NCBI GenBank assembly: GCA_030390025.1
Contig: CM059432.1
Location: forward strand, 59,584,001-59,648,000
Source of the DNA: Squalus acanthias
Taxonomy: Eukaryota
Length of the DNA: 64,000 bases
Direction of reading: 5' to 3'
Shown here: piece by piece, positions 1 to 64,000 of the stretch
Layout: each line of letters starts with the position of its first letter
Numbering within the stretch: position 1 is the first letter of the stretch
Notes under the pieces: generated by a model
What the model was told of the DNA's origin: nothing
What the model saw: the letters and a program-made list of their open reading frames with translations, nothing else
Database searches by the model: none
Program-made: the position numbers and the translations under genes

Positions 1-2280
1 ATGAGGTGGGCCAGGTCGACCAAATGTCTGTGGGAGAACACTTGGGTACGAGTGATCGTCGTATCATAAGATTTAGATTAGCAATGGAGAGGAGCAAGGA
101 ACAATCTAAAGTGGAACTTCTAAACTGGAATAGGGCTAACTTCAATGGGGTGCGAAAGGATCTAGCCAGGGTAAAATGAAACCAAAGACCGACAGCAAAA
201 ACTGTAACGGAACAATGGGTGATCTTTAAGGAGGAGATGTTCCAAGTACAGGCTAGGTACATTCCAACAAGAGGGAAGAGTAAGGGAACCAAAGCAAGGG
301 ATCCTTGGATGAAGAGTGAGATAGAGAAGATGATGAAACAAAAAGAGGGCGTATGATGAATGTCAGGTGAATTCTTCAAGGGAGAACCAGACCAAATACA
401 ATAAGTTGAGAGGGGAAGTGAAGATGAAAATAAGATTGGCAAAGAGAGAATATGAGAGTAGAATGGCAGTTAACATAAAAGGGAACCCAAAAAATCTTCT
501 ACCGGCATGTAAACAGTAAGCGAGTAGTAAGAGGCGGGGTGGGGCCTATTAGGGACAAATAAGGTGATATATGCTTAGAGGTGCAGGGCAAGGCTAGAAT
601 AGTCAATGAGTACTTTGTATCGGTGTTTACTAAGGAGGTGGATGCTGACAAAATATCGGTAGAAATGGAAAAGGTAGAAGCAATGGAAGGGGCGAAAATT
701 GATAGACAGGATGTACTAGAAAGGCTGGGTATTAGTGGATAGGTCACCTGGTCCAGATGGCTTGCATCCCAGATTGCTAAGGGAATTGGGGGAGGAGATA
801 GCAGAAGGGCTTGCCATAATTTTCCAATCTTCCCTAGATGCGGGGGAGGTGCCCGAGGATTGGAAAGTGGCAAATGTGACACCATCGTTCAAGAAAGGGT
901 GTAAGGACAATCCTAGTAACTACAGGCCGGTCAGTTTAACATCAGTGGTGGGTAAAGTTTTAGAAACAATAATCAAGGAAAAAATTAATGGGCAATTGGA
1001 GAGGTTTAAGCTAATTAAGGAGAGCCAACACGGATTTGTAAAAGGCAGATCATGTTTGACTAATCTAATTGAATTTTTTGATGAAGTAACAGGGAGGATT
1101 GATGAAGGGAATACAATGGATGTTGTCCACATGGATTTTAGGCAGGCGTTTGACACAAAGTACCACATAGAAGGCTGGTTAACTAAATTGAGTATCATGG
1201 AATAGGTGGGTTAGAGGCAGCTTGGATAAGGAATTGGCTTATGGACAGAAAACAGCGAGTTGTGGTAAGTGGCTGTTTTTCAGACTGGTGGATGGTAGAC
1301 AGTGGTGTTCCCCAAGGGTCAGTGCTGGGGCCACTGCTTTTTTTGATATGAGACCTGGATATTGGAATACAGAGTAGAATTTCTAAATTTGCCAATGACA
1401 CCAAACTTGGGGATGTGGCAAACAGTGAGGATGATACCAATCGACTGCAACAGGACATGGAAAGGCTAGCAGAATGGGCAGACAAGTGGCAGATGGAATT
1501 TAATAGAGAAGTGAGGTGATGCATTTTGGCAGAAGGAACAGGGAGAGGCAATATACACTTAATGGCACAGTTTTAAAGAGTGCAGGGACAGAGGGACCTG
1601 GGAGTTAATGTACATAGGTCTCCGAAGGTGGCAGGACATATTGAGAGAGTGGTTAGCAAAGCATATGGGATCTTGGGCTTCATAAATAGGAGGTATTGAG
1701 TACAAAAGTAGAGAGGTTATGCTGAACCTTTATAAAGCGCTGGTTAGGCCACAACTGGAGTACTGCGTCCAGTTCTGGTCACCACACTTTAGGAAGGATG
1801 TGAAGGCCCTGGAGAGGGTGCAGAGGAGATTTACCAGAATGGTTCCGGGGATGGGAGATCTTAGCTAAAGGACAGGTTGGAGAAGCTGGATTTGTTTTCA
1901 TTAGAGCAGGAGGTTGAGGGGTGATCTGATAGAGGTGTACAAGATTATAACGGGTTTGTATAGGCTAGACGGGGAAAGGCTGTTCCCACTAGTTGATGGT
2001 ATAAGGACTGGGGGGATACAGATTTAAGGTTTTGGGCAAGAGATACAAGGGGGATGTGAGGAAAAACTTTTTTATGCAGCGAGTGGTGAGGACCTGGAAC
2101 TCACTGCCGACGGAAGTGGTGGAAGTGGAGACACTCAATGTTTTCAAGGGGGGACTGGATAGGCACTTGAGGGAAATAAACTTGCAGGGCTACGGGGTCA
2201 GAGCGGGGGATTGCTCTACAGAGAGCCGGCACGGACTCGATGGGTCAAATGGCCTCCTTCTGTGCCGTTATGACTCTATA
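1..2280 (+). mobile_element. CR1 LINE, degenerate ORF2 (end of endonuclease, RT, C-terminus) plus 3' tail; nested in an outer CR1
   Basis: ORF 735-1205 has SPGPDGLHPRLLREL, NYRPVSLTSVVGK and QHGFVKGRSCLTNL; ORF 2032 has KNFFMQRVVRTWNSL; many frameshifts and stops. Confidence 0.95.
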
Positions 2281-2905
2281 GTTATGAGAATAGGGGACTT
2301 CAGTTATCCGAACACAGACTGGAAAAATAAGAGCGTAAAAGGCAAAGATGGGGAGGAAATCTTGAAATGTATACAAGAGAACTTCCTTCATCAGTACATT
2401 TCCAGCCTAACGAGGAAGGATGCAGTGCTGATCTAGTTCTGGGGAATGAAGTGGGGCAAGTGGAGCAAGTTTCAGTGGGGGCGCATTTAGGAAACAGTGA
2501 TCACAATATCATTAGGTTTAGAGTAGTTATGGAAAAGGACAAGGGCAAGGGCAAATAAAATGTGAAAATACGCAACTGGAGGAGGGCTAATTTCAGGGAG
2601 TTGAAAAGGAATCTGGCCCAGGCGGATTGGAATCAAAAACTGGTGGGTAAAACAGTAAATAAGAAATGACAGGCCTTCAAAGAGGAGCTAGTTCAGGAAC
2701 AGACGAGCCACATTCCCACAAGGTGGGAAAGGAAGGGCATCCAAAGTTAGTGCGCCCTGGATGACGAATGATGAGATTAAAATGAACTGAAAGAGGGAAT
2801 AAGAGGGGCAAACAAAGTGTATGAGAATATTAGCAGGTACCCAAAAAAGGAACCCAAAAGTCATTTATAAACATATAAAAGAGTAAAAGGTAATCAAAGG
2901 AAAGA

Positions 2906-3032
2906 CGAATGAGCATCGACCTGAAATATTAACTCTGTATCTCTCTCCACAGATGCTGCCTGACCTGTTGAATATTTCAAGCACTTTCGGTTTTTATTTC
3001 AGATTTCCAGCATCTGCAGTATTTTGCTTTTC
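2906..3032 (+). mobile_element. Short Penelope-associated element starting in a degenerate hammerhead core
   Basis: 15-bp TSD taatcaaaggaaaga (2891-2905 / 3033-3047); homologous to 22160-22279 and 36190-36329. Confidence 0.8.
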
Positions 3033-4254
3033 TAATCAAAGGAAAGATGGGGCTGATTGGGGAACAAAAAGTCGATAGTCTTGTGGAGTCAGAGGGCATG
3101 GCTGAGGTATTAAATGAGTACTTTGTATCTGTCTTCACTAAAGACCGGGGTTGGGGGGGGTGAGGGAAGTGAGACTAGCTGAAGTGCTCTTGCAGAGAGC
3201 TGGAATGGCCTCCTTTTGTGCTGTAACCATTCTATGATTCTAAGTGGAGGATGCTGCCAATGTCACAGTAAAGGAGGAGGTGGTGTTAGAGAAAATGGAT
3301 AGGATAAAAAAAAAATCTACACAATTTACTTTTAACACCTTTTTAGACTTAAAGTACTTTAATTACGTTTTTTAAATGACTAATTTGATTTTTGGACAAA
3401 ATATGCATGATTCTGTTCTCGTGCTGTTGACGGTCTCTCAAGCTTTGGCGTTTTTTCCATTTTTATTGTACGGTCATTAATGAAGCAGTGTTGAATATAA
3501 GTGACAGTGTATCTTTGCTTATGCTATCTCACAACCATGTCAAAGAAACACGTTCCTCAAAAAGGTGGAAGGTCGCCACTATTGAAGATGTGTGCGGACA
3601 TGAGGTAGGACAGGAGGGGGCTTGGCTGTGATGCCTCCTGTAGTCAAAAAACTTTGCAATAATTATGGTCAAGGCTCACACATGTATAATGGCCAGTTGG
3701 GCTAGACTCAGGAGGATGACTGTCTCATGGAATGATAAAGAGGTACATAAAAGGTTGGCAGCGCGCAAAGTAGAAAGGCCACCCGGTCCAGATGGGATGC
3801 GTCCTAGGTTGCTGAGGGAAGCAAGGGTGGAAATTGCAGAGGCTCTGGCCACAATCTTCCCATCCTCCTTAGATATGGGACTGGTGCCAACAGGATTGCA
3901 AATTTTACACCCTTGTTCAAAAAAGGGAAGAGGGATAAACCCGGCAATTACAGGCCAGTCAGCCCACGTCAGTGGTGGGGAAACTTTGGGAGACAATAAT
4001 CTGGGACAAAATTAATTGGCATTTGGAAAAATATGGGTTAATAAATAAAAGCCAGCACGGATTTGTTAAAGACAAATTGTGTTTGACTAACTTGATTGAG
4101 TTCTTTGATGAAGTAACGGAGAGGGTTGATGTGGGTAGTACAGTTGATGTTGCATACATTTATTGTTGTACCACATAATAAATAGACTTATTAGCAAAAT
4201 TGAAGCCTGTGGGATTAAAGGGGCTGTGGCTGCGTAGTTACGAAATTAACTAAA

Positions 4255-4717
4255 AAATAAAAAAAAAGACAGACTTACATTTATATAGTGCCTTGCACGA
4301 CCTCAGGACGTCCCAAAGCGCTTACAGCCAATGAAGTACTCTATTTTATTGAAGTGTAATCACTGTTGTCATGCAGAAAACGCGGCAGCCAAGATGCGCA
4401 AAGCAAGATCCCACAAACAATGAGATAATGACCAGATAATCTGTTTTAGTGATGTTGATTGAGGGATAAATATTGGCCAGGACACCAGGGATAACTCCTA
4501 TGCTCTTCTTAGAAATAGTGCCATGTGATCCCAGGTCATGGGACGTGACAGAGCAACTCAGTTCATCTGAAAGACGGCACATCCAACAGTGCAGCACGCC
4601 CTCAGTACTACAGTGGAGTGTCAGCTTAGACTTGTGTGTTCAAGTCTCTGGAGTGGGGCTTGAACCCACAACCTTCTGGCTCAGAGGTGAGAATGCTACC
4701 AACTGAGCCACGGCTGA
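4255..4717 (-). mobile_element. tRNA-derived Deu-domain-type SINE (SacSINE1/AmnSINE1-like) with L2-type 3' tail
   Basis: Minus-strand head tggctcagttggt...gggttcaagccc; body shared with 6570, 19155, 24201 and 58520; flanked by an actaa duplication. Confidence 0.85.
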
Positions 4718-6564
4718 CTAAGGGACAGAAAGCAGAAACTAGCGGTGAATGATTGTTTTGCAGACTGGAGGGAAATGTGCAGTGGTGTCCCCAGGTGTCA
4801 TGGTTAGGATTACTGCTCTTTTTGATATATATTAATGAGCTGGACTTTGGTATACAGGGCATAATTTCAACGTTAGCAGATGACACGGAACTCGGAAATG
4901 TAGTAAACAGTGAGGAGGATAGAAACAGACTTCAGGAGGACATACACACTGATGAAATGGGCAAACACATGGCAGATGAAATTTAACACAGAAGTGTGAA
5001 GTGATTCATTTTGGTAGGAAGAATGAGGAGAGGCAATATAAAGTAAAAGGTACAATTTTAAACGGGGTGCAGGAAGAGACCTGGGGCTGTACATACAGAA
5101 GAAGTCTTTGATGGTGGCAGAACAAGTTGTGAAGGCTGTTAAAAAGGCACACAGAATCCTTGGCTTTATAAATGTACAATTTAAGGCTAGAACCTTAAAG
5201 GTTAACAAAGCAGTTAATAAACCATGTGAGATCCTGGGCTTTATAAATAGAGGATTAGAGTACAAAAGCCAGGAATGTATATATAAAACACTAGTTCACA
5301 GCCCCAGCTGGAGTATTGTGTCCAATTCTGGGCACCACACTTTAGGAAGGACATGAAGGCTTTGGAGAGGGTACAGAAGAGATTTACTGGAATGGTTCCA
5401 AGGATGAGGGATTACAGTTACTTAGATGGACTGGAGAAGCTGGGGTTGTACTCCTTCGAGCAGAGAAGGCTAAGAGGAGATTTGATGGAGGCGTTTAAAA
5501 TCATGAAGGGTTTAGATAGAGTAAAAAAAGAGAAACTGTTTCACAGATTTAAGGTGATTGGTAAAAGAACCAGGGGCAACATGAGGAAAAAAATGTTTAC
5601 GCAACGCGTGGTTGGGATTTGGAATGTACTACTCGATAGGATGGTGGATACAGATTCAATAGTAGCCTTCAAAAGGGAATTGGATAAATACTTGAAGGAG
5701 AAAAAAATTGCACGGATATGGGGAAAGAGCAGGGGAGTGGGACTAACTGAATTGCTCTTCGAAAGAGTCGGCGCAAACTTGATGGGCTGAATGGCCGTCT
5801 TCTGTGCTCTATTATTCCATGATTCTATATTTCGTCACCAACCTTGTCTGCATCAAAAAAGTGTAAGATCTATGCAAGAATTGCATCACTAATGTTCATA
5901 TGGCACCACTGCAAACTTGTGAGGAAGCAACATGGATGCTCAAACTCATTTGAGATTAGGCTATTTCAGGAACCCCCCCTCCCCAACACAATAATGTAAT
6001 ATCTTTTTAAAACAAAAGTTTGACCATCTCTTTTCTACACAGCGAGACTGAACTGAACATTGAACAGTTTACAGAAAAGTTATTTTTTGCTTCCAAATTT
6101 TCTCCCATGCTCTCTTGAAGATATAGACTCATGTTGGGGTACAACTGACCAAACGGCCATTCTTCACACACAAGTTCAGTCAGTGTCACTTGGCTATTCA
6201 ACTCGACAGGTACCTCAGCCACATCTGAACCTTTATCTACAGACACATGCTTTGCAGCAGGGTAACTGAATAGTGATCAGAACAAGGACCTTCAGCAAAC
6301 CCCTTCCCAACTCCCACCTTCCTAGCCAAGGTTGAAGCCACTCTGCTACGACACAAGAGATCCGCTCTTCTTCAGCCAACGTGCATGAGTTTGCTTTCTC
6401 GAGAAGAACTGCCAGTGAATGTTTTGTTCATTTAGCAATTCGGACAATAGGCTAGATTTACTTTAATGGCATCCACATCTTAGTTTTTCGAATGTCAATA
6501 AAAGATCAGACTCAGTAAGTTTCCCGTGTGAGTTTTAGTCCTTTATCAAAATAATCCTAACGAA

Positions 6565-7010
6565 AGAAAGAATTTATAAAGCACATTTCATGACCTCAGG
6601 ATATCCCAAAGCGCTTTACAGCCAATTAATTACAATTTGAAGTGTAGTCACTGTTGTAACGTAGGAAACACAGACAATCTGTGCACAGCAAGTTCCCACC
6701 AACAGCAACGTGATAATGACCAGATAATCTGTTTGTGATGTTGGTTGAGGGATAAATATTGGCCAGGGCACTGGGGGGAACTTCCCTGCTCTTCTTCAAA
6801 TAGTGCCATGGTATTTTTTACAGCCATCCGAGAGGGTAAAAGGGATCTCGGTTTAATGTCTCATCCGAAAGACGGCACCTCTTGACACTGCTGCACTCCC
6901 TCAACAATGTACTAAAGTGTCAGCCTAGACTTTGCACTCAAGTCTCTGGAGTGGAACTTATACCCACAACCTTCTGATTCAGGGGCGAGAGGGCTAACAG
7001 TGAGCTATAA
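6565..7010 (-). mobile_element. Deu-type tRNA SINE
   Basis: Collinear homology with 4255-4717. Confidence 0.85.
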
Positions 7011-7203
7011 CTAATTGCTTCTTCTTACTCAATCCAGGATATTATTAAAGGTTTCCCACTACACAAAATTAACCTGCTGCAGTAACTATACACAGTAGCT
7101 TGGGATTAAATGCATATGGCTCAAACTACGTAAAGCCAAATTTATGTTGAAATTACAACCACAATTTTTCTCTTCCCACTTAGACTGCACATAGAGTTAC
7201 ATA

Positions 7204-7953
7204 GGCCCTGAATTTCCGATCAGAGGCTTCCTGCGGGCGGATGCCAACAATCGGAAAAAAAAATCTATGAACCTACCTGCTGGTTCTGTAGATCCCGAGG
7301 CTTCCGATCCGGACCGCTCCTGTTGGAAATGCGCAGAGGCCCACGTATCCCTGGGGCGCATGCGGTTCGCAAACACCCCTGGGATCACGTGGGCCAGGCG
7401 AACCAATCAAAGAAGGGAACCCCCCCTTCATACTTTTGACAGTTCTCTACGCACGGAACTGTCAAAAGTATGAATGGGGATCACATTTAAAAACACACTA
7501 AAACATTAAATACATTTTTTCAAACATTACATAATTAAAATTCTATTTAATTAAAAAAAAAAATTTGAAAAATAATTAAATGTTTTTAGGGGGCTAAAAA
7601 TAAACTTACCTTTTTGAAGAGTATTTTTAATTTCTAAGTGAGTTATCAAATTAAATTTTTCTATTTTTCAACACTCTTAAGCTGGTAAAAGCAGGCCTTA
7701 CGCCTGCTTTTACCAGGCGTAAGAATTCTATGGCCTTTCAGCGGGCGGAAGTTATGCAAAAAGCGCAACTCTCCACCCACAGAGGCACTTTACCCGGGCA
7801 GGCGGATGATCCGTCAAGAGAAATCTTGACGGATCGCAAGAGCCGGTTTTCAGCGCATGCGCTTCGCATGCCTGAAACCGGCACTTGCGAGGCCCCTAGA
7901 GGTGTGTCGTACACACCTCGTACGCACCCGTGGGGGGTCGGAAAATCCGGCCC
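7204..7953. mobile_element. Non-autonomous DNA transposon (Harbinger-like MITE) with internal hairpins
   Basis: Imperfect TIRs ggccctgaatttccga / tcggaaaatccggccc; 3-bp TSD ATA (7201-7203, 7954-7956); inserted into the microsatellite tail of a CR1. Confidence 0.75.
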
Positions 7954-8815
7954 ATAGAGTCTACAGCACAGACACAGGCCATTTGGCCCAACTGGTCTAA
8001 GCTGGCATTTATGCGCCACATGAGCCTCCTCCCACCCCTCTTCATATCCTTGTATTCCTTTCTCCCTCATGTGCTTATCTAGCTTCCCCTTAAATGCATT
8101 TATGCTATTCACCTCAACTACTGCTTGTGGTAGCGAGTTCTACATTCTTACCACTCTTTGGGTGAAGACGTTTCTCCCGATTTCCCTATTGGAGTCATTG
8201 GTGACCATCTTATATATGGCCCTTAGTTTTAGTCTCCCCACAAGTGAAAACATCTTCTCTACGTCTACCTTATCAAACCCCTTCATAATTTTAACGACTT
8301 CTATTAAGTCACCCCTCAGCCTTCTGTTTACTAGAGAAAAGAGCCCCAGCCTGTTCAGCCTTTCCTGATAAGTATATCCGCTCAGTTCTGGTATCGTCCT
8401 AGTGAATCTTTTTTGCATCTTCCCAGTGCCTCTGTTTTATCCTTTTTTATATAATATGGAGAGCAGAACTGTGCACAATACAACAAGTGTGGTCTAACCA
8501 AAGTTCGATACAAGTTTAATATAAGTTCTCTGCTTTTCAATTCTATCCCATTGGAAGTGAACCAGAGTGCTTGGCTTGCTTTTTTAAAAAAATGGCCTTA
8601 TTAACCTACATCGCTACTTTTAGTGACTTGTGTATCGATACTCCTAGATCCTTTTGCTCTTCTACCCCATTTAATCTATTATACAAGCAGTATGTGGCCT
8701 CCTTATTCTTCCCATCAAAATGTAACATCTAACACTTATCTATACTGAAATTAATCTGCCAATTACACGCTCATTCTGCAAGTTTATTAATGTCATCTTG
8801 TACTTTGTTACAATC
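7954..8815 (-). mobile_element. CR1 LINE 3' fragment
   Basis: ORF 8140-8418 MQKRFTRTIPEL...RRLRGDLIEV...FTQRVVRM. Confidence 0.92.
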
Positions 8816-9241
8816 TTGTACAGGTTTCACATTAACAATCTGCTCTACTGAAGCACAGGGTCCTCAAGATAGGTGATGTTTAGGTAGTTGCTCAGCACAT
8901 TTATAAGATAGCTTACTCGAATAAAGCCATGATGGCAGCACTAATAAGACCCCCCAACTCAGCTTATGCCTTGAAACAAACTAGTACTAGATTGCTGCCA
9001 CTCAGATGTTTCAGTTACATATCCAAACAATTTGATTTGATATTCTTAATATAAAATTGTTCATCTGGTTAAAGTATTCCAGAGTACGACATTGCACATA
9101 CACAATCAAAGGTCAACAATTCGCAGAGGTTTGGAAATAAAGTAGATGTCAACAAGCTGCTGATAACTCATCGGCAGCAGCAACGCAGAACGTACAACGA
9201 GTGCATCCTTACCATTCACTCACATTCAAACCCACCATACT

Positions 9242-11251
9242 ATTTTTAATTCATTCACGGGATGTGGGCGTCGCTGGCAAGGCCAGCATTTATTGCCCAT
9301 CCCTAACTGTCACTGAGAAGGTGGTGGTGAGCTGCCTTCTTGAACCACTGCAGTCCGTGTGGTGAAGGTACTCCCACAATATTATTAGGTAGGGGGTGCA
9401 GAACTTTGACCCAGTGATGATGAAGGAAGGGAAATATATTTCCAAGTCAGGATGACGTGTGATTTGCAGGGGAACTTTGAAGTGGCGGTGTTCCCATGCG
9501 CCTGCTGTCCTTGTCCTTCCAGGTGGTAGAGGTTGTGGTTTGGGAGGTGTTGTTGAAGAAGCCTTGGCGAGTTGCTGCACACTGCAGCCACGGTGCGGGG
9601 AGTGAATGTTTAAGGTGGTGGATGGTGTGCCGAACATGCAGGCCGCTTTGTCCCGGATGGTGTCGAGTCTCTTGAGTGTTGTTGGAGCTGCACTCATCCA
9701 GGCAAGTGGAAAGTATTCCATCACACTCCTGGCTTGTGCCGTGTAGTTGGTGGAAAGGCTTGGGGGAAGTCAGGAGATGAATCACTTTCCGCAGAATACC
9801 CAGCCTCTGACCTGCTCTTGTAGCCACAGTATTTATGTGGCTGGTCCAGTTAAGTTTCTGGTCAATGGTGACCCCCCCAGGATGTTGATGGTGGGGGATT
9901 CCACGATGGTGATGCCATTGATTGTCAAGGACAGGTGGTTAGACTCTCTCTTGTTGGAGATAGTCATTGCCTGGCACGAATGTTACTTGCCACTTATCAG
10001 CCCAAGCCTCAATGTTGTCCAGGTCTTGCTGCATGCGGGCTTCATTATCTGAGGAATTACAAATCGAACTGAATGTCCTTTGGAGAAAGAAACCTGCCAT
10101 CCTTACCCTGTGCAATCAGAGAGCATCCCCACTTCTGACCTTATGATGGAGGGAAGGTCATTGGTGAAGCAACTGAAGATGGTTGGGCCTAGGACACTGC
10201 CCTGAGGAACTCCTGAAGCAACATCCTGGGGCCAACATTATTGGCCTCCAACAACCAGAACCATCTTCCTTTGCGCTAGACATGACTCCAACCAGTGGAA
10301 AGTCCCCCCCCCCCCACCCCCCATTCCGATTGATTTCAATTTTACATGGGCTCCTTGGTGCCACACTCGGTCAAATGCTGCCTTGATGTCAAGGGCAGTC
10401 ACTCTCACCTCACCTCTGGAATTCAGCTCTTTTATCCATGTTTGGACCTAGGCTGTAATGGCACCTGGAGCTGAGTGGTCCTGGCGGAACCCAAACTGAG
10501 CATCGGTGAACAGGTTATTGATGAGTAAGTGCCGCTTGATACCACTGTCAACGACACCTTCCATCACTTTGCTGATGATTGAGAGTAGGCTGATGGGGCG
10601 ATAATTGGCCGGATTGGACTAGTCCTACTTTTTGTTGATCAGACATACCTGGGCAGTTTTCCACATTGTCGGGTAGATGCCAGTGTTGTAGCTGTACTGG
10701 AACAGCTTGGCTAGAGGCGCAGCTAGTTCTGGAGCACAAGTCTTCAGCACGACAGCTGGGATGTTGTTGGGGCTCATAGCCTTTGCTGTATCCAATGTGC
10801 TCAGCTGATTCTTGAGTGAATCAAACTGGCATCTGTGATGGTGGGCAACTCAGGAGGAGGCCGAGATGGATCATCCACTCAGCACTTCTGGCTGAAGATG
10901 GATGCTAATGCTTCAGCCTTTTCTTTTGCACTCACGTGCTGGGCTCTGCCATCGTTGAGGATGGGGCTGTTCATGGAGCCTGTTCCCATTATTTGTTTAA
11001 TTGTCCACCACCATTCATGACTGGATATGGCAGGACTGAAGAGTTTTGATCAGATCGGTTAGTTGTGGGATTGCTTAGCTCTGTCCATAGCATGCTGCTG
11101 CTGCATGCATGTAGTCCTCATCTTCAGGTACACTTGGTGCTGCTCCTGGCATGCTCTTCTACACTTCTCATTGAACTAGGGTTGGCTGCCTGGCAATGAT
11201 AGAGTGAGGGATATGCAGGGGCATAAGGTTACAGATTGTAATGGATTACAG

Positions 11252-11286
<35 letters not shown>

Positions 11287-12306
11287 ATGGCCCACAGTGC
11301 CTCATGGATGCCAAGTTTTGAGTTGCTAGATCTGTTCATTTGGCACACAACACAAATGGAGGGTGTCCTCAGTGTGAAGACTGGACTTCGTCGCCACAAG
11401 GTTGTGACTCCTACCAATACTGTCATGTACAGATGCATCTACGACAGGTAGATTGGTGAGGCCTAGGACAAGTAGGTTCGCTCACTACCTGCCGCAAGCC
11501 TAGTCTGGCAGACTTGATCAGTAGTGGTGCTACTAAACCACTCTTGGTGCTACTGAGCCACTCTTGGTGATGGACATTGAAGTCCCCCACCCAGAATACA
11601 TTTTGTGCCCTCGCTACCCTCAGTGCTTCTTCCAAGTGGCGTTCAATATGGAGGAGTACTGAATCATCAGCTGAGGAAGGACGGTAGGTGACAATCAGCA
11701 GGAGGTTTCCTTGTCCATGTTTGACCTGATGCCATGAGGCTTCACGGAGTCCGGAGTCAATGGTAAGGACAGGCCATACCCTGCGATGGTGATGGGACAT
11801 TGGCTGATAGTCATACTCACAAAATCATACCCATGTCAGGCTTTTGCTTGATTAGTCTGTGGGACAGCTCTCTCAATTTTGATACAAGTCCCCAGATGTT
11901 AGCGAGGAGGACTTTGTAGGGTCTGGGTGCGCCTTTGTCATGTCCAAATCCAATGCCTAGGTGGTCTGTCCTGTTTTATTCTTATTATACCTTTTTGTAG
12001 CAGGTTTGGTACAACGGAGTGGCTTGCTCAGCCATTTCAGAGGGCAGTTAAGAGTCAACCACATTGCTGTGGGTCTGGAGTCACATATAGGCCAGATGGC
12101 AGGTTTCCTTCCCTAAAGGACATTAGTGAACAATCTGATAGCTTCATGATCACCATTACTGTTGCTAGCTTTTTATTCCAGATTTATTTAATTAACTGAA
12201 TTCAAATTCACAAACTGCCTTGGGGGATTTGAACTCATGTCTCCGGATTAATAGTCGAGACCCCTAGATTACTAGTCCTGTAACATAAACACTATGCTAC
12301 CGTACC
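9242..12306 (-). mobile_element. Near full-length single-ORF CR1-group (Zenon-like) LINE with tRNA-like 5' head (copy A)
   Basis: Head with A box (12289-12299) and B box (12225-12234), then APE (WVGDFNVHHQEW), RT, and 3' end gggatgggcaataaatgctggcc...cacatccc; collinear with 15483-18138. Confidence 0.88.
11254..11286 (+). repeat. (CTG)11 microsatellite
   Basis: Read directly; the homologous site has only about 3 units in other copies. Confidence 0.95.
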
Positions 12307-12537
12307 AGTTACTGTAATTCCAGCTGTCTTTCCAACCTCGTAAAAACACTAAACATCACAGCAGACACCAATCTCAAAAGCAGTCATTAAACCATTTTCA
12401 TTCAATGAGAATTGGCAGTGCAAATGGCAAAAATTTCATTATTACAACTCTAAATTAACCTTGAAGTTCAAATTAATGCACAGGACTCTACAATTAAATT
12501 TCTTCCCACTGATCAATTGCTTCATCGTATAATAAAA

Positions 12538-12930
12538 GACATGAATTTATATAATGCCTTTCACGACCACCGGACGTCCCAAAGCGCTTTACAGCCAATG
12601 AATTACTTTTGAAGTGTAGTCACTGTTGTAATGCAAGAAATGTGGCAGCCAATTTGCACACAGCAAGCTCCCACAAGCAGCACTGTGATAATAAGAGGCT
12701 GTAAAGATCACTGTACTTGCTGCAATGGCATTGGTTTCTAGTGTGACTGAATGGTAAGAATACAGTCACTGCAAATACTTCCTATCTGTTACCAGTCCAG
12801 CCTTGGCTCAGTGGTAGCACTCTCACCTGAATCAGATGGTGTGGGTTCAAGCCCCACTCCAGAACTTGAGCAGATACTCCACTCAGAAAACAGCTCAGTA
12901 CTGAAGGAGTACTGCATTGTTGGAGGTGCT
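12538..12930. mobile_element. Two Deu-type SINE fragments (3' part on minus, tRNA head on plus)
   Basis: 12538-12690 matches the SINE tail; 12795-12930 has tggctcagtggtag...gggttcaagccc. Confidence 0.75.
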
Positions 12931-12939
12931 TTGTTTGGG

Positions 12940-15410
12940 AATATTGGAGCACGAGCAGGCCATTCAGCTCCTCGAGCCTATTCCGCCATCTGTTAGATCA
13001 TGGCTGATCTGTATCGCCAATCCCTTTACCCGTCTTTGCTCTATATCCCTTGGTACCCTTACCCAACAATGATCTATTGATCTCAGTCTTGAAAATTTCA
13101 ATTGATTCAGCATCCACAGCCTTTTGGGTGTTGAGTTTCTGATTTCCACTGCCCTGTGTGCGAAAAAGTGCTTCCACATTTCACTCCTAAATGGCTTAAC
13201 TCAAATTTTAAGATTATGCCGCCTTTACATAGGATATACGGCACAGAAACAGGCCATTTGGCCCAACCAGTCCATGCCGGCATTTATGCTCCACACGAGC
13301 CTCCTCCCGTCTTTCCTCATCTAACTCTATCAGCATAACCCTCTATTCCCTGCTCCCTCATATGCTTATCTAGCCTCCCCTTAAATTCATCTATACTATT
13401 CGCTTCAACTACTCCCTGTGGTAGCGGGTTCCACATTCTCACCACTCTCTGGGTAAAAAAGTTTCTTCTGAATTCCCTATTTGATTTCTTGGTGACTATC
13501 TTACATTGATGGCCTCTAGTTATGCTCTCCCCACAAGTAGAAACACGCTCTCTGTATCCACTCTATCAAAACCTTTCATAACTTTAAAGGCCTCTATTAG
13601 GTCACCCCTCAGCCTTCTCTTTTCAAAGAGACTCAGCCTGTTCATCCTTTCCTGATAGGTATAACCTCGTATTTCTGGTATCATCCTTGTAAATCTTTTT
13701 TGCACCCTCTCCAGTGCCTCTATATCCTTTTTATAATATGGCGACCAGAACTGTAAACAGTATTCCTAGTAGTCATTGTTCTGGATACCCACACTAGAGG
13801 AAATAGTTTCTCTATCTACCCTTGCAAATCCCTTTATCATTTTAATCACCTTGATTAGATCACCCCTCAACCTTCTAAACTCAAGGGAATACAACTAAAG
13901 ATTAAGCAACCCATTCTCAATTTAACCCTTTAAGGCCCGGTATCATTCTGGTGAATCTGCACTGTATCCCCTCCAAGGCCATTATATTTAACCTGAGGCT
14001 CGGTGCCCAAAACTGAACACAGTATTCCAGATAGGGTCTGACCAAAGCTCTGTACAACTGAAGCATCACTTCCTCACTTTTGAATTCCAACCCCCTCAAG
14101 ATAAAGGCCAACATTCCATTAGCCATTTTGATTATTTTTTGTACCTGTACACTAGCTTTTAGTAATTTGTGTGCATGGACTCAAATCCATTTGCTTCTCC
14201 TTCTTCTCTTAGGCAGTCCCTCGGAACTGAGGATGACTTGCTTCCACATTAAAAATTAGTTCTCAGGTGACTGATGAGTCCAGGACCTGCAGTCTCTGTC
14301 ACAGGTAGGGCAGACGGTGGTTGAAGTGCTTGGGTTGACGTGCGCTCGGTTTCCGCAGGCTCCCAGCGAAGAGACTCGAGGTGTTCGGCGCCTTCCCGGA
14401 TGCTTCTCCTCCACTTTGTGCGGTCTTGGGCCAGGGATTCCTAGGTGTCAGTGGGGATGTTGCACTTTTCAAGGAAGCTTTGAGGGTGTCCTTGAAGCGT
14501 TTCCTCTGCCCACTTGGGGCTCTCTTGACGTGTCGGAGCTCCGAGTAGAGCACTTGTTTTGGGAGTCTCGTATCGGGCATGCAGACGATGTGACCTGTCC
14601 ATTGGAGCTGATCGAGCGTGGTCAAAGCTTCGATGCTGGGGATGTTGGCCTGAGCGAGAACACTGACGTTGGTGCGCCCATCCTGCCAATGGATTTGCAG
14701 GATCTTGCGGAGGCAGCGTTGGTGGTACCTCTCCAGTGCTTTGAGGTGCCTGCTGTACATGGTCCATGTCTCTGAGGCATACAGGAGGGCGGGTATCACT
14801 GCTGCTCTGCAGACCATGAGCTTAGTGCCGGGTTTGAGGTCCTGGTCTTCAAACACTCTCTTCCTCAAGCGACCGAAGGCTGCACTGGCACACTGAAGGT
14901 GGTGTTGGACTTCGTCATCGACATCTGCCCTTGTTGATAGTAGGCTCCCGAAGTATGGAAAGTGGTCCACGTTGTCCAAGGCTTCTCCACAGCTCAATGT
15001 CTCTCACCATTAAGAAAATATTCTGACTTGTCTTTCTCAGATCCAAAGTGGATGACCTTACACTTCCTCACATTGAACTCCACCTAATCCTTCATTAACA
15101 TACATGGTGAAAAGCTATGGGCCCAGTACAGATTTCTGAGGAACATGACTTGGCACATCCCATTAATCAGAGAACATTCCTTTTATCCCAACTCTGACTC
15201 CTACCTCCCAACCAATTACCGACCCATGTCACAAGGTCACCTCCAATTCTGAGTGCTCTCATTTTTTGCATGAATCTCTTGTGCAGAATGTTTTCTGAAT
15301 GCTCTTAAGAACATCCAGACACACTCCTCCATCCACCATGCTAGTGATCATTCAGAAAATTCAACTTGATTAGTCAGTTATGACCTACTCATCACAAATC
15401 TATGTTATAG
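12940..15410 (-). mobile_element. Nested CR1 3' fragments (outer copy interrupted by a CR1 at about 13225-13765 and an RTE at 14201-14980)
   Basis: ORFs 12964, 13520 and 13917 show CR1 C-terminal motifs [17 protein letters not shown] and RRLRGDLIE. Confidence 0.88.
14201..14980 (-). mobile_element. RTE-clade LINE, 5'-truncated
   Basis: ORF 14299-14997 has FPYFGS, ASAAFGRL, LLYASETW, RCLRKILQIHWQD and RLPKQVLYSEL; AAG-rich tail; 8-bp TSD gcttctcc (14193-14200 / 14981-14988). Confidence 0.92.
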
Positions 15411-15482
15411 CATTTTAAACATCCTATCTAGCCAGTCACACACCATTTTCTGATCAAAACAAATGTTACAATGTGAAATGGA

Positions 15483-18138
15483 GGGGTACGGTAGCATAGT
15501 GATTATGTTACTGGACTAGCAGTCCAGAGGCATGTTCAAATCCCACCATGACAGCTGGGGAATTTAAATTTAATTAAATAAATCTGCAATAAAAAGCTAG
15601 TATCAGCAATGGTGACCATGAAATGACCAGATTATTGTAAAAATCCATCTGGTTCATGTCCTTACCTGGTCTGGCCTATATGTGACTCCAGACCCACAGC
15701 AATGTGGTTGACTCTTAACTGCCCTCTGAAATGGCCTGGCAAGCCACTCAGTTGTACCGACTCAGCTATGACAAAGTATAAGAATAAAACCGGACGGAAC
15801 ACCCAGCATCTGATTCGGACACGACAACGGCACACCCAGTCCAGTCGACCTTGCAAAATCCTCCTAACTAATATCTGGGGACTTGTGCCAAAATTGGGAG
15901 AGCTGTCCCACAGAATACAGAATAGAATCATAGAAATTTACAGCACAGAAGGAGGCCATTCGGCCCTTCGCATCTGTGCCGGCGAAAAAGAGCTATCCTG
16001 CCTAATCCCACTTTCCAGCTCTGGAAGAAGCACTGAGGACAGCAAGGGCACAGAATGTACTCTGGGTCGGGGACTTCAATGTCCATCACCAAGAGTGGCT
16101 CGGTAGCACCACTACTGATTGAGCCCTGAAGGACATAGCTGCGAGACTGGGCTTGTGGCAGGTGGTGAGAGAACCAACACGAGGGGAAAAACCTCATTCT
16201 CACCAATATACCTGTCACAAATGCATCTGTCCAAGACAGTATTGGTAGGAGTGAACACCGCACAGTCCTTGCGGAGACAAGACCCATCTTCACACTGAAC
16301 ACCCTCCAACGTACTAAATGGGATAGATTCAGAACAGATCTAGCAGCTCAAAACTGGGCATCCATGAGGCGCTCTGAGCCATCAGCAGCAGCATTGTATA
16401 CCACCACCATCTGTAACCTCATGGCCCGGCATAGCCCTCACTCTACCATTACCATCAAGCCAGGGGACCAACCCTGGTTCAATGAGGAGTGCAGAAGAGC
16501 ATGCCAGAAGCAGCACCAGGCGTACCTAAAAATGAGGTGCTAACCTGTTGAAGCTACAACACCACGTGATATCAAGAAACGGCTGAGCGCATTGGACACA
16601 GCAAAGGCTATGGGCCTCGCCATCATCCCAGCTGTAGTGCTGAAGACTTGTGCTCCAGAACTAGCCTCTAGCCAAGCTGTTCCAGTACAGCTACAACACT
16701 GGCATCTACCCGACAAAGTGGAAAACTGCCCAGGCATGTCCTGTCCGCAAAAAGCAGGACAAATCCAATCCGGTCAATTACTGCCCTATCAGCCTACTCT
16801 CAATCATCAGCAAAGTGATGGAAGGGGTCGTCAATAGTGCTATCAAGCGGCACTTACTCACCAATAATCTGCTCACCGATGCTCAGTTTGGGTTCCGCCA
16901 GGACCAATCGGCTCCAGACCTCATTACAGCCTTGGTCCAAACATGGATAGAAGAGCTGCATTCCAGAGGTGAGGTGAGAGTGACTGCCCTTGGCATCAAG
17001 GCAGCATTTGACTGAGTGTGGCATTAAGGAGCCCTAGTAAAACTGAAGTCAATGGGAATCGGGGAAAACTTGCCACTGACTGGACTCATACCAAGTACAA
17101 TGGAAGGTGGTTGTTAGAGGCCAATCATCTCCGCCTCAGGACATTGCTGCAGGAGTTCCTCAGGGCAGTATCCTAGGCCCAACCATCTTCAGCTGCTTCA
17201 TCAATGACCTTTCCTCCATCATAAGGTCAGAAGTGGGGATGTTCGCTGATGATTGCAGTGTTCAGTTCCATTCACAACTCATCAGGTAATGAAGCAGTCC
17301 ATGCCTGCATGCAGCAAGACCTGGACAACATTGAGGCTTGGGCTGGTAAGTGGCAAGTAACATTCTTGCCACACAAATGCCAGGGAATGGCTATCTCCAA
17401 CAAGAGAGAGTCTAACCACTTGTCATTCCCTTGACATTCAATGGCATTACCATCGTCGAATCCCCCACCATTAATATCCTTGGGGTAACCATTGACCAGA
17501 AACTTAACTGGACCAGCCACATAAATACTGTGGCAACAAGAGCAGGTCAGAGGCTGGGTATTCTGCAGCGAGTGACACACCTCCTGACTCCCCAAAGCCT
17601 TTCCACCATCTACAAGGCACAACTAAGGAGTGTGATGGAATACTCTCCACTTGCCTGGATGAGTGCAGCTCCAACAACACTCAATAAGCTCAACACCATC
17701 CAGGACAAAACAGCCCGCTTGATTGGCACCTCATCCACCACCTTAAACATTCACTCCCTCCACCACCGGCACACCGTGGCTGCAGTGTGTACCATCTACA
17801 AGATGCACTGCAGCAACTCGCCAAGGCTTCTTTGACAGCACCTTCCAAACCCACGACCTCCATCACCTAGAAGGACAAGGGCAGCAAGTGCATGGGAACA
17901 CCACCACCTCCTAGTCACACACCATCCTGACTTGGAAATATATTGCCATTCCTTCATTGTCACTGGTTCAAAATCATGGAATCCCTACCTAACAGCACCT
18001 TGGGAGTACCTCCACTACACGAATTGCAGCAGTTCACGAAGGCAGCTCACCACCACCTCCTCCTCAAGGACAACTAGGGATGGGCAATAAATGCTGGCCT
18101 TGCCAGTGATGCCCACATCCTGTGCATGAATTTTAAAA
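15483..18138 (+). mobile_element. Near full-length single-ORF CR1-group (Zenon-like) LINE with tRNA-like 5' head (copy B); CR1 tail inserted at about 15914-16020
   Basis: A box 15492-15502, anticodon-like arm 15511-15527, B box 15534-15543; then ILLTNIWGL, GDFNVHH, QFGFR, GVPQGSILGP, FADD and YKAQLRSVMEY. Confidence 0.9.
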
Positions 18139-18438
18139 CCGTCTCCTGTCTTCCATTTTGCAACTAAAGAGAGCGACCTCCATTTTAAATCCTAGTTACT
18201 GAAACTATATAAAACTGAATATACAAACTAGTATTTTTAATCAGTAATCTTCATTAAATCCTCTCTTACTCAAGTAACAGACCGTCATCAGAGTGTCAAG
18301 ATGCTAACTTGTAACCTTTTCAGTCAAGCCTAGAGATTTTGCAAAACACGAGAACATTTCAGTTTCAGATCCTCAGACTTTAGCTGTCTCACTCACATTT
18401 GCAGAATAGCTTGCCTTACTTAAACATGCAAGTGTTCA

Positions 18439-18615
<177 letters not shown>

Positions 18616-19154
18616 CTATGATTCGACAAATGATTCACCATTAGTGCCCTAATTTAAATTCCAAGCTTATCTTTTTACCGCCTGCACATAATTTAAACCA
18701 CTAGGCCAGCATAAAAATGAAGACAGCTTGTTCTATCAAGAAATAGAAAGGGTATACGAGAACAGGAAAGTTCAGTCAGAGCTAGTAAATCCAATGCATG
18801 AATGCTTCTGAATCAGTACATAAACCATAAAAGGCAGTGTTCAGCTTGACCTGGTATTTGTAAATGACCAAGAAAATGTAATGGAAATCGAAAACATGGT
18901 ATCCTTGAGCAACAGTGACTACAAAAAACCCAAAGTTAAAAATATTTGATTGAGAAATACCGCCAAACAGAAGCTAGACATGCCATTTTAAAAGGGCTAA
19001 CTTCAAAGAAAATGAGGGAACAATGTAAACAGGTTGATGGGGAGGGGATGTTAAACGACATGTGGAACACCTTTAAACAGATATAATGTTGAGCATAACA
19101 TACCTAGAATCAGCAAGCTCAGACTAAATGAGGATGGTCCTAAATCGATTATAC

Positions 19155-19608
19155 AGAAAGACTTGCATTTATATAGCGCCTTTTACGACCACCGGAAGCC
19201 CCAAAGCGCTTTACAGCCAATGAAGTACTTTTGAAGTGTAGTCACTGTTGTAATGTAGGAGCACAGCAAGCTCCCACAAACAGCAACATTATCCCATGTG
19301 ATAATGACCAGATAATCTGTTTTAGTGATGTTGATTGAGGGATAAATATTGGCCAGGACACCGGGTATAACTCCCCTGCTCTTCTTCGAAATAGTGCCAC
19401 AGGATCTTTTACGTCCACCTGAGAGCGCAGACAGGGCCTCGGTTTAACTGCTCACCTGAAAGATGACACCTCCGACAGTGCAGCACTCCCTCAGTACTGC
19501 ATTGGAGTGTCAGCCTAGATTTTTGTGCTCAAGTCTCTGGAGTGAGACTTTAACCCACAACCTTCTGACTCAGATATGAGGGTGCTACCAACTGAGCCAC
19601 GGCTGACA
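19155..19608 (-). mobile_element. Deu-type tRNA SINE, full length
   Basis: Head tcagccgtggctcagttggtagcac on minus; L2-type tail ggcgctatataaatgcaag. Confidence 0.88.
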
Positions 19609-19636
19609 CATTGAAGGAAAATAAAGAGGAAACATT

Positions 19637-19804
19637 GGGGTAGATTTTCAACTTGCACTGCAGATCAGCTGTCTGTTATAGAAACCGCACAATTTTCATG
19701 TCCATTAAAAACTGATGGAAATGAAAAGCAGGCGATTTCTATAGTGGGCAGACAAGCCTCAATGTAGGTTATAAGCTGGCAACAGCAAGTTGAAAACCTA
19801 CACC
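19637..19804. mobile_element. 168-bp MITE (Harbinger-like)
   Basis: TIRs ggggtagattttcaacttg / caagttgaaaacctacacc; TSD ATT (19634-19636, 19805-19807). Confidence 0.8.
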
Positions 19805-19970
19805 ATTACCTCTACAAATCCTGTAGGGATGAGTTTCACTGGGATGAACAGATGAACATGCAGACATGTGTTAAAAGGTTGTCCAGAGGGGTTAAGAGTC
19901 CAAGGAAAGAAACTAGCTGCAGAGTTAAAACAAACAAAAAGAAATTCTTTCAATACTTCAACAGTATTGT

Positions 19971-20288
19971 GGGCAACACGGTGGCATAGTGGTTAGCACT
20001 GTTGCCTCACAGCGCCAGGGACCCAGGTTCGAATCCGGCCTCGGGTGACTGTCTGTGTGGAGTTTGCACATTCTCCCCGTGTCTGCGTGGGTTTCCTCCG
20101 GGTGCTCCGGTTTCCTCCCACAGTCCAAAGATGTGCGAGTTAGGTTGATTTGGCTATGATAAATTGACCCTTAGTGTTAGGGGGGGGATTAAATACGTGG
20201 GGTTACGGGGATAGGGTGGGATATGTGTCGGTGCAGGCTCGATGGGCCGAAATGGCCTCTATCTGCACTGTGGGGATTCTGTGATTCT
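19971..20288 (+). mobile_element. V-SINE (HE1-like) with tRNA head and CR1-type tail
   Basis: A box tggcatagtgg, B box ggttcgaatcc, V-domain gtgtggagtttgcacattctccccgtgtctgcgtgggtttcctccgggtgctccggtttcctccca, tail gggccgaaatggcc...gattct repeats. Confidence 0.92.
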
Positions 20289-20466
20289 GAGTAAGAGAGC
20301 ACACAAAAGAGATGAAAACCATAAAAGATGCAAGCAGGCTTGAAACAATAGACAATCACAAGATATTTTGAATGATTATTTCCTAAAAGGGCTCAAAACA
20401 AAAATCCCCAAAGGATAGATGGTATTTATCCCAAAGAACTGAGTGAGACTCGGCAGATGAAACACT

Positions 20467-21205
20467 GGGCTGAAATTTGCGGTCGGAGGTGTACCTCCGG
20501 AGTACGCCTCCAACCTGAAAGAAAATCTGAAAGTACCTGGTGTCTCTGGAGCTTCGGGTCCTGGGCCTGCAGGTGTACGCCTGTGTAAAGGCCCACGGAT
20601 CCCAGGGACGCAGGCGATTCAGAAGCGTCCCTGGGATCACTTGGGTCAGGCCAACCAATAGAAAGGGGGATTCCTCATCAGCTTATGGGGATTCCATTTA
20701 CCAACGGAATCCCCATAAATTTAATGAGAAATCCACAAATAAATAATTAACAATTCTCATAAAAAATAAATATTCCCATGTTCAAAATTAAATAAGTTCC
20801 TTTGATTAAGCATTTAAAATAAAAATTAAATTTGAAAAACATTTTAATTCAGCCCGAAATTTACATGAACTAAATTTAAATGTTTCTGTATGTATGTTTT
20901 AATCATTTAAAAAATTTTAATTTGACATTTATTTTAACCCTTACGCTGGTAAAAGCAGGCCCCAAGACTGCTTTTACCAGGCGTAAGGGTTTCGTGAGCA
21001 TTCGCTGAGCAGTAGTTGGGCAAACAGCCCAACTCTGCACCAACGAAAGTGTTTTTGGGGTGCCTGCGGACAATCTGTCCAGGAGAAACTCGACAGATCA
21101 CAAGTTCCGGATTTTCGTGCACGCGCAGCACATGTGGAAACCCAGAACTTGCGGAGCCATTCTGAGGACAGCGTACGCAGTCATCGGCCCTGTAAAATCC
21201 AGGCC
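20467..21205. mobile_element. Harbinger-like MITE related to 7204-7953
   Basis: Termini gggctgaaattt / aaaatccaggcc; shares ccctgggatcac...aaccaat and the ctggtaaaagcag hairpin; flanks act/att. Confidence 0.72.
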
Positions 21206-22159
21206 ATTGTGGATTATGAGGGAGTCACTGGGGAGATACCTTCAGAAACACCTTTCTGTGGGGTGCCTCAGGGATTGGTGGAGATCACTAGTGTTTCTAA
21301 TTTACATCAATGACAAAAGATTCAGAAATTCAATCCAAATTGGTCAATGGCTGGAATGGCCGCCATGTCATTCTACGAGGCATTGAAAATATTTTCACTT
21401 GTCCAAAGATAGTTTCTTCATAACAAATCCAGCCAGCAACTATCACTTGACCTTTGGTTCCACCCGTAGGTTTTCATTTAATTACATTCTTAGCCTTACC
21501 ATTTCCTTTGATATATAAGTATGTGAGATTTAAAAGAAGTTGTTGAACGCAAAGTAGATTTAGCAGCAAGCAGGGATAGGATTGGATAATAAGTGAAGGT
21601 CATTGATAAGGAAAAGAAACAGCGACACAGGACAGAACCTTGGAGAATCCTTAATTCTAAGGCTTGTGCTCACTATTTTGTATGACAACCCAGATAGACT
21701 GATTTGAGAGGAGGCTCGTTAGCCATGGATGTAGCTTTGTTGGGAGATTTACAATGGCAACTTATTTAGAGGTGCACAATAGCAAACTATTTTCAGTATG
21801 GACCGTACTCCATAACACAGTAGGTAGACAAAGAGCATGCCCAGAAGTCTCAAAACATTGATACTTCAAAATCAAGACTTGACTTTGTATTGTGAGATGG
21901 TAAGTGGTTAAGAAAAGATCTGAATAAAATTGTGCTAGGTCGCAATTCTAGCACTAGGGTGAAATAAACAGGAAGCTGCTTCATCCGTTTATAACAAATC
22001 TTCAAACACTTGCACACATTACTCGCAGCATTGATGCAAGGTTTGGTCTCTTGCACAAAGAGGCTCGAGGGTTTTGTTCCAAAGTATAAAGGTTTTATTA
22101 AGAAGTTATAATATAAGTAGTAAAGATGTTAAAATAAGAGTACAACATAACATAATAAA

Positions 22160-22279
22160 GGTCATCGACCTGAAACGTTAACTCTCTTTCTCTCTCCACG
22201 GATGCTGCCTGGCCTGCTGAGTTTTTCCAGCGTTTTCTGTTGTTATTTCAGATTTCCAGCATCCGCAGTATTTTGCTAT
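22160..22279 (+). mobile_element. Short Penelope-associated element starting at hammerhead stem II
   Basis: aggtc-atc-gacct-gaaacgtt; TSD cataataaa (22151-22159 / 22280-22288). Confidence 0.8.
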
Positions 22280-22879
22280 CATAATAAATAAGTCGTTGAG
22301 ATACAACCTCAACACCAACAAGGTTCCTAGGAAATCAATCTCAAATGGCCTTGTGATAACAGTGGAGAGGTCCAGTCTCGCTCTGAGAATATTCTAACAT
22401 TTATGTTTTACGTCCAGTCTTGTATACATTAATCACCCATTAGCTTACAGGACCTGGAGCCTGCTTTGTGCCCACTGTCTCCCAAGCCAAGCAGCCACCT
22501 GCTGACTCTTGTACATTCCACAACAAGGCAGAAACAGATAGTAACGTTTCCTATAAACATGAGGTAATAAATAGAAGTAGGGTGTTTCATTTCATGGTAT
22601 TCATCAAGGGCGCACTAACTAAACAAAGCTTGGACAATCTTCAGCTGAAGGACTACTGATGCTAACAATATTCAATAGAAAGCCTTATTCTGCAGAAGGC
22701 CCGCAAAAATGTTTTTCTTACATATGCCTTTCATTGTACCCTACTGGCGGCCAGCCAATGATTCTACTATAATCACAATTTTGTGCCCTTAATAATAATC
22801 TGGGCCAATGTGCACTGTGATTTCAGGATGTTTATCATGAAAGTGGCGGTCACTTGGATTTCATCAAGTCATGGCATGA

Positions 22880-23695
22880 ACACTGCTTGCCTGACATCCA
22901 CTAGAGGTTGAGCAGAAATTTCCTCCAATTAAATATTAGGAAGACCAAAGTAATAGTCTTCGGTCCCTGCCACAAAATCTGTTCCCCAGCCACAGACTCC
23001 ATCCCTGCTCCCTGCTCCCTGCTCCCTGGCCACTGTCTGAGGCTTAACCAGACTGTTCGCAACCACGGCATCCTAATTGACCCCGAGCTGAGCTTTCGAC
23101 CCCATATCCTCTCCATCACCAAGAGAGCCTATTTCCACCTCTGTAACATCTGCTGCTGAAACCTTCATCCATGTCTTTGTAATCTCCAGATTTAATTTTT
23201 CCAATGCTCTCTTGGTCAGCCTCTCACCTTCAACCCTCCGTAAACTTGAGCTCATCCAAAACTCTGCTGCCCGTATCCTAACTTAGGCCAAGTCCCGATC
23301 ATCCATCATCCCTGTCCTCGCTGAACTACATTGGCTCCTGGTTCAGCAATGTCTCGAATTTAAAATTCTCATTGTGTTCAAATTCTTCCTTGGCTTTGCC
23401 TGTCTCTATCTCTACAACCTTCCGAGATCTCTGCACGCCTCCAATTCTGGCCTCTTACGCATCCCCAAGTTGCATTGGCAGCCGTGCCTTCAGCTGCCTC
23501 GGCCCTAAGTTCTGGAATTCCCTCCCTAAACACCTCTCTCCACCTTTAAGGCATGCCTTAAAACTTAGCTCTTTGACCAAGCTTTTGGTCATCTGTCTTA
23601 ATATCTCCTTATGTGGTTCGGTTGATAACACTTGTGAAGTGCCTTGGGATGTTTTACAACATTTAAAAGTGCTGTATAAATGCAAGTTTTTGTTG
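22880..23695 (+). mobile_element. L2 LINE 3' fragment
   Basis: NFLQLNIRKTK, RAYFHL and RAFSCLGPKFWNSLP motifs; L2 tail gtgctgtataaatgcaag. Confidence 0.88.
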
Positions 23696-24200
23696 CTGAA
23701 TGGAAAATTTTACCAGTCGAAAATGCCATGTCCCACATGTTCTCTTTCCCCCATCTCCTTTCAATCGAGTGACTATGTTTCACGAGCACAACCTTCAAAG
23801 AGACAAATATGTGCTGTACTACAGTGTACGAGGTTAATATTTATATATCTGTACACAGATGTTTGCTCCAGTGATGCCAAAGGTGGGCTTCTGACATTCT
23901 TTTGCTCCTCTGCAGCAAGTTTGTATATGAATTAAAATAAGAAAATGTGTATCAAAACATTAGCCGGAATAAAATTTTTGAAATGTTTATATGATCCCCA
24001 TGAGATAAATGGAGGATGTAAATTCAACCAATCAGGCCATTAGAGCATATGATGCTAAGCAGATGAGTCATGACACTGCATAATAATGCTGTTGCTTTGA
24101 CTTTAAACATGAATTAAGCATGAACTGGTGCTTTTGGTGATGATTTACTATCTTTCTTTGTCTACAGTACTGCAAAAATTATAAATGGGACTTGGGAAAT

Positions 24201-24612
24201 GTCAGCCGTGGCTCAGTTGGTAGCACCCTCTCCTCGGAGTCAGAAGGTTGTGGGTTCAAGCCCCATTCCAGGGGCTTGAGCACAAAAATCTAGACTGACG
24301 CTCCACTGCAGTACTGAGGGAGTGCTGAACTGTCGGAGGTGCCGTCTTTCACCCCGCCTGCCCGCTCAGGTGGACATAAAAGATCCGAAGGCACTATTTC
24401 GAATAAGAGCAGGGGAGTTATCCCCGGTGTCCTAGCCAATATTTATCCCTCAATCAACATCACAAAAACACAGATTATCTGGTCATTATCACATTGCTGT
24501 TTGTGGGAGCTTGCTGTGCGCAAATTGGCTGCCACGTTTCCTACATTACATCATTGGCTGTAAAGTGCTTTGGGATGTCGATGGTCGTGAAAGGCACTAT
24601 ATGAATGCAAGT
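24201..24612 (+). mobile_element. Deu-type tRNA SINE
   Basis: gtcagccgtggctcagttggtagc...gggttcaagccc head, shared body and tail. Confidence 0.88.
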
Positions 24613-25687
24613 CCTTTTTTTAAACAATACACAATTCCCCAGGCACAGTACCCTTATACAGACATAACTGAGGAGATACAAAATCAATTGATCAACAGAA
24701 ATTGATCTGCTCATGTACATCAGTAAGTCCTCACTGTGACATATCACTTAGGCTTACTAACAAACTCTACCACACTTGCACAACCTTTACCACAAGTGTT
24801 TGTATGGCTTGCAAAACAACAGAGTACAAGATTCTCCTGTAGATGTCACAGCCTTTGGCACGTAACATGCAGGAGTTTTATACTTCGATTCAGACTGTAA
24901 AGTGGTGTGGTACAGTAATGAATACCTGATATTACTGTAACATTCAATTAAATTCTTAAAATCTTGAGTGGCCAAATGTTCAACTTAAAAGGATCATTCT
25001 ATTTTAAAGGCACCTGTCATAAATCGCAAGTAACAACTCAGGAAGTACTACTGGGTGGCCAGCTGGGGCGCCGTCCAGGGAGTATAAATACTCAGGAATG
25101 GGCCCACCTTGGGCAGAGACAATCTGGAAACAGGAAGCTAGTGACTGCTAACTAGACCTCCATGTTTTGTTACAAGTTGATTAAAGCCTTGCTTTATGTT
25201 CAAGTGCGTAGTGAGTCTTTATTACGTCAGCACCCACTTAATATATTCTGGTATATAGCCCATAGATTCCTTAGAGTGTACTGCTATTAATTCCAGTTTG
25301 CCTACACAAATTGCTGGAAATACAGTGAAGCAGATTAAAATACTGCTAAAACAAGAGCTGAAGTGAAACCTCAGACAAGTATTTTTTACTTAACGTGAGA
25401 GCCACAAAATGGTTACATTTATTATGGGGATATAATAATTAAGCATAGACACCTGTGTGTGGGGCAAGGGGGAGGCAGGAATTTTCACTGAAATCACAAA
25501 CCAATCAAAAATCTCCAAATATTTACATTTAATTTCAAATTTTACATATCTGACATGGCATATACAATGAGTGCCAGATTATGATCTATATATTGGCTTG
25601 CAACAGTTCAGAATACAATATAGACACACATACATACACGGACAGACAGACACAATATAAACATACACACACACACAAATATAAACA

Positions 25688-25690
<3 letters not shown>

Positions 25691-25726
<36 letters not shown>
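25691..25726 (+). repeat. (AC)18 microsatellite within a degenerate CA-rich tract
   Basis: Read directly. Confidence 0.95.
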
Positions 25727-25731
<5 letters not shown>

Positions 25732-27519
25732 AATATTATAATTATAGCCACAGCTTTGGGGGAGATGATCAATATGACCTCCCACACTTTTAGGATTATA
25801 AGATCTTCTCCACACTTCAGTACAGCCAGAACAGCTGGGCTCATTCTGCTTTCCCATCTCTCGACCACAGAGCTGCACCCTTGTAAAACTAGGTCAACGG
25901 CATTTTTAACAATTAACTGTATAGCATGAGATTTTACTATGGTTGCAGCTGCATGCAACAATGTAGGCATGTCAATACAAAACAAACATAAAACCAAGTG
26001 TGTTTATGGAAACAAAACAACATTCAAAGCTAGATTTCAAACTATTGTTACTTGATATCACAATGGGTTAATTCGGGAAAAAAATTATTTAATCAGACTT
26101 GTCAAATATTAACAAGTTCTGAACTATACTGATTCTCATACCTTACACAGGGGAGTCCCTCTGCATTTGAAGGGTAAGCCTTTAATAAGTAACAGGTTAA
26201 GTCGCCTGTGCTGGTTTCAACACTAATACCTAAAGCTAACAAAAATATGGAGAATATGTTTGGTTAAATATAAACATAATCTTCTGACAAATAAATCAAA
26301 AGCACCCACATTTGCAGTTACCCAACAAACACGAGGTTGGATGGTGTGGAAGGCAGTTACTAAGGGCTGCAGGTTGTATTTTCCATTAACAGTATATGCA
26401 AAAAGCAGCTTTCAGGCTTTGGCAGGTCTCTTACCATCCCCTTCCTCATTGTGCCCTCTCCTCATTTCTGTACAACTCCCCTTACACCATCGCCTCCCCT
26501 ATTGATTCACATTCCCACCAATCACTCCTCAAAGCACTCTCCCCTTTCCATCACCTCCTGGCTCCAAGTGTCTCCTGATCCCTTCCCCAGTGACTGTCTT
26601 TTTGACCTCCACTCGAGACTTGGAAAAAGTATCAAGCAGTCTGAACATCCTTTATTGAAGCCAATACAAGATCTCCTCACTAACCCCACAGCGCATCCTT
26701 ATAATGGCGGGGGCACGCTGACTTGAAAGGAAAAAAATAATGAAACTTTCCATCCCCACCTCTGCTGAGGCGAAGTCTTGCCCAAGATATCCTTGTGGGT
26801 ATTGCAGTGCTAGTCACTGCTATAAGCAATCTGACAGTCTTATGTTTAGGGATGTGGCTGTGCTGCCGGATATCTAACTACACAATAGTGAAATTTAGGG
26901 GTGTAACATTAGTGCCCCCATGATTTAAACTGTATATCCGTGTCTTTTCAGCCTCACAGGCCTCTCCAAACACTAAGGAAGACCAAGAATACAGATGGTA
27001 AGAGTACGCCAGATACAAATTGTTCAGCAGTTTAATTTCACAGTACATGAACATATAAAGCAAGTTATCAATGGATTCACTTATTTCAATCAGTACAAGT
27101 TGTCTTTGCGTAATACAAAATAACTAAAGTTCTACACTTCCCCACACCAATGGGTGATCTTACTTGGCAAACAAAATTGCATGCTACATGTGAGCCTTTC
27201 CAATGCTTGGCCTTGCAATTTTCTTCTTGAAAATCTGACTGCCTGTGTCTTGTTTTATTTAAAAAGAATCTCCCTCAGTTCAGAGCCAGAAAGGACAGAG
27301 AGACTTCTCAAACAATGGCCGTGATGTAGTTGCTTAGACAGGTTAGCAAATTGATTTCCAAGTCTATAGGATAATATGAAAGCATTAGCATTCTAGAAAA
27401 ATTAAAAAAATCAGGTGACGTATGTCTTCAGACATTTGAAGTATTATTTCTAGAAATAAGAGATTAAATAGCTCTGGCACCACCATGACTAGGAAGAAAT
27501 CTGGTAGAAGTTGAGAGCC

Positions 27520-28410
27520 CGTTTCACTGCTCAGCTTCATAAATGTACTTTGTGGTGTGGTACCAGGAACATCCTACATTCTATCCCTGGCCTGTGCTAG
27601 TTTACTGACTGCAGCTATGGCAGTGGTGAGGATGTTATAATTTGTCTCGGCACTCAAGCTTGGGAAGGGTGAGGGGGGAAAAATGCCCATGAGAGACTAG
27701 AAAAAGGAAACAAAATGGACACGAGAACCAAAATAAAGGGTGCAGTTGTTTTTACAACTGGCTAGAAGGCTGACAACTACCACTTGCAATATTAATGTTT
27801 GAGAAAAATTTCACACAAATATCAGGGTTCTAGTAAAAGAACATAAATCAAAGTAACATTCCAGCAATATATTTATGACTGATAATATGACCTTGTGAAA
27901 CTGGTTGTTCACTAGATCAGCACTACCGACCACTGTGTAGTGCCTCATTATTTCATGAGTGATTCCATGAACTGCAGATCAGTAATATTGGTAAGTGTCC
28001 TGGGTGCTGCACAACATTGCCTACAGCACATCAGGCTCTATACGTTAAATGCATCTAATGTTGCTGAATTTTTCCCCTGATCCAAGTTGCTGAGTCATGA
28101 CAGGGTACAATTCCATGGGTGGAAGCAACCCCCACAGCATTTCATTGTCATTTTTTGTGAAAGCCTTGGCAGTGCTGGCAAACAATCAGAGTGCATCACA
28201 GCAGAAATTGACCTTGTCCTCATCAGATATCCATATGTGTGCAGTTCCAGCAAATAGTGTGGGGTTGTTGGACAGAAATGTTTCTTTCCTCTTTATGTCA
28301 CTGATACAGAAACCAATTGTCACATCCCTGGCACTGCTCTGGCTGAGATCAGCTAACTCAGCAGAAACTAGGGATCAATTTTAGCACCTTCCTGATCTAC
28401 TGCCATACAA
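27520..28410. mobile_element. Old AmnSINE2-like SINE fragments (plus at about 27520-27690, minus at about 28150-28410)
   Basis: Motif gatccctagtttctgctgagttagctgatctcagcc on minus; related pieces at about 3580-3730 and 59740-59985. Family name is from memory. Confidence 0.5.
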
Positions 28411-29099
28411 AGCAGCACAGGTATCACAGATTAAAGGATTCTGGCAGGAGTTGATTCCATGACTAGGAGGAAATCTGTTAGAAGTTGTTGAGACCCCCTT
28501 TCACTGCTCAACTTCATAAATGTATTTTGTGGTGTGGTACTTTAGCATGTAGACCAGGAACATTCTACATTCGATCCCTGGGGTTCACTAAATTAAGTCA
28601 ATAGAATGGAGTTACAGTAAACTACCTTAAATATTTAAAAGCTGATAAATAATAAGTATACTGCTGCTGGTACAAATTGATACATCATTCTTAAGAATAT
28701 TGGCACCAGTATTATAGCACATTTTTGGTACCAAATGAAAATCTCAGCATAGCAAAACAGAAGCATAAGATTTTATAGCAGAAAGAGTCTACTGAATTAC
28801 TAAAATATATCCATGTAAATCAATTCATGATTCCATAATACCACTTCCTGTTAAACATAACTTTTTTTCTCCATCAGCATCTGATAAGCTGAAAATATCT
28901 GTTTAGACAGGTGGTATAACAATTGAAGGAAAATGGGATGTTCTTCTTCCAGCAGAACACTAAAGGTTATAATCATACTATTTCCCCATGTGCACACCAA
29001 AACACTATAAGCATCACTTAACCAGACAGCTCCACATACCTTATCCAAAACACACGAGGCTTTCTTTAAAATTTGCTCATAGGATGCAGGTGATGTGGT

Positions 29100-30470
29100 C
29101 AAGGCCATATATACTACTACCCATACCTAGTTGTTCTGAGATGGTGATGGTCAGCCCTCAGCACCCATCCAGAGGAGTGGTGAGTATTCCATAACATTCG
29201 TGACTGAGTCTTGTAGGTGGTAGGGCTCTTTCAGGGGTCAGGAGGTTAGATACATGTCACAGAATACCCAGCCTGTGCTCTACTCTTATATCCGTGATGA
29301 TGATACAGCTGGTCATTGTTGAACTTCTGGTCAGAGTTGACCACTGCCTCCCCACCCAAAATGTTAATAGTTAGAGATTTGACAATGATGGTGCCACTGA
29401 AGACCAGGGAGAGATTTTCAATGCCTGGCACATAAGTTGCACAAATGCTACTTGCCGCGTCAGCCCAAACCTAGATATTGTCTAAATCCTGAAGGCTGGC
29501 ATGGGTTGCTTCACCATAGGAGGAATTTCTGAATGGAATCATTAGCAAATAACCCCTTTCCTGACCTTATGATGAAGAGATCATCTTTGACGAAGCAGCT
29601 GAATACGATTGGGCCAAGGATGCTTCCCTGCGGAACTCCTGGGGGCTGTGATGATTGGCCTCTGACAACCACAACCATCTTCCGAATTGTCAAATATAGC
29701 TCCAGCCACTGGAGGATTTTCCCTTTAACCCTCAGTGTCCTCAGACTTGCTAAGCTTTTGGATGCCATATTAAGGTTGAATTCTGCAACACTCATCTCTT
29801 CTCTGCCATTCTGCTGAAGTCCGGAGCCGGGTGGCTCTGATGGAATTGAGCCCCAGCACTGCTTAATGGCACTACTAATGACTCCTTCCATCACATTGCT
29901 GCTGATTGGGAGGCAAGCGATAGGCTGGAATGTATTCAGTTTTTTGGTGATAGGACATACCTGAGCTGGGCAATTTTCCACATCGTCAGGTAGATGCCAA
30001 TGTTATTGCTCTTAAACAGTTTGGATGGATGGGGGTGGGGGAGAGAGAAGAGAAGAGAAGAAAGCTAGTTCTGTTGTGCAGGTCCAACACTACAGCCAGG
30101 ATGTTGTCCGCAGAGCACCGCAGCTTTCCAGCGCACTTAGCCGCTTATTCCACAATGATGACGACCTTAAGGGCAGACTGAGAACAGCTTGCTTGCCATT
30201 TTTATCTGAAAATACTTGCAAACACTTCAGTCTCAGCTTTTGCACTTGTGTGCTAGACTCCACCATGGCTGAAGATAGAAAATTTCATGGAACCTCCTCC
30301 TCCTGTTAGATTCCCGATTGTTGGCTGAATATGGTAGAGCTACAGATCTTTGCTCTGATCTGTTGGTTGAGAGATTGCGCAAGTCTGTCTACAGCCTACT
30401 GCATTTGGCATTTAGCATGAAGGTAGTCCTGTGTTGTAGCTTCACTAGGTTGGTACCTCATTTTAAAAGG
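29100..30470 (-). mobile_element. Old degenerate copy of the Zenon-like LINE (RT region)
   Basis: ORF 29511-29981 has VMEGVISSAIKQ and GVPQGSILGPIVFSCF. Confidence 0.8.
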
Positions 30471-31269
30471 TATCCCTGGCACACCTTTCCTGTAACTGCA
30501 TCTGCTTCTTTCCCATTCTGTAATTCTTCTGCGTTGCACTCAGTTTGTCTTCCACCCTTTTTATGTCAGACACTATTCTCACTGTGGCATCCATCACCAA
30601 CTTTCTTAGTGTCTTATTCTTTGTGTTTCTCCTCCCATCTCTTCTGTATGTGTGCAGTGTCCATGTGTTTCTCACACTTGTTCCTTTTAACGATATATGC
30701 AATACCTATCCGTTACCTTTAAGTCTAGGATGCACAGAAAGATGACAGGCAACATGAACAAGAGAGAAGCAGGAAGAGCTGGTGTAACATGAGAGGTTGA
30801 GAGGGATGACAGGACTGAAGGTAAATTCAGGAGGAACCAGGCAATGTGGCAGAAAGGTGTTATAATTAGTGGGAGCTAGCAGAGAGGGCAATGGCAGAAC
30901 CCGAGTGCTCCTGAGGTAATGAAGTATGGGATCAATAGGGATTGGGAATATGCTGAGACTGCAGTCTTGGCATGGTAGGATTTGGGAATCACCTGGTTTT
31001 GGCAGCATTCATGGGAAGGGCGAGGGAACTGGAAACAATGGGAGAGAAGGATATAGTTTCTGGTAATACTCAGGGGAGTGCAAGAGTATTCAAGGGAGAA
31101 AATGTGGAGACGGTGAGCACTCAGGAGGTTCCAGGCAGTCAAGGAAGAGCTTTGGAGTATCAGAGGCTCAGCACTAGATGGAATGGGCTCTGTGGTGTGG
31201 CTGCAATGTGGGAGATAACGAAGCAGCATATGCCAGCCTACAACAGGATAAGTTCTAGAGGTGGGCTGA

Positions 31270-34200
31270 CAAGTGGTAGGTAACATTTGCTCTACATCTT
31301 GAACAAGAGAAAGCCCACCCACCTCCCCATGACCTTTAATGGAACCAGAGTTCCCCCACTGGGGGTCACCACTGACCAGAAAGTGAACTGGACTTGCCAC
31401 ATCATTTACCTAGCCCCACAGAAAGTTGATTGTTAGTTACAAAAGCAGGACAAAGTCTGGGTACTCTGACAAATTACTCACTTTCTGACCCCTCAAAGCC
31501 TCTCCACCAGACAAGATTCAAGTCAAGAGTGTGATGGAATACTCACCTGGAAGGGTACAGCCGCAACAACACTCAAGCAGCTAAACACAATCCAAGGCAG
31601 AGCAGTTCATTAGATTGGTGCCCCATGCCACTCTACTCTATATCCATCCCCTCCATCACTGGTGCACTGTGGCCAGTATTTATTGCCATCCCTAATTGCC
31701 CTTGAGAAGGTGATGGTGAGCCGCCTTCTTGAACCTCTACAGTCTGTGTGGTGAAGGTACGCCCACAGTGCTGTTAGGGAGGGAGTTCCAGGATTTTGAC
31801 CCAGCAACAATGATGGAATAGCGATACATTTCCAAGTCAGGATGGTGTGTGACTTGGAGGGGAACTTGGAGGTGATTGTGTTCCCATGCGCCTGCTGCCC
31901 TTGTCCTTCTAGGCGATACAGGTCACGGGTTTGGGAGGTGCTGTCAAAGAAGCCTTGGCGAGTTGCTGCAGTGCATCTTGTCGATGGTACACACTGCAGC
32001 CACGGTGCAGCGGTGGTGGAGGGAGTGAATGCTTAAGTGGTGGATGGGGTGCCAATCAAGTGGACTGCTTTGTCCTGGATGGTGTTGAGCTTCTTGAGTG
32101 CTGTTGGAGCTGCACTCATCCAGGCAAGTGGAAAGTGTTCAATCTCACTCCTGACTTGTGCCTTGTAGATGGTGGAAAGACTTTGGGGAGTCAGGGGGTG
32201 AGACGCTCACCGCAGAATATCCAGCCTTTGACCTGCTCTTCTGGCCACACTATACATGTGGCTGGTCCAGTTAAGTTTATGGTCAATGGTGACCCCCCCA
32301 GGATGTTGATGGTGCGGGATTCGACGATGGTAATGCCATTGAATGTCAAGGGGTGGTGGTTAGACTCTCTCTTGTTGGAGATAGTCATTGCCTGGCACTT
32401 GAGTGGCGCAAATGTTACTTGCCACTTATCAGCCCAAGCCTGAATGTCATTCAGGTCTTGCTACATGCGGGCACAGACTGCTTCATTATTCTGAGGAGTT
32501 GCGAAAGGAATGAACACTGTAATCATCAGCGAACATCCCCACTTGCAGCTGAAGATGGTTGGGCCTAGGACACTGCCCTGAGGAACTTCTACAGCGATGT
32601 CCTGGGACTAAGATGATTGGCCTCCAACAACCACAACCACCTTCCTTTGTGCTTAGTAATGACTCCAGCCTGTGGAGAGTTCTCCCCCTGATTCCCATTG
32701 ACTTCAATTTTACTGGGGCTCATTGATGCCACACTCAGTTAAATGCTGCCTTGATGTCAAGGGCAGTCACTCTCAACTCACCTCTGGAATTCAGCTCTTT
32801 TGTTCGTGTTTGGACCAAGGCTGTGGAGCCAAGTGGTCCTGGCAGAACCCAAACTGAGCATTGGTGAGCAGGTTATTGGTGAGTAAGTGCTGCTTGATAG
32901 CACTGTCAACGATACCTTCCATCACTTTGCTGATGATTGAGAGTAGACTGATGGAGCGGTAATTGGCCAGATTGGATTTGTTCTGCTTTTTGTTGACGGA
33001 CATACCTGGGCAATTTTTCACATTGTCAGGTGGATGCCAATGTTGTAGCTTTACTGGAACAGCTTGGCTAGAGGCGCGGCTAGTTCCAGAGCACAAGCCT
33101 TCAGCACTACAGCTGGGATGTTGTCGGGGCCCACAGCCTTTGCTGTATCCAGTGCGCTCAGCCATTTCTTAATATCATGTGGAGTGAATCGAATTGGCTG
33201 AAGACTGGCTTCTGTGATGGTGGGGACCTCAGGAGGCCGAGATGCATCATCTAGCTGAAGATGGTTATGAATGCTTCAGCCTCGTCTTTTGCACTCATAT
33301 GCTGGGCTCTGCCATCATTAAGGATAAAGATGTTAATGGAGCCTCCTCCTTCCATTAGCTGTTTAATTATTCACCACCATTCACGACTGGATGTGGCAGG
33401 AATGCAGAGCTTTGATCGGTTTTGGTATTGCTTAGCTCTCGTTGTGGGATCGCTTAGCATGCTGTTTCCATGGTTTAGCATTTGTGTAGTCCTGTGTTGT
33501 ACCTTTACCAGGTTGGCACCTCATTTTCAGGTATGTCTGGTGCTGCTCCTGGCATGTACTTCTACACTCCTCATTGAACCAGGGTTGGTCCCCTGGCTTG
33601 ATGGTAATGGTAATGTAGAGCGAGGGATATGCCGGACCATGAAGTTACAGATTGTGGTGGAATACAATTCTGCTGCTGGCCCACAGCGTCTCATGGAGGC
33701 TCAGTTTTGAGCTGCTAGATCTGTTCTGAATCTATCCCATTTAGCATAGTGGTAGTGCCACACAACACGATGGAGAGCGCCCTCAGTGTGAAGACAGGAT
33801 TTAATCTCCACAAGGATTGTGCGGTAATCACTCCTACAAACACTGTCATGGACAGATGCATCAGTGACAGGTAGATTAGTGAGAACGAGGTCAAGTAGGT
33901 TTTTCCCCTCGTGTTGGTTCTCTCACCACCCAGTCTGGCAGCTATGTCCTTCAGGACTCAGCCAGCTTGGTTAGTAGTGGTGCTACCGAGCCACTCTTGG
34001 TGATGGACTCCCCCACCCAGAGTATGTTCTGTGTCCTTGCCACCCTCAGTGCTTCTCCCAAGTGGTGGTCAACATGAAGGAGTACTGATTCATCAGCTGA
34101 GGGAGGGCAGTAGGTGGTAATCAGCAGGAGGTTTCCTTGCCCATGTTTGACCTGATGCCATGAGACTTCATGGGGTCCGGAGTCAATGTTGAAGTCTCCG

Positions 34201-34660
34201 AGGGCCACTCCCTCCCGACTGTATACCACTGTGCCGCCACCTCTGGTGCATCTGTCCTGCCAGTATTGGTAGGAGTGACCACCGCACATTCCTTGTGGAG
34301 ATGAAATCCCATCTTCAGGCTGAGGACACTCTCCATCGTATTGTGTGGCACTACCACCATGCTAAATGGGATAGATTCAGAACAGCATCTGCTTCCTGTA
34401 ATTTTACCACCAAGAAGTACAAGAGCAGCAACGTTGTGGGAATACCATCACCTCAAAGTCACGCATCATCCTGACTTAGACATTACATCACCTTCTTTCA
34501 TTGTCGTCAGGTCAGAATTCTGGAATTTGCTACCTAACACCATTGTGGAATCAGCATCACAACAAGGACTACAATGGTTCAAGGAGAAAGCCCACCACTA
34601 CCTTCTCAGGGCAACAAATGTGGCCTTGCCTATATCGCCCACATGCAAGAACAAAAATGC
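31270..34660. mobile_element. Zenon-like LINE copy C (minus, about 31670-34262, with an inverted segment at 34261-34390) inside an older plus-strand copy (about 31270-31670 and 34390-34660)
   Basis: NYRSISLLSIISKVMEG and HQVKHGQGNLLLITTY on minus; the flanking plus-strand pieces are collinear 3' portions of the same family. Confidence 0.85.
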
Positions 34661-36189
34661 ACTGGGATGGGACATGGGTGAACTGTGGGTATGTAGATTG
34701 GAGGGGGACTAGATTATGGCAATGTTGAGAAGGTGGATATGCTTTGGGAGCACAGGGGTGGGGAGGAGAAGACTTGGACTCGGTAAGTGGGTGAGCAGGA
34801 AGGACCATGGGCAGGCAGATGAGCTAGCCTGGAAGGCCTCAGACTGAGTTAACTGCAGCGTGGGAGTACATTCCATTGCTATGGCAGCACATGGAACTTG
34901 AGGCCATCTCACCCAACAACAGCTTGCATTTATGTAGTGCCTTTAATGTAGGAAAAACAATTAAAATGATCTAGGCTCTAAAAAACATGGCCTAGTTTGA
35001 AAAATAATGTACAAATTGGACATATTTTTCCCAAACTCTAGACTACGTAAACTACACTAGTAACATTCAACACACATGTATAACAATAGAGTAAGTCCAG
35101 CTCTCCCCAACAAAGTGAGGATTTTCTTTTGGGGAGGGGGGGGGCGCGCGCAGGGAAGGGAAGCAAGAAATAAATATTTTCCTGGAGCATTCTACCTTTT
35201 GAAACAAAAATGTATCCACTACTTTATATATAGGACATTGAATTATTTGCTTTGAATATTAGAATTGATCCTTTGAACCAGAAGGAATTAACTGTAAAGT
35301 CACTGCTGGAGAGAGAACATTAATCTTTAGATTCCAATCAAGAGATTGACAAAGAAATCAGGAAGCAAGCACATAAAACACAGTACCCAGTGTATAGTGG
35401 TATAAAGCCACTCACTGTTCAAATCCAGGGACTGCAGAAGAAATAGAGCTCACATTGCCTCGGCTTTTATATTATCCAGAAGCAAAAGATTGGCAGAAAA
35501 CTACAGAACTTACTGTGCATCTGCCTTTTAAAAAAAAAAATTTAAAAAGCAAATTTTTCTTCCATTTATTTACCAGTTCTATGAGAATTATGTGTAAAGA
35601 AAACATGGACCCCTCACAAACCAGCAACATCCCACCCAAAATTTTCTTTATTGTTTTGTACAATGAATTTGCATGTTCCCAGGTCATGATCTGAAACACA
35701 GTACATGCTACACTTCAGATTACACTCTACTTGTAGGAACAGACATTGAGGGTCATATATAATTCATTGAAACATTGAACGTTATAGCATAGAAGCAGGC
35801 CAGTTGGGTCATCAGGTTTGTGCTCGTGTTTGTCTCCACATTAGCCACCGAGTCTAATCCCACTTTCCTGCTCATTCCCCAAATCCTTCAATATTCCTGG
35901 TGTAAGCAACTATTTAATTCCCTGTTAAAATAATTTATGGACTCTGCTTCAACAATGGTTTATATCAAATCCACATTCTAACCACCCTCAACATTTAGGA
36001 CAAGTGAAAGAGGTGGGGAGCATTATGGAGCTTACTCTTCCCAGCAGTGAGATGGACAAGCTGCTCCTCCACCTGTCCAGGTCAGCAGGTATGCTCAGAA
36101 GACAGGAGGGGACTTTTTTTGTGAAGTCTTGGGAATTTGGGCAGCACTATGTACCCAAAACCCCTTTGTCCAGGCAAAGAGATAGGGCT

Positions 36190-36329
36190 AAAAATAACAG
36201 ACGAAAGGTCTTCGACCTGAAACGTTAACTCTGTTTCTCTCTCCACGGATGCTGCCTGGCCTGCTGAGTTTTTCCAGCGTTTTCTGTTGTTATTTCGGAT
36301 TTCCAGCATCCGCAGTATTTTGCTATCGT
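36190..36329 (+). mobile_element. Short Penelope-associated element with hammerhead-like core
   Basis: cagacga-a-aggtc-ttc-gacct-gaaacgtt; 14-bp TSD aaagagatagggct (36176-36189 / 36330-36343). Confidence 0.82.
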
Positions 36330-36344
36330 AAAGAGATAGGGCTC

Positions 36345-38800
36345 TTGTACTTGCGTTAGGATATTCAGGGCACAGATTCCCTCTACATATTTTGAAGGGG
36401 TTAAGTTTGTAACCAGAGTTATTTGGTGGTCTGGAAGTTGCAGGAACAGGGAAGATGCCATCTGTATAAAGTAGCCTTTTAAATTCCACTGGCATATTAA
36501 CCCCTAATTGCAGGGATTAATTTTTATTGTGAAGTTCTGCAGACAGGATAAAGCCAACACTGCCTGGTCTCCTGTTAGAGAGGGAATATGAATGTGCAAC
36601 CATTAGTTCGCATTGAGAATGAGAGGTTGGAGTAAAGGGTTTTTAGCTGTTGCTTGAACAAATCTTGAAAGGCAATCCATTCAAGTACAGGAAGTAGGCA
36701 GCTTCACTACCTGGCTAAAAGTTTTTTCTACATCCCGAGTGGTTATGTTTATGCTGCTGCAGTGTTGCACAACTCTGTACAATTGCCTGGTATAATCCAC
36801 CACCGGTCATCCTCAGAGGACCCTGCTTTGATCTCGGTGGATTAGTCCATGGCGATTGAGTCTAGCCTGCAGGCCATAGTTTTGGGCAATATTACAGTGG
36901 AGGACTGATATGGGGTTCTTGAGGTACTTGATATTTTATGTATTAGAGTGATTGTGGTTGAGTTCAAGGATTCTGGGAGGGTGCCCACCACCAGTAGGTA
37001 GTGGAATAGCTTGATCAGCGTAAGGGACATCAGAGAGGAAGTTTTGCAGTACTTACGAACATACAATGACTGATGGGTAAAGACACTCTAGTCCATCAAG
37101 CCTGTCCCACAAAATTGCGATACCTTGCGTATCACAAAATATACACTCTAGCCCACCTGAAACCATGTGAGCTCCTGGGAGAGGCGAAAATCCAGATAAA
37201 AAACCCAGGCCAATTTGGGGGAAAAAATCTGGGAAATTCCTTTCCGACCGATCAAGGCGATCGAAACTTGTCCCGGAGTTCACTCTGGCCCTGAATTCCC
37301 TGCAGTGCCTACCTTCTGTAAGAGGTGATCTCCGCCCCAGCCAGAAACAGGTCCAACTCTCGCTTGAAGGAATCCAGCAAATCAGCATCACCGCACGAGA
37401 CGGCAGCCTGTCCCACTATTCTCTGGGAAAAGAGCCACCTTCTGACATCTAACCTAGATCTGGCCTTATACAACTTAAATTTGCGACACCTGGTCCTCCC
37501 TAACCTATTTAATTGAAGCAAACTGTCAACTGGAACACAATCTATTCCCTTCATTATCTTCTAAACCTCAATCAGATCACCTCCAAGTCTACACTTCTTT
37601 AAAGTGTAGAGTCCCAACTCTTTTAGCCTATCTTGATAACCAAGATGCTTTAAACTGGGAATTAGTGGCCCTGTGAACCCTTTCCAAAGCCTCAATATCA
37701 CCCACTGTGTGAGGAGACCAAAACTGGACACAGTATTCCAAGTGCCTGACTACTTGCAGGGAATCCCATCTGATCCTGGAGTTTTGCCAAATTTATGACA
37801 ACTTTTTGAATCTCATTACCTGACACTAGCATCCAGCACCTGCAATTTTCCTCTGTGAAGTTTTCTGATATGTGGCCTGCATTTCAGATGTAGAGGGAGA
37901 TGTAGTGCCTGGTAAGTTCTTTGTTGATTTCAGTGGGGTTGTTTGAGGCGGGTTCTACTCCAGCAGTATGCACAGTATATGCCAAGAATTTTCCTGGTTT
38001 GTCTGTGTCTCATAGTACTTTGCCTTAGTATAGCAGAGCATCCATTTCGTGCCCAAATAGCGCAGATAGTTGAGGTATCCCCTACCCTGGATCAGGGCCT
38101 TTTTTAATTAAAAAAAGCTCTTGGGGTACAGCTTCCCACATAGGAATTCTAGTTATCCCCACTCTCCCATCTAGTCATAGATCTGGATTTGGCGTCCTTT
38201 ATTTGGGCATAATATGCTATTATTTGGCCCAAGGTCTATTTTTGTAACATTGCTGGAGAGATATTGGGGCTTTCATTCCAAGAGATAAACTGGGTTAGTC
38301 ATGTGCCCATGGAGGTCATGAGTTCAAGATCACCTAGAAAGGAGGGTTGAGACACAAAGGTCATGGCTGGGGTGTTGAGGCTTCCAGATCTGATATGTTC
38401 TTTCGTGCCTGCTGGAGAGGCAAGTGTGTGATTGCAGATAGTGATCACACTGCCACTGCAAGGTGAGGCTCTTTCAGGTAAAAGCAGTCCAGTCTGGAAT
38501 ATGACTTGTGTAGGTTGAAGTAATAGGTAAATGTTCCCTGTTGGGTAGAAGGCATACCATACATTTTCAAGGCCTTGGTCTCAGTCCTGGTCACAATGGT
38601 TGCCTGTCCAGTGTGTCCTAGGTCTGTAGGGAGCCAGTTGAGGTGTGGGTACAGCTCAGGTCACCTCCCAACCATCATTTTGCCCTCCATTTGGGATGCC
38701 AGCATTTGTAATACTGCTGTGGGAAATGTAGGAAACAATGTCACAAATGCAATGTGCTATGGTTTCCAGCATTAGGCTGAAACTGGTGGGAGAGAGGGCC
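36345..38800 (-). mobile_element. Very old L1/Tx1-like LINE remnant, interrupted by a CR1
   Basis: Minus-strand residues resemble the L1 endonuclease (TYY...HKSYSRLDCF near 38480-38560) and RT (LPESLNSTTITLIHK, MACRL, ETRQ). Confidence 0.5.
37055..37750 (-). mobile_element. CR1 3' fragment with a long distinct 3' UTR
   Basis: ORF 37309-37554 KARSRLDVRRWLFSQRIV...FKRELD. Confidence 0.85.
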
Positions 38801-38929
38801 TGTTGGGAGCTGCTCTTACTGTAGCTCAGCACCCAATTCCATACTTATTTAATAGTATGTTGGGGCTTTTTGGTGGTGGTGCACGAGATGGGGTTTCAGT
38901 CGTTTCCTTCTGCATCTGCACCTGGGAAA

Positions 38930-39630
38930 ATCTCTCCATGTGGTTTACAATTGCACTCTCAAACTCCCAAATGCTTTGTGCAACTACTCCCTCACCTCCA
39001 CTTTTAATGCCCTTGTCCCCAACAAAACCTTCAATGTCTCCGAACCCTGTTATTCCTCTGATATTACCCTCACCTTCACTCCCTCAAGTCCAAGGAATGC
39101 AAACCTGAATAAACTTGGTGCACAATTGGCATAATCATCCATTTCCAGATCTGGCTGAAACAAATCAAGGTCTACTGGGCCTAACTGTCCTCTGCCAAAA
39201 CTGCCCACTACCTCAGGATCATCCTGGAAGACAAAAATAATCCAAATCTCCTTTTCTCCAGTGCCAATCACCTCCTTAAACCCCTCTACTCTGCCCCTTC
39301 CACCCTCATCTGTAAAATGCAAGTAGCTCATGGATTTCATCACGATAGAGACTACTTCTGCTGCTTCTCCCTTTTCTCAGGGCAAACCTTCCCCACTCTC
39401 CTAACCCTGAATCAACATGTCTCTAGTTTCTCTGCCACTTCATTCACGAGAGTCACGAAACTCCTGACCACCCAACTCCCTTCCTGGCCCCCCATAGTAA
39501 CTGACATTGTAAATGTTTCCCCTCCTCAGGCATTGTCCCTTTCACTTTCTAAACTACCGTCATCACCCATCTCCTCAAAAAGAAACACCTCCAACTCTTG
39601 TGCATCCTCCCTCCCTTTGCTCCTTTTAAA
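38930..39630 (+). mobile_element. Old L2 LINE internal fragment
   Basis: Pyrimidine-rich degenerate LTSTFNALVP, KLLTTQLP and DIVN..S segments typical of L2 ORF2. Confidence 0.6.
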
Positions 39631-39830
39631 AGGAATAGGGCAGAGAGATTATGACAGGTCAGGCCAATCACCTAATGGTATTGACAGCAGTTAGAGAGAA
39701 TAGTGTCACCTAGATCAAATATTCGTACTAGCACAGTTTCAAGCGACCCTCTAGAAGACATTAATCAGTCGTGCATCCATTTTAGTGGGAGCTGTAGCTC
39801 TAAAATGCTGAAGCTCTGCCTTGGTAGAAT

Positions 39831-40010
39831 GTGTGTCATGATGTGGAGATGCCGGCGTTGGACTGAGGTGGACAGTGTCTGTGTTTAAATTGTGAATTCT
39901 GGGAGATTCTCTCACTGCTAACTTACCTGAGGAAGGAGCGACAGCTCCGAAAGCTTGTAAAATTAAATAAATCTGTTGGACTATAACCTGGTGTTGTGCG
40001 ACTTCTCATT
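39831..40010 (+). mobile_element. Mini Penelope insertion: inverted pLTR tail plus hammerhead-bearing pLTR end
   Basis: 10-bp TSD ttggtagaat (39821-39830 / 40011-40020); homologous to 61660-61780. Confidence 0.85.
39923..39960 (+). ncRNA. Minimal type I hammerhead ribozyme motif (Penelope-type)
   Basis: ttac-CTGAGGA-a-ggagc-gaca-gctcc-GAAA-gctt-gtaa: stem I ttac/gtaa, stem II ggagc/gctcc, palindromic aagctt. Confidence 0.75.
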
Positions 40011-40774
40011 TTGGTAGAATATAGCAATGAATTGTACTTACTTCAAATATATCCATACACACCACTATGTTCTATCCTATATTCACAAACCATTTAGCCA
40101 CCTTAAAAATCCAATATCATGTAAATTCACAGGTCAGAAAAGTTTTAGTCACTTCCAGTTGAACAAAGAACATTAAAATTCCCTCAACTGCATATCCATA
40201 CCCAGTATTACTAAACTAAGTTTCCACTGAAAGACAAAATATGCATGACCTGCAAGAAAATCAACCCAGTTGTTGTTTACACTATGCATTACTATTAGTA
40301 ACAATTGTACCACAAACTTAGAAGATTTGACGATCAGTTTAAAAACAAGATTTAAATGGTGCATTTGTATTAGCATTCTGTCCATTTTACTTTTAGCGTC
40401 AAGTTTCTGATAAAACATCTATCCAACACTTCCGTTTGAAAATTCCAGTATTTAACCCTTCAAGTCCAAAGCTGAGAATGTCACATTAGACAGTCTGCCA
40501 CTGTCTGGGACATTGTAGAATAGACACTATTCCTATTGACTCTCTTCGTTCACTCCAGCAAAGCAACATTCATTTAGTAGAATAGTCTGGCCATTATCAG
40601 GCCACTTTACTCATGCAGACATCTACAGAACTCTATACATGATCATTCCAACTCATTTCTACAGAATTTGAATTACTGATGTATTTTTATCCTTTGATTT
40701 CTTATCTAGCTAGTTGGCATACCGGAATATTAATTGCACAGTGCATTTGGAACAAGTGATGATTAATACAACCC

Positions 40775-42530
40775 TGGTATCATCCTGGTAAACCTCCTCT
40801 GTACCCTCTCCAAGGCCTTAACATCCTTCCTAAAGTGGGTTGCCCAGAATTGTACACAATACTCCAGCTGAGGCCGAACCAGTGATTTGTAAAGGTTTAG
40901 CGCATGATTTCCTTGTTTTTGTATTCAATGCCCCTATTTACAAAACCAAGTAGCCATATGCTTTCTTAACCACCTTATCAACTTGCCCTGCCACCTTCAA
41001 GGATTTGTGAATATGCACCTCCAGGTCTCTCTGCTCTTGCAGCCCCCCTCAAAATAGAACCATTTAGATTATACTCCCACTATGTTTTTGTTCCTAAAGT
41101 GCATCACTTCACACTTATGCACATTAAATTGCATCTGCCAATTGCAGCAGTATCTATGTCCATGCTCCCCATTATTTACTACGTTGCCAAGTTTTGTATC
41201 ATTCGCAAACTTGTACTCCCTATACCCAAGTCCAGGCCATTTATATATAAGAGCAGCAATGGTCCTAATACTGATCCTTGGGGGAGCCCCACTACATAGT
41301 TCTCTCCAGTCAGAAAAACATCTGTTCACCACTACACTCGGCTTCCTATCCCTTAGCCAATTACGTACCCAAGTTGCCACTGTCCCTTTAATCCCATGTG
41401 CTTCTATTTTCCAAAAAAGTCTGTTACGTGGTACTTTATCAAATCCCTTTTGAAAGTCCATATATACACATCTACTGCACTACCTTCATCAACCCTCTCT
41501 GCTACTTCATCAAAGAACTCAATCGAGTTAGTCAGATACGATTTGCCTTTTACAAATCCGTGCTGGCTGTCCCTTATTAACCCATGCAAGTGAGAATTAA
41601 TTTTGTCCTCAACAATGGTCTCTAGTAGTTTTCCCACCAGACATTAGACTTGACTGGCTTATAAGTTACCAGATTTTTCCCTCTCCCCTTTTCTGAACAG
41701 GGGTGTAACATTTGCAATCCTCCAGTCCTCTGACACCACTTCCATATTCAAGGAGAATTGAAAGATTGTGGTCAGCGGTTCTGCTATTTCCACCCTTGCT
41801 TCCCTCAGCAACCTAGGATGCATCCCATCTGGACCGGGTGACTTGTTAACTTAATGATAGTAACCTCCTTTATATCCTATCCAATAGCTCTACTGCAACA
41901 TTAACTTCATCCTCTTCTTTTGTGAAGACAGGTGAAAAGTACTCATTCAATACCTCAGTCATGCCCTCTGCCTTCACAAGATGATTTCCTTATTTGTCCC
42001 TAATTGGCCCCACCCTTCCTTTAGCTATCCTTTTCATATTATAAAAGTTTTTTGGGATCACATTTTGTGTTACCACTATCATATTCTTTTTGCCCTTCGT
42101 GTCTCATTTTTCAATTTCCCCTGCACTCTCTGTATACTGGTTTTCTACTGTATTCTGCATCTGACATGTGTCATAAACCTAATTTTTCTGTTTTATTTTA
42201 ATCTCTATTTCCTTTGTCATCCAGGGAGCTCTAGCTTTGGATGCCCTACTCAAACTATCGCCGCCTTTACGGCCTGCCATTGCTCATTTACTGTTTTCTT
42301 GGCCAATCTTCACTTGTAGTCCACCTGTGCTAGATCCTTTCTCAAATCACTGAAATTGGCTCTCTTCCAGTTGGGTATTTGCACCGTTGATTTTTCTTTG
42401 TCCCCTTCCATAACTACTTTAAACCTAATTGTATTGTGGTCACTATTACCAAGATGTTCTTCCACTGAAACACACTCCACTTGCCCTACTACATTCCCTA
42501 GAACTAGATCTAGCTTCCTTTGTTTGGCTA
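40775..42530 (-). mobile_element. CR1 LINE ORF2 fragment
   Basis: GNSDHN, QHGFVKGKSYLTN and DFQKGFDKVP motifs. Confidence 0.92.
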
Positions 42531-42699
42531 GAAACATACTGATTAAGATATCAGATTAATAGATATTTTGCTAGTTAAATAATCATCAACTCATTTAAAA
42601 AGAATTCAGATGATGGCAAATACATCATGAGGTAACTAAATAGGTTTCCCACTCAATATCCTTATTTATAGGCTTTTAACTGCTTCATGTTCAGATCAT

Positions 42700-44135
42700 C
42701 AACAACAATTACAACTTGTATTTATATAGCACCTTTAACGTAGTAAAACATCTCAAGGCACTTCACTAGATTGGTATATAAAACAATTTGACACTGAGCC
42801 ACATAAGGAGAAATTAGGGCAGATGAGCAAAAGCTTGATCAAAGAGGTACGTTTTAAGGAGTGTCTTAAAGGAGGAAAGAGGTGTACAGAGGCCGAGAGG
42901 TTTAGGCAGGGAATTCCAGAGCTTAGGGCCTAGGCAACAGAAGGCATGGTCACCAGTGGTTGAGCGATTAAAGTCAGGGATGCTCAAGAGACCAGAATTA
43001 GAGAAGCGCAGATATCTCCGTTGGGGGGGGGCGGGGGGCGGTTGTGGGGCTGGAGAGATTACAGAGATAGGAAGGGGCGAGGCCATGGAGGGATTTGAAA
43101 ACAAGAATGAGAATTTTTAAATCGAGGCGTTGTTTAACCAGGAGCCAATGTAGGTCAGCGAGCACAGGGATGATGGGTGAATGAGACTTGGTGAGAGTTA
43201 GGACACGGGCAGCTGGGTTTTGGATGACCTCAAGTTTACGTAGGGTAGAATGTGGGAGGTCAGTCAGGAGTGTGTTGGAATAGTCAAGTCTAGAGGTAAC
43301 AAAGGCATGGATGAGATTTTCAGCAGCAGATGAGCTGAGGCAGGGGTGGAGACGGGCGATGCTACGGAGGTGGAAATAGGCGGTCTTAGTTATGGCTTGG
43401 TTATGTGGTCGGAAGCTCATTTCAGGGTCAAATATGACACCAAGGTTGCAAGCAGTCTGGTTCAGGCTCAGACAGATGCTAGAGAGAGGGACGGAGTCGG
43501 TGGCTAGGGAAGAGAGTTTGTGGAGGGGAACAAAGAGAAAGGCTTCAGTCTTCCCAATATTTCATTGGAGAAAATTTCTATTCATCCAGTACTGGATGTT
43601 GGACAAGCAGTCTGACAATTTAGAGACCGCAGAGAGGTAGAGCTGGGTGTCGTCAGCGTACATGTGGAAACTGACGCTGTGTTTTCAGATGATGTCGCCG
43701 AGGGGCATCATGTAGATGAGAAATAGGAGGAGGTCAAGGATAGATCCTTGGGGGGGGGTTAAGAGAAGCCATTGCAGGTGATTCTCTGGTTACGATTAGA
43801 TAGATAAGAATGGCACCAGGCGATTGCAGTCTCACCCAGCTGGACAACGGTGGAGAGGTGTTGGAGGAGGATGGAGTGGTCAACTGTATCAAAGGCTGCA
43901 GACAGGTCGAGAAGGGATAGTTTACCTTTGTCACAGTCACAAAGGATGTCATTTGTGACTTTGATGAGAGCTGTTTCGGTACTGTGGCAGGGGCAGAAAC
44001 CTGATTGGAGGGATTCAAACATGGAGTTCCGGGAAAGATGGCCACAGATTTGGGAGGCGAAAACAAGTTCAAGGACTTGAGAGGAAAAGGAGGTTGGAGT
44101 TGGGTTGGTAGTTTGCAAGGACAGAGGGATCAAGG
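42700..44135 (-). mobile_element. L2 LINE, 5'-truncated
   Basis: QSGFCPCHSTETALIKVTND, LLDLSAAFDTVDH, HMYADD and HAFVTSRLDYSN; L2 tail. Confidence 0.95.
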
Positions 44136-44324
44136 GCAATGTTGCCTCTAATTTTTTTTTGTACTCAGCAGGCCATGATCTCCTTCGAGCATGACCTTAT
44201 CATCCGTGGGCAAATTTTACAAAAACATCTTTTACAATAACGACAGCAACAGCAACCACTTAAAAGCATATATACAGTAATGCCATAATGCCACCCCACC
44301 GTCTCAAATCATGAGACAATCAGA

Positions 44325-46165
44325 CAAGGTTCTATACAAGTTTAACATAACTTCCCTGCTTTTGAATTCCATTCCTCTAGAAATGAAACCCAGTGCTTTA
44401 TTTGCACTTTTATGGCTTTTTAACCTGCGATGCTACTTTTAATGATTTGTGAATCTATACCCAGAGATCCCTTTGCACCTCTACCCCATTTAGACTCTTA
44501 ATTTTCCAAGGGGTAAGTGGCCTTCTTATTCCTCCTACCAAAATGCACCACCTCACACTTGTCTATATTGAAATTAATTTGTCATTTACATGCCCATTCT
44601 ACAAGTTTGTTTATGGTAGAATTAATTAAAAGCTTTTAGTTCATCATGTACAAACTCTATTTAAAAAAATTACTTGTCAGAAATAGCTGGGATATAAAAG
44701 AACTGCATAATAATGCATTAACACTTCAGAAACGTCACTTAGTTACACGGTTATGCATCGACAAACAATCCAAAAGCCCAAGTTGAGCTGAAAGAAGCAT
44801 ATCTATTTGTGCAATTAGTATTAATTTTAAAGTTTAACATATTAGCCCATCCCTCATGTCACGATAGCAATGGCTGCACAAGCAGCAGCTTTCCTATGGC
44901 GCTGACGTGCTGTGGAAACATCTTCTCCACGTCTACCCTATCAAACCCTTTTATAACCTTAAAGACCAATTAGCTTAACATTGGTGGTAGGAAAGATAAT
45001 GGAATCTTTACTCAAAAGATGTAATAGAAAAACATCAAGAAACTGAAAATATAAAGAGTAGTCAGTACGGATTCCAAAAAGGTCATGTTTGACCAACCTT
45101 ATTGAATTCTTTGAAGTAACAGAAAGCTTGGATAAGGGTTATGCAGTACACTTGATATATTTGGATTTCCAAAGAGCCTTTGATAAGGTACCCCATAGTA
45201 GACTAAGGTCAGAGCATGTAGAGTCAGACGACAAGTAGCAGAATCTATAGCAAGCTGGCCACAAAACAGAGAGTAAGGGTTAAAGGTAGTTACTCAGATT
45301 GGCAAAAGGTGGGAAGTGAGTGGTGTTCCACAAGGTGCTGGGACCACTTATCTTCAGTCTTCTCCTTTCTAGAGAAAAGAGCCCCAGCCTGTTCAATCTT
45401 TCCAGATAGGTATAACCCTCCTCAGTTCTGGTATCATTCTAGAATTTTTATTTTTTTTAATTTTTTTTTGCACCTTCTCCACTGTCTCTTATCCTTTTTA
45501 TAATATGGAAACCAGAACTGTTCACAGTACTCAAAGCGTGGTCTAACCAAGGTCATATACAAGTTTAACATAACTTCTCTACTTTTCAGTTATATCCCTC
45601 CAGAAATGAACCCCAGTGCTTTGTATGCTTTTTTATGGCCTTAACAACCTGCATAATGATTTGTGTATCTGTACCCCCAAATCCCTCCGCTCAACAATAA
45701 CATGTATTTATATAGCACCTTTAACGTAGAACATCCCAAGGTGCTTCACAGGAGTGTTATAAAACCAAAACCCCATTTAGATGCTTATTTTTCCTACCAA
45801 AATGTACCACCACACACTTATTGGTGTTGATTTGCCAATTACATGCCCATTCTGCAAGTTTATTAATGTTTTCTTGTAATTTGTCGCAGTCCTCCTCTGT
45901 ATTAACTACACCCGCCAATTTGGTGTCGTCCGCAAATTTTGAAATTTTACGTACGATTCCAGAGTATACGTAGTATCAGAATTTAACTGGGGAAACTTTA
46001 CAATTTGCATTGTACTTTATATGTTGCATAGTACTGTTTGTGATGGAAGTCACTTATTCTAAATCAAGCTGAAGTAGAGAGCAGGGCACTGAGATTTCTT
46101 TTGGATTGCTCTAGCAAAGAGCCAGCACAGACACAATGGGTTGAATAGCCTCCTTCTGCGCTATA
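44325..46165. mobile_element. Cluster of CR1 fragments in both orientations
   Basis: Homology to CR1 RT and C-terminal segments elsewhere in the window. Confidence 0.75.
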
Positions 46166-46377
46166 AACATCCTCCTGTGGTTCGATTGGTCGCTTGCCTC
46201 CTGAATCTCCCGAACATTTTATTAGTGTCAGTGTGTTCCTAAGGGAATGTTGCATCCTACTTTTTGTACTGAGAGGATGAATCAGAAACACTTGGTTTTA
46301 GTAAAAGTTTAGTGCATTTTGGGATACTCGTATAAAGAACTGAAGAAGTTCTGAGAGTTCGTGATGGTCTTGTTCTG

Positions 46378-47495
46378 TGACAAAGCCAATCCAGCCAATT
46401 ACTGCCCCATCAGTCTACTCTCAATCATCAGCAAAGTGATGGAAGGCGTCATCGACAGTGCTCTCAAGCGCCACTTACTCACCAATAACCTGCTCACCGA
46501 TGCTCAGTTTGGGTTCCGCCAGGATCACTCGGCTCCAGACCTCATTACAGCCTTGGTCCAAACATCGACAAAGAGCTGAATTCCAGAGGTGAGGGGACAG
46601 TACTGCCCTTGACATCAAGGCAGCATTTGACAGTGTGGCATCAAGGAGCCCTAGTAAAATTGAAGTCAATGGGAATCAGGGGGAAAACTCTCCACTGGCT
46701 GGAGTCATACCTAGCACAAAGGAAGATGGTTCTGGTTGTTGAAGGCCAATCATCTCAGCCCCAGGACATCGCTGCAGGAATTCCTCAGGGCAGTGCCCTA
46801 GGCCCAACCATCTTCAGCTGCTTCATCAATGACCCTCCCTCCAACATAAGGTCAGAAATGGGGATGTTCGCTGAATACTGCAGTGCTCAGTTCCATTTGC
46901 AACTCCTCAGATAATGAAGCAGTCCATGCCTGCATGCAGCAAGACCAGGACAACATTGAGGCCTGGGCCGATAAGTGGCAAGTAACATTTGTGCCACACA
47001 AGTGCCAGGCAATGACCATCTCCAACAAGCAAAAGTATAACCACCTCCCCTTTGACATTCAATGGCATTACCATCGCCAACTTTCCCAACATTATCAACA
47101 TCAACATCCTGGGGGGTCACCAGTGAGCAGAATTTTACTGGACCAGTGACATAAATACTGTGGCTACATGAGCAGGTCAGAGGCTGGGTATATTCTGCGA
47201 CGAGCGAGTCACCTCCTGATTCCCCAAAGCCTTTCCACCATCTGCAAGGCACAATTCAGGAGTGTGATGGAATACTCTCCACTTGCCTGGATGAGTGCAG
47301 CTCCAACAACACTCCAGAAGCTCGATACCATTCAGGACAAAGCAGTCTGCTTGATTGGCACCCCGTCCACCACCTTAAACATTCACTCACTCTACCACTG
47401 GTGTACCATGGCTGCAGTGTGTACCATCTACAAGATGCACTGCAGCAACTTGCCAAGGCTTCTTAGACAGCACCTCCCAAACCTGCGACCTCTGC
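46378..47495 (+). mobile_element. Zenon-like LINE RT fragment (copy D)
   Basis: NYCPISLLSIISKVMEG, GIPQGSALGP and MEYSPLAW. Confidence 0.92.
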
Positions 47496-47497
47496 AC

Positions 47498-47600
47498 GAG
47501 AGGGGGGGTGCGAGCGCGAGAGGGGGGGCGCGAGTGAGAGAGGAGCGCGCGCGAGAGAGAGGAGCGCGCGCGAGTGAGCGTAAAGGAGGAAAGGGAGAGC
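47498..47600 (+). repeat. Purine/CG-rich low-complexity tract
   Basis: Repeated gagagggggg and gagcgcgcgcgag units. Confidence 0.85.
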
Positions 47601-47623
47601 CAGGTAAATGAGAAGGCAGTAAC

Positions 47624-49257
47624 TTGTGAAAGGGTTTGCTTCATCAATGTCTAATGGTGCAAACCTAAGATGAGTTGCTTATCTTTACTGATCAATACCA
47701 CATTAACGCTTAAAGGTCTCTTCTTCTGAAAATCACTTTGCCTTTGAATTTAGCATCGGAGATATCATACACCTCAATTAGAGTGTTATTTTTTTCAAAA
47801 AATGATGGAGAGATATAATTCGATTGGTTGTTGGTACCAATCACCCACCACTACTTCACACCATTTGCTGTTTTTAAAAAATCCATGAGGCTTGACAGCA
47901 CCTGTTGACAGGTGTAAGGTTTCCAAAATTTGCAGATCCCCAAAACCTAAGGAAAAAGGACTTCGGAACTACCTCAGAGTGATAAAACTGCATTTGGGCC
48001 TAACATAAGGAATTTAAGACCAAAAACCAAGTTTTGGCATTTTAAAAACATGTCTGGACCTGTAAAGGGAGAAAAGGCTGCGAAAGAAGGTGGGTTCAAC
48101 CTCTGCAAAAGCATTTTTGGGTATTGCAGTTAATTGCATTGTCTGGGGAATCGGGATGACCTCACTCAAGCCCCAGCAAGCATCAACATTTTGACAATAG
48201 ACCCTAGGAGGAGACAGTCCCACCCAAAACAACAGGTCCCATCAAACCGATTACAGAACCCATTAAAGACATGCATAAAGCAAATATTCGATCGAAGTCC
48301 TAGGCCCAGTCAAGAAACCCAAAACATGAGGACAATTCAAACTCCGATTAAACAACAGATCGACAGGATGGAGCTATCCTGAAACCACTTCACACATTTA
48401 CAAAACCAGTTAACACGCTAGTAAAGTCGTTACTGTTAACGAGGTCTTACAATGACCGGGATTTGATTTGGTTTTGATAATGCCACTTCAATTTAGTATA
48501 ATTGAAGGCCCATCAAGCAGTTCAGCAGTAACAACAGTTCAAGTTCAACAGAAGGCAGTTCTGCAGTTTTGGAGTTCAATTTGAAAGCCTGTTTTTCAGC
48601 AGAAATCAGTGCTGGAATTACAGAGTTCAGGAGAAGCATGTTGGGCAGTTAAAGAAGACAGTTCAGTAAGAAGGGAGTTCTCCAGTAAAACAGTTCAAGT
48701 TCAACAAGCAGGTAGAAGGCAGTTTCCACAGTTCTGCAAGAAGGCAGTTCCACAGCTCGGAAGAAGACAGTTTAAACAGAAAGCAGTTCAACAAAGAAAG
48801 CCAACAGCTCCAGAAGTAGGCCGATATGCAAGAAGAGACCAGAGCGACCGCCTCAGTGACCATCGGACACCTCGCGGCAACAAGGGCCTTACAAAACCTT
48901 TTACTCAAAAGACTCTAAACCCTAACTCTCAACTGTCAAGGATTCGTTTGGTGAGCATTATCCCTGGTTCTCCAGAGTCCAACCTAGCTAGTGAAGTGGG
49001 ATTGGGAGGGGTGAAGTATTCTTCTAATGTTATTTCCCTCGCGTGTACCGAAGTGTTCCCCACCTTTAGAGTGTTAGTGTTGTGTTTTACTTTCTTGAAT
49101 AAAGATCAAAGTTCTTTCATCAAACTCAGTTGTCTGCTGCACCTTTTGTATCACAACCCCCAAATAAGTCCAAGGTCTAGAACCAAGGGAGTGGAAGCAA
49201 TTCGAACCGCTCAGAAGTCAGAGGCAAAGCTGACACAAAAACACCACCCCCTACACA
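47624..49257 (+). mobile_element. Possible solo LTR (unclassified)
   Basis: TG...CA ends with a loose inverted repeat (tgtgaaaggg / cccctacaca), a TATA-like site near 48497, AATAAA near 49098 and repeated cagttc; no TSD found. Confidence 0.35.
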
Positions 49258-51136
49258 GGGTATTCAACTGCAGAGAGGGATCACCATCCAACAAGCTCAC
49301 TACCATCCTTATCAGATGTCTACACACATGCGCTTCCAGCAGTAACTGAATAACCAGGAGCAGGAACCCTGTCCCTAACAGAGGGACACAGGACAATTGT
49401 CGTGCTCTGACGGTCACCTCAGCAGTTAAATAAGTAACTCAGCATAGGTTGGGCATCAAACCTGATCATTCTTGACTCAGCTACCCTCTATCAATCGGTG
49501 GAGCACTAACAATACACATTTAAAATGCTCCTCTGCTGTTTTACTACCGTAGTAGCTGATAAGGGAGACTGGGTGACTGTCGGCAGACAGGGCAGGAAGC
49601 AACAGGCGAGGATAGGCGGGGTCATTTGTGGAGCAGGATTTGTTTAGGTACCAGTGATGTGGACAAAAAACGTGACAGAGGAGGGTAACCATGAGCTACA
49701 AGGCAATGGGGAGTGAGTGATTACCTATGGGAAAACAGTATAGGTAGTAAAAATAGGCAAGTGGTAACTGTGGGGGATTCTATAGATGGGGGTAGATAGT
49801 TTTTTTTTCTAAACATGATCCAGAATCCCGAATGGTATGTTGCTTCCCAGGCGCCAGGGATCAGGACATCGCGGAGCGATTAAAAGAGGTTTTGGAATGG
49901 GAGGGAGAGCAGCCAGAGGTCGTGGTTCATGTGAGAACCAATGACAGATAGGAATTGATATGAGGTTCTGCAAAGGAATTTGAAAAAGCTAAATTCCAGA
50001 TTCCGAAGCAGAACCTCCAGGGTAGTAATCTCTGGATTACACCCACAGCCATGCAGTGGACCAGGCAGGGAGAGAAAGTTTAGGATAGTCAATGTGCGGC
50101 TATAAAGATGGTGTAGTAGGAAGAATTTCAGATTCCTGGGACACTGGGACCATATCTGGGGTCAGGGAACGCTGTACAGACGAGGTGGCCTTCACCTAAA
50201 CTTGAGATGCACCTATGTCCTTGTGGAAAGGGTAAATACGGTAGTGGGGAAAGATTTAAACTAGTTAGGTGGATGAGAGGGGAAAATCCACACTAGGTCA
50301 AAAAGTGAAAGGTGGAGGTAGTTACACAAATATGGGTTCTGTACACAAATGCACGAGAAGCAGAAGAAATGAAACAAGTTAGAAGCAGAAATTCAGCTTA
50401 CAAGGGCATGATTTAGTACTATTACAACCAGAAACTGATGTGGGAGCTAAATATTCCAGGCTAGGATTTTCATAAAGGACAGGGAAATTGGGAAAGGAGG
50501 GGGAGAAACGATACTGATAAAAGACAGAGTTACCATGGTAGAAAGAAGGGATTTTAGTGAGGGTGATCGGGCAGTGGAATCAGTATGGGTAGAGTTAAGG
50601 AGCAGCAAAGGATGAAAGACTCTGGTAGTAGTTAGCTATAAATTTCCTGATAGTCGTGATGTAATAGTATAAATACAGAAATCAGGGAAGCATTTAGCAA
50701 AAACAATGCGGTTATAATGGGAGATTTTAATTTTCACAGACTGCAAGATGCAGAACAGCTCAAGTAGCAAAGGCACTGACAAACAAAGAAATAGCAGTGG
50801 GAAATATTTAAAACAGTGTTCGATAGAGTCCAGGATAAATATATCCCACTAAACAGCAAGAACAAACAAGCCAGTAATGACACAATGGATGAATAAAGAA
50901 ATAAGGGCAAAATTGAAACTGAAGAAAAAGGCATACACTAAGTACACAAACAACAAAAGAGAGGTTGAAAAAAAGGGAATACGAAAAGGTTAGGAAGAAG
51001 TCAAAAAAACAATTAGGAAGGCACAGAGAAACTACGAAATTAAATTATCAAGGAATATAAAAGAAATAGTAAAGTATTCTACAGACACAAATAACAAAAG
51101 AAAAATCAGGATAGGAACAGAGCCACTAAGGGATAC

Positions 51137-52500
51137 ATAGAAACATAGAAGATAGGAGCAGGAGTAGGCCATTCGGCCCCTCGAGCCTGCTCCGCCATTC
51201 GATGAGATCATGGCTGATCATCCAAACTCAGTACCCTGTCCCTGCCTTCTCCCCATATCCCTTGATACCTTTAGCCTTAAGAAATATATCTAACTCCTTC
51301 TTGAATATATTTACTGACTTGGCCTCAACTGCCTTCTGTGGTAGAGAATTCCACAGGTTCACCACTCTCTGGGTGAAGAAATTCTTCCTCATCTCTGTCC
51401 CAAATGGCTTACCCCTTATCTTTAGACTGTGACCTCTTGTTCTGGACTCACCCGCCATCGGAAACATCCTTCCTGCATCCAGTCTGTCTAGCCCTGTTAG
51501 AATTTTATAAGTTTCAATGAGATCTCCTCTCATTCTTCTAAACTCCAGCGAGTATAAGCCCAATCAACCCAATCTCTCCTCGTACTTCATTCCTGCCATC
51601 CCAGGTATCAGTCTGGTGAATCTTCGCTGCACACCCTCCATGGCAAGAAAATCCTTCCTCAGATAAGGCGACCAAAACTGCACACAATACTCAAGGTGTG
51701 GTCTCACCAAGGCCCTGTACAGCTGCAGCAACACATCCTTGTTCCTGTACTCAAACCCTCTCGCTACGAAGGCCAACATACCATTTGCCTTCTTAACCGC
51801 CTGCTGTACCTGCCTGCTTACCTTCAGCGACTGGTGCACAAGGACATCCAGGTCTCGTTGCACTTCCCCTTCTCCCAATCTATTGCCGTTCAGATAATAA
51901 TCTGCCTTTCTGTTTCTGCCACCAAAGTGGATAACCTCGCATTTATCCACATTATACTGCATCTGCCATATCACCCAACCTGTCCCAAATCATACTGCAG
52001 TTTCTCAGCATCCTCCTCGCAGCACACACGCCCACCCAGCTTTGTGTCATCTGCAAACTTGGAGATATTACATCTAGTTCCCTCGTCTAGATCATTAATA
52101 TATATAGTGAATAGCTGGGGTCCTAGCACTGATCCTTGCGGAACCCCACTAGTCACTGCCTGCCACTCGGAAAAAGACCCGTTTATTCCAACTCTTTGCT
52201 TCCTGTCTGCCAACCAGTTCTCTATCCAAGTCAGTACCTTGCCCCCAATTCCATGTGCCTTAACTTTACATGCTAATCTCTTATGCGGGACCTTATAGAA
52301 AGCCTTCTGAAAGTCCAAATACACCACATCCACTGGTTCTCCCTTATCTATTCTATCAGTTACATCCTCAAAAAATTCCAGTAGAATAGTCAAGCACGAT
52401 TTACCTTTTGTAAATCCATGTTGACTTTGTCCAACCCTGTCACTGTTTTCCAAGTGCTCTGCTATTACATCTTTTATAATGGACTCTAGCATTTTCCCCA
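51137..52500 (-). mobile_element. Relatively young CR1, 5'-truncated
   Basis: Long open segments with YLDFQKAF, GVPQGSVLGP, KFADDTKL and RRMRGDLIE; tandem tail catagaaa. Confidence 0.96.
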
Positions 52501-52997
52501 CACACGATAAACTCACAGGTAATGACAGTGAAATGGCAGAAATATTAAATAATTATGCCTCGGGATTTATCAGGGAGACTAACATGGCGGACACGACATT
52601 AGAAGAGATCAAAAAGATATAAAGATATTTAAGATAGAACGATGGGAGATAATTAATAAATTAAAATCAAACTTAGGAGAGGATAAAACCCCTGCTCTGG
52701 ATGGATTGCATCCGTGCATATTAAAAGAAGTTAGGAAAGAGATAGCAGAGGCACTATTACATATATATAAAAATTCATTAGAAAAAGGAATAGTGCCAGA
52801 GGACTGGCGGACAGCTAATCTAATTCCTATATTTAAAAAGGGAGATAGAACATGTCTAGGGAACTATAGACCAATTAGCTTAACGTCAGTAGTAGGAGAG
52901 ATAATTGAATCCTTACTCAAAGATGTAATAGAAAAACATCTAGAAACTGAAAATTTAATAGAGTAGTCAGCACAGACTTCAAAAAGGAAAGGTCATG

Positions 52998-53410
52998 CTT
53001 AAGAACATAAGAATTAGGAGCAGGAGTAGGCCATATGGCCCCTCGAGCCTGCTCCGCCATTCAATATCATGGCTGATCTGCGACCTCAACTCCACTTTCT
53101 CGCCCGATCCCTCGATTCCCCTAGAGTCCAAAAATCTATCTAGCTCAGCCTTGAATATACTCAACGACTCAGCATCCACAGCATTTTGGAGTAGAGAATT
53201 CCAAAGATTCACAACCATCGAAGTGAAGAAATTCCTCATCTCAGTCCTAAATAGCAGACCCCTTATCCGGACACCGTGACCTCTAGTTCTCGACTCTCCA
53301 GCCAGGGGAAACAACCTCTCAGCATCTACCCCGTCAATCTCCCTCAGAATCTTATGTTTCAATGAGATCACCTCTCATTCTTCTAAACTCCAGAGAGTAT
53401 AGATCCAATC
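52998..53410 (-). mobile_element. CR1 3' fragment
   Basis: ORF 52979-53371 ESRTRGH...NFFTSMVVNLWNSL. Confidence 0.92.
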
Positions 53411-56076
53411 TACGTCAATGGGCTGAACTTTCTTTACAGATCCAGCGACAATTCAATGCACACTGGGTAACAATAAGATGGTGCTTATTGGCACCGGGCA
53501 GCCTGCCACATCCCCAACCTGGGAGCAAGTGTGCGCCGGGGCCAAAGCAGCATCACAGCTGAATGGCGGGCATGTGGTGAACAAAGCGAATTGAACAAGC
53601 TGAACAAACAAATTGATCAACCTTATTGAATTCTTTGAAGAAGTAACAGAAAGAGTAGATAAGGGTAATGCAGCAGACATAATATATTTGTATTTTCAAA
53701 AGGCCTTCAATAAGATACTGCACAGTAGACTCATGATTAAGGTCAGAACATGTGGAGTCGAGGACAGGTAGCAGAATGGATAGCAAGTTGGCTACAAAAA
53801 ACAGAAAACTGAGTAGTGGTTAAAGGTAGTTACTCAGACTGGCAAAAGGTGGGAAGTGGTGTCCCACAAGAATCGGTGCTGGGACCACTGTTGTTCACAA
53901 TTTACATAAACAATTTGGACTCGTAATTCAGAACTGCAATTTCAAAATTTGTGGACGACACCAAATTGCAGGGTGCAGTTTGTACAGAGGAGGACTGCGA
54001 TAAAATACAGGAAGTCATTAATAAACTTGCAGAATGGGCATGTAATTGGCAAACTAACTTCAATATAGATAAGGGTGAGGTGGTACATTATGGTAGGAAG
54101 AATAAGGAGGCCACATACTCCTTGGAAAATAAGTGTCTAAATGGAGTAGAGGAGCAGAGGGATCTGGGGTACAGATACACAAATCACTAATAGTAGCGAC
54201 GCAGGTTAATAAGCACATAAAATAAAGCAAACAAAGCACTGGGGTTCATTTCTAGAGGGATAGGATTGAAAAGCAGAGAACTTCTGTAGAACCTTTTAGA
54301 CCACACTTGAATACTGTAATATAAAAAGGATAGAGAGGAACTGGAGAAGGTGCAAAAAAGATTTGCAAGGATGATACCAGAACTGAGAGGAAAAATTGAA
54401 CAGGCTGTGGCTCTTTTCTCTACAAAAGACAAGACTGAGGGGTGACCTGATAGAGGTCTTTAAGATTATGAACGGGTTTGATAGGGTAGACGTAGAGAAG
54501 GTGTTTCTACTTGCGAGCAAGACCAGAACTAGGGGACATAAATATAAGATAGTCACTAATAAATCCAATAGGGAATTCAGGAGAAACTTCTTTACCCAGG
54601 GAGTGGTTAGAATGTGGAACTCACAACCACCATGAGTAGTTGAGGCGAACAGCATAGATATATTTAAGGGGAAGCTAGATAAACACGAGGGAGAAAGGAA
54701 TAGAAGGATATGATAATGGGGTTAGATGAAGAAGGGTGGGAGGGGACTTGTGTGGAACATAAACACCAGCATGGACCCATTAGGCCGAATGGCTGGTTTC
54801 TGTGCTGTAAAACTATGTAATGAATTTCTAGAATGTATTTGAAACAGTTTTCTAGAATATGTTTTAGAACCGACAAGGAAACAGGCCATACTGGATTTAG
54901 TGATGAGTAACAAACCAGAATTAGTTAATAATTTGACGGAAAGGGAACATCTTGCAAATAGTGACCATAATATGATGGAATTTGATGTTAGGTTTGAGAG
55001 GGAGAAGGGAGAGTCACAAACCAAGGTTTTAAATTTATGTAAGGCAATCCTTGAAGGGATGAGAAATAAATCAACCACGGTAAACTGAGTTTAATGGCTA
55101 AACCTACAACCAGTGGAAAGTGTTCAAAGAAGTATGTGGTGAAATACAAAACCAATGCATAGCCTTAAAAGGCAAAAGCTCCACTAGTGTAGTTAAGAAA
55201 CTATAGTCAACAAATGAGGTAGGAGATAGTATCAAACTAAAAGAAAAATCTTACACAAATGGAAGGAAAAGTGGAAATCTAGAAGACTGAACGAGCTACA
55301 AAAAGCAACAAAGGAATATGAAAAAAAACTGGCAAGGGATATCAAAGTTATCAAATCTAAAAGCAAAAGCTTTCATAAATATAGTAAGAGAAAGTGAGTG
55401 GTAAAGGGGAAGGTAAGCCTACAAAAGACAGATGCAGGCGAGACTATAATGGATAATAAGGGAATGACAAACTTGTAAGTACTTTGTATCTGTTTTTCAC
55501 AATGGAGGAAGAGAACAAAATGCCACTAGCACAAGGGAACTTAAAAATAAGTCAAGGAGAGGAACTTAGAGGACTTCATACAAGTTTTTTAAAAATGGGA
55601 CTTAAGATAGACAAATTTCCCACACCCAATGGGTTCCATCACAAAAGAAAAAGCTGAAGAAATTATAGATGTATTAGTCATAATTTTCAAAACCTCGCTT
55701 GTAACAGGAATTGTGCCGTTGGATTGTAAAAGTGCAAATGTCACTCCATTATTTAAGAAGCGAGAGGGGGAAACTAGGTAACCACAAACCTGTCAGTTTA
55801 ACATCAATTGTGAGGAAGTTAATGGAATCGATCATCAGAGACACTGACTGAGCGCTTGGACAAGTATGAGCTGATCAAAGAGAGACAGCATAGATTTGTG
55901 CGGGGTAGATCATGTCTGACCAATCTAGTTGAATTTTTTTGTCAGGAAGTTGCTAACATGGTGGTTAGGAGAGTGTGTATATTGACTTCCAGAAAGCATT
56001 TGATAAGGTTCCACACAAGAGATTAACAGCAAAAATGAAAGTGCACTGAAGGTTGGAGACAGAGAGTAGGAATAAA

Positions 56077-56792
56077 GGGCTGGATTTTGTCTTGGGGTCG
56101 GGTTGGGGTCGTGTTACCCGCATTTCGTGTTGCCCCCCCACCCCCGACTCCAGATTAATGTGGATGAATGATGCAATTTTCACTTAATTGGGCAATTGAG
56201 TTCCAGCATGTGGGAACCCATGACCCAATTAGTGGTTTTAGTCTAAAAGTCGCCTCTGATGAGGTCATCATTGCAGGTCAGAGACTGACTGCCTGGCCTT
56301 TGCTGTGAGAGGACCTGGATGCAAAATGAGCAGCATCTGAGAGCGAGAGCGAATTTTTTTTCCAACCAAGTCCTCCCAGGCAGTAGCATCAGCGGCGACT
56401 TTCAGACCTAATACTACTACTACCTTCATCACAATACTACTACTACCTTCATCACATCTCCGTTGTAATAGTGGACCTGCAGCTGATAGTCAGCTATCCA
56501 CTTGTGCTCCCGCCAGGTTTCACTGGCGTGTTTCACATCAGGCGTACTTCACGTCGGAAAAGGGTTAAACTAGCTAAAACTTTTCAAAATGACATTACAG
56601 AGCCAATTTAGGGCTTTTTAAGGGCTTTAATGGCCTCGCCCGCCTCTTGGAGGTGGGACGGAGTCGGGAACCCCGCGACTGATTTTGTCAAAATTGCGTG
56701 GAGGCGGAATGGTGTCGGGACCCCCGAATCTGCAACTTTAACCCCCCACACGCCTCCAAACCCGACTCCATGGGTCATTGAAAATCCAGCCC
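56077..56792. mobile_element. Harbinger-like MITE inserted into a CR1
   Basis: Perfect 12-bp TIR gggctggatttt / aaaatccagccc with subterminal similarity; CR1 sequence continues on both sides; internal 23-bp tandem duplication at 56410-56455. Confidence 0.8.
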
Positions 56793-58519
56793 ATAGGGTT
56801 TGTTCTCTGATTGGCAGGATGTGACAAGTGGTGTTCCCCAGGGATCTGTACTGGAGCCTCTGCTTATATTAATGACTTGGATGAAGGAAGAAAGAGTTGT
56901 AGACGACATGAATTTAGGAGGCACAGTAAGTTGTGTGGATGGGAGCAGGAAGTAACAAAAGAGACATAGACAGGCTAAATGAGCGGGCAAAACTATGGCA
57001 GATGGAGTTCCATGTGGGGAAGTGCGAGTTCATCCACTTTGTATCCAAGAAAGACAAATCGGAATATTTTCTTAATGGTGAAGGACTCGGAGCTGCGGAG
57101 AAGCAAAGGGATCTAGGGATACACAAATCACTAAAAGCTAGTGCACAGGTACAAAAAGACTAATGAAATGTTGGCCTTTCTCGCAAAGGGGATGGAATTC
57201 AAAAGTGATGCTTCAGTTGTATAGAACCTTGGTCAGACCCACATCTGGAGCACTGCATTCAGTTTTGAACACCAAACCTCAGAAAAGATACACTGACCTT
57301 GGAAGGGCTACAACACAGATTCACCAGAATGATACCAGGGCTTAAAGGGTTAAACTATTAGGACAGGTTGCATAAACTTGGCTTGAATACCCTTGAGTTT
57401 AAAAGGCTGGGGGTTGATCTAATCGAAGTATTTAAAATGATTAAGAGATCTGATAGGGTAGATGCAGAGAAACTATATCCTCTGGTGGGGGAATCCAGAA
57501 CAAGGGGACCTAATCTTAAAATTAGAGCTAGGCCATTTAGGAAGGATATCAGGAAGGACTTTTTCACACAAAGGGTAGTGGAAATATTTAACTCAGTCTC
57601 CCAAAAGGCTGTGGATGCTGGGCCAATTGAAATTTTCAAGACCGAGATAGATAGATTTGTGTTAGGTAAGGATATCAAGGGATATGCAGCATAGGCAGGT
57701 AAATGGAGTGGAGGTACAGATCAGCAGAATGGGTTCGAGGGGCTGAATGGCCTACTCCTGTTCTTATGTACAGCTTTTAAATGATTGATAACATTGAAAT
57801 ACTTTCTGAAATGGAAGAGCGATCCTGCTCGAAATAGGATTTTGCCCTTCAGATTTTACTACTATAGGTTGCTGAAAAAACAATTTGAAAAGTTAGCCAA
57901 GGACACGAGTTAAAATGAGATCAGAGCTCAAACAAAGTTTTCAAATCAAAATCAGGGCCCGAGCAGGTTAATCTAATCAAAAGGAGGAGGAAAAAAATGT
58001 AGGCGGATGTCTTATTCTACTAACTGTCTCCAACTGTTGAGCCAAGACAAATACTCGAGTTATACCAACCAGCCTGAATGCCAAAGAATCCACAGTAAAA
58101 ATGCAGGACAAAAGCTGGGAAAGATCCTTTAAATAAACTTTTCCAGCCTTTTTTGTGCAATGGGTCACAAACTTGTTGCTAAGAGGGTAGACAAATGGGT
58201 GTGCTTCTCACAGGCTTCGGCCAATGCTCATGGATCCATGTGACAGTCTCTGCTTAGTACCTCCCTGGGGCAGCCTAGCTGCAAATGGCAATATCAATAC
58301 CAACCCACATTTCTAATTGTCACAGCAGTGTTGGTGTTGAACACTCTTGGTCATTGCACCATCTTGGCACTGAGCTTTAAAAAATGTGAAAGTGATTTTG
58401 GAATTGCTGGTTTAACAAGTCTTAGTCCTACCATATGGCATTCTATTTTCACCTCTCTTAATTTTAAGCACACTAGATCCTCCATACAACAGTCCCCAGA
58501 AAACCATATAAAAGGGGAA

Positions 58520-58973
58520 AGGGACTTGCATTTATAGAACACCTTTCACAACCTCAAGATATCCCAAAGTGCTTTACAGCCACTTAAGTACTTTTGAAGT
58601 GTAGTCACCGTTGTAATGTAAGGAAAGACTGAAGATAATTTGCACACAGCAAGGTCCCACTAACAGCAATGGGATACATGACCAGATAATCTATTTTTAG
58701 TGATGTTGGTTGAGGGCTAAATATTGACCAGGAAACCATGAGAACTCCCTGCTGTTCTTTGAATTGTGCCATGGGATCCTTTACGTCCAACCAAGGGGGT
58801 AGACGGAGCTTTGGTTAACGTCTCATGAAGGATGGCATCTCCATCAATGCAGCACTTAGTCAGTACTGCACTTGAGCGTCAGCCTGGATTATGTGCTCAA
58901 GTCTCTGGAGTGGGACTTAAACCCACAAATCTCTGACAGAAGCGAGTGTGCTAACAATGAGCCAAGGCTGACA
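58520..58973 (-). mobile_element. Deu-type tRNA SINE
   Basis: Collinear with 19155-19608. Confidence 0.85.
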
Positions 58974-60581
58974 CCTCAAATATAAAGCACATTGCAGATA
59001 TGTTAATGATTTTTAAATGGCACCTCGATGAAGAAAGAGTGCATGTTGCATCCAAAGTTGAGTGAAAATTAAATGCATGGAATTAGACATGCTCCCAAAA
59101 CTAACTTAACTGCTATAGTTATCACAAAAAAATAATTGAGGGCTTACAGGAAACACAAGATTTGGATCTTCCAAAACCTATTTATGTTGGTCAAGAACAC
59201 TTCAGGGACCCGGAACAGAATATTAAATCATATTTACCACAACAGATTAAGATTTATTGCAACATATTAAACCCAAGTAAGTTACACCGTTCAGTAACGG
59301 AGCGTTGCCTTATAGTCAGTCAAAGTCACTTAATTTGAATTAAAATTGTGCTAAATAGCCTTCGCTACTACTTTGCTTAATTCAAATTACCGGATCAATT
59401 TTTTCTGGACAAGAATGACTTGGAATTATCAGGAGTGGAATTTATCACATTAAGCAAGTAGATTCTGACTCTGTGGAGAAGTGTAAACCTAGAAGAGTTA
59501 GAATGTACTTTACATTCTGCAGATTAACACAATCAGGCTGTTGTTATTCACCATGTGCACACACACATTGTCCATCTCAACTCATCATCAATATGTCTTT
59601 TGATCAAGGAGTCCTATGAAGAACACAGTTTTGATTGACCTAGCTTCCTGCTGAAAGGGACTGCATGAGGTCAAAAAGTATATTTTTCATTCTTTTTCTG
59701 TAAATTTTCTATCCTAAAAACGTGGTATGTGTTAACATAGACAGTATCAGCAGGCTATTTGACTGCATAGGGCATCACAGCCAAGCACAGACCTGTTCCA
59801 TCATCCTCTACATTTAATATGGACAAGAATATTGACCGCAACATCCATTTTCAAGCTGCCTGAGCAAAATGCATCCTTACAGCCCAGCTGAGGATAGTCA
59901 ACTCAGCACAGACTGGGAATCAATCTGGGAACTTCCTAATCCACATGACTCAAATGCTTACTGCTTTAACCAGCTGAACCATCGGGAATGTGGAAACAAG
60001 TTGTTTTTTTTTTAAATTAGGTATATTAATTCTCCCTGTCTTTGTTGAAAGGAGCAGGAGAATGCTACATGGCTGAAAATTGACCTTTGGGAACATTGTG
60101 GCAAAAAGTAAAAACAGAGCAGCATTTCAGCTCTTGTAGCCAGTGTTGTGCATACCTCTTAACAACAGGATACTTTGTCAATCTCAGATCAAAATTGAGA
60201 AGTCGCACAACACCAGGTTATAGTCCAACAGTTTTATTTGAAATCACAAGCTTTCGGAGTTACTGCTCCTTCGTCGGGTGAAGTAAAGAGATACAGAATC
60301 GCCAAAGCATATATAGATAGAGAACAATGCATGTGTACCTTACAATGGCAGACAACTAAATTTAATCATCCTGACTGTTTATCTGCCGAGGTGTGACAAA
60401 AGGCAATCAGGTCAGCCAGGAACTTACCACATCAAAGACATAGCAAGATACAACTGAGACAATGAGGTGGAGTCACAGGGGGTCTAACGTGTCAAAAGCT
60501 GCAAAACGATAAACTTTAAAATTTTTACTTTTTTACTGGGAATCACATCTGGGAACAAGCCAACGACGACTCGAGTCCGGA

Positions 60582-61343
60582 TCACGTCATGTATCGTGAC
60601 ATAAACCCAAGATCCCGGTTGAGACCGTCCTCATGAGTGCGGAACTTGGCTATCAGTTTCTGCTCGATGATTTTGCGTTGTCGTGTGTTACTAAGGCCAC
60701 CTTGGAGAACGCTTACCCGCAGATCCGAGGCTGAATGTCCTTGACTGCTGAAGTGTTCCCCGACTGGGAGGGAACACTCCTGCCTGGTGATTGTTGCGCG
60801 GTGTCCGTTCATACGTTGTCTCAGTGTCTGCATGGTCTCGCCGATGTACCATGCCGCGGTGCATTCTTTCCTGCAACGTATGAGGTAGACAACGTTGGCC
60901 GAGTCACATGAGTATGTACCATGTACCTGGTGGGTAGTGTCCTCACGTGTGATGATGGTATCTGTGTTGATGATCTGGCATGTCTTGCAGAGGTTGCCGT
61001 GGCAGGGTTGTGTGGTGTCGTGGTCGCTGTTATCCTGAAAGCTGGGTAATTTGCTGCGAACGATGGTACTTCTGAGGTTAGGCGGCTGTTTGAAGGCAAG
61101 TAGTGGAGGCGTGGGGATGGCCTTAGCGAGGTGTTCGTCGTCATCGATGACATGTTGAAGGCTGCGAAGAACATGGTGTAGTTTCTCCGCTCCGGGGAAG
61201 TACTGGACGACGTAGGGTACCCTGTTGGTTGTGTCCCGTGTTTGCCTTCTGAGGAGGTCTATGCGATTTTTCGCTGTGGCCCGTCGGAACTGTCGATCGA
61301 TGAGTCGAGCGTCATATCCCGTTCTTACGAGGGCGTTTTTCAG
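60582..61343 (-). pseudogene. Truncated but uninterrupted Penelope ORF end: RT thumb, Cys-rich linker and GIY-YIG endonuclease
   Basis: Manual translation gives 253 open codons, including PCHGNLCKTC, NVVYLIRC...WYIGET, RMNGH, EHF and GLN. Confidence 0.9.
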
Positions 61344-61669
61344 CGATACATGACGTGATCCGGACTCGAGTCGTCGTTGGCTTGTTCCCAGATGTGATTC
61401 CCAGTAAAAAAGTAAAATTTTTAAAGTTTATCGTTTTACATACAGACTGCAGCTTTTGACACGTTAGACCCCCTGTGACTCCACCTCATTGTCTCAGTTG
61501 TATCTTGCTATGTCTTTGATGTGGTAAGTTCCTGGCTGACCTGATTGCCTTTTGTCACACCTCGGCAGATAAACAGTCAGGATGATTAAATTTAGTTGTC
61601 TGCCATTGTAAGGTACACATGCATTGTTCTCTATCTATATATGCTTTGGCGATTCTGTATCTCTTTACT

Positions 61670-61706
61670 TCACCCGACGAAGGAGCAGTAACTCCGAAAG
61701 CTTGTG
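61670..61706 (+). ncRNA. Hammerhead-like motif in pLTR (variant core CCGACGA); mirror copy at about 60244-60281 on minus
   Basis: tcac-CCGACGA-a-ggag-cagtaa-ctcc-GAAA-gctt-gtga. Confidence 0.55.
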
Positions 61707-63364
61707 ATTTCAAATAAAACTGTTGGACTATAACCTGGTGTTGTGCGACTTCTCAATTTTGTCCACCCCAGTCCAACACCACAATCTCAGATCAGTCATG
61801 GGTATCCCAACCCCATCCTATTCTGAATGGGTTGGCGGTTCTGTTCTGGCTGACAGCAGCACACGGGAAATTACTTTGGAAAACGAAGGCAGGAAATGCT
61901 GGGTTTAGAATCTGGAAGCATTAACAGCAGTAAAGACATCAAAGCATTCAAACTAACAGTGTGGCCAATTGTGAGCGAAGTGTAAAAAACATCCATTTCA
62001 AAAAAAGTGTCCTATTTGCTGAAGGTGTGTCTGACAACACAGAATAGGAGCCAACTTAGACACCCACACATTAAGGAGCCACACCTGTAAGCCTCAAATT
62101 GAAAGTCACGCATCTGAAACTTAACACCTCCAGATGAATTCTGCATCACAAATGGCACAAAATACAGGAAATGGAATTTTATCTCCTCATGAATAAACAC
62201 GAGAATCAGAGCGGAAGTTAAAATGTACAAACTCAAAACCCTCATTCGGTCCTGAGCTTCTTACCCCCTGTAACTTGATGCAACAATAATAAACATTCAA
62301 ATGTTTTTCTAAAAGGCTCGTCTATTTGATTCTTAGTATACCTAGATAAATAACGCCATTTATTGTCTCCGTACTACAAGGTTTTAGAAGACTGAATGAT
62401 AAATAATTTGCTGAAACAGAAATGTACATCAAAAAACATGTATGTTCTGGATCAAAATACACTCTAGAATTAATTAGAAGGTATACAGTACTTGAGGAAA
62501 AAAATAAATGCAAATAAACTTATCTAATCTACCCAAAATCTGTGGTCTAACTTATCCTGGTAAAGCTCACTTAAAACAACTGCACTGTTACCTATATTTT
62601 AAGCATTTTTCCCAAGTTAGGAACCACATTCAATTTAGGCAAGAATTTAACCACAGCATCCATTTTCAAGCCACTTGGGCAAAACATTCTTGTTACAACC
62701 CACAAAATACTGCCTATCAGATTTGAAAATTGTTGTTCTTAAAAATTGATAAATGTACATATTGAGGGGGAGGGGAGAGCTCTCCAAAAATTTTAAAAGC
62801 CCTTTCAAAGTTGATGTCATTGCATACTACAGACCTAAAGCAACTGATACCTTTCACCTACTACAGATGAAACTACCACTTTTGCAAAGGAAAAAAAACA
62901 CACACCAGATCAATAAATATACTTTCAAGTCAAGTCACTCATGTCACCACAAGATCAGTGTAGCCTGCTGAGCACCATAAATGGCTGCTTGTATGTGTGG
63001 CTAAAAGCCTTGTCTGGGAGGAGTCACAAGCAGGAATAGATTCAAGCAGTTATTGGATTACAGGGGAATGGTATGATGAAATGCAGATATCTGGATTTTA
63101 CATGCATGAAGTCATGTAGTAAGTGCAAAGGTACAGGTTGCACAGCATATTTATGTACCAATGTGCTGTGCCAGCACATGTTAAGACACATGCCTACTAG
63201 GAAGCTTGGGGAGAGGGGATAGAGAAGAGAGGCAACCGAGAAGATTAAGGTGGTTAACTATTGTTTCTTACACACACCTTCTAGCATCCCTTTATACACC
63301 AACCTTGGCAGAGACTCTGAATATTTGTTGCCTCACTGTCCATCCTCTTGGCTGACTGTACATA

Positions 63365-63989
63365 ATTGAGAGGTCGCACAACACCAGGTTATAGTCCAAC
63401 AGTTTTATTTGAAATCACAAGCTTTCGGAGCTATCGATCGCCCCTTCCTCAGGTGAAGTAAAGAAATACAGACTCGACAAAGCATATATAGAACAAAGCA
63501 TGTGTACCTTACAATTGCAGACAACTAAATTAAATCATCCTGACTATCTGCCGAGGTGTGATAAAGTTAATCAGGTCAGCCAGGAAGGTACCACATCAAA
63601 GACATAGCAAGATACAACTGAGACAATGAGGTGGAGTCGCAGGAGGTCTAACGTGTCAAAAGCTGCCGTCTGTATGTAAAACGATAAGCTGTAAAATTTT
63701 TACTTTTTTACTGGGAACCACATCTGTGAACAAGCCAACGACGACTCGAGTCCGGATCACGTCATGTATCGTGACATAAACCCAAGATCCCGGTTGAGAC
63801 CGTCTTCATGAGTGCGGAACTTGGCTATCAGTTTCTGCTCAATGATTTTGCGTTGTCGTGTGTTCCTAAGGTTGCCTTGGAGAACGCTTACCCGCAGATC
63901 CGAGGCTGAATGTCCTTGACTGCTGAAGTGTTCCCCGACTGGGAGGTAACAATCCTGCCTGGTGATTGTTGCGCGGTGCTCGTTCATAC
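63365..63989 (-). mobile_element. Second Penelope copy (GIY-YIG C-terminus plus pLTR)
   Basis: ORF 63757-63987 is nearly identical to 60582-60833; pLTR homologous to 60196-60596. Confidence 0.92.
63415..63456 (-). ncRNA. Minimal hammerhead ribozyme motif
   Basis: Minus strand reads tcac-CTGAGGA-a-ggggc-gatcgata-gctcc-GAAA-gctt-gtga. Confidence 0.7.
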
Positions 63990-64000
63990 AGAACAGACTT

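Follow-up and report, generated by a model that had tools for sequence, protein, structure and literature searches.

LINEs are described as Pol II transcripts, and Pol III is regarded as weakly processive, in the account given in PMC10886601. SINEs cannot encode protein according to PMC5786205, where RTE and Vingi are the only LINEs reported to contribute their 5' part to a SINE. TTTT and TVTTT are the minimal Pol III terminators; in the constructs described in PMC8466645, termination reached 65% for TTTT, 50% for TCTTT, 42% for TATTT and 20% for TGTTT. For sharks, 'CR1-Zenon like' LINEs were named in the whale shark (10.1101/443036), and PMC5499810 treats shark SINEs whose bodies are Deu or CORE and whose tails are L2. 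The literature searched contained no description of an autonomous LINE that bears a tRNA head or is transcribed by Pol III. The family described below may already be catalogued, for instance in Repbase or Dfam, without a Pol III reading.

The window is the whole stretch of 64,000 nucleotides from Squalus acanthias that was analysed. Four copies of one LINE family, A to D, were located in it and are listed in Table 1. Copy B as the query gave 40,813 first-look candidates in the 3.7-Gb genome and the N-terminal half of the protein gave 223,838, neither of which is a copy number. A 5' query was used to fetch 38 further loci; 27 were kept, and 11 that were short or interrupted were dropped. The 27 fetched loci and the four window copies were aligned as a set of 31 copies, with the last 12 nt of each trimmed. 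The family consensus was 3,316 nt long (T 19.7%, A 27.7%, C 29.2%), and the 31 copies were 89–96% identical to it. Besides substitutions, the alignment revealed numerous short deletions within the copies, together with small inversions. Older fragments of the same family, strongly decayed or inverted, were observed around copy C (29161-30450, 31213-31682 and 34247-34644). The first of these was considered as a headless sister family and rejected, since as a query it only retrieved the same tRNA-headed LINE family at 70–76%. Elsewhere in the window, 60190-60503 and 61448-61761 formed the arms of a near-perfect inverted repeat of 314 nt, and a direct copy at 96% lay near 63675 (63563-63974). With its terminal inverted repeats, the segment 60190-61761 is a young element.

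Table 1. Copies of the tRNA-headed LINE family and the control element in the window.
Feature	Position	Strand	Remarks
Copy A, decayed LINE, nearly full-length, tRNA-like head present	9242-12306	minus	89% to family consensus
Copy A, tRNA-like head	12215-12306	minus	A box ~12289-12299, B box ~12225-12236
Copy A, remnant of single endonuclease and reverse transcriptase frame	9315-11909	minus	tblastn
Copy A, micro-inversion, 24 nt	~11807-11830		creates the only sense T4 of copy A (11821-11824); alignment
Copy A, 3' end	9242-9294	minus	AATAAA 9289-9294, short hairpin, T2, A tail
Copy B, head-bearing	15485-18140	plus	A box ~15492-15502, B box 15534-15543, AATAAA 18086-18091
Copy B, only T4	18131-18134	plus	directly before A tail
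Copy C, 5'-truncated, no head	31671-34262	minus	no sense T4
Copy D, internal fragment	46379-47493	plus	a single T4 (47133-47136), private to this copy
Control, ordinary decayed CR1-type LINE	1-2280	plus	12 sense T4+ runs (by eye)

The coding capacity and copy pattern of the family were evaluated on the consensus and on the better-preserved copies. The consensus carried a single frame of at least 934 codons for an endonuclease and a reverse transcriptase, and PF14529/PF03372 and PF00078 of Pfam matched the better-preserved copies. The dispersed copies were raggedly truncated on the 5' side, whereas their A-rich 3' end was fixed. By the two enzymes in one frame and by its copy pattern, the element corresponds to an autonomous APE-type LINE. 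Its nearest named protein relative (80%) was from the shark Heptranchias perlo. The CR1 clade in the strict sense has an ORF1 upstream of the endonuclease–reverse transcriptase frame. No ORF1 was found upstream of that frame here, the distance from the start of the head to the frame being only about 340–440 nt, and the one leader frame of at least 80 codons (99 codons) was overlapping. The first in-frame Met lay far behind the start of the endonuclease, and no in-frame AUG preceded the endonuclease. In many copies (e.g., L237:440-590), an AUG-started frame of approximately 47 codons overlapped the endonuclease start in another phase. The stability of the folded 460-nt leader was ordinary (z −0.13).

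The 5' head of the element contained matches to the A and B boxes. In two better copies, the head reached 25 bits against the Rfam tRNA model (E 0.002), which is below the gathering score of 29. The anticodon arm was tandemly duplicated in the head (e.g., L052:4322-4406, minus), with an A-to-B-box distance longer by approximately 21 nt. An Rfam scan of window positions 9000-19000, five loci and 17 relatives gave no ribozyme and no known SINE-body family, and the only match across the window, loci and relatives was the sub-threshold tRNA in L052. ARAGORN reported no tRNA in the window or in 60 of the 80 metagenome relatives described below, results that are uninformative because ARAGORN also misses the heads. 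The head began at a sharp common boundary, at the same base and next to unrelated flanks, in 26 of 38 loci selected with the 5' query. For a selection by protein only, the 20 plus-strand matches among 85 listed were taken; five of these copies reached the tRNA part, the other 15 were truncated at various positions within the same leader, and no other shared 5' end occurred among the 20. The head is the only 5' end of the family.

A 465-nt SINE consisted of the first 345 and the last 120 nt of the LINE (e.g., L060:2723-3188). This derivative was abundant, as both parts were spanned by all 40 scored matches. Similar joints between head and tail, at varying junction positions, were present in assembled contigs, of uncertain RNA origin, from four further organisms (one run each). 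A second, unrelated SINE-like family occurred in several copies in the window (12528-12930, and near 4277, 6570, 19150 and 58513); this family may resemble Deu-type shark SINEs.

The 3' end of the element followed the order AATAAA, short hairpin, T-run of variable length and A tail. AATAAA was present in 27 of 28 valid rows, one of 29 rows having been dropped for wrong coordinates. A T4+ run stood directly before the A tail in 8/28, 2/16 and 7/29 copies of three 3'-end sets, the last counted by eye. The set of 16 comprised those of the 20 protein-selected copies that reached the 3' end, and these were the best-preserved copies. The T-runs before the A tail of T+ SINEs lengthen with age according to PMC8466645. 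The 3' T-runs of this family may likewise grow after insertion, given that they were rarer in the best-preserved copies (2/16).

The initial annotation had described the sense strand of the family as purged of TTTT, and its counts were reproduced for all four copies. The single sense T4 of copy A lay inside the micro-inversion, copy B had none before its terminal run, copy C had none, and the run in copy D was missing from the other copies at that place. The numbers of A4+ runs were 15, 16 (counted over 15482-18140), 10 and 3 for copies A to D, respectively. The control CR1 was rich in sense T-runs as claimed, with lengths from T4 to T7. In the 31 copies (91,520 nt), 16 sense T4+ runs were counted versus 432 of A4+, 270 of C4+ and 226 of G4+; these counts were not independent because the copies descend from one template. 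The contrast between A4 and T4 was rejected as evidence, since it mostly reflected composition. The consensus contained no T4 and seven T3 runs.

The absence of T4 from the consensus was then compared with shuffled sequences. Under mononucleotide shuffling, 4.0 runs were expected (P 0.011). The depletion was not significant beyond the dinucleotide control (1.6 expected, P 0.17) or beyond a synonymous-codon shuffle of the 934-codon frame (1.9 expected, P 0.106). The suggested preference for TTC over TTT at Phe codons was not borne out either; the ratio was 15:3 versus 109:52 at the other two-fold C/T codons (Fisher P 0.28). The scarcity of sense T4 is hence real, and T4 alone goes only marginally beyond base composition. 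With only 1.6–4 runs expected in a T-poor strand, the absence of T4 by itself is weak evidence, and the T4 count alone was rejected as proof of Pol III because the expected number was too small. The shorter runs were more informative. Five T3 runs were observed in the frame versus 11.6 under codon shuffling (P 0.003), and A3, C3 and G3 were not depleted under the same shuffling. For T3, dinucleotide shuffling gave a borderline result (P 0.055), and C3 and C4 were also low under that null.

The other terminator-type words were evaluated in the same strand. By eye, the consensus contained no TVTTT, no TTTVT and one TTVTT. For TTTT and TVTTT together, none was present versus approximately four expected (P ~0.015, a first-order estimate by hand with no shuffle). 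All four-of-five-T words amounted to one versus approximately nine expected, again by hand and with overlapping classes. The TVTTT expectations were hand estimates from the run counts of the consensus. Six element-only genomic loci had 2, 1, 1, 0, 1 and 1 sense TVTTT, i.e., six in 19,046 nt, and three relatives had 7 in 2,377 nt, 9 in 3,018 nt and 17 in 3,663 nt. Individual family copies had 0–2 private internal terminator-type sites each. T4+ and TVTTT sites together numbered 0, 0 and 1 in the family copies L153, L247 and L237, which contained two, two and three four-of-five-T windows in the element, respectively. The mirror motif on the other strand was also rather low, with 8–10 per copy versus approximately 14 by hand estimate. 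Both strands together held 9–11 TVTTT motifs per copy versus 16–18 in shuffles of the six loci.

Elements outside the family were examined for the same words. Two young CR1 pieces of the same genome had six T4 in 1,886 nt and three in 1,281 nt, approximately the rate predicted by their composition (T ~24%). The wider comparison set consisted of 80 metagenome relatives with protein identities of approximately 40% at best, many of them in 5'-incomplete contigs. The relatives were not equally depleted: at least three sense T4 were present in nine of the ten fully listed relatives, all of which are distant. The numbers were 5, 5, 11, 11 and 9 in L071, L072, L073, L074 and L085, and 0, 3, 17 and 15 in L130, L156, L158 and L161, with several dozen in L157. 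Within the first ten positions listed, flanks included, 78 of the 80 relatives had a sense T4; of the other two, L142 had two further on and L130 had none. The composition-matched relative L156 (T 20.2%, 5' end missing) had three T4+ runs, only one of them in its coding part, and four TVTTT in 3,099 nt. The counter-example L130 had no sense T4 in 3,018 nt (T 23.6%, 35 A4 runs) and kept nine TVTTT. It is a LINE of another subgroup (54-2792) with at least 912 aa, a C-terminal Cys/His motif and a missing 5' end; one T4-free relative in 80 is near what chance allows. A pair of A and B boxes upstream of the frame was found in none of the 80 relatives, many of which are 5'-incomplete. Viral contigs gave one unrelated fragment and no match for L130. 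The 74 contigs L156-L229 encode eukaryote-type LINE proteins in prokaryote genome assemblies and most likely represent contaminating host DNA. Phe was low both in an amphioxus relative (13 of 846 residues, counted by hand) and in the family (18 of 934). Because low Phe is common to the two and the strand is T-poor, the effect may partly be inherited composition.

The initial annotation had read the T-run pattern as selection for readability by Pol III and as independent support for its preceding finding. The first part received moderate support from the relatives, T3 and TVTTT, and was not supported by the dinucleotide and codon nulls for T4 or by the Phe bias. The pattern did not amount to independent proof, the T4 nulls being P 0.17 and 0.11; since relatives were less depleted, TTT was depleted and TVTTT was absent, it supports Pol III moderately. 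Taken with the head, the data lead us to lean towards a formerly autonomous single-frame LINE with a tRNA-derived type-2 Pol III promoter, transcribed by Pol III. In this mechanism, Pol III would start at the tRNA-like head and read through 3.3 kb. A variant with TTTT or TVTTT would stop early, lose the 3' hairpin for reverse transcription and leave no offspring, and the coding strand would thereby be kept free of both words. A T-run lying at the 3' end or shortly after it would terminate transcription, and AATAAA, located approximately 40 nt upstream, may allow polyadenylation as in mammalian T+ SINEs. The lack of an in-frame AUG before the endonuclease suggests a non-standard translation start on an uncapped RNA. 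Target-primed reverse transcription would proceed from the 3' hairpin, and the 465-nt deletion derivative of head and tail would use the same enzyme as a SINE. The fuller picture is that of a natural Pol III mRNA. A 3.3-kb coding RNA would be polyadenylated in the manner of T+ SINEs, its translation would need neither a cap nor an in-frame AUG, and a SINE would arise from the LINE through a simple deletion of internal sequence; in our estimate, this picture is as probable as its opposite.

Transcription by Pol II was weighed against this mechanism and is considered rather unlikely. The LINE would have captured the 5' part of a SINE as a UTR and be read from a promoter in the leader of 350–450 nt or by read-through from the host, and the few T words would follow from a T-poor, A/C-rich coding strand; selection against polypyrimidine tracts or U-rich processing signals may have added to the effect. 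The T4 nulls and the Phe test (P 0.28) agree with this explanation, as do the single T4 in the coding part of L156 at the same T content and the T4-free L130. AATAAA and an A tail are compatible with Pol II, a coding RNA needs translation, for which a capped RNA is suited, and Pol II is the default in the accounts of PMC10886601 and PMC5786205. However, this explanation does not predict a 5' end that coincides exactly with intact A and B boxes, the joint absence of TTTT and TVTTT by the above hand estimate, the depletion of T3 with amino acids and codon counts fixed, or the occurrence of T4 at the expected rate in the two young CR1 pieces of the same genome.

A division of labour between the polymerases is improbable in our judgement. 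Pol III would make the template RNA, and the protein would be supplied in trans from Pol II transcripts of other copies. The head and the purge of T-runs would then be explained with no need to translate uncapped RNA, and the 465-nt derivative is evidently served by the enzyme in trans. However, an open frame of at least 934 codons is most easily maintained if the copied RNA is also the translated one, and the lack of an AUG in frame ahead of the endonuclease is a poor match for ordinary translation of a capped RNA. Almost no credence is due to the view that a SINE and a LINE lie side by side or nested by chance and that the four copies lack T4 by accident: SINE-type copies often adjoin LINE copies in the fetched loci, but head and body were co-linear in dozens of loci with unrelated flanks, the same T4 pattern recurred in 31 copies, and the staggered truncations on one template among the protein-selected copies already refute it.

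If Pol III transcription of the family is correct, an abundant vertebrate LINE would break the working rule by which Pol II transcribes LINEs, SINEs cannot code and the weak processivity of Pol III precludes an autonomous element. Long Pol III transcription and cap-independent translation could then be studied in a natural system, and the family would provide a route from LINE to SINE without a template switch. The question of the polymerase is directly testable because natural copies with long open frames exist.

The element can be compared with several known systems. Single-frame LINEs of the CR1 group in Branchiostoma, Amphiura and decapods likewise encode an endonuclease and a reverse transcriptase in approximately 930–950 aa, at 33–46% identity. 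Unlike the family described here, the metagenome relatives examined carried sense T4 (L130 excepted) and TVTTT, and none of the 80 had an upstream pair of A and B boxes. The tRNA-derived head with A and B boxes is common to SINE2 elements and this family, whereas short length and lack of coding capacity apply here only to the 465-nt derivative. Bov-tA/Bov-B and SINE2-1_ACar/Vingi-2_ACar, as described by Kojima (2018, PMC5786205), likewise combine a tRNA head, a LINE 5' part and a 3' tail and are mobilised by a LINE. In those pairs, the head is described only on the short element and the LINE is taken as a Pol II transcript (PMC5786205), whereas in the present family the head forms the start of the full-length coding element. 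The TRIMp3 elements Cassandra, Helenus and Ajax are also retroelements other than SINEs with a Pol III promoter derived from a small RNA; they are non-autonomous LTR elements, however, and their autonomous partners are argued to need Pol II (PMC10886601). The mammalian T+ SINEs B2, Dip and Ves, in the description of PMC8466645, likewise combine A and B boxes in the head with AATAAA close to the 3' end and a variable T-run just before the A tail. B2, Dip and Ves are short and non-coding (PMC8466645), whereas the present element is 3.3 kb long, contains an endonuclease–reverse transcriptase frame and mostly has T1–T2 before its tail.

Follow-up and report, generated by a model that had tools for sequence, protein, structure and literature searches.

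Results

Copies of a head-bearing LINE in the window

The window, by which we mean the whole 64-kb stretch of shark DNA that was analyzed, carries four copies of a LINE whose complete members begin with a tRNA-like head. Two of these, copies A and B, are 5′-complete. The features are as follows.

15483–18138, plus strand: copy A, a head-bearing Zenon LINE, 5′-complete, internally deleted, and dead; four segments, 80–90% to the family majority sequence
15483–15554, plus: tRNA-like head of copy A, with A box at 15492–15502, anticodon-like arm at 15511–15527, and B box at 15534–15543 (from sequence and alignment)
15555–15764, plus: non-coding leader of copy A, an A/T-rich part followed by a block strongly conserved in five species (by eye)
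15765–15915, plus: start of the copy A ORF, a basic N-terminal extension followed by the first APE strand, ILLTNIWGL, at 15858–15884
15916–16021, minus: CR1-type tail, a secondary insertion in the APE region of copy A; 89% over 44 nt to the CR1 majority sequence of the same genome and 80–91% to other loci
16022–18077, plus: APE, RT, and C-terminal coding remnants of copy A up to the stop codon at 18075–18077 (tblastn; Pfam APE and RVT_1 on better copies)
18078–18138, plus: short 3′ UTR of copy A, with AATAAA at 18086–18091 and an A/T tail
9242–12306, minus: copy B, 5′-complete and dead, with a doubled arm in its head; A box at 12299–12289, B box at 12234–12225
31671–34264, minus: third copy, 5′-truncated near element position 603 (87%)
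46379–47493, plus: fourth copy, an internal RT fragment (91%)

The sequence-only reading had proposed two insertions with a common head, leader, and APE start, and both were found as copies A and B. Their heads and leaders align at 75% (E 2e-88), and the APE start of copy B reads VLLANIWGL at 11912–11886 on the minus strand. The A box, anticodon-like arm, and B box that it had described are present in copy A, and the two boxes in copy B. The longest frames are 159 codons in copy A and 163 codons in copy B, so both copies are dead.

Several other repeats lie in the window. An inverted piece of the element (positions 1024–1167, 90%) is found at 34247–34390 (plus), where the truncated copy 34264–31671 has its 5′ end, and a CAG triplet expansion lies within copy B at 11255–11285 (minus). 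Old fragments at 29161–30479 (minus), 31213–31673 (plus), and 34407–34615 (plus) are only 64–72% like the main family and may belong to an earlier Zenon lineage. Three related segments of 420–640 nt, one inverted, occupy 60190–63989 at 90–97% identity. A 460-nt tRNA-headed SINE with Deu-like motifs, whose majority sequence has no T4 run, is present on the minus strand at 4261–4718, 6572–7005, 19155–19607, and 58523–58972, on the plus strand at 24200–24620, and in pieces at 12535–12929. We take it to be SacSINE1, probably, by name and not by sequence.

Family anatomy and coding constraint

Exact matches to two 17-mers were counted over the whole 3.7-Gb genome. The 17-mer across the B box occurred 14,137 times and that at the APE start 7,447 times; since the counts are in the thousands and each reversed control gave 0, the family is not a product of chance. 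A majority sequence of 3,307 nt was built from 13 near-full copies (of 20 fetched, with seven broken or truncated ones dropped), and agreement between copies falls to background at both of its edges. A second majority sequence from 40 different copies differed from it at 22 columns, and mean copy divergence was 2.9%.

The majority sequence contains a single stop-free frame of 973 codons at element positions 332–3250, with just 331 nt upstream, and Pfam APE and RVT_1 domains were found in the ORF of better copies. This confirms the proposed order of leader, APE N terminus, and RT with no ORF1. No intact copy was present among the best 71 protein matches scored, in which frames of 962–986 codons carry one or two stops and the longest stop-free frame is 874 codons. 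With CpG sites excluded, changes common to many copies were 49 synonymous to 37 others, against 999 to 2,871 for rare changes (P = 1.6e-9). Given this excess of synonymous sites among shared changes, the source elements needed their protein, and their ORF was under purifying selection. The earlier suggestion that the family is autonomous is borne out in this form.

Copies end in a poly(A) tail, that is, in A-rich tails that often have T first (40 copies). The tails range from one T and an A run to nine T and a few A, a variation that is probably decay after insertion. No consistent target-site duplications were detected in 40 copies, the longest shared words being mostly 4–7 nt, and no fixed flanking target of the Tx1 type was found, 5′ and 3′ flanks being unrelated between copies. 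Internal deletions are unusually numerous in the copies; they remove tens to thousands of bases, and their breakpoints differ.

The closest protein relatives, at 82–87%, are from the shark Heptranchias perlo, and the element stretch is present in at least six organisms. Depth of contigs over the element climbs toward the 3′ end, and both the head and head-to-tail joints are covered. Two runs, guessed to be RNA, cover 30 of 30 bins; being contigs, they are uninformative on start, strand, and level. No solved structure matched the element protein in sequence. A shark aldo-keto reductase model holds about 200 residues of the Zenon ORF, a fusion that is likely a gene-model artifact.

Identification as elasmobranch Zenon

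By its sequence, the family is elasmobranch Zenon of the CR1 group (Stuart et al. 2026, PMC13343379), an assignment made by eye from near identity over the first 400 nt: the first 400 letters of the published SquAca_Zenon-1 consensus (3,314 nt) agree with our majority sequence of 3,307 nt at all but about four single bases. The elasmobranch Zenon-1 families of that study (SquAca, CarCar, ScyCan, RhiTyp, and HypSab) have lengths of 3,244–3,314 nt, and, like the element here, have a single ORF, lack ORF1, and end in a poly(A) tail (PMC13343379). Of the features of Zenon, one ORF with APE and RT, no ORF1, and poly(A) are present. The element also has the A/B-box head of a SINE2 and its absence of internal oligo-T; at 3.3 kb and with a selected ORF, it is not short, non-coding, or non-autonomous. 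Lack of ORF1, which the sequence-only reading had treated as special, is shared by every Zenon element (PMC13343379).

By eye, the head stands at the start of all seven elasmobranch Zenon consensus sequences, from five species, within their first 400 letters. The A and B boxes are kept in all seven and the arms between them differ (by eye). The three Zenon consensus sequences from hagfish and coelacanth do not start with the head, as judged by eye, and their first 400 letters contain T runs. Two B-box strings occur at least six times in the supplement of PMC13343379, each of these six in an elasmobranch Zenon row. The main text of that paper mentions no tRNA, polymerase III, promoter, or head, and does not discuss T-run avoidance or the missing AUG. 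The family is therefore not undescribed, as had been supposed, since its consensus sequences are in that supplement; what stands is that the head went unremarked in the main text. In this LINE family, catalogued only recently, the head is real and ancient and has so far passed without remark.

The head is the fixed 5′ end of the element

We examined where copies end when they are chosen without reference to the head. Forty of 71 listed copies were picked by ORF similarity alone. Eleven of these end at positions 1–5 (eight at position 2; one via a second segment), positions 6–95 hold no end, and the other 29 are scattered truncations with no other common 5′ end. Among copies picked on the APE region, 27 of 29 continue upstream of the ORF and 21 of 29 reach into the head; 8 of 19 picked in the middle of the element also reach it. 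The upstream flanks of 88 copies picked on coding sequence yielded no alternative 5′ sequence. The 5′ end of the element corresponds approximately to tRNA position 1, as in SINEs.

When loci were instead picked on the head, 22 of 30 continued into coding sequence, six were short head-plus-tail forms, and two were otherwise rearranged. The junctions of the short forms differ, which suggests that these forms arose from the LINE by deletion. An ORF1-less APE-RT element thus has the tRNA-like head as its genuine, fixed 5′ end, rather than a SINE lying beside it by chance, as the sequence-only reading had argued; copies picked by ORF lead back to the head. A headless, ORF1-bearing parent was not found in the same genome with three coding-only queries (best 40–71 candidates scored), and a search with an old diverged fragment returned the main family alone.

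Nature and origin of the head

Neither ARAGORN nor Rfam at gathering score reported a tRNA in the 64-kb window. Three better copies scored 19–26 bits against RF00005, for which the cut-off is 29, and in two of the three the covariance match spans model positions 7–64 or 6–65. The head lacks an acceptor stem and is not predicted to fold as a cloverleaf; it is tRNA-like only. The anticodon-like arm is doubled in most copies, and no common variant falls within the B box among copies of this genome.

The head had been labeled tRNA(Thr)-like. When the head was compared with tRNAs of the same genome from four amino-acid types (Gln, Thr, Cys, and Lys), Gln(CTG) reached 59–62 and Thr(AGT) 52–55, with 46 identities each, so Gln(CTG) fits as well or slightly better, and a Thr origin is not supported over Gln. 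Long tRNA arrays are present in the same genome, with spacing of about 0.6 kb for Gln, 2.07 kb for Thr-AGT, and 1.78 kb for Lys (C21:3336225–3405763; C26; C2208). The A and B box pair was found in 0 of 33 relatives. ARAGORN also reported no tRNA at 48 metagenome loci, a result that is uninformative because it misses the shark head too. The head was probably gained by an ancestral Pol II Zenon before the shark/ray split, via a template switch from a tRNA or SINE RNA.

Depletion of T runs in the sense strand

Vertebrate Pol III terminates at four or more T in the sense strand. Both majority sequences (13 and 40 copies) have no run of at least four T (T4+) in 3,307 sense nt, alongside 14 A4+, 11 C4+, and 10 G4+ runs. 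For zero T4+ runs, P was 0.019 by base shuffling, 0.11 by synonymous shuffling, and 0.001 against uniform codon choice; on its own, this is modest evidence. Runs of at least three T (T3+) numbered 7 against 20.1 expected (Poisson P = 0.0007; synonymous codon shuffling P = 0.002). The ratio of observed to expected T3+ runs, 0.35, is the lowest when set against 67 control frames (minimum 0.68), and its P is the lowest of 268 base-by-control values; these control frames are distant (~28–40% identity), T-richer, and from other hosts, with the closest headless relatives outside the set. T4+ runs occur in all 47 related ORFs of at least 600 codons (47 of 80 loci being long enough), and in the same genome CR1 has 12 in 2,587 nt and L2 has 7 in 1,711 nt.

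A runs in the element are at expectation. The deficit is therefore strand-specific, which suggests a cause in transcription or RNA and not in the DNA target. The element is T-poor overall (19.6% T), and each of the LINEs compared here has one depleted base, L2 being without G4+ runs. In the same genome, a SINE presumed to use Pol III has no T4 run and shows 7 T3 runs against 6.1 expected; because it lacks the T3 deficit, the latter is not a generic mark of Pol III. Changes that make T runs were 3 of 232 among shared changes against 150 of 4,694, a difference that was not significant (P = 0.12). A T run in the tail as a built-in terminator is not supported, as just one T is present in 10 of the 15 tails that were scored.

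Leader and translation start

A shared leader of some 300 nt had been described. The leader is indeed shared, but it is not wholly non-coding, since about 105 nt of it already belong to the open reading frame. The frame opens about 38 codons ahead of the APE strand, and the basic stretch that it encodes resembles the Met-initiated extensions of relatives. Length variants in this N-terminal extension are often whole codons. By eye, the five published families are in frame from a conserved GCT on, with stops or a one-base gap upstream of it.

The frame has no AUG where one would be expected. No in-frame ATG occurs until codon 287, beyond the APE domain, and the leader contains eight ATGs. Of 37 relatives, 13 gave no match to the APE motif, and the 24 that could be scored all have a Met before it. 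In many distant relatives, a 2A-like NPGP or related motif precedes the APE domain; the shark element lacks such a motif. The codon after the conserved GCT is ACG in this genome and ACA or AAA in the consensus sequences of other species, and copy A reads ATG at 15768–15770 where the family has ACG (CpG decay). ACG is a known near-cognate start codon. These features suggest that initiation is non-AUG and probably internal, with the in-frame ACG as the best candidate in this genome; an RNA without a cap would be expected to behave in this way.

Two other starts were rejected. The out-of-frame ATG at element position 360, which would require a frameshift, is ATA in 39 of 84 copies. The ATG at 305, which would require stop read-through, is in frame and is followed by TAG and, in most copies, by a second stop, TAA. 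This ATG-GCC-TAG, in strong start context, shares its stretch (element 305–345; window 15731–15770) with a hairpin at element 305–320 that has an anticodon-like 7-nt loop in which AGC is fixed and the preceding base varies. Downstream of the hairpin, just ahead of the constrained frame, the in-frame GCT is kept in five species. The hairpin could conceivably act as a tRNA-mimicking entry site in which AGC pairs with GCT, by analogy with the dicistrovirus IGR IRES, and we regard this as a long shot. The accessible part of PMC3894237 puts forward IGR-IRES-like initiation of non-LTR elements as a possibility.

The leader showed no unusual folding (z 0.5; other tests −1.4 to 1.0), and an Rfam scan of three copies with E up to 10 found no IRES or ribozyme family, a scan that divergent ribozymes can escape. 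With neither a folding signal nor an Rfam match, a structured IRES or ribozyme in the leader is not supported. We also rejected the leader as a Deu domain, and the element as SacSINE1 with an added ORF, as the two Deu motifs given in the available part of PMC7245038 are absent. Another SINE in the window carries one or both of those motifs, and it does not align to the element. By eye, published alignments of UCON3 and Meta bodies showed no likeness to the element.

Discussion

The best reading of these data is that the elasmobranch Zenon element is transcribed by Pol III, to which we assign a probability of about 0.6; the lack of T4 runs, the T3 deficit, and the missing in-frame AUG are indirect signs of it. 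The LINE would have swapped its ancestral promoter for a tRNA-derived type-2 internal promoter, with TFIIIC binding the A and B boxes and Pol III starting at the first base of the head. Because the sense strand has no oligo-T terminator, Pol III would read through the entire 3.3 kb. The uncapped RNA would be translated by non-AUG or internal initiation just ahead of the basic N-terminal extension, and the APE-RT protein would use its own RNA as the template for target-primed reverse transcription, beginning at the poly(A) tail, a step proposed by analogy with CR1-group biology. By copying its own RNA from poly(A), each full-length copy would bring its own promoter. The fuller proposal, of an autonomous coding retrotransposon that has used a 3.3-kb uncapped Pol III mRNA and AUG-less RT translation ever since sharks and rays became separate lines, seems to us only a little better than an even bet on the sequence evidence.

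An alternative, which we consider unlikely but worth serious attention, is that a captured tRNA or SINE piece now acts as an internal Pol II promoter or overlies one, that the RNA is capped, and that the T-poverty is a composition bias of Zenon. Characterized LINE promoters are Pol II promoters and are often replaced (PMC2881922, accessible part), the AATAAA 40 nt ahead of the poly(A) tail, a Zenon-wide trait, suits Pol II processing, and absence of T4 alone has a P of just 0.02–0.11. Against a Pol II promoter, the element starts at tRNA position 1, the A and B boxes are selectively kept in five species, and the T-run deficit is the most extreme in comparison with 67 controls. A capped RNA would also carry two poly(A)-type hexamers in its first 140 nt, and its eight upstream ATGs with no in-frame ATG are a poor match to cap-dependent scanning.

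It is improbable that the element is promoterless and that RNase P, cleaving at the tRNA-like head, releases it from longer host transcripts in the style of ribozyme-headed LINEs, which cut themselves out: there is no acceptor stem and no predicted cloverleaf, and T-run avoidance would be left unexplained. A non-autonomous SINE-LINE chimera that a headless partner LINE mobilizes in trans, or a LINE with a SINE or tRNA gene as its target and a head that is its own in appearance only, would account for the short head-plus-tail forms (6 of 30 head-picked loci) and for the roughly 2:1 excess of heads over APE starts by exact 17-mer count, but this reading is largely refuted and very improbable, given the selected ORF, the lack of an alternative 5′ end among 88 coding-picked copies, 3′ flanks that are unrelated and carry no remainder of a SINE (40 copies), and short-form junctions that differ as in LINE deletions.

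Type-2 promoters function in mammalian extracts. Should Pol III drive the Zenon element, it would follow that this polymerase is capable of producing a productive mRNA of kilobase scale, and that translation of an uncapped RNA can be efficient enough to support retrotransposition. Plain deletion of a Zenon LINE would then also yield a complete head-body-tail SINE in one step, and the element might have potential as a compact, self-contained RNA-to-DNA insertion cassette. That LINEs use Pol II, and that SINEs use Pol III and are non-coding, is stated as a rule (PMC5786205, PMC10886601, and PMC2881922, in their accessible parts), and, if the Zenon element is driven by Pol III, the rule would be broken by a lineage whose copies number in the tens of thousands. 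Pol III products are thought to be limited in length (PMC10886601, accessible part). Pol III use by a coding LINE, if shown, would be close to categorically new.

Our literature search, whose coverage did not extend to Repbase, Dfam, or most subscription journals, did not bring up any coding LINE described as driven by Pol III, and the part of the PMC4824008 supplement that was searchable gave no match. Several known systems share part of the architecture. The lepidopteran Zenon is, like the shark one, a single-ORF element that gives 5′ plus 3′ deletion derivatives; its internally deleted derivative Persaeus, unlike the shark element, is described as having no tRNA homology or Pol III promoter (PMC6740152, accessible part). 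The TRIMp3 elements Cassandra, Helenus, and Ajax have small-RNA-derived Pol III promoters, as proposed for the shark element, but are short, non-autonomous, and of LTR type (PMC10886601, accessible part). SacSINE1 and other Deu-SINEs are tRNA-headed retroposons of the same shark genomes (PMC5499810, accessible part); they showed no significant similarity to the Zenon element, and the Deu-like SINE of the window did not align to it. RTE-1_DAn and elements related to it (Repbase, as cited in PMC5786205), known here by description alone, are RTE-clade LINEs that contain a tRNA-like sequence, and this precedent lowers the novelty of such a sequence in a LINE. The closest layout is that of Bov-tA, SINE2_Gav, and CoeSINE4, which join a tRNA head to the 5′ UTR and 3′ tail of bipartite RTE or Vingi LINEs (PMC5786205). 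SINEs are described there as unable to encode protein, and these three are non-coding, whereas the shark element has a full APE-RT ORF between its head and its tail.
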